Virus genome (UHGV): UHGV-1773631
Strand: one strand, 5' to 3'
Source of the DNA: a virus
DNA length: 18,342 nt
Shown: one piece after another, positions 1 through 18,342 of the stretch
How positions within the stretch are numbered: position 1 is the stretch's first letter
Layout of the letters: the number at the start of each line of letters is the position of its first letter
The notes under the pieces: generated by a model
Databases searched by the model: none
The model's input: only the letters and a program-made list of their open reading frames with translations
Told to the model about the DNA's origin: nothing
Translations under genes and position numbers: made by a program

Positions 1-946
1 TATTCTTTAATCTTTGAAATTCATTATCACCTATTTCTTTAAACTGTCTATCAAAAGCAATGATAATTTCCTTTACCCCTAATTTTTCTAATAAATATAT
101 TTGGTAGCTTGAAATATTACTACCGCAACATGCTACTGAAATATTATTTTCAAAGCCATAAAAAGTTTGTAATTGAAGAGTGCTTTTTTCAGATTCAAAA
201 ATAATTGCGGTCTTACTAGCTTTAATATTTTCTTTACTATTGTTTAAATTATATAAATTCATACTTAAAGGATGACTATATATAATATTATTAATTTGCA
301 AAGGTCTGTATTTACCAAATCTCTCTGCATTTTCTTGAATTAAAGCTCTACCTCTAATTCCAATTAATCTATTATTTATATCGAAATGCGGAATTGTTAT
401 TTGTTCTCCTGCTGGAAAATAACCAATTAAATTTTTTAAATTAATTTGATGTGAAATTCCTTCTTGTTCCCAATCAAAAATTCTTGGATAAGAAAAATTC
501 TCTAAAATTTTTGGATTATATTCTTTTAAAATTGGATTTTGTTTTAAAGAAGGCAATGAAAAATCATGTCTTTTAAAAACTACCCATTGCTCAGAATTGT
601 TATTTTGGTTTGGGCGTTCCGCTTCTCCCAAACCAAAATAACTAGCAATATAAACCATTGCATCATATAATTCCCATTCATAACCTTTTTGAATTTTCAT
701 AGCTTTAATTACTAATTCAAAAATATCAAAAGTAGAATCACAATCTGTGAAACATTTAAACAAATGAGAATTTTGATAATAGTATAATTTTCTGGAACCT
801 TCACCTGGATAATTATGACAAATAGTCTGCGAAATAAGTCCAGTTTCTACATATTCTGGTTCTCCTCCTAGTTCCGCGACTAAATCATAAATATTTTCTA
901 AATCTAGCTGTTCTTTTAGAGAATCTTTATTGTAATAACCGGCCAT
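1..946 (-). CDS. DNA primase, DnaG-type (partial; C-terminal part runs off the window start)
   Basis: Manual minus-strand translation from ATG at 946-944 is open to position 1 (not in the ORF track because no stop lies in the window). N-terminal Cys/His zinc-binding cluster (CHNYPGEG...KCFTDCDS), DnaG catalytic-core-like FPAGEQITIPHFDINNRLIGIRGRAL, TOPRIM-like acidic segment (AIIFESEKS ... IIAFDRQ). Start sits 2 nt after the stop of the upstream small ORF. Confidence 0.65.
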   Translation of the reverse strand, partial: MAGYYNKDSLKEQLDLENIYDLVAELGGEPEYVETGLISQTICHNYPGEGSRKLYYYQNSHLFKCFTDCDSTFDIFELVIKAMKIQKGYEWELYDAMVYIASYFGLGEAERPNQNNNSEQWVVFKRHDFSLPSLKQNPILKEYNPKILENFSYPRIFDWEQEGISHQINLKNLIGYFPAGEQITIPHFDINNRLIGIRGRALIQENAERFGKYRPLQINNIIYSHPLSMNLYNLNNSKENIKASKTAIIFESEKSTLQLQTFYGFENNISVACCGSNISSYQIYLLEKLGVKEIIIAFDRQFKEIGDNEFQRLKN

Positions 947-948
947 AA

Positions 949-1155
949 TTAATATGTAATTACATTAACAACTTTACCTCTCAGACCAAATTCATTATTA
1001 ACAATTTTAGTAACATATTCATAAGGATTCATTCGCTTCTCTTCCTTATTGCGAGTCTTCAATAAACCCTCAAACATAGACATAGGCATCTTATAATCAA
1101 TTTTCTTTTCATTCTTCACTACGGGCATATGAGAGTTAGCATAATAAATAGTCAT
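949..1155 (-). CDS. hypothetical protein (68 aa)
   Basis: ORF from the track, packed between helicase and primase on the same strand; no motif recognised. Confidence 0.4.
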   Translation of the reverse strand: MTIYYANSHMPVVKNEKKIDYKMPMSMFEGLLKTRNKEEKRMNPYEYVTKIVNNEFGLRGKVVNVITY

Positions 1156-1169
1156 TAATATTCTCCTTT

Positions 1170-2699
1170 TTAAAATGCGGAAGGTTCATCTTCCATAATA
1201 ATTTTTATATCTTCAATAGGAACTAAATCATAGTTCCATTTTGTAACAAATTGCGGCTGAATTCTACAAATACCTAAATCAGAAGCGCACCATAAATAAA
1301 CTCCTTTATAAGAACCTCTTCTGTTTTTATAAACTGAAATCTTTTTGTCAGGAATTTGAAAATTATTTGTAGACAAAATTGGCTTTAATGTTTCTAAATC
1401 CTCTTCTGTTACATCCAAAATAATTTCACCTATATCCACCTTATCTGCTAAGCTTTTTGCACCTCTTAACAAACTTTGGTCAGGAGTATCAGTATTGCGG
1501 AAATCACCTGAAAGTTGTGTTGCAGTAATAAGAAAAATGCCATACTCATTACAAATATCTTTAAGTCTAACACTTAACATAAAAAGAATATTATCTTCTC
1601 TTAATCTTACTCCACCACTTCGTCTTGTGACTTCTTCAAGAATTTTCATTGTACTTTGAATGTAATCAAAACAGACATAAGCTATATCATGTTCTCTAAT
1701 ATTTCTTTTAACAGTATTTTCTACATCCATTAAAGAATAATCAGGTAATAATTCTACCCAAATAGGTGATTCAGATAAAATTTTTCCTGCTTCAATAACT
1801 CGTTCTTCTTCTCCTGCTTTGTATTCACCTCTAAGAATATGGTCTTCATTTACCGCAGAAAGAAAAGCTAACATCATAGTTTGAATTTCTTCTTTATCTT
1901 GCTCAGTACCAATAAATAAAGTTGGCAAAGAAGCTCCATTTTTAATCCACATACCAAAATTAGTATCATAAATTTTATTACAAGCAAAATTACAAGCATC
2001 TGCAATTAAAGCTCTAGTTTTACCTGCACCAGTAGCAGCAGATCTAAGATACAATTTTCTAAGTCTTGCACCTCTAGTAACAGTATTAACCAGTCTCCCA
2101 TAAAGTGGAGCACCAACTTCAGGATTCTTTTTAAAATTTTCAATTAATTCTAAAATTCCTTCTCCTGCTTGGTATCCTCCAATAACATTATTGTCAATAT
2201 ATTTGACTTTAATATCATCAATTCGTTTATCAATAATATCAGCTATTTCAACAAGAGAAGTAGAATCCAGCCAGTCTTCTTGCTTTTGTTTCTTTTTTAA
2301 ATCTAAAATATTATTAGTATCATATAGAAAAGAAACATCTACTCCAAATTTATCATAAGCTCTTAATAAGGTAAATTTTTTTAATCGACTATAATAATAT
2401 TTGAAAGTATCTCTAGTAGCTAATTCCGCTGCTTTAGTTACATACTCTAAACCGCCGTTTGCTTTAAATACAGCTTCATATTTAGGTCTAACTGCCAAAT
2501 AATCAACAATAGTATCTAAAGTAATTGCCGATTTTGCTTCATGTATATTGTACATAGACCCAAAAATGATTTTATGAACTTCTTCTGTAAAATCTTCTTC
2601 AAAAATAGGAAATTCATCAGGTGCGTCTAAAATTGAATTATCATTAAAAACACAACCAATAACTTGAGCTACCGCTGTTAAATCTATATATTTACTCAT
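1170..2699 (-). CDS. replicative DNA helicase, DnaB-like
   Basis: 509 aa; DnaB N-terminal-domain-like start (LTAVAQVIGCVF...EDFTEEVHKIIFGSM), Walker A-like SAATGAGKT, Walker B-like CFDYIQS. Confidence 0.8.
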   Translation of the reverse strand: MSKYIDLTAVAQVIGCVFNDNSILDAPDEFPIFEEDFTEEVHKIIFGSMYNIHEAKSAITLDTIVDYLAVRPKYEAVFKANGGLEYVTKAAELATRDTFKYYYSRLKKFTLLRAYDKFGVDVSFLYDTNNILDLKKKQKQEDWLDSTSLVEIADIIDKRIDDIKVKYIDNNVIGGYQAGEGILELIENFKKNPEVGAPLYGRLVNTVTRGARLRKLYLRSAATGAGKTRALIADACNFACNKIYDTNFGMWIKNGASLPTLFIGTEQDKEEIQTMMLAFLSAVNEDHILRGEYKAGEEERVIEAGKILSESPIWVELLPDYSLMDVENTVKRNIREHDIAYVCFDYIQSTMKILEEVTRRSGGVRLREDNILFMLSVRLKDICNEYGIFLITATQLSGDFRNTDTPDQSLLRGAKSLADKVDIGEIILDVTEEDLETLKPILSTNNFQIPDKKISVYKNRRGSYKGVYLWCASDLGICRIQPQFVTKWNYDLVPIEDIKIIMEDEPSAF

Positions 2700-3231
2700 T
2701 CATATCTTCCTCCAAAAAAGTAAAAAATCTTTTCCTTTTTCTCATTGGCTCTCTTGTTTTAGGGGGAGTGATATGAATTTCTTCTGTAGGCAGAATAAAA
2801 TTTTCTATTTCTTTATTTTCATTTCTTTGCTGATTTTCCCAAATTGTATAATAATAATTTCTAGCATTTTCATACTGATAAGGGACAATTCCAATTCTGC
2901 CTTGAGCCTTTCCTAAATCTCCACCTTTTACTTCAAAATGGTATTTTAAAGTTTTTAAAATACCAGAATAAGTATAATGATTTTCATTTACATAGTCTTT
3001 AATTTGTTTATAAACTACTTTAGGAATTATATCATAATTAAAAAGTTGTTTAATATATTCTTCTAAAGCAATCCGGTTTTTTTCTTCTTCTGCAATATTT
3101 TGACTATATCTTTCATAACATAACTTATGTGCATATCTTCTTTTATTAGGAATTGGTATACATTCTTCTTTATCTCGGTCAAATGTACTTCCGCACACAA
3201 AACATTTTACTTTATGTGCAATTTTTATCAC
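2692..3231 (-). CDS. hypothetical zinc-finger protein
   Basis: 179 aa; N-terminal CxxC ... HKLC cluster (KCFVCGSTF...YAHKLCYERY), basic C-terminus; overlaps helicase start by 8 nt. Role not determinable from sequence. Confidence 0.45.
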   Translation of the reverse strand: MIKIAHKVKCFVCGSTFDRDKEECIPIPNKRRYAHKLCYERYSQNIAEEEKNRIALEEYIKQLFNYDIIPKVVYKQIKDYVNENHYTYSGILKTLKYHFEVKGGDLGKAQGRIGIVPYQYENARNYYYTIWENQQRNENKEIENFILPTEEIHITPPKTREPMRKRKRFFTFLEEDMNE

Positions 3232-3264
3232 TTCCTTTTTTAATATTATAACATATATTTAAAT

Positions 3265-3296
3265 AAAAGTCAAGAGGAATTATCCTCTTGACTTTT
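3265..3296 (-). terminator. putative intrinsic terminator hairpin downstream of the Sak4-like gene
   Basis: Perfect inverted repeat AAAGTCAAGAGGA / TCCTCTTGACTTT (3266-3278 with 3283-3295), 4-nt loop, flanked by A/T runs on both sides (could act bidirectionally). Confidence 0.4.
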
Positions 3297-3312
3297 GTCA
3301 TTATTGTTATAA

Positions 3313-4284
3313 TTAATTCATTAAATCTTTCAAATCATGTACAATCAAATCCAACTGTTCAGACTGATCAGGAGTACATTCGCCGACTTTCTTACCCTTA
3401 CCCAAATACTTATCAGTAATTGCGGTAATCTTAACTGCATTTGTTTGATTGCTAGACATCAACTGTCCAACCAAATCCTGAAACTCATTCATCAAACCAT
3501 CAAAATCATATTCAGTATCCTTAGAAACAACCTGTGTGGGTTTATCTGTAATATACTGACCATTTGTTTGCTGAGACTGCTTATCAATAGCTTCAGCAAT
3601 AGCATTTACCAGATTATCATAACTGAAATTAATATAATCAGGAATATAAGCGAATCGACTACCTGCAACAAATCTAGGAGTACCTCTCATATACAAACGA
3701 GTTTTAACTCCATCTTCTGTATTCACAGCAGTAGAATAACCAATAATATCACAAGTTCTTTCACAAATCAAGCGGCCTCTCTTATCAAGAGTAGGAACAA
3801 TCTGATTAAATTCTGCTCCCGATTCATCCTTAAAGACTTTATCTGTGGCATGAGAAATAAGGACAAGACCATAATTTAGCTGTAAAATCTTTCTAATAGA
3901 TTCATCAAATTCATTGCCAACCATTGCATAGCCCTTACCATATGCAAGATCAGCAATTGTATCTACACCTTCACGACTACAGATATAACGCTCACAATAA
4001 CTATAAGCAATATCTGCTGTATCAATTACAATAGTTGAAAACTTTTCTTGTACTTCAGGATTTTTCAATTCCTGCAAAGTTTTCTTAAACTCACCCCAAG
4101 AATTAATTGGCTGGGCGTAAACACCAGGCAATGCATTATAACCTTTCTCGAAAGCTAACAAAAGTGAGCCTGGAAATCTAGAAGCAACTGTCGTCTTACC
4201 ACTCTTAGGTGCTCCGTAGAAAAGAACTGAGTATCCCCGCAAATCTCTTGAAACTTCATGCGGCTTAATATCAAGCAAACCCAT
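3313..4284 (-). CDS. Sak4-like (AAA_24 family) recombination ATPase
   Basis: 323 aa; Walker A GAPKSGKT near the N-terminus followed by the pattern typical of phage Sak4/RecA-like annealing ATPases, plus a C-terminal extension. Confidence 0.65.
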   Translation of the reverse strand: MGLLDIKPHEVSRDLRGYSVLFYGAPKSGKTTVASRFPGSLLLAFEKGYNALPGVYAQPINSWGEFKKTLQELKNPEVQEKFSTIVIDTADIAYSYCERYICSREGVDTIADLAYGKGYAMVGNEFDESIRKILQLNYGLVLISHATDKVFKDESGAEFNQIVPTLDKRGRLICERTCDIIGYSTAVNTEDGVKTRLYMRGTPRFVAGSRFAYIPDYINFSYDNLVNAIAEAIDKQSQQTNGQYITDKPTQVVSKDTEYDFDGLMNEFQDLVGQLMSSNQTNAVKITAITDKYLGKGKKVGECTPDQSEQLDLIVHDLKDLMN

Positions 4285-4324
4285 AAAACAATCTCCTTTT
4301 TAAATAAAATAATTTTAAAGAAAA

Positions 4325-4357
4325 ATATGAATGAGCTTTTTTAAAGCTCATTCATAT
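4325..4357 (-). terminator. putative intrinsic terminator downstream of the SSB-like gene
   Basis: Inverted repeat TATGAATGAGCTTT / AAAGCTCATTCATA (4326-4339 with 4343-4356); on the minus strand it is followed by TTTTCTTTAAAATTATTTTATTT. Confidence 0.5.
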
Positions 4358-4367
4358 AAAATTTTAA

Positions 4368-5324
4368 TTAAAAATCATAATCATTCTTACTAGAATTAAC
4401 CGTAACCCCAGTTCCGCCACCAATAGCGTTATTATTTGCTTTATTCTGATAATCGAGCTGATTCTTCTTAATAGTTGCAAGAGCAATCTCTCGTGCTGCA
4501 ACATAATCCTGAAGCTCAGAAGCAAGAATAGTATCTTCACTATCCCACTCATAAGGAGTCTGCTGCGCCCAATTAACCACATAATCCTTATAAGACTGAG
4601 GAGTTTCTCTCACAATTGCTTCGCCAAAAGCAGACTCTTCCTCGATCTTCTTTACCACAGTCTGAGAAATAATCTTACCCTGAATACGAGTAAAAACTGG
4701 ATTCTTGGGACTTGCTTCCAGTCCTTCAAAATAATCCATCGCCGCAGGATTTACAGCAGTAAACTCAACAGGAAGCAGCGCCTTACGGAAATCAAAAACT
4801 GCACCCTTAATAACAACACGCTCAGGCTTACCTCTCTCATCATCTGCCTCATAACGCACACAATTATTAATCACAATATCTTCATTGAAAGTTGCACTCT
4901 TAGATTCATCAATTCCCTCTTCGGGGCAAACCTCAAGATGAATAAAACCACCTTCAAGGCGTCGATTACTTACCAGCTTTTCCATATCATTCTTATCATA
5001 AAATTCATTCAAAGCAATAGCAGTATCAATTCTTACATACGCCGCATTATCCTTGCCATTATCCATGACATTACCCAGATCATTATTCAAAATTCGCTCA
5101 AGAATATTATAAGTATCATTAGTACCACGAGCAGTAACCGCGGTTACATATCTAAAATGAACAGTAACAACATTCAGACACTTATTATCTGTTGCAATAT
5201 TAACATCACCACGAATATACTCAGTACCAGGATTCTTAGAAGCACTGCCAGAAACCTTCTTTTCAAGCTTGTGACTATGAACAAAACCATTCAAATGTAC
5301 TGCATTAATAAACTTCTTACTCAT
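4368..5324 (-). CDS. putative single-stranded DNA-binding protein (SSB-like)
   Basis: 318 aa; SSB-like N-terminus (MSKKFINAVHLNGFV), Gly/Asn-rich linker and acidic C-terminal tail ending ...NDYDF, reminiscent of the SSB DIPF tail; sits next to the Sak4-like gene. Good RBS AAAGGAGAAAATAATG. Confidence 0.5.
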   Translation of the reverse strand: MSKKFINAVHLNGFVHSHKLEKKVSGSASKNPGTEYIRGDVNIATDNKCLNVVTVHFRYVTAVTARGTNDTYNILERILNNDLGNVMDNGKDNAAYVRIDTAIALNEFYDKNDMEKLVSNRRLEGGFIHLEVCPEEGIDESKSATFNEDIVINNCVRYEADDERGKPERVVIKGAVFDFRKALLPVEFTAVNPAAMDYFEGLEASPKNPVFTRIQGKIISQTVVKKIEEESAFGEAIVRETPQSYKDYVVNWAQQTPYEWDSEDTILASELQDYVAAREIALATIKKNQLDYQNKANNNAIGGGTGVTVNSSKNDYDF

Positions 5325-5400
5325 TATTTTCTCCTTTTGATTTAATTATTTTTTTATTGCCACTTCTGAAAAGAGGCTTTTCTTTTTATTTTCTATAAAT

Positions 5401-5429
5401 ATTGTATAATATTTTTTTTAATTTTTCAA
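5401..5429 (-). promoter_or_regulatory. putative sigma70-like promoter for the SSB/Sak4 unit
   Basis: On the minus strand: TTGAAA (5429-5424), 17-nt spacer, TACAAT (5406-5401); the -35 lies in the last codons of the ThyX-like gene. Confidence 0.4.
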
Positions 5430-6077
5430 TTTACCGCAAGAATGCTTCTCGGTACATTTGCCGAAATATTGACATTTAGGAACAAATAAGTGATCTACCA
5501 AATATTTCCATTCTTCTGAGTAAATAGCAAGTGCTTTTTTTATATCCTGCATAACATTTTGATATTCCCAATAAGCACGTTTACACATTCTTTGATGGGA
5601 CATATCAACTAAATTCCGCAAATTAGTTCTTACTACTACTTTTGTTTCCATACCAAGAGGAAGCAAAAGACTAGCATCTTCAATCGGCATCCCCATATCA
5701 ACTAATACTTTATAATTCTGAGCAATCGACTGCATACTTTCTTCATATTTTTGTTTCATTTCTTTAGAAGTAAAAGAAGGAGAAACAAAAGAAAAAGAAT
5801 CATAGTTGATATAGCGAGTTGATGCCTGTAGTCGTGTGGGGCCACCTGAAATATGAGTATAAAATTCTCTCAAAGTTTTTGCGCTATATCCTTCAAGGAT
5901 CATATAAACTTGTGGAAATTCCATAACTCTTCCATGCCCAGATTCAATACATTCTTTAGCTCTTTTGATATTATTATCTTTATTTGTGATTTTTGCGTTC
6001 CAACATACTCCCGCTTCAACGCCGATAAGATGAAGAGGATTCTTAGTAGTTGCGGATTGGATAATAACTTTGCCCAA
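5418..6077 (-). CDS. thyX: ThyX-like protein (flavin-dependent thymidylate synthase family, divergent)
   Basis: 219 aa; by-eye alignment to canonical ThyX: SGHGRVMEF vs SGHFSVLEH, YTHISGGPTRLQASTRY vs RHRxxxxxxxSQRY, NLVDMSHQRMCKRAYWEYQ vs the ThyX C-terminal helix. The RHR motif reads THI here and the C-terminus carries a Cys cluster (CQYFGKCTEKHSCGK). Confidence 0.65.
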   Translation of the reverse strand: MGKVIIQSATTKNPLHLIGVEAGVCWNAKITNKDNNIKRAKECIESGHGRVMEFPQVYMILEGYSAKTLREFYTHISGGPTRLQASTRYINYDSFSFVSPSFTSKEMKQKYEESMQSIAQNYKVLVDMGMPIEDASLLLPLGMETKVVVRTNLRNLVDMSHQRMCKRAYWEYQNVMQDIKKALAIYSEEWKYLVDHLFVPKCQYFGKCTEKHSCGKLKN

Positions 6078-6102
6078 TTTTATTACACCTCTTTAAGAGA
6101 AA

Positions 6103-6128
6103 TAAAAGGAGGACAAAAGTCCTCCTTT
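6103..6128 (-). terminator. putative intrinsic terminator hairpin
   Basis: Perfect 11-bp inverted repeat AAAAGGAGGAC / GTCCTCCTTTT with loop AAAA; on the minus strand followed by ATTTCTCTT. Lies between the 88-aa ORF and the ThyX-like gene. Confidence 0.45.
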
Positions 6129-6139
6129 TACATTAATTA

Positions 6140-6406
6140 TCAATCATCAATATCGTCAGGGGTAAAGTTCATACCTTCCTCTGTCAACTGAAGCAGTTTA
6201 ATAGCCTTATGAGTACCATCAGGTAGCTCAACCTCAGCGGAAACACGAATACCATAACCCTTACGCTGAATAGCGGAAGTAAAAATACCATCGACCTGAC
6301 GCTTCTCCAAACCCAGTGCGCCAGCCACATCAGCACTCGTCATATCAGTACCAGCGTTATTCTTCAAATACTCAAAAACCTTCTTAGAATTGTCGGACAT
6401 TGCCAT
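6140..6406 (-). CDS. hypothetical small protein, possible helix-turn-helix DNA-binding protein
   Basis: 88 aa; segment MTSADVAGALGLEKRQVDG resembles an HTH/winged-helix recognition region; acidic C-terminus; has its own strong promoter upstream. Confidence 0.4.
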   Translation of the reverse strand: MAMSDNSKKVFEYLKNNAGTDMTSADVAGALGLEKRQVDGIFTSAIQRKGYGIRVSAEVELPDGTHKAIKLLQLTEEGMNFTPDDIDD

Positions 6407-6502
6407 AATTAATTATCTCCTTTTATTTAAATATTTTTTTAATTTATATAATAATCTATGAGTATTATTTCTTTCATAGTTATTAACTTAATTTATGTAT
6501 AT

Positions 6503-6531
6503 ATTATATCAAAAAAATTTTAATTTTTCAA
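6503..6531 (-). promoter_or_regulatory. putative promoter with extended -10
   Basis: Minus strand: TTGAAA (6531-6526), 17-nt spacer, TGATATAAT (6511-6503). Drives the 88-aa ORF. Confidence 0.5.
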
Positions 6532-6729
6532 ATTCTTTTGAATAATTTCATCAATTTCTGCCATAACTTCAAAGCCTTGACCGTGCGGCAACCGCATAAT
6601 CATTTCTGTTAATTGCATAATACGCTTTTCAGCCTTAGCAATTTGATCTTGACTACTGTCTCCATCATTATGGATTTTTTCTAATGCAGTCATTTCAGAT
6701 GCAATTTTTTTAATTTGTTTTTTTGTCAT
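6520..6729 (-). CDS. hypothetical protein (69 aa, predicted helical/coiled-coil)
   Basis: ORF from the track with RBS-like AAGGTTAAGGAAAAAATAATG; no recognisable domain. Confidence 0.35.
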   Translation of the reverse strand: MTKKQIKKIASEMTALEKIHNDGDSSQDQIAKAEKRIMQLTEMIMRLPHGQGFEVMAEIDEIIQKNLKN

Positions 6730-6754
6730 TATTTTTTCCTTAACCTTTATTGTA

Positions 6755-6775
6755 TTTATATTATATTATATTTTT
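6755..6775 (-). promoter_or_regulatory. possible -10 region (tandem TATAAT) upstream of the 69-aa ORF
   Basis: Minus strand AAATATAATATAATATAAATAC about 30 nt upstream of the ATG; the -35 would fall inside the ligase coding end. Confidence 0.3.
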
Positions 6776-6784
6776 TTAAAAAAA

Positions 6785-7882
6785 TCAAGAAAAAATTTCT
6801 TCTATTAAACAATCTTTTGCTGGTTTATCTTCTCTGATTTTAATAAAATGAGGATGCCGCAGAGTGTGTTCATTTTTATCAATTTGCATACAATCAATAC
6901 TGACAACATGATTTAAAAATTCTTCTGGATTTTTAAGAATTAGATTTTTATCTTCATCTGTTAAGCCAGAAGAAACTGTTCCAATTTTAACTAATTTTCC
7001 TGTATTGTCATAGGCTCCTACCTCTAGTGCAGTTTTCCAACCAAAAAAATAAGGTTTAGTAATAGGAGTATAGTTGTCTTTATCTTTAATCCAGTTTATA
7101 TAATAACGTCCTTCTTGCAAACCATCAGGAGTTTCCCAATACTCCCATGTCTCTAAATCTTTTCCTGTATATTTTTTGGTAGCAGGACAAAAACCAATAC
7201 AGACTAAATCCACACTATCTGTACGTTTAATTTTAATAGTAGACCAAGCAGGACGTTTATCAGGATAATACGGCAAATTTTTCTTTTTTAAAACAAGTCC
7301 TTCTCCGCCCACTTTTAAAATAATATCAAGACGTTCTTGAATTTTTGTATCAAAAGCAAAAGCCAATTTAAGAAAATTAAACTGACCCAAATAATGTTTA
7401 TCCCAAATTGCTTTTAAAATTTTATACCTATCCCAAGCAGGACAATTAACTAAATTACATCCATCATATTGAATAATATCATGGATATAATAATGAATAA
7501 GGTTATTCTTTTGTCTTTTGATTGCGGTAGCCGGCAAACACCCCATAATAGTTGTTACTTCTTTTGAAGTTTTTCCTGGATAAAAAATTTCTCCAATTAA
7601 AGTAGTATTAGGAGGAAGACAACTATCTAAAGCCTTCATAATATGAGGGACATTTTCACCCTTTTCAGAATAATATCCAGTTGTTTTAGAAATATTTCTA
7701 CTAAAAAGATAGGAATAATGTTCTGTTTTTTCATACTGATACCAATAACCATCAATTTTTTCTTCAGCAAAATACTCTTTAGAATTTAAAATTTCTGGAA
7801 GTTTATATGCTTCCATATCAGAAGGAATTTTCCAGATTTTCATTGGCGGAATCATTTTAGCTTCTGGATACAATAATATCAC
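6785..7882 (-). CDS. ATP-dependent DNA ligase
   Basis: 365 aa; motif I KIDGYW (KxDG with the adenylated lysine), motif IV-like EGLVLK, motif V-like DLVCIGF, C-terminal motif VI-like LRHPHFIKIREDKPAKDC. Start overlaps the topoisomerase A gene by 4 nt. Confidence 0.75.
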   Translation of the reverse strand: MILLYPEAKMIPPMKIWKIPSDMEAYKLPEILNSKEYFAEEKIDGYWYQYEKTEHYSYLFSRNISKTTGYYSEKGENVPHIMKALDSCLPPNTTLIGEIFYPGKTSKEVTTIMGCLPATAIKRQKNNLIHYYIHDIIQYDGCNLVNCPAWDRYKILKAIWDKHYLGQFNFLKLAFAFDTKIQERLDIILKVGGEGLVLKKKNLPYYPDKRPAWSTIKIKRTDSVDLVCIGFCPATKKYTGKDLETWEYWETPDGLQEGRYYINWIKDKDNYTPITKPYFFGWKTALEVGAYDNTGKLVKIGTVSSGLTDEDKNLILKNPEEFLNHVVSIDCMQIDKNEHTLRHPHFIKIREDKPAKDCLIEEIFS

Positions 7883-10254
7883 TCCTCAATTTTAGATACC
7901 GAATTTATCTTATTATTATTCTTAATAATTTTTACCCCTTGTGCGACTTTACTTCCTAATGTCAATTCTTTTGCTGAAATTTTAATAGTAGATTTATCTC
8001 CCACAATCAATAAATTATTACTATTATTAATTAAACAACAGCCCGCAATGATTCCTCGATAGCCATAAGTGCCTCTTCCACCTCTTTTTTGCAATACAAA
8101 TTCTTTTAATAAAACTTGTTTGCCATTGCCATCTTCACTAATAAAAGCTAGATTATTTTTATTATTTGTAACTGGTAAACAGGTAAATACACTATCTCCT
8201 TCGCGCAAATTAATTCCTTTTACTCCTTGCGCAATCCGAGAAGAAATTGGCATATCTTTTGAATCAAAATGTAAAACAGTGCCATTCTTGGTAATTAATA
8301 ACATTGTCTCTTCTTCAATAAAAGTTACAGCTCTAAGTGCATCATTTTCTTTTAAAGAGATTGCCACAACACCTGTATTTCTTTTAGTATTATTAAATTC
8401 CTCTAAAGCAACCTTTTTAATAATACCATTCTTAGTTACAAAAAAAACATACTTTGCATTTGTTCCTTGATGTAAAGAAGCAAAAGCCATAGGAAATTCA
8501 TTTTTATCAAACTTAATTAAAGTATTTAAATTACTTCCTTTGGAAGAATTAGTCCCTTCTGGGATATTGTTCACCAGCAAACGATACATTTTCCCCTTAG
8601 AAGAAAAAACCATTAAAGTATCAATAGTATTAGTATCACAAATATAAGAAATAATATCATCATTATTTTTAATACCTACACCATTGCGCTTTTGTGTTTT
8701 ATAATTTTTGCTAGGAATGCGTTTAATATTACCAGATTTAGTAATAGATACAACACAATTTTCAGGGACAATATCAGGGACTATTGTTTCAATATTATTA
8801 TCTTCTAAGTTTAATAGTTTAGTTCTTCTCTTATCTCCATATTTATCTTTTAATTCAGTAATAATATTAATTAAAGTATTATCGCGAATTTCTTTATTGG
8901 TTAAAATACCAATACAATATTCAATAAACTTCTTTTTATCTTCCAATTCTTGAATTAATTCATTTTTGTTAATTTTGCTTAATTTGCCGAGTTTCATGTC
9001 TAAAACTGCATTTGCCTGAATTTCATCAATAGAAAGAAAAGCCATCAAACCTTCTTTTGCCATTTGATTATTTTCAGATTGCTTAATAATTTTAATTACT
9101 TCATCAATTTTATCTACCGCGGCGATAAGACCTTCCAAAATATGAACTCTAGCTTCTGCTTTCTCTTTGTCAAAAGTAGTAGAATTAATTAACATGTTTT
9201 CTTGATGTAAAACATAATTCTTAATTAAATCTAACATAGAACAAAGTTTAGGAGTACCATTAACAATAAAGTTCATATTATAAGAAAGGGTAGTCTGCAA
9301 ATCAGTTAATTTAAATAATCTATTTAAAGCAATTTGTGAATTTACGTTTTTCTTAACGTAAAAGATTAACTTGTTTTGTCCAACATTGGATTCATCGTCA
9401 AAATCCTCAATTACTTCTGCCAAAACATCTACATTTTTTTCAATCTGTTCTTTAATTTTATTTCGATAGGTTCTATAAGGAATAGTAGTAAAGATAATTT
9501 TATTATCTTTAATCTCATAATCTCCTTGAATCTTTAAAGAAACAGAAGAATGACCAGTATTAAAAGCAGTATAAATATCTTTGATATTAATAATAGTACC
9601 ACCTAATGGAAAATCTGGCCCAGGTAAATATTTAAGCAGATCGTTAGTATTGGAAATTTTTTTCTGAATAAACGCGATTGCAGTTTCACATACTTCTGTC
9701 AAATTGTGTGGGCTACTATTATGGCTCATAGACACACCAATAGCCTGTCTACCATTGCAAATTGCGTTAGGAAAAAGTGAAGGAAGAATAACTGGTTCCA
9801 TAAATTCACCATTATACGTCTCTTTTGTTGGGACAATATTCTTTTTAAAATCCTTCATCATCAAATCTGCATAAATACTAGGTTTAGCTTCTGTATATCT
9901 AGCAGAAGCCACCATATCATTATTCTCTTGCGTACCCAATGAACCCTGTCCCGCAATTAGAGGATACCGCATAAGATAATCCTGAGACATTTTACATAAA
10001 ACTCCATAGCAACTAGCATCACCATGAAAATAGCTAGTTGCTAATGTACTTCCCACGATAGCGTTACACTTTTTTGTTTTACTTTTGTTATTCATTTTAA
10101 GATAATCTTCCATAGTCCAAAGAATTTTTCTTTGCGCGGAAAGAAGACCATCTTCAATTGAAGGAATAGCTCTATCTGTCAAAACTTCTGAACTATAAGT
10201 TAAAAAGTTTTCTTTGGCTTCATCAAGAATATCAACTTCTGTAATTAAACTCAT
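7879..10254 (-). CDS. type II DNA topoisomerase, A subunit (GyrA/ParC-like)
   Basis: 791 aa; N-terminus AIPSIEDGLLSAQRKILW matches the GyrA winged-helix start; GDASCYGVLCKMSQDYLMRYPLIAGQGSLG and ARYTEAK match the catalytic-tyrosine region (RYTE); C-terminal region has a GyrA-box-like QKRGGRG. Confidence 0.85.
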   Translation of the reverse strand: MSLITEVDILDEAKENFLTYSSEVLTDRAIPSIEDGLLSAQRKILWTMEDYLKMNNKSKTKKCNAIVGSTLATSYFHGDASCYGVLCKMSQDYLMRYPLIAGQGSLGTQENNDMVASARYTEAKPSIYADLMMKDFKKNIVPTKETYNGEFMEPVILPSLFPNAICNGRQAIGVSMSHNSSPHNLTEVCETAIAFIQKKISNTNDLLKYLPGPDFPLGGTIINIKDIYTAFNTGHSSVSLKIQGDYEIKDNKIIFTTIPYRTYRNKIKEQIEKNVDVLAEVIEDFDDESNVGQNKLIFYVKKNVNSQIALNRLFKLTDLQTTLSYNMNFIVNGTPKLCSMLDLIKNYVLHQENMLINSTTFDKEKAEARVHILEGLIAAVDKIDEVIKIIKQSENNQMAKEGLMAFLSIDEIQANAVLDMKLGKLSKINKNELIQELEDKKKFIEYCIGILTNKEIRDNTLINIITELKDKYGDKRRTKLLNLEDNNIETIVPDIVPENCVVSITKSGNIKRIPSKNYKTQKRNGVGIKNNDDIISYICDTNTIDTLMVFSSKGKMYRLLVNNIPEGTNSSKGSNLNTLIKFDKNEFPMAFASLHQGTNAKYVFFVTKNGIIKKVALEEFNNTKRNTGVVAISLKENDALRAVTFIEEETMLLITKNGTVLHFDSKDMPISSRIAQGVKGINLREGDSVFTCLPVTNNKNNLAFISEDGNGKQVLLKEFVLQKRGGRGTYGYRGIIAGCCLINNSNNLLIVGDKSTIKISAKELTLGSKVAQGVKIIKNNNKINSVSKIEE

Positions 10255-10266
10255 TCTTTTCCTCCT

Positions 10267-12147
10267 TTAATCAAAAGTAAAACCAAGCTCAGTAGCGTTT
10301 TCATAAATATATTGTTTGCGGGGTTCTACTTTAACTCCCATTAAAATTTCAAGTAATTCATCTGCTTTTTCTGCATCACTAATAGTAATTCTTTTATAGC
10401 GTTCTTGCTCAAAGCAGACTTTCTGAAGATCACGTGCATTTAACTCGCCCAAACCCTTCGCTCTTACTAGCTCATAAGTGCCTTGATGCTGAGTTTTCCA
10501 CTCTTCAAGTTCTTCATCAGTATAAGCATAGTATTCATTATTCTTCTGACGAATAATGTACAAAGGAGTAACTGCTCTATAAAGCTTTCCTGCTTCGACT
10601 AAAGGCCGCATATAAGTAAAAAAGAATGTAGTTAAAAGTAACTCAATACTAGCTCCATCAGAATCTGCATCCGAAGTAATTACGATTTTATCAAATTGCA
10701 TTTTATCTATATCAAAAGTTTTATCAAAACCTCCACCAATTACTTTAATAATATCGGAGATTTCTTGATTAGCAAGAATCTTTTCAACAGATTGTTTTCT
10801 AGGGCTAATAGTTTTGCCTTTTAACATATAAATACAATCTGTTTTGGGATTCCGTGCTTCAACGGCAGAAGATCCTGCGCTTAGACCCTCGACTAACAGT
10901 AAATTACGCTGGCTTGGATGTTTATTTGTGCAATCAATAAATTTATTACTTAAAGCAACTTTAGCTTTAAGACCAGTTTCTTTTTTGCCCTTATCTCTAA
11001 CAGCTTCTCTAGCTTTTCGAGCTGCTTCTCTAGCTTTTCGAGCATTAATCGCCTTATCCGCGATTTTCTTTATTTCTTTTTCATTTGCTTCAAACCAATA
11101 CTGTAATTCTTGTGCAATAATTCCTGCGAAAGGGTGCATATCAATTTTAACAATTCTACTTTTGGTCTGAGCGTCATAAGCTATACCAGGAGCGGTAATA
11201 TTAAACACTAAATATAATCCTTCTTGGCAATCATCACCGGATAAATTACTATCCTTTTCTTTCAGCCAACCTTTATCTCTAAAAAACTTATTCATTTCTC
11301 TTGTTAGAATAGTTTTAATTTGAGTAATGTGCGGGCCAGTGTCAGTAAGTCCTGTATTAACATAAGGAACAATAGTAGAAAAATATTTATCAGTATAAGT
11401 TAATACTAAATTTAATTCATTCTTATTATCTTTAAAATCAATTTTAAGTCTATTTTTAATAATTTCGCTATTTTTGTCTACAGTAGAATCAACCAAATCA
11501 GTTAATCCATTCTTAGAGAAAAAAGTTTTTTCATTTAAAGTAATAGTTAAACCTGGACATAAACAAACTAAAACTTCAAAAAGATTATTAATAATTTTTA
11601 AATCTACTTCTGGGTGAGTAAAAAATTCTTCACTCGCTTGCCAAGTAACAACAGTACCAGATTCTTTATCATTTTTTACTTTACCAGTTTTGCGGTTTTT
11701 GAAAATTCCTTCTTCAAAAGAAACTTCTTCAAAGTTTCCTTTTTGATAACTAAGTACCTTTGTCCAATGACTTAAAAATACAACTAACTTACTGCCGATT
11801 CCGTTTAGACCTAACGCGGTACCTTCATAAACACCATCTTCAGTATATTTACCAGAGGTGTTAAGCACACTAAAAGCAGCTTCAAGAATTGTTTTTCCAT
11901 CTTCTCTAGTGGAATTAATTAAAAAACCTTGCCCATTATCTTTAACTGTAATTACATTATTATCTGAAATAGTTACATTAATTTCAGTGCAATGACCTGC
12001 TTTAAACTCATCAACTGCATTAGAAACAATCTCAATTAATAGCTGAGTTGAATATTCAGTAGAACCAACATATACTCCAGGTCTAAGTCTTGTAAATTCT
12101 AACGGAGTAAGACTTTGAATTGAATCTTTATTATATAAATTATTCAC
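10267..12147 (-). CDS. type II DNA topoisomerase, B subunit (GyrB/ParE-like ATPase plus TOPRIM)
   Basis: 626 aa; LEFTRLRPGVYVGST, EIVSNAVDE and DNGQG (GHKL ATPase N-box/G1), TOPRIM-like EGLSAGSSAVEAR and ITSDADSDG. Contains a duplicated AREAARKAREAVR segment. Confidence 0.85.
   Translation of the reverse strand: MNNLYNKDSIQSLTPLEFTRLRPGVYVGSTEYSTQLLIEIVSNAVDEFKAGHCTEINVTISDNNVITVKDNGQGFLINSTREDGKTILEAAFSVLNTSGKYTEDGVYEGTALGLNGIGSKLVVFLSHWTKVLSYQKGNFEEVSFEEGIFKNRKTGKVKNDKESGTVVTWQASEEFFTHPEVDLKIINNLFEVLVCLCPGLTITLNEKTFFSKNGLTDLVDSTVDKNSEIIKNRLKIDFKDNKNELNLVLTYTDKYFSTIVPYVNTGLTDTGPHITQIKTILTREMNKFFRDKGWLKEKDSNLSGDDCQEGLYLVFNITAPGIAYDAQTKSRIVKIDMHPFAGIIAQELQYWFEANEKEIKKIADKAINARKAREAARKAREAVRDKGKKETGLKAKVALSNKFIDCTNKHPSQRNLLLVEGLSAGSSAVEARNPKTDCIYMLKGKTISPRKQSVEKILANQEISDIIKVIGGGFDKTFDIDKMQFDKIVITSDADSDGASIELLLTTFFFTYMRPLVEAGKLYRAVTPLYIIRQKNNEYYAYTDEELEEWKTQHQGTYELVRAKGLGELNARDLQKVCFEQERYKRITISDAEKADELLEILMGVKVEPRKQYIYENATELGFTFD
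10965..11006. repeat. tandem direct duplication (2 x about 21 bp) inside the topoisomerase B gene
   Basis: GCTTCTCTAGCTTTTCGAGC occurs at 10965-10984 and again at 10986-11005; in frame, it encodes the duplicated AREAARKAREA peptide. Confidence 0.6.
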
Positions 12148-12634
12148 CCAATACCTCCTTAACAGTCACTCTACCAGTAGCTAAATCATCAGCAAGTTCA
12201 TTGCCTTCAATACCAGCATGACCTTTAATTTTTCTTAAATCAATCTTTCTATTCCATTTATTATATATTATATCATAAAATTTTATTAAATCCAAATTTT
12301 CAGGAGTCGATTTATCTGCTTTCCGCCAATTATTATTTTTCCACCTGTACATCCAATCATTGAAAGTATTTACGCAATATAAAGAATCTGTATAAACAAT
12401 AGGATAAGTAAAAGAATCCGCTGAAACTCCATAGTTATACAAAGCCCAAAGAATAGCTTTCATTTCTTCTCTGTTATTTGTAGTTCCAATAGTTTGATGA
12501 GCAAAAGCATCTACTAAATGTAAATTTTTGGGGTCTTTAAGATACTTGTAAACAACTACTCCATAACCTCCAGAAGCATCTTTACTACCATTTTTTAAAG
12601 TTGAGCCATCAGTGTAAATAATAGTACCTATGAT
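12140..12634 (-). CDS. rnhA: ribonuclease H (RNase HI-like); start codon non-canonical or gene disrupted
   Basis: The track ORF 12140-12463 starts at an internal Met (MKAILWAL...GHAGIEGNELADDLA). The same frame is open upstream to a TAA at 12635-12637 and encodes the essential N-terminal motif (I)GTIIYTDGS...TNNREE. The only in-frame candidate starts near the RBS GGGAG (12641-12645) are ATC (12632-12634) and ATA (12629-12631). Confidence 0.65.
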   Translation of the reverse strand: MIGTIIYTDGSTLKNGSKDASGGYGVVVYKYLKDPKNLHLVDAFAHQTIGTTNNREEMKAILWALYNYGVSADSFTYPIVYTDSLYCVNTFNDWMYRWKNNNWRKADKSTPENLDLIKFYDIIYNKWNRKIDLRKIKGHAGIEGNELADDLATGRVTVKEVLGE

Positions 12635-12713
12635 TTAATTCTCCCTTCTTTGATTTTCTTAAATAAAAGTAGTATAATATTATTAATAAATCAATCTTTT
12701 ATTCTTTAATAAT

Positions 12714-12742
12714 ATTATATCATTTTTTTAAAAATAAAACAA
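12714..12742 (-). promoter_or_regulatory. putative promoter with extended -10 for the RNase H / topoisomerase / ligase unit
   Basis: Minus strand: TTGTTT (12742-12737), 17-nt spacer, TGATATAAT (12722-12714), immediately downstream of the strong terminator hairpin. Confidence 0.45.
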
Positions 12743-12747
12743 ATAAA

Positions 12748-12782
12748 GGGTTATAAACTCACCTTTGGTGAGTTTATAACCC
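12748..12782 (-). terminator. intrinsic terminator after the lysis genes
   Basis: Perfect 16-bp inverted repeat GGGTTATAAACTCACC / GGTGAGTTTATAACCC (12748-12763 with 12767-12782), 3-nt loop, followed on the minus strand by TTTATTTGTTTTATTTTT. Confidence 0.7.
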
Positions 12783-12791
12783 ATATAATCT

Positions 12792-13133
12792 TCAAATCGG
12801 TCCAAAAACGTCCGGTTCATCGGAAGAAGTGGGCGTTTGTGGCGTCAGATTATTCATCACAGTTTCATATTTTATGCCATTTTTAGTATTCTCACGAGTG
12901 GCTTTATTGTAATAAAAAGCTTGACTAACTGCATAAGCAGCCCAAGGTAAACTGGCTTCCGCAGCCAACCAAGGCAAAGAGCCAGTAAATCCTTCGTGAA
13001 TGCAATAAAATGCTAGAATAATATGAGCAAGAGAATGAACCCATATTAAAGCAGATTCTTGAGCTAAAAGGACTTTTGAAAATTCTTTTTTCTTTTTTCT
13101 TTTGTTTCTATTTTTTTTAACGAAGCTTATCAT
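12792..13133 (-). CDS. putative holin-like small membrane protein
   Basis: 113 aa; two hydrophobic helix-length segments (ALIWVHSLAHIILAFYCI and SLPWLAAEASLPWAAYAVSQAFYY), highly basic N-terminus, overlaps the 3' end of the endolysin gene by 17 nt. Assignment rests on position and topology only. Confidence 0.4.
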   Translation of the reverse strand: MISFVKKNRNKRKKKKEFSKVLLAQESALIWVHSLAHIILAFYCIHEGFTGSLPWLAAEASLPWAAYAVSQAFYYNKATRENTKNGIKYETVMNNLTPQTPTSSDEPDVFGPI

Positions 13134-13905
13134 ACAATCTCTTCATTATAGTGACGCCTTCTAGTCTGGTTAAAAACTTATTAGGCATTAATTTGCCAGT
13201 TTCGTCACCTTTAATTAGTCCCATAGAAACTGCCCAATTTAATTCATCTTTGCCCCAATCAGCATTTTGCTTAGCTAATTGAACTAAATAATTATTCATC
13301 ATTTCATTAAATTTTTCTTGAGTCATATCTTCATCCTCCTCTTGTTTAATTGTAGGTTTATTATTATTTGTTTTAGGTTTTTCAATTATAAAGTAATATT
13401 TTACCTGTTGTTTGAAAAGACTATAATTACCTCTAGTGCGTGCGGTTTTTGTGCTGTTAGGGTCATTAATATAAATAGTGTTTCCTTGAATATTCCACAC
13501 TAAAATGAAATGACCACTACTTGTCCATAATCCTTTGCCCATACAAGCTATAACTAAATTACCTTTATCAATTTCAGCTTTTGCTAAATTATGATATTTA
13601 CTAGAACTATTACCATAAATATTTGCACCATTCAACATATAGGCTGTTAAACCGTATCGTGCAGCAGCAGGCTTAAAATATCCATAATAAGTTCCTTGGT
13701 GAGGGGCTTTATAACCATGTGTTAAAGCCCAAGCACATTCAGTTTTTGGAGTAACTTTTTTATCTGCCCATGTAGCTAAAACCATAGACATTGCGGTGGG
13801 GCCACACCCAGAAGCGCCGATTGTAGTTGATTCACCTTTTGCTGAATAGCTAATATTTTTCCATCTTGCGTCTGTTTGTAGATAAGATACAGGCTGTGTA
13901 TTCAT
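13117..13905 (-). CDS. endolysin: papain-like cysteine peptidase (C39-like) with C-terminal SLH-like cell-wall-binding domain
   Basis: N-terminal half has a Cys...His pair in a C39-like context (GASGCGPTAMSMVL ... SGHFILVW); C-terminal WAVSMGLIKGDETGKLMPNKFLTRLEGVTIMKRL matches the SLH consensus. Start placed at the second ATG (13905; RBS AAAGGAGA about 7 nt upstream); the track ORF begins 6 nt earlier at 13911. Confidence 0.65.
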   Translation of the reverse strand: MNTQPVSYLQTDARWKNISYSAKGESTTIGASGCGPTAMSMVLATWADKKVTPKTECAWALTHGYKAPHQGTYYGYFKPAAARYGLTAYMLNGANIYGNSSSKYHNLAKAEIDKGNLVIACMGKGLWTSSGHFILVWNIQGNTIYINDPNSTKTARTRGNYSLFKQQVKYYFIIEKPKTNNNKPTIKQEEDEDMTQEKFNEMMNNYLVQLAKQNADWGKDELNWAVSMGLIKGDETGKLMPNKFLTRLEGVTIMKRLYDKLR

Positions 13906-13933
13906 ATACATTCTCCTTTCTTTTGTTTTAAAA

Positions 13934-13962
13934 AAAGAGCTAGGATTTTATCCTAGCTCTTT
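13934..13962 (-). terminator. putative intrinsic terminator between the PhoH-like gene and the endolysin
   Basis: 13-bp perfect inverted repeat AAAGAGCTAGGAT / ATCCTAGCTCTTT (13934-13946 with 13950-13962), followed on the minus strand by TTTTTT; T-rich on the plus side too. Confidence 0.6.
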
Positions 13963-13970
13963 GATTATTA

Positions 13971-15242
13971 TTAAATTAATTCTGCAAGTTCTGTTATTTT
14001 AGATCTATGGATATTATTTAAAGTTACTTCTCCATAAATATCAGAACCTCTAAAAATTTTAGACATTCTTCTCATACCATTGTTATTACCAGAATAAGCT
14101 AATGAGTCAACTTGCGTTTTAGCATCACCATCAATAATACAAATACAATCTTCACCAATACGTTGAAGAGCTAATTTAATTAAAGTTCTATCTAAATTTT
14201 GTGCTTCTGTTATATAAATACCTGCGTTCATTCCGCTAGTATCGTAACCTCTAATATCGCTAAAAGGCAATAAAACTAATTTATCTTCTTCCATCATACG
14301 AAGAACACCTTCTTTACCGCCTAATTTGGCGGAAAGCATATTACCAATTTGCGAGTCAAGTAATTTATCGTCTTTTGTACCTGGGTAAAACCCTAATTTA
14401 GCGGAATTAATAGTTGCCACTGTATTACAAAAGATTATAATTTTATCTATTCTATTTTTTTCTAACATATACATTAAAAAAGCTAGAGAAATGTAAGATT
14501 TTCCTACTCCTGCTGGGCCTTGTAGCAAAGTAATTTTATTATTAGCTAAACTATCAAAAGCGCATTTTTGATATATATCTCCTTGATATGGTTGTACTTT
14601 TCCAAACCAGGTAGAATCAAAAGTAGGAAATTTTAAATAACGATAAGTTTCTCCTGTCCAAACCCGCACATCTATAAGTTCATCAAAATTATCAGGATTT
14701 TTTAAAAGTAGATATTCTCCTTTTTTAAGATTAAAATGATTATAGTTAGGATTTTCATAAAATTCAGAAATTAATTCTTCACTAGCAGTAATTTCTGCAA
14801 TTCCACTATAAGTATCTAAATCTTCTTCAATAGAAGAAACATTTTCTTTGGGAAACAAACATAAAGCAATATGTTTTAAACTTAAATCATTAGTTATAAA
14901 TTCTAAACATTTATTTGTTTCAAATTCATTCCAAGCATCAGACAAAATTCTAGCATCATCATTAATATCAAAATTCATTTTATCTAAAATGTATTCATAA
15001 TTTGTTTGATGAATTTTAACAGAATAATTATTTGGATATTTTTCAAATAAATGAAGCAAAAGTCTTGCGGAATATTTTATATCAGAATCTTTATTTGCCG
15101 CAGTTTTAATTCTTTCTAACTCTTTTAAAGTAATAGAAGAAATGATAAATTTTTCATTATCTTCAAAAGCTGATTCTCCGGCTAATAAAAGACTACAAGT
15201 ATCGTAGAATTTAATAATAATTTCCACTCTCCTATTGTTCAA
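13971..15242 (-). CDS. PIN-domain / PhoH-like ATPase fusion (PhoH2-like)
   Basis: 423 aa; N-terminal PIN-like acidic motif (IIKFYDTCSLLLAG), Walker A LLQGPAGVGKSY, PhoH-type IIDGDAKTQVD and NNIHRSKITELAE. Confidence 0.8.
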   Translation of the reverse strand: MNNRRVEIIIKFYDTCSLLLAGESAFEDNEKFIISSITLKELERIKTAANKDSDIKYSARLLLHLFEKYPNNYSVKIHQTNYEYILDKMNFDINDDARILSDAWNEFETNKCLEFITNDLSLKHIALCLFPKENVSSIEEDLDTYSGIAEITASEELISEFYENPNYNHFNLKKGEYLLLKNPDNFDELIDVRVWTGETYRYLKFPTFDSTWFGKVQPYQGDIYQKCAFDSLANNKITLLQGPAGVGKSYISLAFLMYMLEKNRIDKIIIFCNTVATINSAKLGFYPGTKDDKLLDSQIGNMLSAKLGGKEGVLRMMEEDKLVLLPFSDIRGYDTSGMNAGIYITEAQNLDRTLIKLALQRIGEDCICIIDGDAKTQVDSLAYSGNNNGMRRMSKIFRGSDIYGEVTLNNIHRSKITELAELI

Positions 15243-15693
15243 ATAAGATAAAATAATAATTATTTATGGCCTTTCTTTGTCTTTTTAGAGAAGTAATTAC
15301 TTTACTTTGAGCTTTTAAATATGTATTTAATTCTTTTTCTTCTGTTTTAATATAACCCAAATATTTATTAATTTGCCGTTTTAACCTTACTATTTCTTTA
15401 ATGACAATGATATACTCACATTTTTTATTTTCTCTTAAAATATCGTTATAAAATCTTTTTACAGCGTTATATTCGATATTAGTTTTTTCTTTAATATCTT
15501 TTAAAGCATTAATAATTGCTCTTTTGTGAGCTATTGTTTGACCTACTTTGGTTGAGAAAAAGTCCATATCATCAGAATGACAAGTAGCAATCCCAGTATA
15601 GTATTTTCGTTCATAATAAATTATTGCCTCAATTGAATTATTTGTGTAATTAAATTCTACGGGTAAAAGATTAATTGTTTTTCTTAGACTCAT
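15232..15693 (-). CDS. hypothetical protein (153 aa)
   Basis: ORF from the track with RBS AGGAGAA and a promoter upstream; overlaps the PhoH2-like start by 11 nt (probably translationally coupled). No motif recognised. Confidence 0.4.
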   Translation of the reverse strand: MSLRKTINLLPVEFNYTNNSIEAIIYYERKYYTGIATCHSDDMDFFSTKVGQTIAHKRAIINALKDIKEKTNIEYNAVKRFYNDILRENKKCEYIIVIKEIVRLKRQINKYLGYIKTEEKELNTYLKAQSKVITSLKRQRKAINNYYFILFEQ

Positions 15694-15723
15694 TAAAATT
15701 CTCCTATCTTATTTTATATTATA

Positions 15724-15752
15724 ATTATATCATAAATTCTGAGAAAAATAAA
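15724..15752 (-). promoter_or_regulatory. putative promoter with extended -10 for the ORF 15232 / PhoH2 unit
   Basis: Minus strand: TTTATT (15752-15747), 17-nt spacer, TGATATAAT (15732-15724), about 30 nt upstream of the ATG at 15693. Confidence 0.4.
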
Positions 15753-15780
15753 ATTCTTGATATTTGCGTAAAAAATTGCT

Positions 15781-15857
15781 AGAGGCGCGAAAATTCGGCG
15801 ACACGGGCCGCCACGAATATGCACGAAGACCCTAGAGTAAAAGCACTCTAGGGTCTT
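15781..15857. other. GC-rich intergenic island ending in a strong stem-loop (terminator-like or structured RNA)
   Basis: About 55 bp of roughly 60% GC (GAGGCGCGAAAATTCGGCGACACGGGCCGCCACG...) in an otherwise AT-rich region, then a perfect 13-bp inverted repeat AAGACCCTAGAGT / ACTCTAGGGTCTT (15826-15838 with 15845-15857, loop AAAAGC). The T-rich tract follows the hairpin on the plus strand, opposite to the genes. Confidence 0.4.
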
Positions 15858-15861
15858 TAAT

Positions 15862-16407
15862 TTATTGTTTAATTTTGTTTTTAATATCCTTAATAATTGA
15901 ATCAATAGAAACAGGAAAATTATTATGAGCATCCAATTCTACATGATAAATAAGACCTTTATCCCAATCCGCAAAAGCGTCCTGACTATGAGAGTGTCCG
16001 CACATACTAATCATTCTTGCTTTAAGAGGTTTCTCATTATCAAAATTACTACAAAGTGTAGGATAATGGCTTAAATAAAAATGATATTTACCATATCTTA
16101 GAAATTGACCTTCAGTTACTTTAATAATATTGTTACAATTATTATATAAATTTACACGAACTTCACTATCATGGTTTCCTCTAATTACATAAATTTGTCC
16201 TTTTAACTGTTTAATTTTTTCAATTCCTGCTTCATTATCATTTAGCATTAAATCGCCAAGCACATAAATTTTATCATTAGGACGAATAATTTTATTCCAA
16301 TTTTCAATAATTGCGTTATCATGTTCTTGAATATTCTTAAACCCTCTTGGTTCATAAAGAAAGGGCTTATTATGGCCTAGATGAAGATCACTGGTAAACC
16401 AAACCAT
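15862..16407 (-). CDS. calcineurin-like metallophosphoesterase
   Basis: 181 aa; metal-binding motifs DLHLGH, VLGD, RGNHD and GHSH characteristic of binuclear metallophosphoesterases; begins 2 nt after the stop of the upstream kinase gene. Confidence 0.75.
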   Translation of the reverse strand: MVWFTSDLHLGHNKPFLYEPRGFKNIQEHDNAIIENWNKIIRPNDKIYVLGDLMLNDNEAGIEKIKQLKGQIYVIRGNHDSEVRVNLYNNCNNIIKVTEGQFLRYGKYHFYLSHYPTLCSNFDNEKPLKARMISMCGHSHSQDAFADWDKGLIYHVELDAHNNFPVSIDSIIKDIKNKIKQ

Positions 16408-16409
16408 TA

Positions 16410-16922
16410 TTACACCTCCTCAGTATAATGTAAAATAGTATTCACATTATGAAAACCCCAATCAAGATATTTATTCATCTCATCTTTAGAAGGAATAGAA
16501 GATTTAAAATAAAAATTTTTTATTGCTTCTTCTGGAACTTTAGCGAAACCTTCTCTTTCAGAATTTCTTCTTAAAGCAACATCTAAAAGAATAGGAAAAT
16601 AATCAAAAGTAAGATTAATATTATTCTTATCTTTCAGATTAAAAAAATTGTTTAAAAGTTTAGCTCTTGAAGAAACATCAATATGAGTTGCATCTATATA
16701 AATATTTTCTACATTTTCTTTAATTGCAATTCTAATATTTGCAATCATTTCTTTATATACCTGTTTTTCTTTACTAAAATAATTTTTTCCAGGATTTTCG
16801 CCTATATAATTCTTGCGGATTTCATCTCTTGAAATAATTTTACCATTCTGTTGTTTTGCCCAAGTAGATTTGCCGGAAGCAGGAATACCACAAAGAATAT
16901 GCAAATTAATCATAAATACCAA
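16410..16922 (-). CDS. P-loop kinase, polynucleotide kinase (T4 Pnk)-like
   Basis: 170 aa; Walker A GIPASGKSTWA followed by SRDEIR, paralleling T4 Pnk kinase GCPGSGKSTWA ... NRDDYR. Confidence 0.6.
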   Translation of the reverse strand: MVFMINLHILCGIPASGKSTWAKQQNGKIISRDEIRKNYIGENPGKNYFSKEKQVYKEMIANIRIAIKENVENIYIDATHIDVSSRAKLLNNFFNLKDKNNINLTFDYFPILLDVALRRNSEREGFAKVPEEAIKNFYFKSSIPSKDEMNKYLDWGFHNVNTILHYTEEV

Positions 16923-17199
16923 ACTCCTTTACATAAGAAATACTATTTTGTGCTTCTTCTTTAAAAAGACCTTCTTCAAAATCTAGTTTAAAATTATATG
17001 CTTCTTCATCGTTTCTACATTCTACCATATTAACAGTTTCTTTACAATGAGGGCAATACATAACTTTCTTATGCCCAACTTCTCTAAAACGTCCTCTTAA
17101 TCGAGGAATTGACATTGACTTCTTTCCGCAATTCATACAATAAAAATCGTGCATTTCATATTTTCTAGGGTCTTTAGACATTTTTATCAAACTCCTCAA
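16906..17199 (-). CDS. hypothetical zinc-ribbon protein
   Basis: 97 aa; two CxxC pairs (CMNCGKK ... CPHCKE). Function unknown. Confidence 0.4.
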   Translation of the reverse strand: MRSLIKMSKDPRKYEMHDFYCMNCGKKSMSIPRLRGRFREVGHKKVMYCPHCKETVNMVECRNDEEAYNFKLDFEEGLFKEEAQNSISYVKEFGIYD

Positions 17200-17578
17200 T
17201 TTGTTTTTTTACAATTTCAAAATATTCTTTAAGTTCTTTTCTTTCTTTTTCTGTATTTATTTTTTTAATTTCTGTCTTTTTCCAAATTTTATATTTTAAC
17301 ATTTCTACATAATTTGTAAAAATAATACGTATATTATTGTCTGTTAAATATTTTCGTGTAGAGAAAGGCTTTGAAAAAACAACCGAATATTTTTGTAGTT
17401 CATAATTTTCTGGACTTAAATTATAGAAAGAAATAAATTCTTTTAATTTTAAAACTACATATTTATGTTTCCTTACAATTTTACAATCTAGTTTATATTC
17501 ATCATAATCATATATAAAACAACCTAAAATTATTACTCCAGTAAAAGGTAATGTTAATCCTAGTATTAATAGTACCAT
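17174..17578 (-). CDS. hypothetical membrane protein
   Basis: 134 aa; N-terminal hydrophobic segment MVLLILGLTLPFTGVIILGCFIY, then a Lys/Glu-rich soluble region. Confidence 0.4.
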   Translation of the reverse strand: MVLLILGLTLPFTGVIILGCFIYDYDEYKLDCKIVRKHKYVVLKLKEFISFYNLSPENYELQKYSVVFSKPFSTRKYLTDNNIRIIFTNYVEMLKYKIWKKTEIKKINTEKERKELKEYFEIVKKQIEEFDKNV

Positions 17579-17580
17579 AA

Positions 17581-18303
17581 TTATTCTCCTTGAGCAGAAA
17601 AGATATGTTCATCAAAAGTATCTAAATCAAAAAGGATAATTTGCTTACTCCAATGAGTACCTAAATCAAGATTAACCTTTTGATTATTATTATACCAACA
17701 AGCTCCACCTTCATATTTGGGAGGATTGCGAAATTCTCCTATATCTTCTATCATTAGAGGAATTGGGGTATGGCCATGAATAATTAATTCATTTGGATTA
17801 ATTAAACATCTAAATTTATAATGTAATCTATTCCAAAGAAAATCAAATTCATCACCAGAAATATTATTAGGAGAAAAACCTGCATGACTTAAATGAATTT
17901 TAATTCCATTTTTATTAGTGTATTGTTCATAAACTGGAAGTTTATTAATTAAATTTAAATACTCAATAACATTTTTTTCTTTAGACCAGTCTAGTAAAGT
18001 AGATAAACCTCCATTATTCATGTGACGATAAATATCATCTCCATATAGACATCTTTCATTTTTTAAAAATTCTCTTCCAGAATCTACTAACATTTGTTCA
18101 TGATTTCCTTTAAGAAGAGTAAATCTTTCATCTTTTAAAATTTCTTTAAGTATTTTCCAACCTTCTGTCCCTCTGTCAATTACATCACCCAGCACGAACA
18201 CTTTATCTTCTGCTTGAATGAAATTTTTAATCTGCTTAAACAAATTTGAATTACCATGAAGGTCAGTAAAACAATAAACTTTACCCTTATTCATAAACAT
18301 CAA
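17581..18303 (-). CDS. Ser/Thr protein phosphatase, PPP family (lambda phosphatase-like)
   Basis: 240 aa; canonical PPP motifs in order: DLHG (CFTDLHGN), GDVIDRG, GNHE. RBS AAAGGAA upstream. Confidence 0.8.
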   Translation of the reverse strand: MMFMNKGKVYCFTDLHGNSNLFKQIKNFIQAEDKVFVLGDVIDRGTEGWKILKEILKDERFTLLKGNHEQMLVDSGREFLKNERCLYGDDIYRHMNNGGLSTLLDWSKEKNVIEYLNLINKLPVYEQYTNKNGIKIHLSHAGFSPNNISGDEFDFLWNRLHYKFRCLINPNELIIHGHTPIPLMIEDIGEFRNPPKYEGGACWYNNNQKVNLDLGTHWSKQIILFDLDTFDEHIFSAQGE

Positions 18304-18342
18304 TTCCTTTCTTAATTTCTATATATATTATATAATAATTTT

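Follow-up and report, generated by a model that had tools for sequence, protein, structure and literature searches.

Antibacterial drug development has ThyX among its targets; the RHR motif is regarded as the hallmark of this enzyme family and as essential to the binding of both flavin and dUMP. The 18,342-nucleotide stretch of virus genome UHGV-1773631 analysed here (the window) contains a thyX-like gene whose product carries Thr-His-Ile in place of this motif. Such a gene raises the question of whether its product still makes thymidylate, with the work of the missing arginines done from elsewhere in the protein, or whether it has turned to another chemistry or lost activity altogether. The last two possibilities had been put forward in a preliminary description of this DNA, and below we weigh them against the fold, conservation and gene context of the protein.

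The gene and the fold of its product

The preliminary description had placed the gene on the correct open reading frame (ORF) and overlooked that it lies on the minus strand (Table 1). The N-terminus of the 219-residue ORF, MGKVIIQ, agrees with those of homologs in the alignment, which backs the TTG start call. The upstream neighbour is an 88-aa ORF. The interval from the terminator-like hairpin to the TTG contained no strong sigma-70-like promoter; the position of this hairpin directly upstream of the ThyX gene suggests that the gene may start its own transcription unit.

Table 1. Coordinates of the ThyX gene, its sequence features and two neighbouring genes (positions in the window).
Feature	Position	Strand	Basis or remark
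ThyX-family (Thy1 fold) gene, 219 aa, TTG start	5418..6077	minus	ORF call, Pfam, PHROG, model
Shine-Dalgarno sequence AAAGAGGTG, 8 nt 5' of the TTG start	6086..6094	minus	read from the sequence
Intrinsic-terminator-like hairpin, perfect 13-bp stem and T-run	6102..6131	minus	between the 88-aa ORF and the ThyX gene
H-G-R, residues 48-50; H48 = T. maritima H53	5928..5936	minus	alignments
ThyX motif region, residues 73-89, YTHISGGPTRLQASTRY	5811..5861	minus	sequence; HMMER alignment to T. maritima
R-M-C-K-R-A-Y-W-E, residues 163-171; R163 = T. maritima R174 (uracil-binding); C165, first ligand in the putative Cys4 site	5565..5591	minus	alignments
Cys triad C-QYFGK-C-TEKHS-C (C-x5-C-x5-C), residues 202-214	5436..5474	minus	alignments
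SPbeta YorF homolog (PF27337)	4368-5324	minus	precomputed annotation of the sister contig
SPbeta YorH homolog (PF26927)	2692-3231	minus	precomputed annotation of the sister contig

The only Pfam match of the protein is Thy1 (PF02511; E=6e-35, 121 bits against a cutoff of 24.8), and its PHROG match is PHROG 85, annotated as thymidylate synthase; the ThyA-family domain Thymidylat_synt (PF00303) gave no match in the Pfam scan. Against the NCBIfam thyX equivalog model TIGR02170 the protein scored 70.5 bits, below the cutoff of 87.9. An AlphaFold2 monomer model built from 38 homologs (pLDDT 88.5, pTM 0.86) was matched by Foldseek to T. maritima ThyX over its full length (8reo/1o26; TM 0.75, E=1e-10), and the best PDB matches of the model were all T. 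maritima ThyX structures, at 17-18% identity. These observations establish a ThyX-fold protein, far beyond chance, and bear out the likeness to ThyX that had been seen by eye. With the T. maritima enzyme (ThyX/FDTS, TM0449; 1O26, 8REO) the protein presumably also has homotetrameric flavin-mediated methylene transfer in common. It has the fold, the other catalytic residues and the gene context of a ThyX, and lacks the literal RHR motif and a TIGR02170 score above the cutoff.

Arginines of the ThyX motif

Within residues 73-86 (YTHISGGPTRLQAS) the protein reads T-H-I-X9-S where ThyX has R-H-R-X7-S. When a 38-sequence profile was aligned with PDB sequences using HMMER, T74/H75/I76 fell on T. maritima R78/H79/R80 and S86-T-R88-Y89 on S88-G-R90-Y91. 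Between these segments T. maritima shows a gap of two residues; the motif loop, in which R82 lies, is longer than that of the T. maritima enzyme by these two residues. The same alignment places S136 at T. maritima R147, an arginine that is also lost, and T55 and Q75 of T. maritima are replaced by R50 and E71. The by-eye alignment in the preliminary description was therefore unshifted, and its account of the motif (RHR replaced by THI, both arginines substituted, two residues inserted) agrees with the HMMER result.

Nine residues that are invariant in the clade (H48, E53, S86, R88, Y89, E133, N152, R154 and R163) align with T. maritima H53, E58, S88, R90, Y91, E144, N163, R165 and R174, respectively, and R167 stands at the position of H178. 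The clade has in addition gained invariant arginines at positions 50, 70 and 82, of which R50 occupies the Ser/Thr position that hydrogen-bonds the FAD phosphates in canonical enzymes (Mtb S71, Hp S50). An hhalign comparison of the clade profile with T. maritima covered only the C-terminal half; for the N-terminal part, the equivalences come from MAFFT and from residue spacing relative to the conserved H48 and E53. The C-terminal 120 residues of the T. maritima probe sequence agree with the PDB alignments.

The variant motif is both widespread and strictly kept. A word-indexed search matched 5614 homologs, and Y-T-H-[IV]-...-[RK]-[LIM]-Q-x-S-[TS]-R is retained in all 120 of the close homologs listed (57-99% identity), while 119 of the 120 keep the four cysteines described below. 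An exhaustive HMMER search of 1.84 billion cluster representatives returned 2194 relatives at E<=1e-3. The 38-homolog alignment, whose sequences are 57-63% identical to the window protein, contains 55 invariant columns, including five cysteines. THI-type ThyX was found in at least 249 GTDB species genomes, mostly of Lachnospiraceae, with Acetatifactor muris, Lachnospira multipara, L. pectinoschiza and [Clostridium] aminophilum as cultured carriers and Stecheria also represented, and on at least 481 IMG/VR viral contigs, many of them 60-190 kb long. Recognisable viral copies combine T-H-[ILV], R82 and C165 in 68 of 68 cases, with the Cys triad as well in 67 of the 68. We accordingly assign the protein to a large ThyX subfamily of Clostridia/Lachnospiraceae and their phages. 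A literature search of incomplete coverage returned no published description of an RHR-less ThyX, which is weak evidence of absence.

This distribution bears on the first of the earlier proposals, that of a catalytically dead ThyX paralog kept for a structural or regulatory role through nucleotide or flavin binding only. The substitutions do remove two residues that were reported to be necessary in M. tuberculosis ThyX by mutagenesis (cited in PMC2386288). However, a motif retained in 120 of 120 homologs and spread over so many species genomes and viral contigs is not that of a decayed paralog. The 55 invariant columns include all of the other catalytic residues, homologs number in the thousands, and the gene, chromosomal in Lachnospiraceae, holds its place upstream of folA (30 of 81 bacterial loci) and is repeatedly retained in phage replication modules. 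We consider an inactive paralog highly improbable.

In canonical enzymes the RHR motif hydrogen-bonds the AMP phosphate, the ribityl and the FMN phosphate of FAD, its first arginine also touches the isoalloxazine and dUMP, and a Ser from the neighbouring subunit, two residues after a conserved His (Mtb S71, Hp S50), binds the FAD phosphates (PMC6514825). R78, which is directed towards flavin N1/C2=O, has a stabilising effect on FADH-, and the E86 backbone and S88 side chain hold the same flavin edge (PMC11940539). We aligned 80 full-length representatives and relatives and distinguished three states, every one with the signature of four cysteines (Cys4) treated below. State A, the canonical one, has S50, Q71, R74-H-R76, an aromatic residue at 82 and R136. 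State B, that of the window protein and its clade, has R50, R70, E71, T74-H-I76 and R/K82, and no R136. State C is intermediate (P0135, P0137, P0156, P0159, P0190 and the fecal phage MT835469, L082 10001-10675; 38-47% identical to the window protein): it shares R50, R70, E71 and the loss of R76 and R136 with state B, and differs from it in keeping R74, as R74-H-[IVC]76, and in bearing a non-basic Y, F, W, V or G at 82.

A basic residue stands at exactly one of positions 74 and 82 in 66 of 70 relatives, at neither in four and at both in none. On a neighbour-joining (NJ) tree built without the variable columns the switch occurred about nine times, and a sequence inside the canonical clade, P0269, has an independent T-H-R with K82. 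Positions 74 and 82 are thus under a recurrent either/or constraint. Summed over positions 50, 70, 74, 76, 82 and 136, the number of basic residues is three in 17 of 18 RHR-type and 40 of 44 THx-type sequences. The remaining block of changes (S50R, R70, Q71E and loss of R76 and R136) is essentially one change, in 2-3 steps on the NJ tree, with R50 co-varying with the loss of R76. As roughly one historical event, it constitutes no independent or statistical proof of compensation, and the Fisher tests on covariation treat the sequences as unrelated (phylogeny-uncorrected). Statistical weight therefore attaches only to the recurrent 74/82 swap, while the block is suggestive because R50 falls exactly on the phosphate-binding Ser position.

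Position 82 lies two residues before the E86 equivalent, in the loop round the flavin pyrimidine edge, and this location together with the either/or pattern makes it the simplest reading that R82 does the job of R78. Most likely, the hallmark arginines of the window protein have moved elsewhere rather than been lost. In the arrangement we propose, Thr replaces the first RHR arginine, which contacts flavin N1/C2=O and dUMP, and the charge would be given by R82 of the longer loop, the loop whose backbone binds the flavin pyrimidine edge. Ile replaces the second arginine, which serves the FAD phosphates and ribityl, and R50 would compensate from the neighbouring-subunit Ser/Thr position; the R147 equivalent is lost and R70 gained, for which we infer a corresponding spatial role. 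The nearness of R82 and R50 to the flavin is deduced here from their positions in the sequence. The counterpart of an RHR arginine pair, which the preliminary description had asked to be looked for, would thus be there in an unexpected form: the alignment is unchanged, and basic residues would be supplied by R82, R50 and R70. An arginine that toggles between two positions offers a natural experiment on how reduced flavin and nucleotide are held.

Four conserved cysteines

The C-terminal cysteine cluster reported earlier is present and conserved (residues 202-216, CQYFGKCTEKHSCGK), and is accompanied by a fourth invariant cysteine that had been missed, C165, two residues after R163 (the R174 equivalent). 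C165, C202, C208 and C214, together with G206 and E210, are invariant in the 38-homolog alignment. The complete pattern occurs in 63 of 75 representatives, and the four cysteines are gained or lost together, which argues for one putative metal site; their closeness to each other is likewise judged from sequence position.

The Cys4 signature extends to enzymes with a canonical motif. It is borne by a Desulfovibrio phage ThyX with RHR, by 109 of 119 relatives of the canonical representative P0240 (carriers include Hippea maritima, Deferribacterales, Synergistetes, Coprothermobacter and DPANN and Asgard archaea), and by the ThyX of Pyrococcus abyssi, P. furiosus, P. horikoshii and Thermococcus, in the form R-L-C-E-R-A-Q-W-E ... 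C-x5-C-x9-C. The P. abyssi bait sequence matched the protein P0408 at 99% identity, and all later comparisons relied on P0408 alone. These Pyrococcus-type proteins (P. abyssi P0408, P. furiosus P0410 and the relatives from Hippea and others) have R-x-C-x-R/K-A-Q/Y-W-E and a Cys triad with conserved Gly and Glu in common with the window protein, and most of the relatives also have its C25 (Cys in Hippea, Ser in Pyrococcus). They differ from it in their canonical S50, Q71, R-H-R-X7-S and R136 and in a tail of the form C-x3-6-C-x5-9-C. T. maritima ThyX, in contrast, is without all four cysteines. We refer to the carriers as the Cys4-type ThyX lineage, a grouping defined in this analysis and not a published family. 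The phage/Lachnospiraceae clade derives from the Cys4 Pyrococcus-type lineage, and the Cys4 site arose before the arginines were rewired, and independently of that change.

In Hippea maritima (CP002606, L085 3710-5675), the canonical-RHR Cys4 thyX overlaps the end of a GIDA-family gene by 20 nt. The product of the latter, at 436 aa, has the size of TrmFO, and two flavin/folate-dependent uracil methylases may share an operon there.

Carriers of the Cys4 signature are almost all strict anaerobes, which, with the absence of CxxC knuckles, is compatible with an Fe-S cluster; structural zinc is equally possible. No paper on a ThyX metal site, Fe-S or other, was found in a literature search of incomplete coverage, again weak evidence of absence. 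A redox-active Fe-S cluster near the flavin, combined with the relocated arginines, would make the protein a true thymidylate synthase adapted to anaerobes, with a redox half-reaction unlike that of textbook ThyX. The cluster could pass electrons from ferredoxin or flavodoxin to the flavin, or the enzyme could otherwise depart from the NADPH/FAD/H4folate stoichiometry, its rewired site having altered the flavin (FMN vs FAD), the reductant or the folate product. The occurrence of Cys4 in anaerobes and phages (Lachnospiraceae, Thermococcales, Hippea, Deferribacterales, Synergistetes, DPANN/Asgard and the Desulfovibrio phage) is consistent with this proposal, as are the lack of the CxxC knuckles typical of Zn ribbons and the location of C165, two residues from catalytic R163 and two from the H178 position, which in T. 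maritima we take to be an FAD-contacting residue. In addition, binding of the FAD phosphates and stabilisation of FADH- are tasks of the very arginines that were lost (PMC6514825, PMC11940539). On the other hand, T. maritima is also an anaerobe and manages without the cysteines, the site is older than the rewiring to which the proposal couples it, and a structural Zn site is the simpler reading. We regard a redox variant of this kind as unlikely; if true, thymidylate synthesis would have a third mechanistic variety, and it would occur in major gut Firmicutes, Thermococcales and hundreds of phages. More generally, the conserved Cys4 site could turn out to be a structural or redox element that some twenty years of research on ThyX have passed over.

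Gene neighbourhood and predicted role

In one bacterial MAG, a THI-type thyX lies among ordinary chromosomal genes. A DHFR gene (PF00186, E=8e-49) sits directly downstream of thyX on the same strand, 21-134 nt away, in the 30 of 81 bacterial loci mentioned above, and a dCMP deaminase gene (PF00383) is found 1.2-2 kb downstream in 7 of the 81. With E. coli ThyA as probe, we found no ThyA homolog within +/-8 kb of thyX in the bacterial loci. With dUMP produced by dCMP deaminase and DHFR acting in the folate cycle, such a neighbourhood is what one would expect around a working thymidylate synthase. The pairing of thyA with folA is the arrangement of many Firmicutes, and ThyA resembles the THI-type protein in predicted net role (dTMP synthesis) and in being encoded upstream of folA, although the two are unrelated in fold and mechanism and have no sequence similarity. 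Canonical ThyX chemistry yields H4folate and hence does not require tight linkage of thyX to folA, so the linkage could hint at something different. It is a point in favour of the redox variant, in which H2folate as product would explain the folA operon; however, DHFR also serves folate synthesis and salvage, which makes the linkage undiagnostic.

In the virus the gene forms part of a replication module, the window encoding DnaB, YorH-like and YorF-like proteins, Sak4/AAA_24, an ATP-dependent ligase, GyrA, GyrB, RNase H and PhoH. The phage is SPbeta-like and about 138 kb in size; a sister contig, whose ThyX is 99% identical to that of the window, goes on with RecJ, a helicase and PolIII-alpha.

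We think it likely that the protein is a functional flavin-dependent thymidylate synthase with relocated arginines and an inherited putative Cys4 metal site, encoded by an auxiliary phage gene for dTMP supply. It would turn dUMP and CH2-H4folate into dTMP, and by keeping thyX in its replication module the phage would increase its supply of dTMP. C165, C202, C208 and C214 would form a metal site (Zn or Fe-S) inherited from an older ThyX lineage, mostly of anaerobes. For the phage itself, this would be an ordinary auxiliary gene of nucleotide metabolism.

The second earlier proposal was that of a ThyX-fold enzyme with changed substrate or chemistry. Such an enzyme might, for example, methylate or hydroxymethylate another pyrimidine nucleotide, a nucleoside or the uracil of a nucleic acid, or it might feed phage DNA modification. 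ThyX homologs that act on other substrates exist, polyoxin PolB being a precedent, and the window protein has substitutions at three arginines with which canonical enzymes keep flavin and dUMP phosphate in place, an invariant Glu (E71) in place of Q75, and a TIGR02170 score below the equivalog cutoff. Against a change of substrate, the uracil- and deoxyribose-proximal S86, R88, Y89 and R163 are invariant, the basic residues appear relocated and not lost, and the bacterial orthologs stand in a folA/dCMP-deaminase context of dUMP supply and folate recycling. Moreover, we found no modification genes in the window, nor, in the sister contig, in the 10 kb to each side. Altered chemistry or a link to nucleotide modification, as suggested earlier, is therefore unsupported and a poor fit with the dTMP/folate context, and we judge it quite unlikely.

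A THI-type ThyX does occur near probable modification genes in one other large phage (IMGVR_UViG_3300045988_139151; L115, module at 5962-11010), which encodes a T4-type beta-glucosyltransferase (PF09198), a divergent ThyA-family protein (299 aa, catalytic Cys kept) and a dUTPase 1.2-4 kb from ThyX. The module is probably one of DNA modification by hydroxymethyl-pyrimidine glucosylation. The arrangement is like that of T4, whose ThyA-family hydroxymethylase acts on one pyrimidine while dTMP comes from a separate enzyme; by this division of labour the ThyA-family enzyme is the likelier modifier, and ThyX would be left as the dTMP synthase.

A large natural clade, found in abundant gut Lachnospiraceae and hundreds of their phages, lacks both RHR arginines. 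If its members are thymidylate synthases, annotation that relies on the motif or on equivalog models can miss real thymidylate synthases, and inhibitors built on the canonical pocket may fail against gut commensals.

Several other features of the window deserve mention. The YorF and YorH assignments in Table 1 come from the sister contig: neither ORF had a family in our own Pfam scan, and in PHROGs the YorF homolog had no match and the YorH homolog only phrog_4680, a family of unknown function. These homologs tie the 30%-GC phage to SPbeta-like replication modules. The PIN-PhoH gene is intact in the window (13971-15242, 423 aa), whereas in the sister contig (L084 1-2090) it is split by a 314-aa LAGLIDADG homing-endonuclease ORF, a difference between near-identical phages that points to a polymorphic mobile intron or intein. 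Inside the replication module, a gene on the minus strand (13117-13911) encodes a Peptidase_C39-like cysteine protease fused to an S-layer-homology (SLH) domain; the product may be a cell-wall-directed enzyme and hints at an S-layer host. Finally, at 15862-18303 on the minus strand, an AAA_33 kinase-like protein and a small Cys-rich ORF lie between two calcineurin-like phosphoesterases, a gene set that may represent a repair module of the polynucleotide kinase/phosphatase type.

Follow-up and report, generated by a model that had tools for sequence, protein, structure and literature searches.

Genes and regulatory signals of the locus

The window, meaning the whole stretch of 18,342 nucleotides that was analysed, belongs to an uncultured gut phage of about 136 kb and 30% G+C (UHGV-1773631), and all of its genes are carried on the minus strand. 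The locus considered here, which recurs on contigs of 130-138 kb, contains an RNase H gene at the head of a group of replication genes. Upstream of it, an open reading frame of 113 amino acids ends at 12792 and is followed by a strong intrinsic terminator of the upstream lysis-module genes (12748..12782), which was located by a terminator scan and consists of a 16-bp stem (GGGTTATAAACTCACC / GGTGAGTTTATAACCC), a 3-nt loop and a T-run. The stem is kept across all lineages, and the loop alternates between AAA and TTT. The terminator is separated from the RNase H start by an A+T-rich spacer of 113 nt, which shows 8 differences from the related contig L011 and is more conserved than synonymous sites. 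Within this spacer, reading of the sequence and the alignment points to a probable sigma-A type promoter of the RNase H-gyrB-gyrA unit (12714..12742), composed of a -35 element TTGTTT (12742-12737), a 17-nt spacer ending in TG (12722-12721) and a -10 element TATAAT (12719-12714), the last two forming an extended -10 (TGaTATAAT). The promoter sequence is invariant in an alignment of seven sequences; the promoter scan made no call at 12714..12742, and the -35 element matches at three of six positions only.

Translation signals follow directly. The Shine-Dalgarno sequence AGAAGGGAG (12641..12649), evident from both the sequence and the alignment, has the core GGGAG (12645-12641) and is succeeded by AATTAA, whose last three letters form an in-frame TAA (12635..12637) that closes the RNase H frame upstream. 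Next come two candidate near-cognate start codons, ATC and ATA (12629..12634), with which the full-length RNase HI reading frame begins (12140..12634; 164 codons from ATC, 163 from ATA; stop TAA at 12142-12140). The frame opens with ATC ATA GGT ACT ATT ATT TAC ACT GAT GGC TCA, so that G T I I Y T D G S follows the two candidate codons. The first ATG, GTG or TTG in this frame is the ATG at 12461..12463, which is codon 58 and the start chosen by gene callers for a 107-aa product (MKAILWAL); ahead of it lie 57 start-less N-terminal codons (12464..12634). The preliminary description had placed the RNase H N-terminus upstream of the ATG at 12463, bounded by a TAA and preceded by a GGGAG ribosome-binding site, and its coordinates proved exact.

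At the other end of the gene, the RNase H/gyrB junction (12140..12160) contains the gyrB Shine-Dalgarno sequence AAGGAGG (12160-12154) and the gyrB GTG start (12147-12145), which overlaps the 3' end of RNase H by 8 nt. The encoded GyrB has 626 aa and is followed by GyrA, DNA ligase, ThyX, an AAA_24 protein and a DnaB-type helicase; gyrB and gyrA each have their own strong Shine-Dalgarno sequence and canonical start.

Judged by its sequence, the phage is a relative of Bacillus phage SPbeta. Its replication module includes the Pfam domains YorF and Phage_SPbeta_YorH, its polymerase, of the PolIII-alpha type, shares 38-39% identity with YorL of SPbeta and relatives over 99% of its length, and its endolysin combines a C39-like peptidase domain with an SLH domain. 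A DNA search of the GenBank phage collection returned no close relative, the only match being one of 62 nt in Staphylococcus phages. GyrB as a probe of viral contigs matched only the IMG/VR contig that had already been found, and in related phages the loci obtained around DUF2828 did not extend to their RNase H genes.

Predicted fold and active site of RNase HI

The 164-aa frame matches the Pfam family RNase_H (PF00075) with E = 1e-26 and 94.2 bits (cut-off 25.8), residues 4-153 aligning with profile positions 4-137 of 141, whereas the 107-aa product reaches E = 1.7e-15 and covers profile positions 63-137 only. The full frame also matches PHROG 531 'Rnase H' (E = 4e-35) and, among PDB sequences, E. 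coli RNase HI (E = 1e-15). Alignment with the E. coli enzyme identifies the catalytic residues as D9 (D10 in E. coli), E57 (E48), D83 (D70) and D149 (D134), all of which are invariant in an alignment of 35 sequences. The codons of the first two, GAT at 12610-12608 for D9 and GAA at 12466-12464 for E57, lie in the start-less part, and the Met of codon 58 corresponds to E. coli L49, one residue past the catalytic Glu. The set of four catalytic residues is therefore complete only when translation includes the 57 upstream codons, as the preliminary description had anticipated when it noted that the aspartate of IYTDGS and the glutamate of TNNREE are missing from the product beginning with MKAILWAL.

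An AlphaFold2 model built from the 35-sequence alignment (pLDDT 94.3, pTM 0.90) shows the five-stranded mixed sheet and helices of the RNase HI fold. The N-terminal elements are three strands (residues 2-13, 21-32 and 39-49) followed by helix A (residues 53-68), and the 57 start-less codons thus supply beta-strands 1-3, the beginning of helix A and two catalytic residues of the four. In Foldseek, structures of E. coli RNase HI rank first among the PDB matches of the model (probability 1.00, TM 0.70-0.76), with E = 1.5e-12 and 151 aligned columns against the 151-residue target 1rnh. E. coli RNase HI (rnhA; 1rnh, 2rn2) shares with the phage protein the PF00075 fold, the DEDD catalytic residues and about 31% identity; the phage protein differs by an insertion, KYLKDPKNLHLV, in the hairpin of strands 2 and 3, and while rnhA starts with ATG, the phage frame has no canonical start.

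Judged by the model, translation from M58 would yield a protein with only two of the five strands of the sheet and half an active site, and sequence and structure prediction together mark the start-less N-terminal part as indispensable for fold and catalysis. It is considered quite probable, as one joint statement, that the product of the gene is a complete and functional RNase HI of about 163-164 residues and that this protein is begun at an AUH codon.

Routes into the reading frame

The long start-less leader sets RNase H apart from its surroundings. It comprises 57 codons, against at most 12 in the other minus-strand genes of the window, and no comparable leader occurs in about 38 kb of the phage (about 45 genes in the window and the 20 kb of sister-contig flanks). 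Since RNase H is the sole gene of the window with such a leader, its frame is not open by chance. The feature is also rare among RNase H genes in general: all 79 complete loci in a scan of JGI metagenomes, a baseline that covers distant RNase H genes only (at most 51% identity), had a canonical start ahead of the catalytic Asp, and among about 75 RNase H loci on viral contigs (48-56% identical) a single one, L204, had no canonical start.

One account of such a gene is recoding, in which a frameshift, stop read-through or reassignment, termination-reinitiation or a spliced intron would supply the N-terminus. Related phages do reassign TAG, the phage group is rich in homing endonucleases and introns, and in the second RNase H lineage described below an upstream ORF of 59 codons ends 2 nt before the candidate ATT or ATG. 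The window itself offers little for recoding to act upon. From the promoter to codon 10, no ATG, GTG or TTG occurs in any frame apart from two: an ATG that overlaps the extended -10 and would lie ahead of the point where transcription begins, and a three-codon frame, TTG ATT TAT TAA, 50 nt upstream. The stop before ATC is itself variable, being TAA in the window, TGA in L011, L012 and L098, and AAA in L007, and read-through would lead nowhere because a further in-frame TAA lies 8 codons upstream of that stop, with no start between the two. The genes of the window phage contain no in-frame TAG, and a group I or group II intron is ruled out because the 113-nt gap is too short and the window has no Rfam match. 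These observations make recoding highly unlikely. A special tRNA encoded by the phage was also considered and rejected, as the window contains no tRNA and a scan of 38 kb of the phage found tRNA-Leu(CAA) as the sole tRNA.

Conservation and selection among related phages

Fifteen related contigs (L001-L013, L098 and L102), which come from 14 different samples and represent at least five lineages, all read ATC ATA GGT ACT at the start of the frame. Their nucleotide identities to the window are 99.97%, 98.2%, 96.9% and 91.4%, and their assemblies were produced by different pipelines (ENA, Logan, JGI and IMG/VR). The bases around the invariant ATC ATA hexamer vary: the Shine-Dalgarno core is GGGAG or AGGAG, three of the six spacer positions differ, and synonymous changes (TAC/TAT, GGC/GGT, TCA/TCG) are found downstream of the start. 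Between lineages that have ATC ATA in common, 30-40% of synonymous sites differ, and the ATG-less state is, by this comparison, older than the split of lineages so far apart.

The preliminary description had left room for a simpler explanation, namely that ATA stands for an original ATG changed from G to A, by a sequencing error or by a recent mutation, and had named comparison with related phages as the way to decide. ATA is indeed one transition away from ATG, and more distant homologues (63% identity or less) do begin with ATG (M-I-x-I-Y-T-D-G-S), as do the nearest relatives of the window gene (61-66% identical). Against this, ATG is absent from the ATC ATA position of all 15 relatives, whose independent assemblies agree across samples and pipelines and extend to 91% nucleotide identity and 30-40% synonymous difference; in the protein alignment, moreover, the Met of the homologues aligns with G3 and not with the ATA codon. 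An error, whether of sequencing or of assembly, or a very recent mutation is thereby refuted, and the chance that it accounts for the ATA is next to nil. The alternative that the preliminary description had put forward, a start at the non-canonical ATC or ATA, is supported as far as sequence analysis can reach.

Selection on the 57 codons bears on a further explanation, according to which only the 107-aa product, or nothing, is made and the upstream codons are the decaying remnant of a 5'-truncated pseudogene. Gene callers, including the public TPA annotation, do give products of 107, 127 or 139 aa. The 107-aa call (P0003) corresponds to 'MAG TPA: ribonuclease HI [Caudoviricetes sp.]' in nr and is found on at least 24 contigs, and two close relatives are annotated as fragments of 139 and 127 aa. 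The pattern of substitution is not that of a remnant. Between the window and L011, which represents the 91% lineage, the 57 codons show 16 synonymous and 3 non-synonymous differences (pS 0.42, pN 0.023), giving a pN/pS of 0.054, compared with 0.090 for the remainder of the gene, and none of 8 distinct alleles contains a stop or frameshift in this part. Because pN/pS is so low and the alleles are free of stops and frameshifts, the 57 upstream codons are taken, on this sequence comparison, to be translated and functionally constrained by strong purifying selection. In addition, the ATG at 12463 has no Shine-Dalgarno sequence before it (the preceding sequence being ...ACAAATAACAGAGAAGAA), and the 107-aa product is without strands 1-3, D9 and E57. 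A truncated pseudogene, and with it a protein made only from 12463, is very unlikely.

Shine-Dalgarno sequence and candidate start codons

In lineages L011, L013 and L098, the Shine-Dalgarno sequence is a perfect AGAAAGGAG. The duplex of Shine-Dalgarno and anti-Shine-Dalgarno has a calculated energy of -13.1 to -13.4 kcal/mol and ranks sixth to eighth strongest among 42 sites, values that assume a Firmicute-type 16S tail, from which that of the host may differ. Folding of the leader revealed no structure beyond that of shuffled controls (z = 0.11), and a riboswitch or structured leader was dropped from consideration on this result and on the lack of Rfam matches in the window.

ATC (12634-12632) begins 6 nt after GGAG and ATA (12631-12629) begins 9 nt after it. 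Among 29 genes of the phage, the distance from GGAG to the start is 5 nt in one, 6 in one, 7 in nine, 8 in six, 9 in four and 10 in seven, with a mode of 7; 26 of the 29 are spaced at 7-10 nt, and only one at 6 nt. ATA is preferred over ATC because its spacing fits the bulk of the genes and 6 nt lies at the lower edge. The near-cognate starts mapped in Firmicutes are likewise mostly AUA (PMC13009471). Conservation weighs equally for the two codons, which are both invariant, and two unchanged Ile codons by themselves are not significant at the observed synonymous divergence. Taken together, ATA is the most likely start, roughly twice as likely as ATC, and both may contribute. The ATT ATT of codons 5-6 was rejected as a start, being 18-21 nt from the Shine-Dalgarno sequence and having GTT as codon 5 in L013.

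Translation of RNase H would thus quite probably start at a near-cognate AUH codon, most likely AUA at 12631-12629 and possibly AUC, and the product would carry an N-terminal fMet from initiation at AUA or AUC.

As a separate observation, the sequence around the RNase H start is similar to that at which gene 17578 is initiated, the two sharing GGAGAAT...GGTACTATTA. The likeness is borderline, with a local alignment z of about 3 that was reached by 1 of 500 shuffles, and gyrA contains the 10-mer as well.

A second RNase H lineage

The single viral-contig locus without a canonical start, on the 201-kb contig L204, belongs to a second lineage that also includes L264, L265 and L266, the four coming from four samples. 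Its RNase H is 55% identical to that of the window, and its gene order is GyrB, two small ORFs, RNase H and GyrA, with an 8-nt overlap here too, between RNase H and gyrA. The four contigs read AGAAAGGAGATGACTA(C/T)CC ATT TTA AG(C/T) AT(T/G) TAT ACx GAT GGA, and in L204 AAGGAAGGAG replaces AGAAAGGAG. The first ATT stands at the exact position of the ATG of homologues (M-x-x-I-Y-T-D-G-S), and the Shine-Dalgarno sequence AGAAAGGAGAUGA matches the complement of the anti-Shine-Dalgarno at 12 of 13 positions. The ATG inside GGAGATGA is out of frame and forms part of both the Shine-Dalgarno match and the last codons of the 59-codon ORF upstream. In frame, L204 reaches its first canonical start at codon 90. 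Across the 60 N-terminal codons, pN/pS in this lineage is 0.05-0.18. In L266, an ATG replaces the second ATT, and the start of the lineage may lie at either candidate, the first ATT or the second ATT/ATG.

An indel in a homopolymer of L204 was tested as an explanation and rejected: deletion of one T would bring the upstream ATG into frame, but TTTT is read in four independent assemblies. TAG is reassigned in the second lineage; codon 30 of RNase H reads TAG in three of the contigs but CAG in the other, and the ORF of a neighbouring HNH endonuclease has TAG at three in-frame positions and TAA as its stop. The nearest relatives of the lineage (83-86% identical) have an ATG start directly after a GIY-YIG endonuclease gene. 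Because the nearest relatives of each lineage start with ATG, the sequences indicate that the two AUH starts arose separately.

The recurrence bears on the possibility that the non-canonical start is real but unselected, that is, a mildly deleterious loss of ATG that was tolerated thanks to the strong Shine-Dalgarno sequence and spread by hitch-hiking. Only a handful of lineages is involved, the invariance of the two Ile codons is not statistically significant, and a possible ATG-to-ATT difference exists at the PhoH start between sister lineages, all of which would suit a neutral origin. Yet a single ATA-to-ATG back-mutation would restore the start and is present in none of the 15 relatives, nor in the window; the second phage lineage independently gained an ATT start, again with an extended Shine-Dalgarno sequence; and the Shine-Dalgarno sequence at the RNase H gene of the window has remained among the strongest in the genome. 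A neutral origin is therefore unlikely, although it keeps a small share of the probability.

Comparison with known near-cognate starts

The initiator tRNA pairs poorly with AUH codons, and IF3 discriminates against them. In E. coli, the AUU start of infC forms an autoregulatory loop in which IF3 represses its own start. Feedback of this type is not seen here, the product being an RNase HI without similarity to IF3; the RNase H start may be sensitive to IF3 or to the translation state of the host. Those features of a near-cognate start that a sequence can show were found at the phage gene, namely the lack of an upstream canonical start, a Shine-Dalgarno sequence at a functional spacing (5-10 nt) and conservation of both codon and Shine-Dalgarno sequence in diverged relatives, with purifying selection on the upstream coding part.

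The closest parallels come from Staphylococcus aureus, where infC, ccpN and citZ start with AUA and cvfC1 with AUU, all with extended Shine-Dalgarno sequences (PMC13009471). These starts were proven by initiating-ribosome profiling and reporters and give about 10-30% of the AUG output in the latter, and the AUA start of ccpN is conserved in B. subtilis (PMC13009471). As in the phage gene, the AUH codon is the sole possible start, stands behind a long Shine-Dalgarno sequence at normal spacing and is kept together with it, and an AUH gene can be the first of an operon, as RNase H is. The S. aureus cases are cellular regulators and metabolic genes, whereas the phage gene encodes a replication nuclease for which initiation is deduced, and the two adjacent AUH codons (AUC AUA) of the phage are unlike any of them.

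In E. coli, AUA, AUC and AUU initiate at 1-2% of the AUG level, and infC and pcnB are the only confirmed natural AUH starts (bioRxiv 10.1101/063800). In both, a weak near-cognate start (AUU) holds expression low, which is the same principle as that proposed here. The ebpA gene of Enterococcus faecalis starts with an ATT that lies 120 bp ahead of the annotated ATG and attenuates expression, as validated by mutagenesis and lacZ fusions (PMC4447247). It resembles the phage gene in that annotation had picked a downstream ATG and in its low-GC Gram-positive host, and differs in encoding a pilus tip protein, not a nuclease. Among phages, orf28 of Streptococcus thermophilus phage TP-J34 has a predicted AUU start for which resequencing excluded an error (PMC3952083); that case concerns a single phage pair and another gene, without selection analysis or independent recurrence. 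No paper linking RNase H genes with non-canonical starts was found in the literature.

Expression of RNase H and implications

In the mechanism proposed, the extended Shine-Dalgarno sequence AGAAGGGAG, lying in an unstructured A+U-rich leader, would place the AUH codon in the ribosomal P site, and weak reading of this codon would limit translation of RNase H to a small part of what an AUG start would give. The enzyme would consequently be scarce, although its gene stands first behind a strong promoter that would also drive gyrB and gyrA. The preliminary description had raised low-level expression control of the nuclease as a possibility, and the independent ATT start of the second lineage makes this more plausible. 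Because of the analogy with known AUH starts and the recurrence in two lineages, we infer that attenuation, that is, low expression of RNase H, may be the trait under selection. Excess RNase HI would destroy replication primers or origin R-loops, and protection of these structures is a possible reason for making little of the enzyme.

A bolder version holds that gyrase-adjacent phage RNase HI genes have repeatedly been selected for AUH starts as a means of sensing the initiation fidelity of the host. RNase H would then be made only once IF3 discrimination relaxes during infection, for example when phage mRNA floods the ribosome pool, and such a sensor, if true, would time the removal of primers and R-loops relative to the start of replication. 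The occurrence of AUC/AUA and AUU behind long Shine-Dalgarno sequences in two lineages is compatible with a sensor and does not demonstrate one, and the idea is best regarded as a long shot.

Standard gene callers allow only ATG, GTG and TTG starts. Under this rule, the gene described here is annotated on at least 24 contigs as a 107-aa 'ribonuclease HI' that is catalytically dead, and its relatives are given shorter fragments; the same class of annotation error will hide other attenuated genes in viral metagenomes. To our knowledge, very few conserved bacterial or phage genes start with AUA, AUC or AUU. The confirmed cases are infC and pcnB in E. coli (bioRxiv 10.1101/063800) and four genes in S. 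aureus (PMC13009471). Recurrence in the same enzyme family and conservation at the population level point to selection on the weakness of the start, not to accident, and exchange of ATA for ATG would offer a simple model for why a phage wants very little RNase H.

Probable near-cognate starts in a second RNase H lineage and possibly in a PhoH-like gene

An independent RNase H lineage is represented by four contigs from four samples (L204:2440-2974; L264; L265:2830-3318; L266), in which the gene order is GyrB-x-x-RNaseH-GyrA and the enzyme is 55% identical to that of the window. Three of the four contigs also lack a canonical start codon before the catalytic Asp; the ATG of the relatives is replaced by ATT, preceded by AGAAAGGAGAUGA, and in L266 the second ATT position is ATG.

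The window phage itself may carry a second AUH start (AUA, AUC or AUU), for which the PhoH-like gene on the minus strand (13971..~15227; start region 15219-15242) is a candidate judged from its sequence context. The sole Shine-Dalgarno (SD) motif of this gene is the GGAG at 15235-15232, followed by A GTG GAA ATT ATT ATT AAA. For the GTG chosen by gene callers, the distance from GGAG is 1 nt, which is an outlier in the set of 29 measured genes. The ATT at 15221-15219 has the modal spacing of 7 nt, and its counterpart in the sister lineage L011 is the ATG with which the gene starts there (GGAG A GTG AAA ATG ATT TAT AAA).

The RNase H initiation region (12610-12650) is additionally similar to that of a gene encoding 134 amino acids (17555-17600), both read on the minus strand. 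The latter reads GGAGAATAATT ATG GTA CTA TTA, and the former GGAGAATTAAATC ATA GGT ACT ATT A, which looks like ATGG with one additional A. This similarity is borderline, with a local alignment z of ~3.2 and 1 of 500 shuffles as good, and the 10-mer GGTACTATTA is found at 9600 too.

The RNase H leader and its surroundings

The intergenic leader and promoter upstream of RNase H span 113 nt (12635-12747) and differ from the lineage at 91% nucleotide identity at only 8 positions (7%), compared with 30-40% of synonymous sites in the adjacent gene. This conservation is explained only in part by the promoter and the SD, and neither an RNA structure nor an Rfam family was found in 12635-12747 to explain it. 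Beyond the leader lies a terminator hairpin (12748-12782), whose 3-nt loop at about 12764-12766 is AAA in the window, L001, L009 and L011, and TTT in the related contigs L002, L007 and L013, with the stem unchanged, a pattern that resembles a hairpin-loop inversion polymorphism.

Genes for LAGLIDADG, GIY-YIG and HNH homing endonucleases vary in presence between otherwise near-identical contigs (L008, L009, L011, L012, L101, L102, L265 and L267-L272). They lie within or adjoining PhoH, gyrB, an AAA_24 gene, a UvrD-like helicase and polIII-alpha, and in the P0116 lineage one is located immediately upstream of RNase H. The window has uninterrupted versions of the interrupted genes.

Apparent TAG reassignment, a tRNA gene and phage affiliation

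In related phages (L264, L265, L266, L208, L209, L258 and L261), TAG appears to be a sense codon, probably read as Gln. Codon 30 of RNase H is TAG in L264, L265 and L266 and CAG in L204, and an HNH endonuclease ORF (L265:3311-3733) contains three in-frame TAGs and terminates at TAA. TAG also occurs in further RNase H homologues, and in L208 and L209 it sits where a relative has Gln. No such in-frame TAGs were seen in the window phage.

A tRNA-Leu(CAA) gene (L099:406-489) is positioned ~9 kb past the high-coordinate end of the window, and additional tRNAs may lie further along the roughly 136-kb genome, outside the scanned part. The replication module (window 1170-10254; L100:11545-21530) is SPbeta-like: it encodes the Pfam domains YorF and Phage_SPbeta_YorH, and its polymerase, of the PolIII-alpha type, shares 38-39% identity with SPbeta YorL. 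On this basis the uncultured gut phage is distantly related to the SPbeta group of Bacillus phages.

Follow-up and report, generated by a model that had tools for sequence, protein, structure and literature searches.

The role of PhoH proteins in phage infection is experimentally unknown (PMC7824862). In mycobacteria, PhoH2 has both RNase and helicase activities, and its gene is preceded by that of a small partner, PhoAT (PMC7390352). The stretch of DNA considered here (18,342 nucleotides; hereafter the window) comes from an uncultured gut phage and carries a gene for a PIN-PhoH protein directly downstream of a short ORF, gene A. A sequence-only reading of the window had proposed that the two form a coupled module under a shared promoter, with an 11-nt overlap, that could act on host or phage RNA, and had noted that in some bacteria a small upstream gene restrains PhoH2. 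The precedent for such a partner is real, since mycobacterial PhoAT is one (PMC7390352). The question is whether the arrangement in the window reflects a design of this kind, and what A itself might be. All features described below lie on the minus strand.

A PIN-PhoH protein of a phage clade

The maximal ORF of the PIN-PhoH gene (13971..15242) has 423 codons and runs from a TTG at 15242 to a TAA stop at 13973-13971. Pfam places a PhoH domain (PF02562, 3e-25) at residues 225-416 and a PIN_4 domain (PF13638, 3.1e-5; 24.7 bits, the cut-off being 21.9) at residues 14-127, while the PHROGs family phrog_2765 matches the ORF over its full length (5.9e-71). The PIN domain (14862..15203), located by the PIN_4 match and by alignment, contains the acidic residues D14, E41, D96, and D119 when numbered from the TTG; in a comparison with 10 homologues, numbered from the GTG at 15227, E36, D91, and D114 are invariant and D9 is nearly so. 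The P-loop ATPase domain (13995..14570) is indicated by the Pfam match, by a PDB search in which the solved PhoH structure 3b85 is matched at 4e-15, and by motif conservation. It has the Walker A sequence GPAGVGKS and a GD..TQVD motif (of the GD..Q.D type) that is conserved among homologues. Its Walker B sequence is TEAQN, in which the Glu is invariant and a Thr occupies the position of the canonical Asp; this Asp is replaced throughout the phage clade. The NCBIfam model for the cellular equivalog 'RNA 5'-3' helicase PhoH2' (NF053827) gives a score of 78.5 bits, far from its cut-off of 680. Homologues are present in 119 GenBank phage records, some of which are labelled 'PhoH2 superfamily RNA helicase-ribonuclease'. 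Consequently, the identification of a PhoH2-type fusion is borne out by PF02562, PF13638, phrog_2765, and the intact PIN tetrad and P-loop motifs, and judged by its sequence the protein is an ordinary PIN-PhoH member of the phage clade phrog_2765.

The putative A-PhoH2 transcription unit

Gene A (15232..15693) has an ATG start and a TAG stop and encodes 153 aa; were TAG recoded in this phage, the gene would run on to a TAA at 15213-15211 and encode 161 aa. A Shine-Dalgarno sequence, AGGAG (15701..15705), can be read 7 nt ahead of its ATG, and a σ70-like promoter candidate (15718..15745; TTCTCA and TATAAT separated by 16 nt, with 10 of 12 matches) fits by position 5' of the gene. (It should be noted that the promoter scan as a whole gave 13 sites where 14.2 were expected, which is not above chance.) Another promoter-like site, at 15242..15214, was rejected as an internal promoter because its -10 element sits 3' of the likely PhoH2 start codon.

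Further upstream, after a metallophosphoesterase gene, there is a strong hairpin (15825..15858) with a 14-bp stem (dG -22.2 kcal/mol, z -6.3). This hairpin is the upstream limit of the A-PhoH2 transcription unit, and a clear U-tract is absent from it on the minus strand. At the other end, PhoH2 is followed by an intrinsic terminator (13934..13962) in which a 13-bp stem is succeeded by U7 (dG -19 kcal/mol, z -7.5). The hairpin scan of the locus found no terminator-like structure between gene A and PhoH2, and the promoter-like site together with the two hairpins encloses precisely these two genes. From this arrangement it is plausible that gene A and PhoH2 are co-transcribed.

One flank of the locus is an RNA-repair-like cluster with a polynucleotide-kinase-like ATPase and two metallophosphoesterases; the other holds lysis and replication genes. 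A Zn-ribbon gene close to the locus matches phrog_1257, 'ribosome associated inhibitor A'. When the 4-kb region was compared with GenBank phages by megablast, nothing was matched, and PADLOC and NCBIfam made no toxin-antitoxin or defence assignment.

The PhoH2 start codon and the apparent overlap

The overlap of 11 nt depends on the TTG at 15242, which is a mechanical call. This codon has been rejected as the PhoH2 start because no Shine-Dalgarno sequence precedes it and because the homologues start further 3'. Sequence and homologue start positions point instead to an AGGAG (15229..15233) that overlaps the TAG stop of A. It lies 7 nt ahead of an ATT at 15221, which is the same spacing as that found before A's own ATG, and only 1 nt ahead of a GTG at 15227. 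The homologues of PhoH2 begin at M(N)KFYDT, the equivalent of the downstream start position in this window, and the true start is probably either the ATT at 15221 or the GTG at 15227.

A relative that is 98% identical (L004) has 40 extra bases at the junction of the two genes, between direct repeats (TTATTTTAT), and its gene A ends ...AINN-TAA, well ahead of PhoH2. By this comparison, a 40-nt deletion in the window has evidently taken out the ancestral TAA stop of A together with the spacer, and comparison with relatives reveals a private 8-codon extension, YYFILFEQ, at the C-terminus of A (15235..15258). As for the cluster to which A belongs at 90%, all 15 of the listed members have 145 aa, and the 153-aa form of the window is absent from the collection. 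Taken together, the comparison with L004, the homologue start positions, and the 145-aa cluster members argue that the juxtaposition of A and PhoH2 is a private deletion rather than a conserved design. The apparent overlap is thus best read as an artefact of a recent 40-nt deletion and a mis-chosen start codon.

Gene order in related phages

Synteny of A and PhoH2 extends widely among related phage contigs, most of which have the order (SPFH)-A-B-PhoH2. Gene B, which is absent from the window, encodes a membrane-anchored, acidic-tailed protein of 64-91 aa. In the relatives, a spacer lies between A and the gene that follows it; by contrast, the stop codon of B overlaps the PhoH2 start. Adjacency of the A-(B)-PhoH2 type is seen in nearly every A contig that extends far enough, distant members included, and the order A-B-PhoH2 persists at profile E-values of about 1e-14 to 1e-20 despite changes in some of the flanking genes. 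These gene orders indicate that the ancestral unit of the phage clade is A, B, and PhoH2, and that the window has lost B.

The linkage is not absolute. Two lineages (L037 and L046) keep A without B and PhoH2; conversely, L028 and more distant or cultured phages (L001-L003) have PhoH2 but no A. (Two of the three cultured-phage loci examined, L001 and L002, have an HU-like gene directly 5' of PhoH2.) Conservation of the pair as a unit, when checked, therefore failed in both directions. What stands of the coupled two-gene module is that the genes are syntenic and very probably co-transcribed; the overlap is artefactual, B usually lies between them, and co-occurrence is not strict.

The family and predicted fold of gene A

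Gene A is a real gene, as judged by its conserved family and a confident AF2 model. A profile search gathers 856 clusters at E<=1e-3, all unannotated phage proteins of ~150 aa that have so far come only from uncultured phage contigs of ~140-150 kb; a scan of genome contigs added two phage-sized MAG contigs only. A single-sequence search of a database of 5.8 billion proteins recovered A's own cluster alone, and the family was reached by profile. With tblastn, A and the family members P0214 and P0006 had no match in GenBank phages. Searches of Pfam, NCBIfam, PHROGs, and PADLOC returned nothing usable for A (weak matches to phrog_32438 and LmuB only), and A profiles run against PDB sequences gave coiled-coil noise or nothing. 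Within the same genomes A diverges far faster than PhoH2, with 25-32% identity versus 62-66%. Such fast evolution suits a protein that faces conflict but also suits antitoxins, and consequently it does not discriminate between the readings considered below.

The AF2 model of full-length A has a pLDDT of 88.9. Residues 1-78 (15460..15693) are predicted to form an N-terminal α-β-β-β-α domain, with three antiparallel strands flanked by helices in a dsRBD-like core, and residues 79-145 (15259..15459) would form the rest of a long helix and a return helix, giving an antiparallel helical hairpin. No match was found for this hairpin with Sequestin (PF21825) or other families. With the full-length model, most of the Foldseek matches were to generic helical hairpins (e.g. 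CorA, ESCRT-III, and p85 iSH2), and for this reason the N-terminal domain was modelled alone (pLDDT 89.6). Its best PDB match is then Acb4 of phage SPO1 (9e4w; E 2.5e-3, probability 1.0), with TMq values of 0.71-0.72 and TMt values of 0.60-0.66 and E-values that are modest; the next matches are Rv1738, Rv2632c, and dsRBDs. SPO1 Acb4 (gp1.3, PF13876 Phage_gp49_66) is a tetrameric cyclic-dinucleotide sponge whose structure is PDB 9e4w (bioRxiv 10.1101/2024.12.30.630793).

The family carries a motif in the N-terminal domain, G34-x-A36...D42..F45-x-S47...G51...A55...A59. When A is compared by hhalign with an Acb4/Sf6-gp66 profile (P 8.8e-4, probability 23%, over 41 columns, the Acb4 profile being a shallow one of 6 sequences), the register follows the structure through β2, β3, the loop, and α2, with a shared motif G-x-[AS]...F...[VI]G..[IT]A.S.A. 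The invariant residues of A map to a loop and the beginning of a helix that in Acb4 make up the ligand pocket. Of the ligand-contact residues of SPO1 Acb4, F62, N63, and I66 fall opposite F46, S47, and V50, which are conserved in A, whereas the guanine contacts K36, F48, and E49 are not conserved. SPO1 Acb4 itself scores 35.5 bits with PF13876 (gathering score 27 bits), but at E<=10 this model matched neither A, nor nine full-length members, nor five N-domain fragments; with PF08962, three A-family members gave weak sub-threshold matches (E 0.05-0.24) that cover this motif as well. The model suggests that A is a divergent Acb4/Rv2632c-like protein. Acb4-family proteins are known with extra extensions and helical fusions (bioRxiv 10.1101/2024.12.30.630793). 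Relative to Acb4, A has ~55 additional residues, and the hairpin may prevent it from forming a tetramer of the Acb4 type.

Possible roles of A and PhoH2

The reading that we favour, with a confidence a little short of even, is that the window contains a two-gene phage unit in which an ordinary PhoH2 is accompanied by a separately acting, Acb4-like A, the overlap having arisen through the recent deletion and the wrong start. By analogy with mycobacterial PhoH2, the PhoH ring would bind RNA, translocate along or unwind it with ATP, and pass it to the PIN endoribonuclease; in the phage, this activity would most plausibly serve the turnover or processing of host or phage RNA during infection. Fold, motif, and gene distribution suggest that A most likely acts alone, as an oligomer that binds either a nucleotide-type ligand, in the manner of an Acb4-like sponge for immune signals, or RNA. 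The independence of A is argued by the two lineages that retain it in the absence of PhoH2 (L037 and L046) and by the occurrence of PhoH2 without A in L028 and the cultured phages. We propose that A is expressed with PhoH2 because both belong to one block of host-takeover or counter-defence genes. However, the order is preserved even where the A sequences have diverged strongly, and this would be consistent with a functional complex too.

Such a complex is conceivable but on the unlikely side. A (in the relatives with B, and perhaps with the SPFH protein) would then be a dedicated partner of PhoH2, with its dsRBD-like domain bringing in structured or double-stranded RNA and its hairpin docking on the PhoH2 hexamer, so as to target or gate the helicase-nuclease. 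The A-(B)-PhoH2 adjacency, which includes distant contigs, and the common transcription unit speak for this, as does the match of the A fold to true dsRBDs (e.g. ILF3, 3p1x, TMt about 0.6); PhoH2 has a preference for double-stranded RNA with an overhang (PMC7390352). Nevertheless, A is retained in the two lineages that lack PhoH2, many phages have PhoH2 without A, and it is B that overlaps PhoH2 while A is spaced from the next gene. Moreover, collinearity within the clade extends over the entire region, and consequently the adjacency of A and PhoH2 may be inherited rather than selected.

The toxin-antitoxin idea, in which A would be a PhoAT- or VapB-like antitoxin that holds a toxic PhoH2 in check by way of translational coupling, is what gave the locus its appeal, and it is decidedly improbable. 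The mycobacterial PhoAT-PhoH2 pair is a precedent (PMC7390352), the TAG stop of A lies inside the PhoH2 Shine-Dalgarno sequence in the tightly packed window, and the faster evolution of A relative to PhoH2 is typical of antitoxins. However, the overlap is private to the window, and A and PhoH2 are each found without the other. In the relatives the position comparable to that of PhoAT is occupied by B, not A, and the window manages without B. A VapB-type fold for A was rejected, since AF2 predicts a dsRBD/Acb4-like domain with a helical hairpin and no antitoxin is matched in Pfam, NCBIfam, or PADLOC; AbrB, RHH, Phd, and HTH domains are absent from the predicted fold. Neither PADLOC nor NCBIfam assigns a toxin-antitoxin or defence function. 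The PhoH2 gene itself is ordinary, and the locus is better described as a probably co-transcribed cassette than as a demonstrated toxin-antitoxin pair.

It is very unlikely that A is instead a ribosome or translation factor like HPF or Rv1738, used for host shut-off and merely syntenic with PhoH2. Rv1738, which is said to resemble hibernation factors, heads the list for full-length A (E 8.6e-3, TMt 0.62) and is also matched strongly by the N-terminal domain, and the ribosome-binding protein HI0257 is among the lower-ranked Foldseek matches. Yet the resemblance is at the level of fold only, with no sequence-level link, and true HPF has a different topology (β-α-β-β-β-α). A similarity to hibernation factors is noted for Acb4 as well (bioRxiv 10.1101/2024.12.30.630793), and the phrog_1257 Zn-ribbon gene lies close by.

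A bolder version of the block that we propose, and one that we regard as quite doubtful, is that A-(B)-PhoH2, often with an SPFH/flotillin-like gene ahead of it, constitutes a conserved module for counter-defence or host takeover, in which an Acb4-like binder of nucleotide signals or RNA and the small, membrane-anchored, acidic-tailed B would control or target the PIN-PhoH protein. If true, this would give phage PhoH genes their first functional context and would define a new, helical-hairpin branch of the Acb4 sponge superfamily. PhoH is among the commonest "auxiliary" genes of phages, and a clade with partners A and B supplies a concrete set of proteins. The predicted fold of A would add about 850 unannotated clusters of uncultured phages to the Acb4/Rv2632c-like group of dsRBD folds, and if immune nucleotide signals are what these proteins bind, the set of known viral sponges would become larger.

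Comparison with known systems

Among phages, PIN-PhoH proteins of phrog_2765 are found in Izhevsk (gp230), Tsamsa, Enterococcus phages EF1 and H1, Geobacillus phage E3, and Alicyclobacillus phage KKP_3916; gp230 of the Bacillus phage Izhevsk is annotated 'PhoH2 superfamily RNA helicase-ribonuclease'. Like the protein of the window, with which they share 34-40% identity, these have the two-domain architecture over the full length and the same motifs, among them a Walker B without the Asp (x-EAQN). Their neighbours differ, and A and B are both absent from all of the phages named. In Izhevsk and KKP_3916, an HU-like gene lies directly upstream of PhoH2, and tRNA arrays lie 0.2-1.6 kb downstream.

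The mycobacterial PhoAT-PhoH2 system (Andrews & Arcus) resembles the window in the fusion of a PIN RNase to a PhoH ATPase and in a small upstream gene, which in the window is probably co-transcribed too. It differs in that the upstream protein of the window has 153 aa and a predicted dsRBD/Acb4-like fold, the linkage is not obligatory, and the overlap is not conserved. Type II VapBC systems likewise place a smaller gene ahead of a PIN-domain nuclease in one operon. However, the nuclease of the window is fused to a helicase-like ATPase, A has no DNA-binding fold of the antitoxin type, and co-occurrence is not strict.

For A itself, the Rv2632c-like proteins and Rv1738 (PF08962; 2fgg, 4wpy) match the predicted fold with a TM of about 0.6, but they are cellular mycobacterial proteins that lack the helical hairpin of A, and the PF08962 matches are far under the gathering score. 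A differs from Acb4 in the failure of the PF13876 HMM and in having an additional helical hairpin, about 90 residues in length; nonetheless, both are phage-encoded, and the model of A has in common with Acb4 a core of a three-stranded sheet and helices and a motif in the loop between β3 and the helix, which in Acb4 forms the ligand pocket.

The PIN-PhoH protein

The ORF at 13971..15242 (- strand; 423 aa from TTG 15242), here called PhoH2, contains a PhoH domain (3e-25) and a PIN_4 domain (3.1e-5, above the gathering score) and matches phrog_2765, 'PhoH-like', over its whole length (5.9e-71), which bears out its earlier description as a PhoH2-like PIN-PhoH fusion. In tblastn, 119 phage records were matched (full length in 50; identity 34-40%), including Tsamsa-like Bacillus, Enterococcus, Geobacillus, Alicyclobacillus, and Lactococcus phages; some of these homologues already carry the annotation 'PhoH2 superfamily RNA helicase-ribonuclease'. 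Within a 10-sequence alignment (numbering from TTG 15242), the PIN acidic residues E41, D96, and D119 are invariant and D14 is nearly so; the Walker A core G..G.GK (GPAGVGKS in the window), the E-A-Q-N of Walker B, and G-D..Q.D are also invariant. In place of the canonical Walker B Asp, the window has Thr and relatives have Ser, Val, or Leu. Orthology with the cellular PhoH2 enzyme was rejected, because the protein scores 78.5 bits against an NCBIfam equivalog cut-off of 680 bits. Taken together, the motifs, the phrog_2765 match, and this low score therefore define a phage-clade PIN-PhoH protein.

The PhoH2 gene is interrupted at the same profile column (279, window ~14390) in two divergent phages, the 98%-identical relative L004 (6868-8136) and L043 (7511-8801), and each insert carries a LAGLIDADG homing endonuclease ORF; the window holds the intron-less allele. 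An Rfam scan of L004 only gave sub-threshold Intron_gpI pieces at both ends of its insert, which mark it as a putative group I intron.

The A/PhoH2 junction and probable transcription unit

The sequence-only reading had the upstream ORF A (15232..15693, - strand, 153 aa) overlap PhoH2 by 11 nt; this overlap was not borne out. TTG 15242 was rejected as the start because no purine-rich tract precedes it and homologues begin (M-K-F-Y-D-T, M-N-K-F-Y-D-T, or L-I-K-F-Y-D-T) at the position of the downstream I-I-K-F-Y-D-T. An AGGAG (15233-15229) lies 7 nt ahead of ATT 15221, a spacing identical to that between A's own AGGAG and ATG, and 1 nt ahead of GTG 15227. The ATT start is supported by the RNase H gene (window 12140-12634, - strand; L004 counterpart 9900-10412), which in both genomes has no ATG, GTG, or TTG ahead of its catalytic YTDGS and has GGGAG followed by ATC-ATA in its start region; AUH (Ile-codon) translation starts are thus plausible in this phage. 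With either ATT or GTG, coding overlap with A is zero and the PhoH2 ribosome-binding site contains A's TAG stop. In L004 the junction has 40 extra bases bounded by a TTATTTTAT direct repeat, and A ends ...AINN-TAA, the family consensus C-terminus; A is 145 aa in all 15 listed members of its 90% cluster, and the 153-aa form was not found in the collection holding that cluster. Therefore, a private 40-nt deletion accounts for both the YYFILFEQ tail and the tightness of the junction.

The proposal of a shared promoter fared better in part. A canonical terminator (13934-13962, -19 kcal/mol, U7) follows PhoH2, a strong hairpin (15825-15858, -22 kcal/mol) precedes a promoter-like TTCTCA-16-TATAAT (15745..15718, - strand) upstream of A, and no terminator-like site separates the genes, so A and PhoH2 are likely co-transcribed; however, promoter-like sites are no more frequent than chance in this AT-rich DNA.

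In relatives, TAG stands in frame where PhoH2 has invariant Gln (EA*NLD, KT*VD, FY*NP), and a lysin likewise has in-frame TAG, which indicates TAG-to-Gln recoding in this clade. The sites lie at L006:1975-1977, L014:6454-6456, L025:6355-6624, L031:6157-7086, L035:3136-3138, and L046:722-1606. No in-frame TAG was found in window genes, and A is the sole window ORF ending in TAG (15232-15234); if TAG encodes Gln here, A would extend to TAA 15213-15211 (161 aa).

Family and fold of A

A single-sequence search with A returned its own cluster only; the family was reached by phmmer against ORFs of related contigs and then profile searches. It comprises 72 clusters in a word-indexed database and 856 representative clusters at E<=1e-3 (268 reaching 1e-10), nearly all 135-170 aa, among which there is no Pfam domain or informative name; tblastn did not find it in GenBank phages. 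The ORF of unknown function in the sequence-only reading is thus a real gene.

An AF2 model from a 36-sequence alignment (pLDDT 88.9) predicts that residues 1-47 onward form a short helix and three strands leading into a helix, and that a long helix (48-88) and a return helix (94-152) follow. Foldseek with this model gave Rv1738 first and generic hairpins next, and also matched a dsRBD. With the N-domain modelled alone (pLDDT 89.6), the best match was Bacillus phage SPO1 Acb4 (9e4w; E 2.5e-3, probability 1.0, TMq 0.71, TMt 0.66), followed by Rv1738, Rv2632c, and many dsRBDs. Acb4 (SPO1 gp1.3, PF13876, 96 aa) is a tetrameric sponge for cGAMP-type CBASS signals whose protomer is dsRBD-like; extensions or fusions occur in some members of its family. 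PF13876 did not match A; three A-family members match PF08962 marginally (Rv2632c-like; E 0.05-0.24). An hhalign of the A N-domain profile with a shallow Acb4+Sf6-gp66 profile covered 41 columns in the structural register (P 8.8e-4, probability 23%) and brought out the putative common motif G-x-[AS]...[DE]..F...[VI]G..[IT]A.S.A. Residues G34, D42, F45, S47, G51, A55, and A59 are invariant in all 36 sequences, as is A36 in smaller alignments. The C-terminal hairpin matched none of the families searched, including Sequestin PF21825. The description that suits A best is therefore that of a protein divergently related, or at least structurally analogous, to the Acb4/Rv2632c-like dsRBD-fold group and extended by a helical hairpin. 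This predicted architecture is not that of a VapB-type antitoxin.

Linkage across loci

HMMs for A, PhoH2, and B, a small protein encoded between the two in most relatives, were run on all fetched loci. The order A-B-PhoH2 occurs in nearly every contig that has A and reaches far enough downstream (L005-L025, L029, L035/36, L038-L040, L043-L045, L047), and is kept even with distant A members (profile E 1e-14 to 1e-20). An 89-aa gene replaces B in L033, B is undetected beside A and PhoH2 in L031, and only the window and L004 have A-PhoH2 without B. The pair is thus broadly syntenic but not an obligate unit: A lacks PhoH2 in L037 (A, 120 aa, GIY-YIG, GyrB-like) and L046 (lysin directly after A), and PhoH2 lacks A and B in L028 (49% identity) and cultured phages. 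Moreover, the clade preserves collinearity over the wider region (kinase, phosphoesterase, ..., (SPFH), A, B, PhoH2, lysin, RNase H, topoisomerase), and adjacency alone is therefore no proof of functional coupling. Between the same genome pairs A diverges far faster (25-32% identity versus 62-66% for PhoH2). The tight unit looks like B plus PhoH2, with A a looser, separable neighbor.

B (64-91 aa; L005:5742-5975, L009:5742-5975, L016:5766-5996, L024:713-877, L035:1938-2213, L044:5353-5592) carries a hydrophobic helix at its N-terminus, an amphipathic helix, and an acidic tail with the conserved ...AIGF...EEE; its stop codon overlaps the PhoH2 start, and no family assignment was found. An SPFH/Band_7 (flotillin-like) gene (323-498 aa; L005:3567-5063, L009:4099-5070, L035:1-1287, L043:4331-5824), not in the window, lies directly upstream of A in many relatives. 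In Bacillus phage Izhevsk (L002:2684-7051) and Alicyclobacillus phage KKP_3916 (L001:2601-6407) a Bac_DNA_binding (HU-like) gene immediately precedes PIN-PhoH instead, and a tRNA gene array lies downstream, at ~0.25 kb in Izhevsk and ~1.6 kb, past two CDS, in KKP_3916. This arrangement may point to a function in processing tRNA or other RNA.

The phage and its relatives

Every substantial ORF of the window (18.3 kb) is on the - strand, including a DnaB-like helicase, a Sak4-like recombinase, thymidylate synthase, ATP-dependent ligase, two topoisomerase II subunits, RNase H, a holin-sized protein, and a C39-like/SLH lysin. GenBank phages have no nucleotide match to the A/PhoH2 region; the relatives are IMG/VR contigs of ~75-150 kb, and two more (~148 kb each) are binned with Eubacterium and Oscillospiraceae MAGs. 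The lysin (13117-13911, - strand) joins a Peptidase_C39_2-like cysteine peptidase domain to an SLH (S-layer homology) domain, which points to an S-layer-bearing host, probably one of the Clostridia, in agreement with these bins. Upstream of A, an RNA-repair-like cluster (15862-18303, - strand) encodes metallophosphoesterases of 181 and 240 aa, an AAA_33/polynucleotide-kinase-like protein (170 aa), a 97-aa Zn-ribbon protein matching phrog_1257 'ribosome associated inhibitor A', and a 134-aa protein of no assigned function; it may counter tRNA- or RNA-cleaving defenses.

Interpretation and comparison with known systems

The genes, domains, and likely operon of the sequence-only reading are real, its PhoH2-type assignment is supported, and the pair is syntenic; there is no sign of antitoxin-like restraint. 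We tentatively favor a reading in which PhoH2 is an ordinary phage RNA helicase-nuclease co-expressed with A, which would act independently of it as an Acb4-like-fold protein binding nucleotides or RNA. Both genes lie in a block that also contains RNA-repair-like genes. The main rival, in which A, together with B, would genuinely serve PhoH2 as an accessory subunit, draws on the conserved gene order but has to accommodate the loci where A and PhoH2 occur apart, and we consider it rather unlikely. A toxin-antitoxin pair would match the first proposal and the probable co-transcription, but given the predicted fold of A it is improbable. Slightly less probable still is an HPF-like translation factor.

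Mechanistic knowledge of PhoH2 comes from the mycobacterial proteins, in which a PIN RNase is joined to an RNA helicase that depends on ATP and prefers the 5'-3' direction; PhoAT, a small partner, is co-transcribed (PMC7390352). For phages, PhoH continues to be described as enigmatic in function (PMC7824862). As for Acb4, the invariant residues of A fall in the loop and helix start that correspond to those building the Acb4 pocket; the guanine-reading residues of Acb4 are not conserved in A.

Follow-up and report, generated by a model that had tools for sequence, protein, structure and literature searches.

A conserved GC-rich island with a perfect hairpin at a possible boundary between two co-directional transcription units of a Herelleviridae-like phage

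The stretch of phage DNA that was analysed (18,342 nt; hereafter the window) has a GC content of 30% and carries every sizeable ORF on the minus strand. Judged by its genes, it is the part of a large virulent Firmicute phage that is devoted to replication and nucleotide metabolism. It includes genes for a DnaB-like helicase, an AAA_24 ATPase, ThyX, an ATP-dependent ligase, the B and A subunits of a topoisomerase II/gyrase-like enzyme, an RNase H, a C39-like peptidase with an SLH domain, a PhoH-like protein, an AAA_33 kinase and two metallophosphoesterases. The source is a Herelleviridae-like metagenomic phage of ~138 kb, and a 137.7-kb contig of IMG/VR is 94-98% identical to the window. No close cultured phage was found when the window was compared with 50,697 phage records in near and distant BLAST searches; the best matches of the phosphoesterase discussed below among cultured-phage proteins come from Kayvirus (Herelleviridae), at 34% identity.

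The feature under study lies in an intergenic spacer of 168 bp (15694-15861) that separates two minus-strand genes. On its upstream side ends a tightly packed minus-strand cluster (17581-18303, 17174-17578, 16906-17199, 16410-16922 and 15862-16407 in the ORF list), the final member of which encodes the phosphoesterase of 181 amino acids (15862-16407, minus; Pfam Metallophos_2, 4e-9; phrog_547, 5e-42). The downstream unit starts with a gene for a protein of 153 amino acids (15232-15693, minus, from the ORF list) and continues with the PhoH-like gene (13971-15242, minus), after which a canonical terminator is found (13934-13962). For the 153-aa protein 256 relatives were found, and its AlphaFold model is confident, with no significant match among solved structures. 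The start of the gene could be read from the sequence, with a ribosome-binding site AGGAGAA (15705-15699) and an ATG (15693-15691), both on the minus strand. Ahead of these a consensus scan identified a putative sigma-A-type promoter on the minus strand (15718-15745; 10/12 matches), composed of a -35 element TTCTCA (15745-15740), a 16-nt spacer and a -10 element TATAAT (15723-15718), with an overlapping and near-consensus extended -10 sequence, TGATATAAT, at 15732-15724. The promoter sequence is similar to other intergenic promoter regions in the window (repeat families D1/D2), and promoter, leader and ribosome-binding site together are nearly unchanged across relatives (6/74 sites variable).

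Between the phosphoesterase gene and this promoter three segments can be discerned. The first is a perfect 13-bp stem-loop with a loop of 6 nt (15826-15857; arms AAGACCCTAGAGT and ACTCTAGGGTCTT), which on the minus strand follows the phosphoesterase stop codon at a distance of 4 nt. The second is a variable linker of 19 nt (15807-15825; minus-strand sequence CGTGCATATTCGTGGCGGC), the length of which is constant among relatives. The third is a near-invariant block of 39 nt (15768-15806; minus-strand sequence CCGTGTCGCC[G/A]AATTTTCGCGCCTCTAGCAATTTTTTAC). Overlapping the 5' arm of the hairpin there is a GC island of 55 nt (15779-15833), which has 60% GC. The GC maximum of the whole window is a 40-nt stretch that starts at 15776 and reaches 65%, against a mean of 30% with a standard deviation of 9%, and this segment is likewise the GC maximum over 12.9 kb of a related genome. 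An earlier sequence-only reading of this DNA had pointed to a stretch of about 55 bp with about 60% GC and to a perfect 13-bp hairpin between the phosphoesterase gene and the next promoter, and both were confirmed.

To see how often such features arise by chance, the window was randomised 100 times with a first-order Markov model. A perfect stem of at least 13 bp appeared in 3 of these and a 40-nt window with at least 65% GC in 5, which makes the stem and the GC window, each taken alone, just moderately unusual. Nevertheless, the GC patch and the hairpin form a real, conserved and clade-specific feature, because the stem and the GC-rich stretch are adjacent, intergenic and conserved in 15 related contigs from independent samples (L001/L007/L008, L009, L012, L013, L014, L015 and L016, and further L018, L019, L023, L024, L027, L029 and L030). 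As grounds for refutation the sequence-only reading had named, next to a lack of transcript ends or small RNA, a lack of conservation of the island and its structure in related genomes; conservation was found, with a linker GC content of 58% in the window and of 37% in L018.

The hairpin can be extended to 14 pairs via an extra G-U, on either strand, and has a free energy of about -22 kcal/mol on both strands (-22.2 on the sense, i.e. minus, strand). This stability is comparable to that of the five canonical terminator hairpins in the window (-17.5 to -24.1 kcal/mol). Among the relatives it is the structure of the hairpin, not its sequence, that is conserved. In L012 stem pairs 3 and 4 are swapped, from G-C/A-U to A-U/G-C, which represents double compensatory changes, and in L018 and L019 the loop-proximal pair has changed from U-A to C-G, with the U.G intermediate present in L001, L012, L027 and L029. 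In addition, L023 and L018 each show one change of a G-C or A-U pair to G.U within the stem. Analysis with RNAalifold supported a conserved structure for this hairpin alone, and no second conserved helix was found on either strand in folds and alignments of the variants. The check by RNA folding and covariance across relatives that had been proposed earlier gave compensatory changes in the hairpin and no further conserved helix. The broader suggestion of a structured RNA element was not borne out, considering that nothing is conserved beyond the one hairpin on either strand and that there is no Rfam family.

The question on which strand the hairpin acts is less simple. The sequence-only reading had it oriented against the gene flow, on account of the T-rich tract that follows the hairpin on the plus strand while the genes are on the minus strand. 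The sequence is as was described: 3' of the hairpin the plus strand reads TAATTTATTGTTT, which the consensus scan scored as a plus-strand terminator, and the hairpin was not reported as a terminator on the minus strand, so that the plus strand alone qualifies. The sense-strand tail, CGUGCAUAUU, is without a U-run, the sole U residues being the UCUU at the base of the stem; in relatives the corresponding tail reads UUUCGU (L012) or UUUUCG (L023). The orientation itself could not be upheld. The window contains six perfect hairpins of at least 12 bp, and all six are located 4-16 nt past a minus-strand stop codon. The other five are found 8-16 nt after the stops and all have a sense-strand U-tract, unlike the hairpin at 15826-15857. 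The plus-strand T-tract is for the most part the reverse complement of the spacer sequence ATTAAA, the TAA stop and the Lys/Asn/Ile-rich last codons of the phosphoesterase gene (KNKIKQ*). In fact, at all six hairpins the initial 10 nt of the plus-strand tail contain 4-6 T, and the tail UAAUUUAUUG, which passes the scan, has a U content no higher than the plus-strand tails of the others. The T-tract is therefore no independent sign of orientation, because it is derived from coding sequence (stop plus Lys/Asn codons).

The substitutions within the stem also bear on the strand. A transition in a Watson-Crick pair gives a G.U on one strand and an A.C on the other. Four of the five one-sided stem changes keep pairing in the sense RNA alone and one, that of L018/L019, keeps it in the plus-strand RNA alone (P = 0.19), which means that the wobble asymmetry toward the sense strand is not significant. 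Read on the sense strand, the path from U-A via U.G to C-G follows the classical RNA route. By its position, the hairpin belongs with the set of sense-strand terminators of the phage.

A quite unlikely alternative is that the hairpin does serve the plus strand, either by stopping stray antisense transcription or as part of a small RNA of ~90-135 nt that runs against the gene flow. In such an RNA the block would provide a single-stranded seed at the 5' end, with the linker as spacer and the hairpin together with UUUAAUUUAUU as intrinsic terminator, and the RNA would act by base pairing with phage or host mRNAs. A conserved 5' part, a variable middle and a terminator that is conserved in structure is the typical layout of a trans-acting small RNA, the plus strand passes the terminator scan, and phage K of the Herelleviridae makes intergenic small RNAs from either strand (PMC9241854). 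The stem change in L018/L019 is a G-U on the plus strand only. A possible further helix (AUUCG/CGAAU) tolerates three changes as wobbles, but is broken in these same two relatives. The other four of the five one-sided stem changes disrupt plus-strand pairing, and the T-tract is accounted for by the stop codon and the Lys/Asn codons. Moreover, within 120 nt upstream no conserved sigma-A-type promoter was found on the plus strand, by the scan and by comparison with the relatives: the candidate hexamers TTGATA and GATATT of the window are altered to TTGGTA and GGTATT in all relatives. A promoter of a phage-specific type is possible. When the block was paired with 21 initiation regions of the window the best plus-strand value was -13.3 kcal/mol, as compared to a mean of -18.0 for shuffled sequences. 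The earlier proposal of a bidirectional or antisense terminator stands in so far as the hairpin is terminator-like and structurally conserved, and fails for a strictly bidirectional one, given the sense tail CGUGCAUAUU.

The linker and the block differ markedly in their conservation, as became clear when the spacer was aligned on the sense strand and the variable sites were counted among nine variants. Within the linker 9 of the 19 sites are variable and all changes but one are transitions, whereas only 1 of the 39 sites of the block varies, with one more change in L029. For comparison, over its initial 100 codons the adjacent gene has 26/100 variable third-codon positions and 46/300 variable positions overall, and the block is more conserved than either (P = 1.2e-4 for third positions, P = 0.012 for all positions). 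For block and promoter together 7/113 sites are variable (P = 0.0025). These numbers point to purifying selection on the block. The conservation may, however, partly reflect recent exchange rather than selection, because the carriers of the element are all close relatives and the region is mosaic. The mosaicism is most evident in L018, in which the cassette and the downstream gene have ~95% identity to the window, while the kinase and phosphoesterase genes are mostly at ~60%. The identity amounts to 93-100% from 15784 to about 15300, and the main mosaic junction is located near 16085, with a gradual rise and away from the island.

With respect to the downstream promoter, the block occupies the region ~35-90 nt ahead of where transcription would start, and the T-tracts (AATTTT motifs) of block and promoter region recur at a spacing of 18, 22 and 17 nt. 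The window contains no second copy of the block, and its k-mers are absent near the other promoters (18 kb). A covariance model (R1) recovered no diverged copy in 113 kb of related loci.

The block could also act at the level of the sense RNA, although we consider this unlikely. It is C-rich in that RNA, with an anti-Shine-Dalgarno-like CCUCU and a U6, and would function in transcripts that extend past a leaky hairpin. There it could be a signal for processing or antitermination, a further terminator, or a small RNA that derives from the 3' UTR and has its end at the U6 (15771-15776). The substitutions in the hairpin lean toward the sense-strand RNA, the invariance of the block reaches through AAUUUUUUAC, and 39 contiguous invariant nucleotides suit sequence-specific RNA contacts better than a typical operator. 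The linker can form a helix with CGCGCCUCUA, in which 92% of the cells are paired and three G-U/A-U alternations occur; yet this helix is without double-sided covariation and is broken by the change in L029, and between 32 and 175 of 500 shuffles reach each of the observed measures. The minimum-free-energy folds vary among the variants, the U6 is 4 nt away from any stem, and there is no Rfam match. As regards targets, 24.5% of the shuffles equal or beat the best target duplex in the window, and neither strand of the block was more complementary to the window's 21 initiation regions than random or shuffled sequences.

Irrespective of the strand, it seems unlikely that hairpin, linker and block together encode a small RNA of the phage, be it a plus-strand transcript (~90-135 nt) or a 3'-UTR-derived sense RNA. 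Such an RNA would have an invariant GC-rich segment of 36-39 nt as the seed or protein-binding platform by which host or phage genes are controlled, and it would be without a Rfam family and restricted to a single clade of uncultured Herelleviridae-like phages. Since phage K of the Herelleviridae makes intergenic small RNAs of its own (PMC9241854), the idea is not far-fetched.

The searches for known elements covered several sources. The window gave no match to Rfam at gathering thresholds, and the region 15650-15950 nothing credible at E values up to 10; the best sub-threshold match had 27.7 bits against a threshold of 60 and was generic and terminator-like. ARAGORN identified no tRNA or tmRNA. 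Scans for exact patterns in IMG/VR, metagenomes and 185,579 genomes returned the same phage clade and two chance matches only. In the latter, a 21-mer from the block is matched exactly in Proteobacteria with 62-65% GC, without flanking similarity, and the number of these matches is about that expected by chance for 185,579 genomes.

In the course of the analysis several other candidates were considered and rejected. A second hairpin predicted by RNAfold (15796-15813, followed by AAUUUU) is destroyed in L001, L012, L014 and L018. Pairing of CUAGAG with CUCUAG, between a hairpin arm and the block, could in principle serve as an antiterminator, but amounts to 6 bp only, versus the 13-bp stem. An ORF for 72 amino acids that runs across the island (15714-15932) has lost its start in L012 and L014 and is interrupted by a stop in L001, and the linker changes within it are mostly non-synonymous; a plus-strand ORF of 10 codons inside the hairpin lacks a ribosome-binding site. 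A role as stimulator of frameshifting or read-through was dismissed as there is no conserved slippery site at the right distance. Finally, comparison with the consensus of the CodY box, Spo0A box and boxA showed partial matches only, and the CGAA core is lost in L018.

The genomic context in more distant relatives is informative with respect to the nature of the cassette. In L002 and L005 the gene of the 153-aa family starts ~0-30 nt from the phosphoesterase stop; the cassette is absent and the genes abut. In L025, L026 and L020/L021 other small genes directly follow the phosphoesterase gene. In L017 a canonical sense-strand terminator comes after the phosphoesterase gene, with PhoH next, and in L022 a canonical sense-strand terminator and a promoter-like site precede the gene of the 153-aa family. 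Because the genes abut in L002 and L005, the cassette splits what is elsewhere one unit, and in this clade it holds the place of an ordinary junction of terminator and promoter. A lineage-specific acquisition of the element is possible, because it is absent from distant relatives with abutting genes.

Such an acquisition connects to the last alternative, which we regard as very unlikely, namely that the island is a site or remnant at the level of the DNA that is unrelated to transcription: a foreign, GC-richer piece, a recombination junction, a target of a nuclease or recombinase, or a palindrome bound by a protein. The composition is foreign to a genome with 30% GC, distant relatives with abutting genes lack the cassette, mosaicism among the relatives affects the region, and the linker of L018 appears to decay toward A+T while the block is held. 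There is traffic of homing endonucleases nearby, with a LAGLIDADG insertion in the PhoH gene of L001 and L014. No donor could be identified, however: the island produced only noise (E = 4) in the 50,697 phage records, the 21-mer of the block had chance-level matches only in the 185,579 genomes, IMG/VR yielded a single contig, and there is no tRNA. In addition, the island is without flanking direct repeats and without a second copy, the main mosaic junction of L018 is not at the island, and the path from U-A via U.G to C-G in the stem is the signature of an RNA rather than of a DNA palindrome. The idea of a foreign remnant, att site or nuclease site that was put forward in the sequence-only reading accordingly loses its att part, as neither a tRNA nor a host match was found (ARAGORN gave none, and the two 21-mer matches in 185,579 genomes are at chance level), and keeps the possibility of acquisition, in view of the absence in distant relatives.

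Considering all of the above, the most likely reading, to which we give about even chances, is that the island is an ordinary boundary at which one transcription unit of a large virulent phage ends and another with the same direction starts. The hairpin would form in the sense (minus-strand) RNA, 4 nt past the phosphoesterase stop, and would end or protect the 3' end of the upstream transcript. We infer that it is probably a sub-optimal, factor-assisted and partly leaky intrinsic terminator, in which weak A-U pairs at the base of the stem would stand in for a proper U-tract. The 19-nt linker may be an unconstrained spacer, and the 39-nt block would act in cis on the strong extended -10 promoter downstream, most likely as an upstream site at the level of the DNA, that is, a site bound by a regulator of phage or host and/or a set of phased T-tracts that aid RNA polymerase. 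Observed are the anatomy of the cassette, its pattern of conservation, the upkeep of the stem by compensatory changes and the lack of the cassette in more distant relatives; that the hairpin terminates transcription, on which strand it acts and what the block does are inferred. In support of a boundary, the hairpin is found where the packed cluster (18303-15862) stops and the promoter and ribosome-binding site start. Against it speak the sense tail CGUGCAUAUU, which lacks a U-run, and the fact that the motif of the block is not repeated upstream of the other promoters (18 kb). The role of the block as a promoter-upstream DNA element is the simplest reading, but one to be held loosely, since an uninterrupted run of 36-39 invariant nucleotides is long for a site that binds a protein.

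If the island is indeed a boundary, little changes, as it would be a routine junction of terminator and promoter, with two oddities: a sense hairpin without a U-tract and an unusually invariant GC-rich block upstream of the promoter. The case does imply a caution for sequence-only scans in AT-rich phages, since a T-tract on the non-coding strand may mirror a stop codon and Lys/Asn codons. In case the block is an RNA or the site of a phage regulator, it would provide a handle on the switch from early to middle transcription in uncultured large Firmicute phages.

The locus can be compared with several known systems. GC-rich intergenic islands have been used to find structured RNAs in AT-rich genomes (the GC-IGR approach of the Breaker laboratory). 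As in that approach, the highest-GC segment of this AT-rich genome is intergenic; it has, however, only one conserved helix, and lacks a multi-stem fold supported by covariation and a Rfam family. UP elements and curved DNA with phased A/T-tracts are known from the region upstream of strong early promoters of SPO1/SP82-type phages. Here too the conserved segment adjoins a near-consensus extended -10 promoter and the AATTTT motifs are about two helical turns apart, but the segments between the T-tracts are GC-rich and invariant and curvature alone needs neither. Like bidirectional terminators, the locus has a perfect hairpin that is symmetric, and the A-rich sequence 5' of it on the sense strand (AAUUAAAG) forms the U-rich tail on the other strand. 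It differs from them in that the 3' flank on the sense strand is GC-rich and the two directions are not equivalent, and in that there are no plus-strand genes or conserved plus-strand promoters nearby that need such a terminator.

Phage K of the Herelleviridae produces intergenic small non-coding RNAs (snc002-snc007), which were identified by stranded RNA-seq; some of these are opposite to the flanking genes and their function is not known (Finstrlova et al. 2022, PMC9241854). The present locus is likewise short, intergenic and part of a large virulent Firmicute phage. There is no sequence similarity to these RNAs, and in phage K the region around the homologous phosphoesterase is not syntenic. 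In comparison with Firmicute intrinsic terminators, the other five hairpins of the window are canonical, whereas the sense strand offers only UCUU here, followed by CGUGC. In B. subtilis, most intrinsic terminators are aided by NusA or NusG, and those that depend on NusG have weak terminal A-U/G-U pairs at the base of the stem and interrupted U-tracts (Mandell et al. 2021, PMC8060035). Because of these weak terminal pairs and interrupted tracts, a sub-optimal, leaky terminator on the sense strand is plausible for the phage, by analogy. As in the terminators assisted by NusA/NusG (PMC8060035), a stable GC-rich stem-loop closes a gene cluster, a few nucleotides past a stop codon, with weak A-U pairs at the base of the stem (AAGA/UCUU), an interrupted tract, and a stem that is maintained by compensatory changes.

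Comparison of the region 13400-17213 with L018, a related metagenomic phage contig carrying the same island spacer, revealed a sharply mosaic pattern. Identity was 92-98% at 17213-16860, dropped to ~45-65% at 16860-16085, rose to 82-90% by 15875 and reached 93-100% at 15784-15305, beyond which it was lower again. The pattern indicates recent recombination among related phages inside the gene cluster. Upstream of the island, the minus-strand cluster 15862-18303 comprises genes for a NinI-like phosphatase, for an AAA_33 protein resembling polynucleotide kinases and for a Metallophos_2 phosphoesterase, along with two genes for small proteins of unknown function. A gene for an RNA ligase is found just upstream of the corresponding cluster in relatives (L012 1-124; the more distant L022 1-611). 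Taken as a whole, this set of genes resembles an RNA (tRNA) repair module.

The PhoH-like gene (13971-15242, minus strand) carries an insertion of ~1.3 kb in several close relatives (L001 5059-6352, L014 5076-6341, and L015), the insertion point corresponding to ~14389 in the window; the gene of the window itself and those of L012, L018 and L023 are without it. The inserted DNA codes for a 314-aa protein with a faint match to LAGLIDADG_3, and the insertion cuts the PhoH-like gene into parts of 284 and 142 aa. It is therefore probably an intron or a homing-endonuclease insertion. The top plus-strand promoter-like match in the window (14414-14441; TTGCCA, 16 nt, TATAAT; 11/12) lies antisense within the same gene, 25 bp from the point at which the LAGLIDADG element is inserted in relatives. 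It may be a chance match, since promoter-like matches overall showed no excess (109 observed versus 100.5 expected from shuffles).

None of the codons ATG, GTG and TTG is present at the start of the minus-strand RNase H gene (12143-12634; PF00075, E = 1e-26, match from residue 4). Its reading frame opens with ATC ATA GGT after an in-frame TAA, and a Shine-Dalgarno-like stretch (GAAGGGAGAA) is found seven nt upstream; the start codon appears to be ATC or ATA. In the mechanical ORF list the protein is shortened to 107 aa (12140-12463). Upstream of the gene, an AT-rich inverted repeat of 64 nt (12631-12761; 70% complementary, 3-nt spacer) covers the terminator, promoter and leader. At another boundary, the 3' arm of the terminator hairpin that follows gene 3313-4284 (3265-3296) holds the -35 hexamer of the next promoter, TTGACT, so that terminator and promoter physically overlap, whereas ~80 nt separate promoter and hairpin at 15745-15826.

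The fusion of a Peptidase_C39_2 and an S-layer-homology (SLH) domain (13117-13911, minus strand) provides a clue to the phage's host: the protein is probably a cell-wall hydrolase for a host with SLH-anchoring wall polymers.

The minus-strand gene 15232-15693 encodes a 153-aa protein with 256 relatives at E < 1e-3, belonging to a family of ~140-160-aa proteins for which no Pfam or PHROG annotation was found and in which the motif G..A.CHP.D.DF.S.KVG..IA..RA is conserved. The AlphaFold model is very confident (pLDDT 96) and predicts a fold that opens with a short helix at the N-terminus and continues with three strands, another short helix and a long two-helix hairpin. None of the solved structures matched this model at E < 1e-3; it bears a weak likeness to dsRNA-binding domains and to Rv1738.

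Follow-up and report, generated by a model that had tools for sequence, protein, structure and literature searches.

In an uncultivated gut phage, a kinase of the polynucleotide-kinase type and a small metallophosphoesterase, here called MPE-A, are encoded back to back on the minus strand. We estimate at about 60% the probability that they make up a co-expressed, two-polypeptide nucleic-acid end-healing unit, whose products would be sealed by an RNA ligase of the Rnl5 type. The genes lie in a stretch of 18,342 nucleotides of virus genome UHGV-1773631, analysed as a whole and referred to below as the window. In the proposed scheme the kinase would use an NTP to phosphorylate 5'-OH polynucleotide ends, while MPE-A, a putative Mn/Ni-type binuclear phosphoesterase, would strip 2',3'-cyclic or 3'-phosphates to leave a 3'-OH. 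A nick-sealing Rnl5-type ligase, encoded a few genes upstream in a close relative, would then join the healed ends. End-healing enzymes let phages undo RNA-cutting host defences (anticodon nucleases, for example) and also serve as laboratory tools. The biological role of the present pair would probably be to mend RNAs that the phage needs, tRNA or another structured RNA, after host ribonuclease defences, the presumed trigger, have cut them.

The organization of the locus fits joint expression of the two genes (Table 1). A preliminary description of this DNA had announced a T4-Pnk-like kinase followed, after 2 nt, by a phosphoesterase; the ORFs, the gap and the quoted motifs are all present, with exactly 2 nt between the kinase stop codon (TAA, 16412-16410) and the MPE-A start codon (ATG, 16407-16405). 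To judge from their homologues, these are real genes and not chance ORFs, since each protein has hundreds of database relatives (best E = 1e-103 for the kinase, 1e-119 for MPE-A) and Pfam matches above curated cut-offs (AAA_33, 48 bits; Metallophos_2, 37 bits). The kinase is likely to start at ATG 16913, giving 167 aa, because its homologues have that length and begin with MINLH. At the ribosome-binding site of MPE-A the sequence reads ...ACTGAGGAGGTGTAATAATGG, and the Shine-Dalgarno sequence sits inside the 3' end of the kinase gene, which points to co-transcription and probably to coupled translation. The transcription unit probably ends at a hairpin; the T-rich tail of this hairpin is confined to the + strand, which makes its role as a terminator on the coding strand uncertain. 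The gene after MPE-A is equipped with a separate promoter-like site (15745-15718) and ribosome-binding site. Upstream, the stop of a zinc-ribbon gene overlaps the kinase ATG by 8 nt, an overlap found identically in four relatives (L004, L006, L014 and L096); conservation of this neighbour is limited to close relatives. The gene of 134 codons that precedes it is likewise kept in close relatives, and its product found no family match in Pfam or PHROG scans. The window yielded neither a tRNA gene nor an Rfam match reaching the gathering score, and the intergenic region 3' of MPE-A gave a chance-level sRNA match only. A nucleotide search with positions 15000-18342 against 50,697 phage records returned no match, hence no cultured close relative.

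Table 1. Features at and around the kinase/MPE-A pair (positions in the window)
Feature	Position	Strand	Remarks
PIN-PhoH protein	13971-15242	-	Pfam PhoH 3e-25, PIN_4 3e-5
Hairpin, 14-bp stem	15825-15858		directly 3' of the MPE-A stop codon; probable end of transcription unit
MPE-A, phosphoesterase ORF adjoining the kinase	15862-16407	-	181 aa
Shine-Dalgarno GAGGAGG for MPE-A	16415-16421	-	within the last kinase codons, 7 nt 5' of the MPE-A ATG
Kinase ORF	16410-16922	-	170 aa from TTG 16922
Zinc-ribbon protein	16906-17199	-	97 aa; PHROG 1257 6.8e-11
134-aa protein	17174-17578	-	hydrophobic N-terminus; between MPE-B and zinc-ribbon gene
MPE-B, lambda-phosphatase/NinI-like phosphoesterase	17581-18303	-	PHROG 246 5.5e-30; motifs GDVIDRG, GNHE

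Sequence profiles and a predicted structure agree in placing the kinase in the polynucleotide-kinase clade of P-loop kinases, along with T4 Pnk, CthPnk, Pnkp1, PSTK and mammalian PNKP. It is a single-domain protein that matches PHROG 505, 'polynucleotide kinase' (1.4e-17), and Pfam AAA_33 (2e-12). Its motifs, in the 167-aa numbering, are GIPASGKST (G9, K15), SRDEIR (28-33), IDATH (73-77) and RRNSER (115-120); across 24 homologues GxxxxGKST, SRDxxR, DA(T) and N..R are invariant. In an alignment with T4 Pnk, GIPASGKST falls on GCPGSGKST and SRDEIR on NRDDYR (Asp35/Arg38), and the lid motif RRNSER falls on RNSKR, Arg126 included, with the N and the last R invariant. When the PDB was searched with a profile of the 24 sequences, PSTK (1e-14), T4 Pnk (1.1e-14), Pnkp1 (5e-14) and CthPnk (5e-13) came out, followed by mammalian PNKP (7e-6). 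The AF2 model (pLDDT 93) has mammalian PNKP, CthPnk and PSTK as its top Foldseek matches; the fold search ranks the kinase families in the same order as the profile search, and tblastn against phage genomes matched mainly PseT/Pnk genes. The resemblance to T4 Pnk first noticed in the sequence is thus borne out. The outcome named beforehand as contrary to it, a best score as a small-molecule kinase, did not materialize: adenylate, shikimate and gluconate kinases match the profile at E = 0.003-0.8, many orders of magnitude worse than the 1e-14 to 5e-13 of the polynucleotide kinases. An identity as PSTK or KTI12, the best single-sequence PDB and NCBIfam matches, was rejected, the C-terminal tRNA-binding domain being absent and the NCBIfam model reaching 49.5 bits against a cut-off of 290 bits. 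The NCBIfam model for bacterial Pnkp (bacter_Pnkp) gave 20.8 bits, with a cut-off of 750. No HAD (DxDxT) 3'-phosphatase domain is fused to the kinase, which is 167-170 aa long, the next gene being that of the metallophosphoesterase. With 760 clusters at 50% identity (E <= 1e-30), the family of this kinase is a large one and, to our knowledge, has no characterised member.

A kinase of such a family might also act on a nucleoside or another small molecule, nicotinamide riboside for example, with MPE-A acting on a nucleotide or cyclic-nucleotide signal, so that their adjacency would reflect nucleotide or NAD metabolism. Genes of the NAD-salvage type do occur close by in some phages: those for an isochorismatase and a phosphoribosyltransferase near the pair in L015 and L165, and Prs-like, NAMPT and Macro genes near the corresponding block of the vibriophages JSF10 and Gary, discussed below, which have an AAA_33 protein whose best solved structure, over the P-loop region only, is nicotinamide riboside kinase. 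However, the Pnk-type SRDxxR and RNxxR motifs are invariant in the present family, polynucleotide kinases are reached at 1e-14, nicotinamide riboside kinase is absent from the matches of the kinase profile, and the most consistent upstream neighbour of the kinase, over 30 related loci, is an RNA ligase. We regard this metabolic explanation as very improbable.

Sequence and model alike assign MPE-A to the binuclear metallophosphoesterases of the aq_1665 subfamily (PDB 1XM7), not to the lambda-phosphatase branch that serves in bacterial Pnkp. All five metallophosphoesterase motifs are present (SDLHLGH 6-12, LGDLM 50-54, GNHD 77-80, LSHYP 112-116 and CGHSH 136-140), and D7, H9, D52, N78, H79, H114, H138 and H140 are invariant in 30 homologues. 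Pfam Metallophos_2 and Metallophos are matched, as is PHROG 547 (5e-42). In the PDB the MPE-A profile matched 1XM7 alone (2.6e-11), with no match to the CthPnkp phosphatase 4J6O at E <= 0.1, and the GDxxDRG motif is absent, the corresponding sequence being GDLMLND. The AF2 model (pLDDT 94.7) again has 1XM7 as its first Foldseek match (3e-11, TM 0.72), followed by MJ0936, LpxH, GpdQ and Rv0805. Membership of the PdeM, SbcD or YfcE families was rejected, all NCBIfam scores being far below the cut-offs. The pair had been read at first as a two-gene version of bacterial Pnkp: the pairing of kinase with metallophosphoesterase stands, but an aq_1665-type MPE-A lacking GDxxDRG and a match to 4J6O is a phosphoesterase of another kind.

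A structure for these minimal metallophosphoesterases has been available since 2004, and we know of no enzyme of the aq_1665 subfamily with a known activity. This, together with the missing match to 4J6O, counts against RNA end healing by MPE-A. So do the breadth of the superfamily, whose match set comprises 2001 phage records, and the occurrence of two further metallophosphoesterases in the island. The best cultured relative of MPE-A, phage K gp076 (34% identity), has neither a kinase nor an RNA ligase in its 5-kb neighbourhood, which weighs on the same side.

Association of the two genes extends well beyond this genome. Linkage was counted in 30 IMG/VR viral-contig loci whose kinase of this type stands alone: MPE-A shares its strand in 30/30 and lies at most 1.5 kb downstream in 29/30 and within 150 nt in 23/30, many of the loci coming from related phages with a shared gene order, so that they do not amount to 30 independent observations. 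At loci with longer, fused-domain kinases, MPE-A was adjacent in 0/26. The pair is kept where other flanking genes differ (L011, L035, L107), lying between DNA polymerase III alpha and RecD2 in L011 and after a sigma factor in L035. Moreover, kinase and MPE-A follow one another in a single chain in two proteins of 341 aa each, P0293 and P0373, and since these are only 43% identical to each other the fusion is a conserved architecture. The linkage is strongly conserved. The possibility, raised at the outset, that the phosphoesterase might prove an unlinked enzyme is answered by its presence in all 30 viral loci, in some of them next to differing neighbours, and by the natural fusions. Among species-representative genomes, the pair was seen only on short or ~148-158-kb MAG contigs with the same phage gene block; the true bacterial chromosomes of that set have isolated AAA_33 kinases that are more distant and not accompanied by MPE-A, and no cellular pair was found in them.

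What would seal the healed ends is likely, from gene context and profile matches, to be an Rnl5-type RNA ligase and not the DNA ligase at 6785-7882, to which the preliminary description had tentatively given that part while noting its DNA-ligase-like motifs. The ligase gene is inferred from L096, a phage genome 98% identical to and collinear with positions 6244-18342 of the window, where the right edge is followed by YqeY and then, ~0.9 kb beyond that edge, by a 422-aa RNA ligase (L096 5899-7167). Its features are read in relatives only. There, an N-terminal OB domain precedes a nucleotidyltransferase domain, K186 and G189 of the KxxG motif are invariant, and the family profile matches the Naegleria Rnl5 ligase NgrRnl (5COT, 1e-26) over both domains; the ligase of L035 shows the PHA02142 OB domain and PF09414. 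An RNA ligase (Rnl) precedes the kinase by no more than 8 kb in 19/30 loci, and L035 and L107 have compact trios, ligase abutting kinase, then MPE-A. It is because these co-travelling, sometimes fused genes adjoin an RNA ligase that the pair most likely prepares broken RNA ends. Counting against Rnl5-sealed RNA repair are the position of the ligase gene outside the window and the unsettled targets of Rnl5 enzymes. Neither Hen1 nor another methyltransferase gene was seen in the scanned set of window ORFs, which had at least 60 aa and did not include several small ones, or in the called genes of the 20-kb L096 locus.

The same enzymes could instead heal 3'-phosphate/5'-OH nicks in DNA, for the DNA ligase or for the sealing of replication nicks. 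T4 and mammalian Pnkp do work on DNA, and the window has a DNA ligase (Pfam DNA_ligase_A_M, 2.4e-18) as well as gyrase, DnaB and RNase H genes that form a replication module. The Deinococcus Rnl5 ligase DraRnl, moreover, has been linked to post-irradiation DNA repair, the physiological roles of Rnl5 ligases being described as uncharted (PMC5397189). Yet the DNA ligase is 8 kb from the pair, beyond gyrase and other genes, while the conserved near neighbours are of another sort: the RNA ligase, a YqeY/GatB-like domain protein, a weakly matching RlaP-like nucleotidyltransferase, a cREC 'cyclic-phosphate processing' domain and PIN-PhoH, the gene for the last lying downstream of the pair in 24/30 loci (context only). 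Healing of DNA ends in place of RNA ends seems distinctly unlikely to us.

Another candidate for healing 3' ends is found in the same gene block, as a rival of MPE-A or in addition to it. MPE-B, the first gene of the tightly packed block that includes kinase and MPE-A, encodes the lambda-phosphatase/CthPnkp-like member of the two other metallophosphoesterases of the island; it is separated from the kinase here and directly abuts it in L015, L039 and L098. The protein has the GDxxDRG and GNHE motifs, and its profile matches lambda phosphatase (9e-20) and 4J6O (7e-6). A further match covers positions 170-308 of PHROG 8238, the phosphatase part of this family of Pnkp-like kinase-phosphatase-ligases. 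Activity as a 2',3'-cyclic phosphodiesterase is proven for lambda phosphatase and for CthPnkp (PMC2190708). The kinase could accordingly be a polynucleotide kinase whose 3' ends are healed by MPE-B; MPE-A would then have another job in the pathway, such as 2'-phosphate removal, nuclease trimming or cyclic-nucleotide hydrolysis, or the two would divide the cyclic-diesterase and monoesterase steps between them. Against this, MPE-B is located upstream of the kinase, at a distance of up to 8 kb, in 16 of the 30 loci, whereas MPE-A accompanies the kinase in all of them; the trios of L035 and L107 do without MPE-B; and in the natural fusions it is MPE-A, and not MPE-B, that is attached to the kinase. 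This alternative as a whole strikes us as rather unlikely, and MPE-A is retained as the putative 3'-phosphoesterase of the healing unit.

The 3'-phosphatase partners known for Pnk-type kinases are HAD enzymes (T4, mammals), lambda-phosphatase-like enzymes (bacterial Pnkp), HD and 2H domains. The present locus suggests a fifth type of partner, namely a minimal metallophosphoesterase of the aq_1665 type, in most cases separate and occasionally fused. To be sure, earlier comparative surveys had already remarked that, in a few jumbo phages, calcineurin-like domains may act as the phosphatase (PMC7824862). The idea of a metallophosphoesterase partner is already known; the novelty is restricted to the specific, conserved two-protein implementation. 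If confirmed, it would give a function to an orphan structural-genomics family (aq_1665) and a physiological context to Rnl5 ligases, and it would mark out a counter-defence island in phages that are abundant in the human gut. A bolder proposal, which we advance tentatively and at somewhat less than even odds, is that aq_1665-type enzymes are dedicated healers of RNA 2',3'-cyclic or 3'-phosphates which, complexed with or fused to a stand-alone Pnk-type kinase as its obligate partners, supply Rnl5-type ligases with healed ends, in a three-protein RNA-repair system widespread in large gut phages. Were that true, it would be the first clear Rnl5 pathway.

Several known systems resemble this one in part. 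T4 Pnkp (PseT), which works with T4 RNA ligase 1, has in common with it the P-loop, Asp-x-x-Arg and RNxxR of the kinase, the order kinase then 3'-phosphoesterase, an RNA ligase nearby and the phage setting. However, T4 Pnkp is one polypeptide with a DxDxT (HAD) acylphosphatase, where we find a separate binuclear metalloenzyme, and its ligase is of the Rnl1 type, as opposed to Rnl5. Bacterial Pnkp (C. thermocellum; Capnocytophaga Pnkp1) likewise heals ends with a Pnk-type kinase and a metallophosphoesterase; there, kinase, lambda-phosphatase-like phosphoesterase and ligase are fused and accompanied by Hen1, whereas the proteins are separate here, and the phosphoesterase (GDxxDRG, GNHE) belongs to a different subfamily from MPE-A. 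The closest solved relative of MPE-A, aq_1665 of Aquifex aeolicus (1XM7), displays the same DxHxxH, GD and GNHD motifs; identity is only ~22%, and aq_1665 is a structural-genomics protein with no known function or partner. T5-like vibriophages (JSF10, Gary, Thalassa and others) show the same gene order, namely NinI/lambda-like phosphoesterase, RNA ligase, P-loop protein and MPE-A-like phosphoesterase. Their ligase is of the T4 Rnl1 type (PF09511), and their P-loop protein, the AAA_33 'ATPase', is distant (1e-6 with the kinase profile) and without the arginine of Asp-x-x-Arg; the block was rejected as a cultured example, this protein being too divergent for a polynucleotide kinase. Finally, gp158 of Bacillus phage PBC2 and bacterial HD-Pnk offer the parallel of a HAD phosphatase exchanged for another phosphohydrolase fold, and the gp158 gene directly adjoins an RNA ligase that matches the ligase profile used above at 2e-94. 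In these proteins an HD domain is fused to the kinase, while in the gut phages the partner is a metallophosphoesterase, usually encoded by a separate gene.

Every gene in this part of the window lies on the minus strand, and the two-gene arrangement singled out in the preliminary description, a kinase followed by a metallophosphoesterase (MPE-A), is borne out in every detail, coordinates and spacing included: exactly 2 nt separate the kinase TAA (16412-16410) from the MPE-A ATG (16407-16405). The final kinase codons, GAG GAG GTG, make the Shine-Dalgarno sequence of MPE-A. Because the closest kinase homologues are 167 aa long and begin with MINLH, the kinase probably starts at ATG 16913, preceded by AAGGAG, rather than at the TTG. 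Upstream genes are tightly packed, with 2-nt gaps or overlaps, in the order MPE-B (a second phosphoesterase), a 134-aa hydrophobic protein, a 97-aa zinc-ribbon protein, kinase and MPE-A; conservation of the two small proteins is restricted to close relatives. A hairpin follows the MPE-A stop, and the next gene comes with a promoter-like site and a ribosome-binding site of its own. Between hairpin and promoter-like site, the intergenic region, where no Rfam family is matched, holds a GC-rich stretch (~15780-15820), unusual for an AT-rich genome of 30% GC.

Coordinates of the features discussed, in the window unless another locus is named
Feature	Position	Strand	Remarks
DNA ligase	6785-7882		ATP-dependent
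gyrB	10267-12147		uninterrupted
C39-like peptidase	13117-13911	-	with S-layer-homology (SLH) domain
PIN-PhoH	13971-15242	-	
Intergenic region	15694-15861		past MPE-A
Hairpin	15825-15858		14-bp; past MPE-A stop
MPE-A	15862-16407	-	181 aa
Kinase	16410-16922	-	170 aa from TTG
Zinc-ribbon protein	16906-17199	-	97 aa; PHROG 1257; 3' end overlaps kinase start by 8 nt
134-aa protein	17174-17578	-	hydrophobic N-terminus; between MPE-B and kinase
MPE-B	17581-18303	-	lambda-phosphatase/NinI-like; GDVIDRG, GNHE
Rnl5-type RNA ligase (422 aa) and YqeY/GatB-like protein	L096 5899-7619		immediately upstream of the window's block
gyrB insert	L096 16009-16327		337 nt; at window ~10450
GIY-YIG endonuclease ORF	L014 10299-11180		same gyrB point
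Phage K gp076	L003 5001-5528		MPE-A relative
PBC2 ligase and kinase-HD genes	L001 (NC_071040) 2722-4999		Bacillus phage PBC2
Vibriophage block	L167 (NC_042074) 1920-4689		Vibrio phage JSF10
Vibriophage block	L168 2695-5981		Vibrio phage Gary

The kinase belongs to the polynucleotide-kinase clade. It matches Pfam AAA_33 (2e-12) and PHROG 505 'polynucleotide kinase' (1.4e-17), and tblastn against 50,697 phage records retrieves mainly PseT/Pnk kinase domains, at 25-32% identity. A search of the whole PDB sequence set with a profile built on 24 diverse homologues (alignment A1) finds PSTK (1e-14), T4 Pnk (1.1e-14), Capnocytophaga Pnkp1 (5e-14), the kinase domain of Clostridium thermocellum Pnkp (CthPnkp; 5e-13) and mammalian PNKP (7e-6), while adenylate-kinase-like, shikimate and gluconate kinases reach only E = 0.003-0.8. 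Columns invariant in these homologues (the P-loop GxxxxGKST, SRDxxR, DA(T) and N..R) fall, in a HMMER alignment, on GCPGSGKST, NRDDYR (Asp35/Arg38), SDT and RNSKR of T4 Pnk, residues that mutagenesis and crystallography have proved essential for 5'-kinase activity. In structure searches with the AlphaFold2 model (pLDDT 93), mammalian PNKP, the CthPnkp kinase, PSTK, a Mucorales RNA kinase and Pnkp1 outrank PFKFB and adenylate kinases. Profile, motifs and predicted fold thus side with the T4-Pnk-like kinase originally proposed and not with a small-molecule kinase; a role of the family in nucleotide or NAD metabolism is unlikely, since its invariant motifs are Pnk-specific. The best single-sequence matches, PSTK and KTI12, were rejected as identities: the protein is devoid of their C-terminal tRNA-binding domain and scores far under the family cut-off.

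MPE-A matches Pfam Metallophos_2 and Metallophos as well as PHROG 547 'phosphoesterase' (5e-42), and its metal-ligand motifs (D7-x-H9, G-D52, G-N78-H79, H114 and G-H138-x-H140) are invariant in 30 homologues. Its profile finds a sole solved relative, aq_1665 (1XM7; 2.6e-11), the next match being GpdQ (0.009); we know of no function assigned to aq_1665. The predicted model, of high confidence (pLDDT 94.7), also retrieves 1XM7 first (3e-11, TM 0.72), then MJ0936, LpxH, GpdQ, PptH and Rv0805, with lambda phosphatase eleventh. The GDxxDRG motif is absent, and the profile finds no match in the PDB to the CthPnkp phosphatase structure 4J6O. These results make MPE-A a genuine binuclear metallophosphoesterase, as first described, yet not one of the bacterial Pnkp type then suggested. 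A kinase does not accompany every member of the wider MPE-A family: the best cultured-phage relative of MPE-A, gp076 of Staphylococcus phage K (34% identity), has neither kinase nor RNA ligase within 5 kb. Prs-like and NAMPT genes lie ~3 kb from it.

For stand-alone kinases of this family the linkage to MPE-A is conserved. Among homologues from a large protein collection, the kinase to MPE-A order is kept at 88%, 77%, 57% and ~40% kinase identity. We scanned 80 viral-contig loci with kinase relatives using purpose-built HMMs, and counted the 30 with a stand-alone kinase and a strong family match (E < 1e-35); these are not independent, many being related phages with a common gene order. All 30 have MPE-A on the kinase strand, 29 of them at most 1.5 kb downstream, and in 23 the distance is 150 nt or less, often with overlap. 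At least 19 have an RNA ligase in the 8 kb upstream (several loci end inside that span), and PIN-PhoH is downstream of the pair in 24. By contrast, MPE-A never adjoins the kinase at the 26 loci where the latter belongs to a larger protein, either a T4-like fusion or, as in Bacillus phage PBC2, a fusion of kinase and HD. The pair also persists amid wholly different neighbours: between DNA polymerase III alpha and RecD2 helicase (L011), after a sigma factor (L035), and in a third locus, L107. Searched exhaustively with the profile, 1.84 billion cluster representatives yield 760 kinase-family members at E <= 1e-30, the top 150 of which include two kinase-MPE-A fusions (P0293 and P0373, 341 aa each), with the kinase at residues 1 to ~150 and MPE-A at 162-338 (~1e-55 per domain; MPE-A part 36-38% identical to that of the window). 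As the two share just 43% identity over their full length, the fusion is a conserved architecture, not an assembly error. The conserved linkage expected at the outset is thus found in gene order, in differing contexts and in fusions. The PIN-PhoH gene is split into two or three ORFs in several relatives (L014, L015, L021, L022, L024), possibly by introns, inteins or frameshifts.

The window extends only 39 nt beyond MPE-B, and apparently cuts an RNA-repair island. A 120-kb human-gut contig (L096), 98% identical to and collinear with window 6244-18342, continues in order with a 72-aa ORF and genes for a YqeY/GatB-like protein, an RNA ligase of 422 aa, another metallophosphoesterase (the third), a nucleotidyltransferase with weak resemblance to RlaP of the 'RNA ligase-associated Pol-beta' family (PF10127, 4e-4, below cut-off), and a protein with a cREC 'cyclic-phosphate processing receiver' domain (PF20274, 5e-19). 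A profile of 18 ligases of this type matches the Naegleria gruberi RNA ligase 5COT, which is the prototype structure for Rnl5 enzymes, at 1e-26 over both its N-terminal OB and adenylyltransferase domains, and T4 Rnl2 at 1e-5. In L035 and L107 the genes for ligase, kinase and MPE-A follow one another in a tight row of three, and MPE-B is absent from the vicinity. The window's own ligase, once floated as partner of the pair, is a true DNA ligase located 8 kb away, past the gyrase genes, with no special linkage; the Rnl5-type enzyme is the likelier partner.

The most likely mechanism, to which we give a probability of roughly 0.6, is that kinase, MPE-A and Rnl5 ligase heal and seal breaks: the kinase would phosphorylate 5'-OH ends, MPE-A would hydrolyse 2',3'-cyclic or 3'-phosphate ends to 3'-OH, and the ligase would seal. 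The chief doubt concerns the 3' end, on which either phosphoesterase might act. MPE-B is a candidate, and the one of the two that resembles the CthPnkp phosphatase module: its profile matches lambda phosphatase (9e-20) and 4J6O (7e-6), both proven 2',3'-cyclic phosphodiesterases (PMC2190708), and both it and the window's kinase match PHROG 8238, a Pnkp-like family of kinase-phosphatase-ligase proteins, MPE-B over the phosphatase segment and the kinase over the kinase segment. However, MPE-B is near the kinase in only 16 of the 30 loci, and universal linkage, fusions and minimal ligase-kinase-MPE-A trios point to MPE-A; the two could also divide the diesterase and monoesterase steps. As substrate, neighbouring genes favour RNA over DNA. 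This falls short of proof, as what Rnl5 ligases act on physiologically is explicitly unsettled and DNA repair has been linked to DraRnl (PMC5397189).

The phage encodes gyrase A and B, DnaB, ThyX, RNase H and DNA ligase, and searches including the 50,697 phage records found no cultured close relative. The SLH domain of its C39 peptidase is a hint that the host bears an S-layer; together with look-alike contigs of ~148 kb binned with Oscillospiraceae and Eubacterium MAGs, it suggests a host among gut Clostridia. In L096, gyrB carries an insert with a weak match to the group I intron model (25.9 bits, E = 2e-4, below the gathering score); with the endonuclease ORF in L014, this looks like a mobile intron polymorphic among strains.

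Arrangements comparable to the cassette occur in cultured phages. The PBC2 gene labelled '2'-5' RNA ligase' in its annotation scores 2e-94 with the Rnl5-like profile; next to it comes a 'polynucleotide kinase' in which the kinase is fused to an HD domain, yet another version of the end-healing module. T5-like vibriophages have a look-alike block of NinI-like phosphatase, Rnl1-type ligase, AAA_33 'ATPase' and MPE-A-like 'phosphoesterase', followed by Prs-like, Macro and NAMPT genes, its annotation mentioning no RNA repair. The block is perhaps a distant counterpart of the cassette, and these phages might be of use as an experimental model, but their P-loop protein has diverged too far to count as the equivalent of the window's kinase. 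In the literature covered, which does not include a key 2016 survey, we found no paper characterising a stand-alone Pnk with an aq_1665-type phosphoesterase. The idea behind the pair has precedent, and a widespread, conserved pair with natural fusions is conceptually unsurprising; it nevertheless offers a testable function for the orphan aq_1665-type family and a pathway for Rnl5 ligases. With no HAD domain, the pair falls outside the T4 Pnkp family. Neither is it a member of the bacterial Pnkp family, because its phosphoesterase subfamily and its ligase type differ, its proteins are separate rather than fused, and no Hen1, the bacterial partner, was seen among the scanned window ORFs of 60 aa or more or among the genes called in the 20-kb L096 locus. 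We propose that it works like both, sharing the logic of bacterial Pnkp and of the T4 Pnkp-Rnl1 combination but built from different parts.
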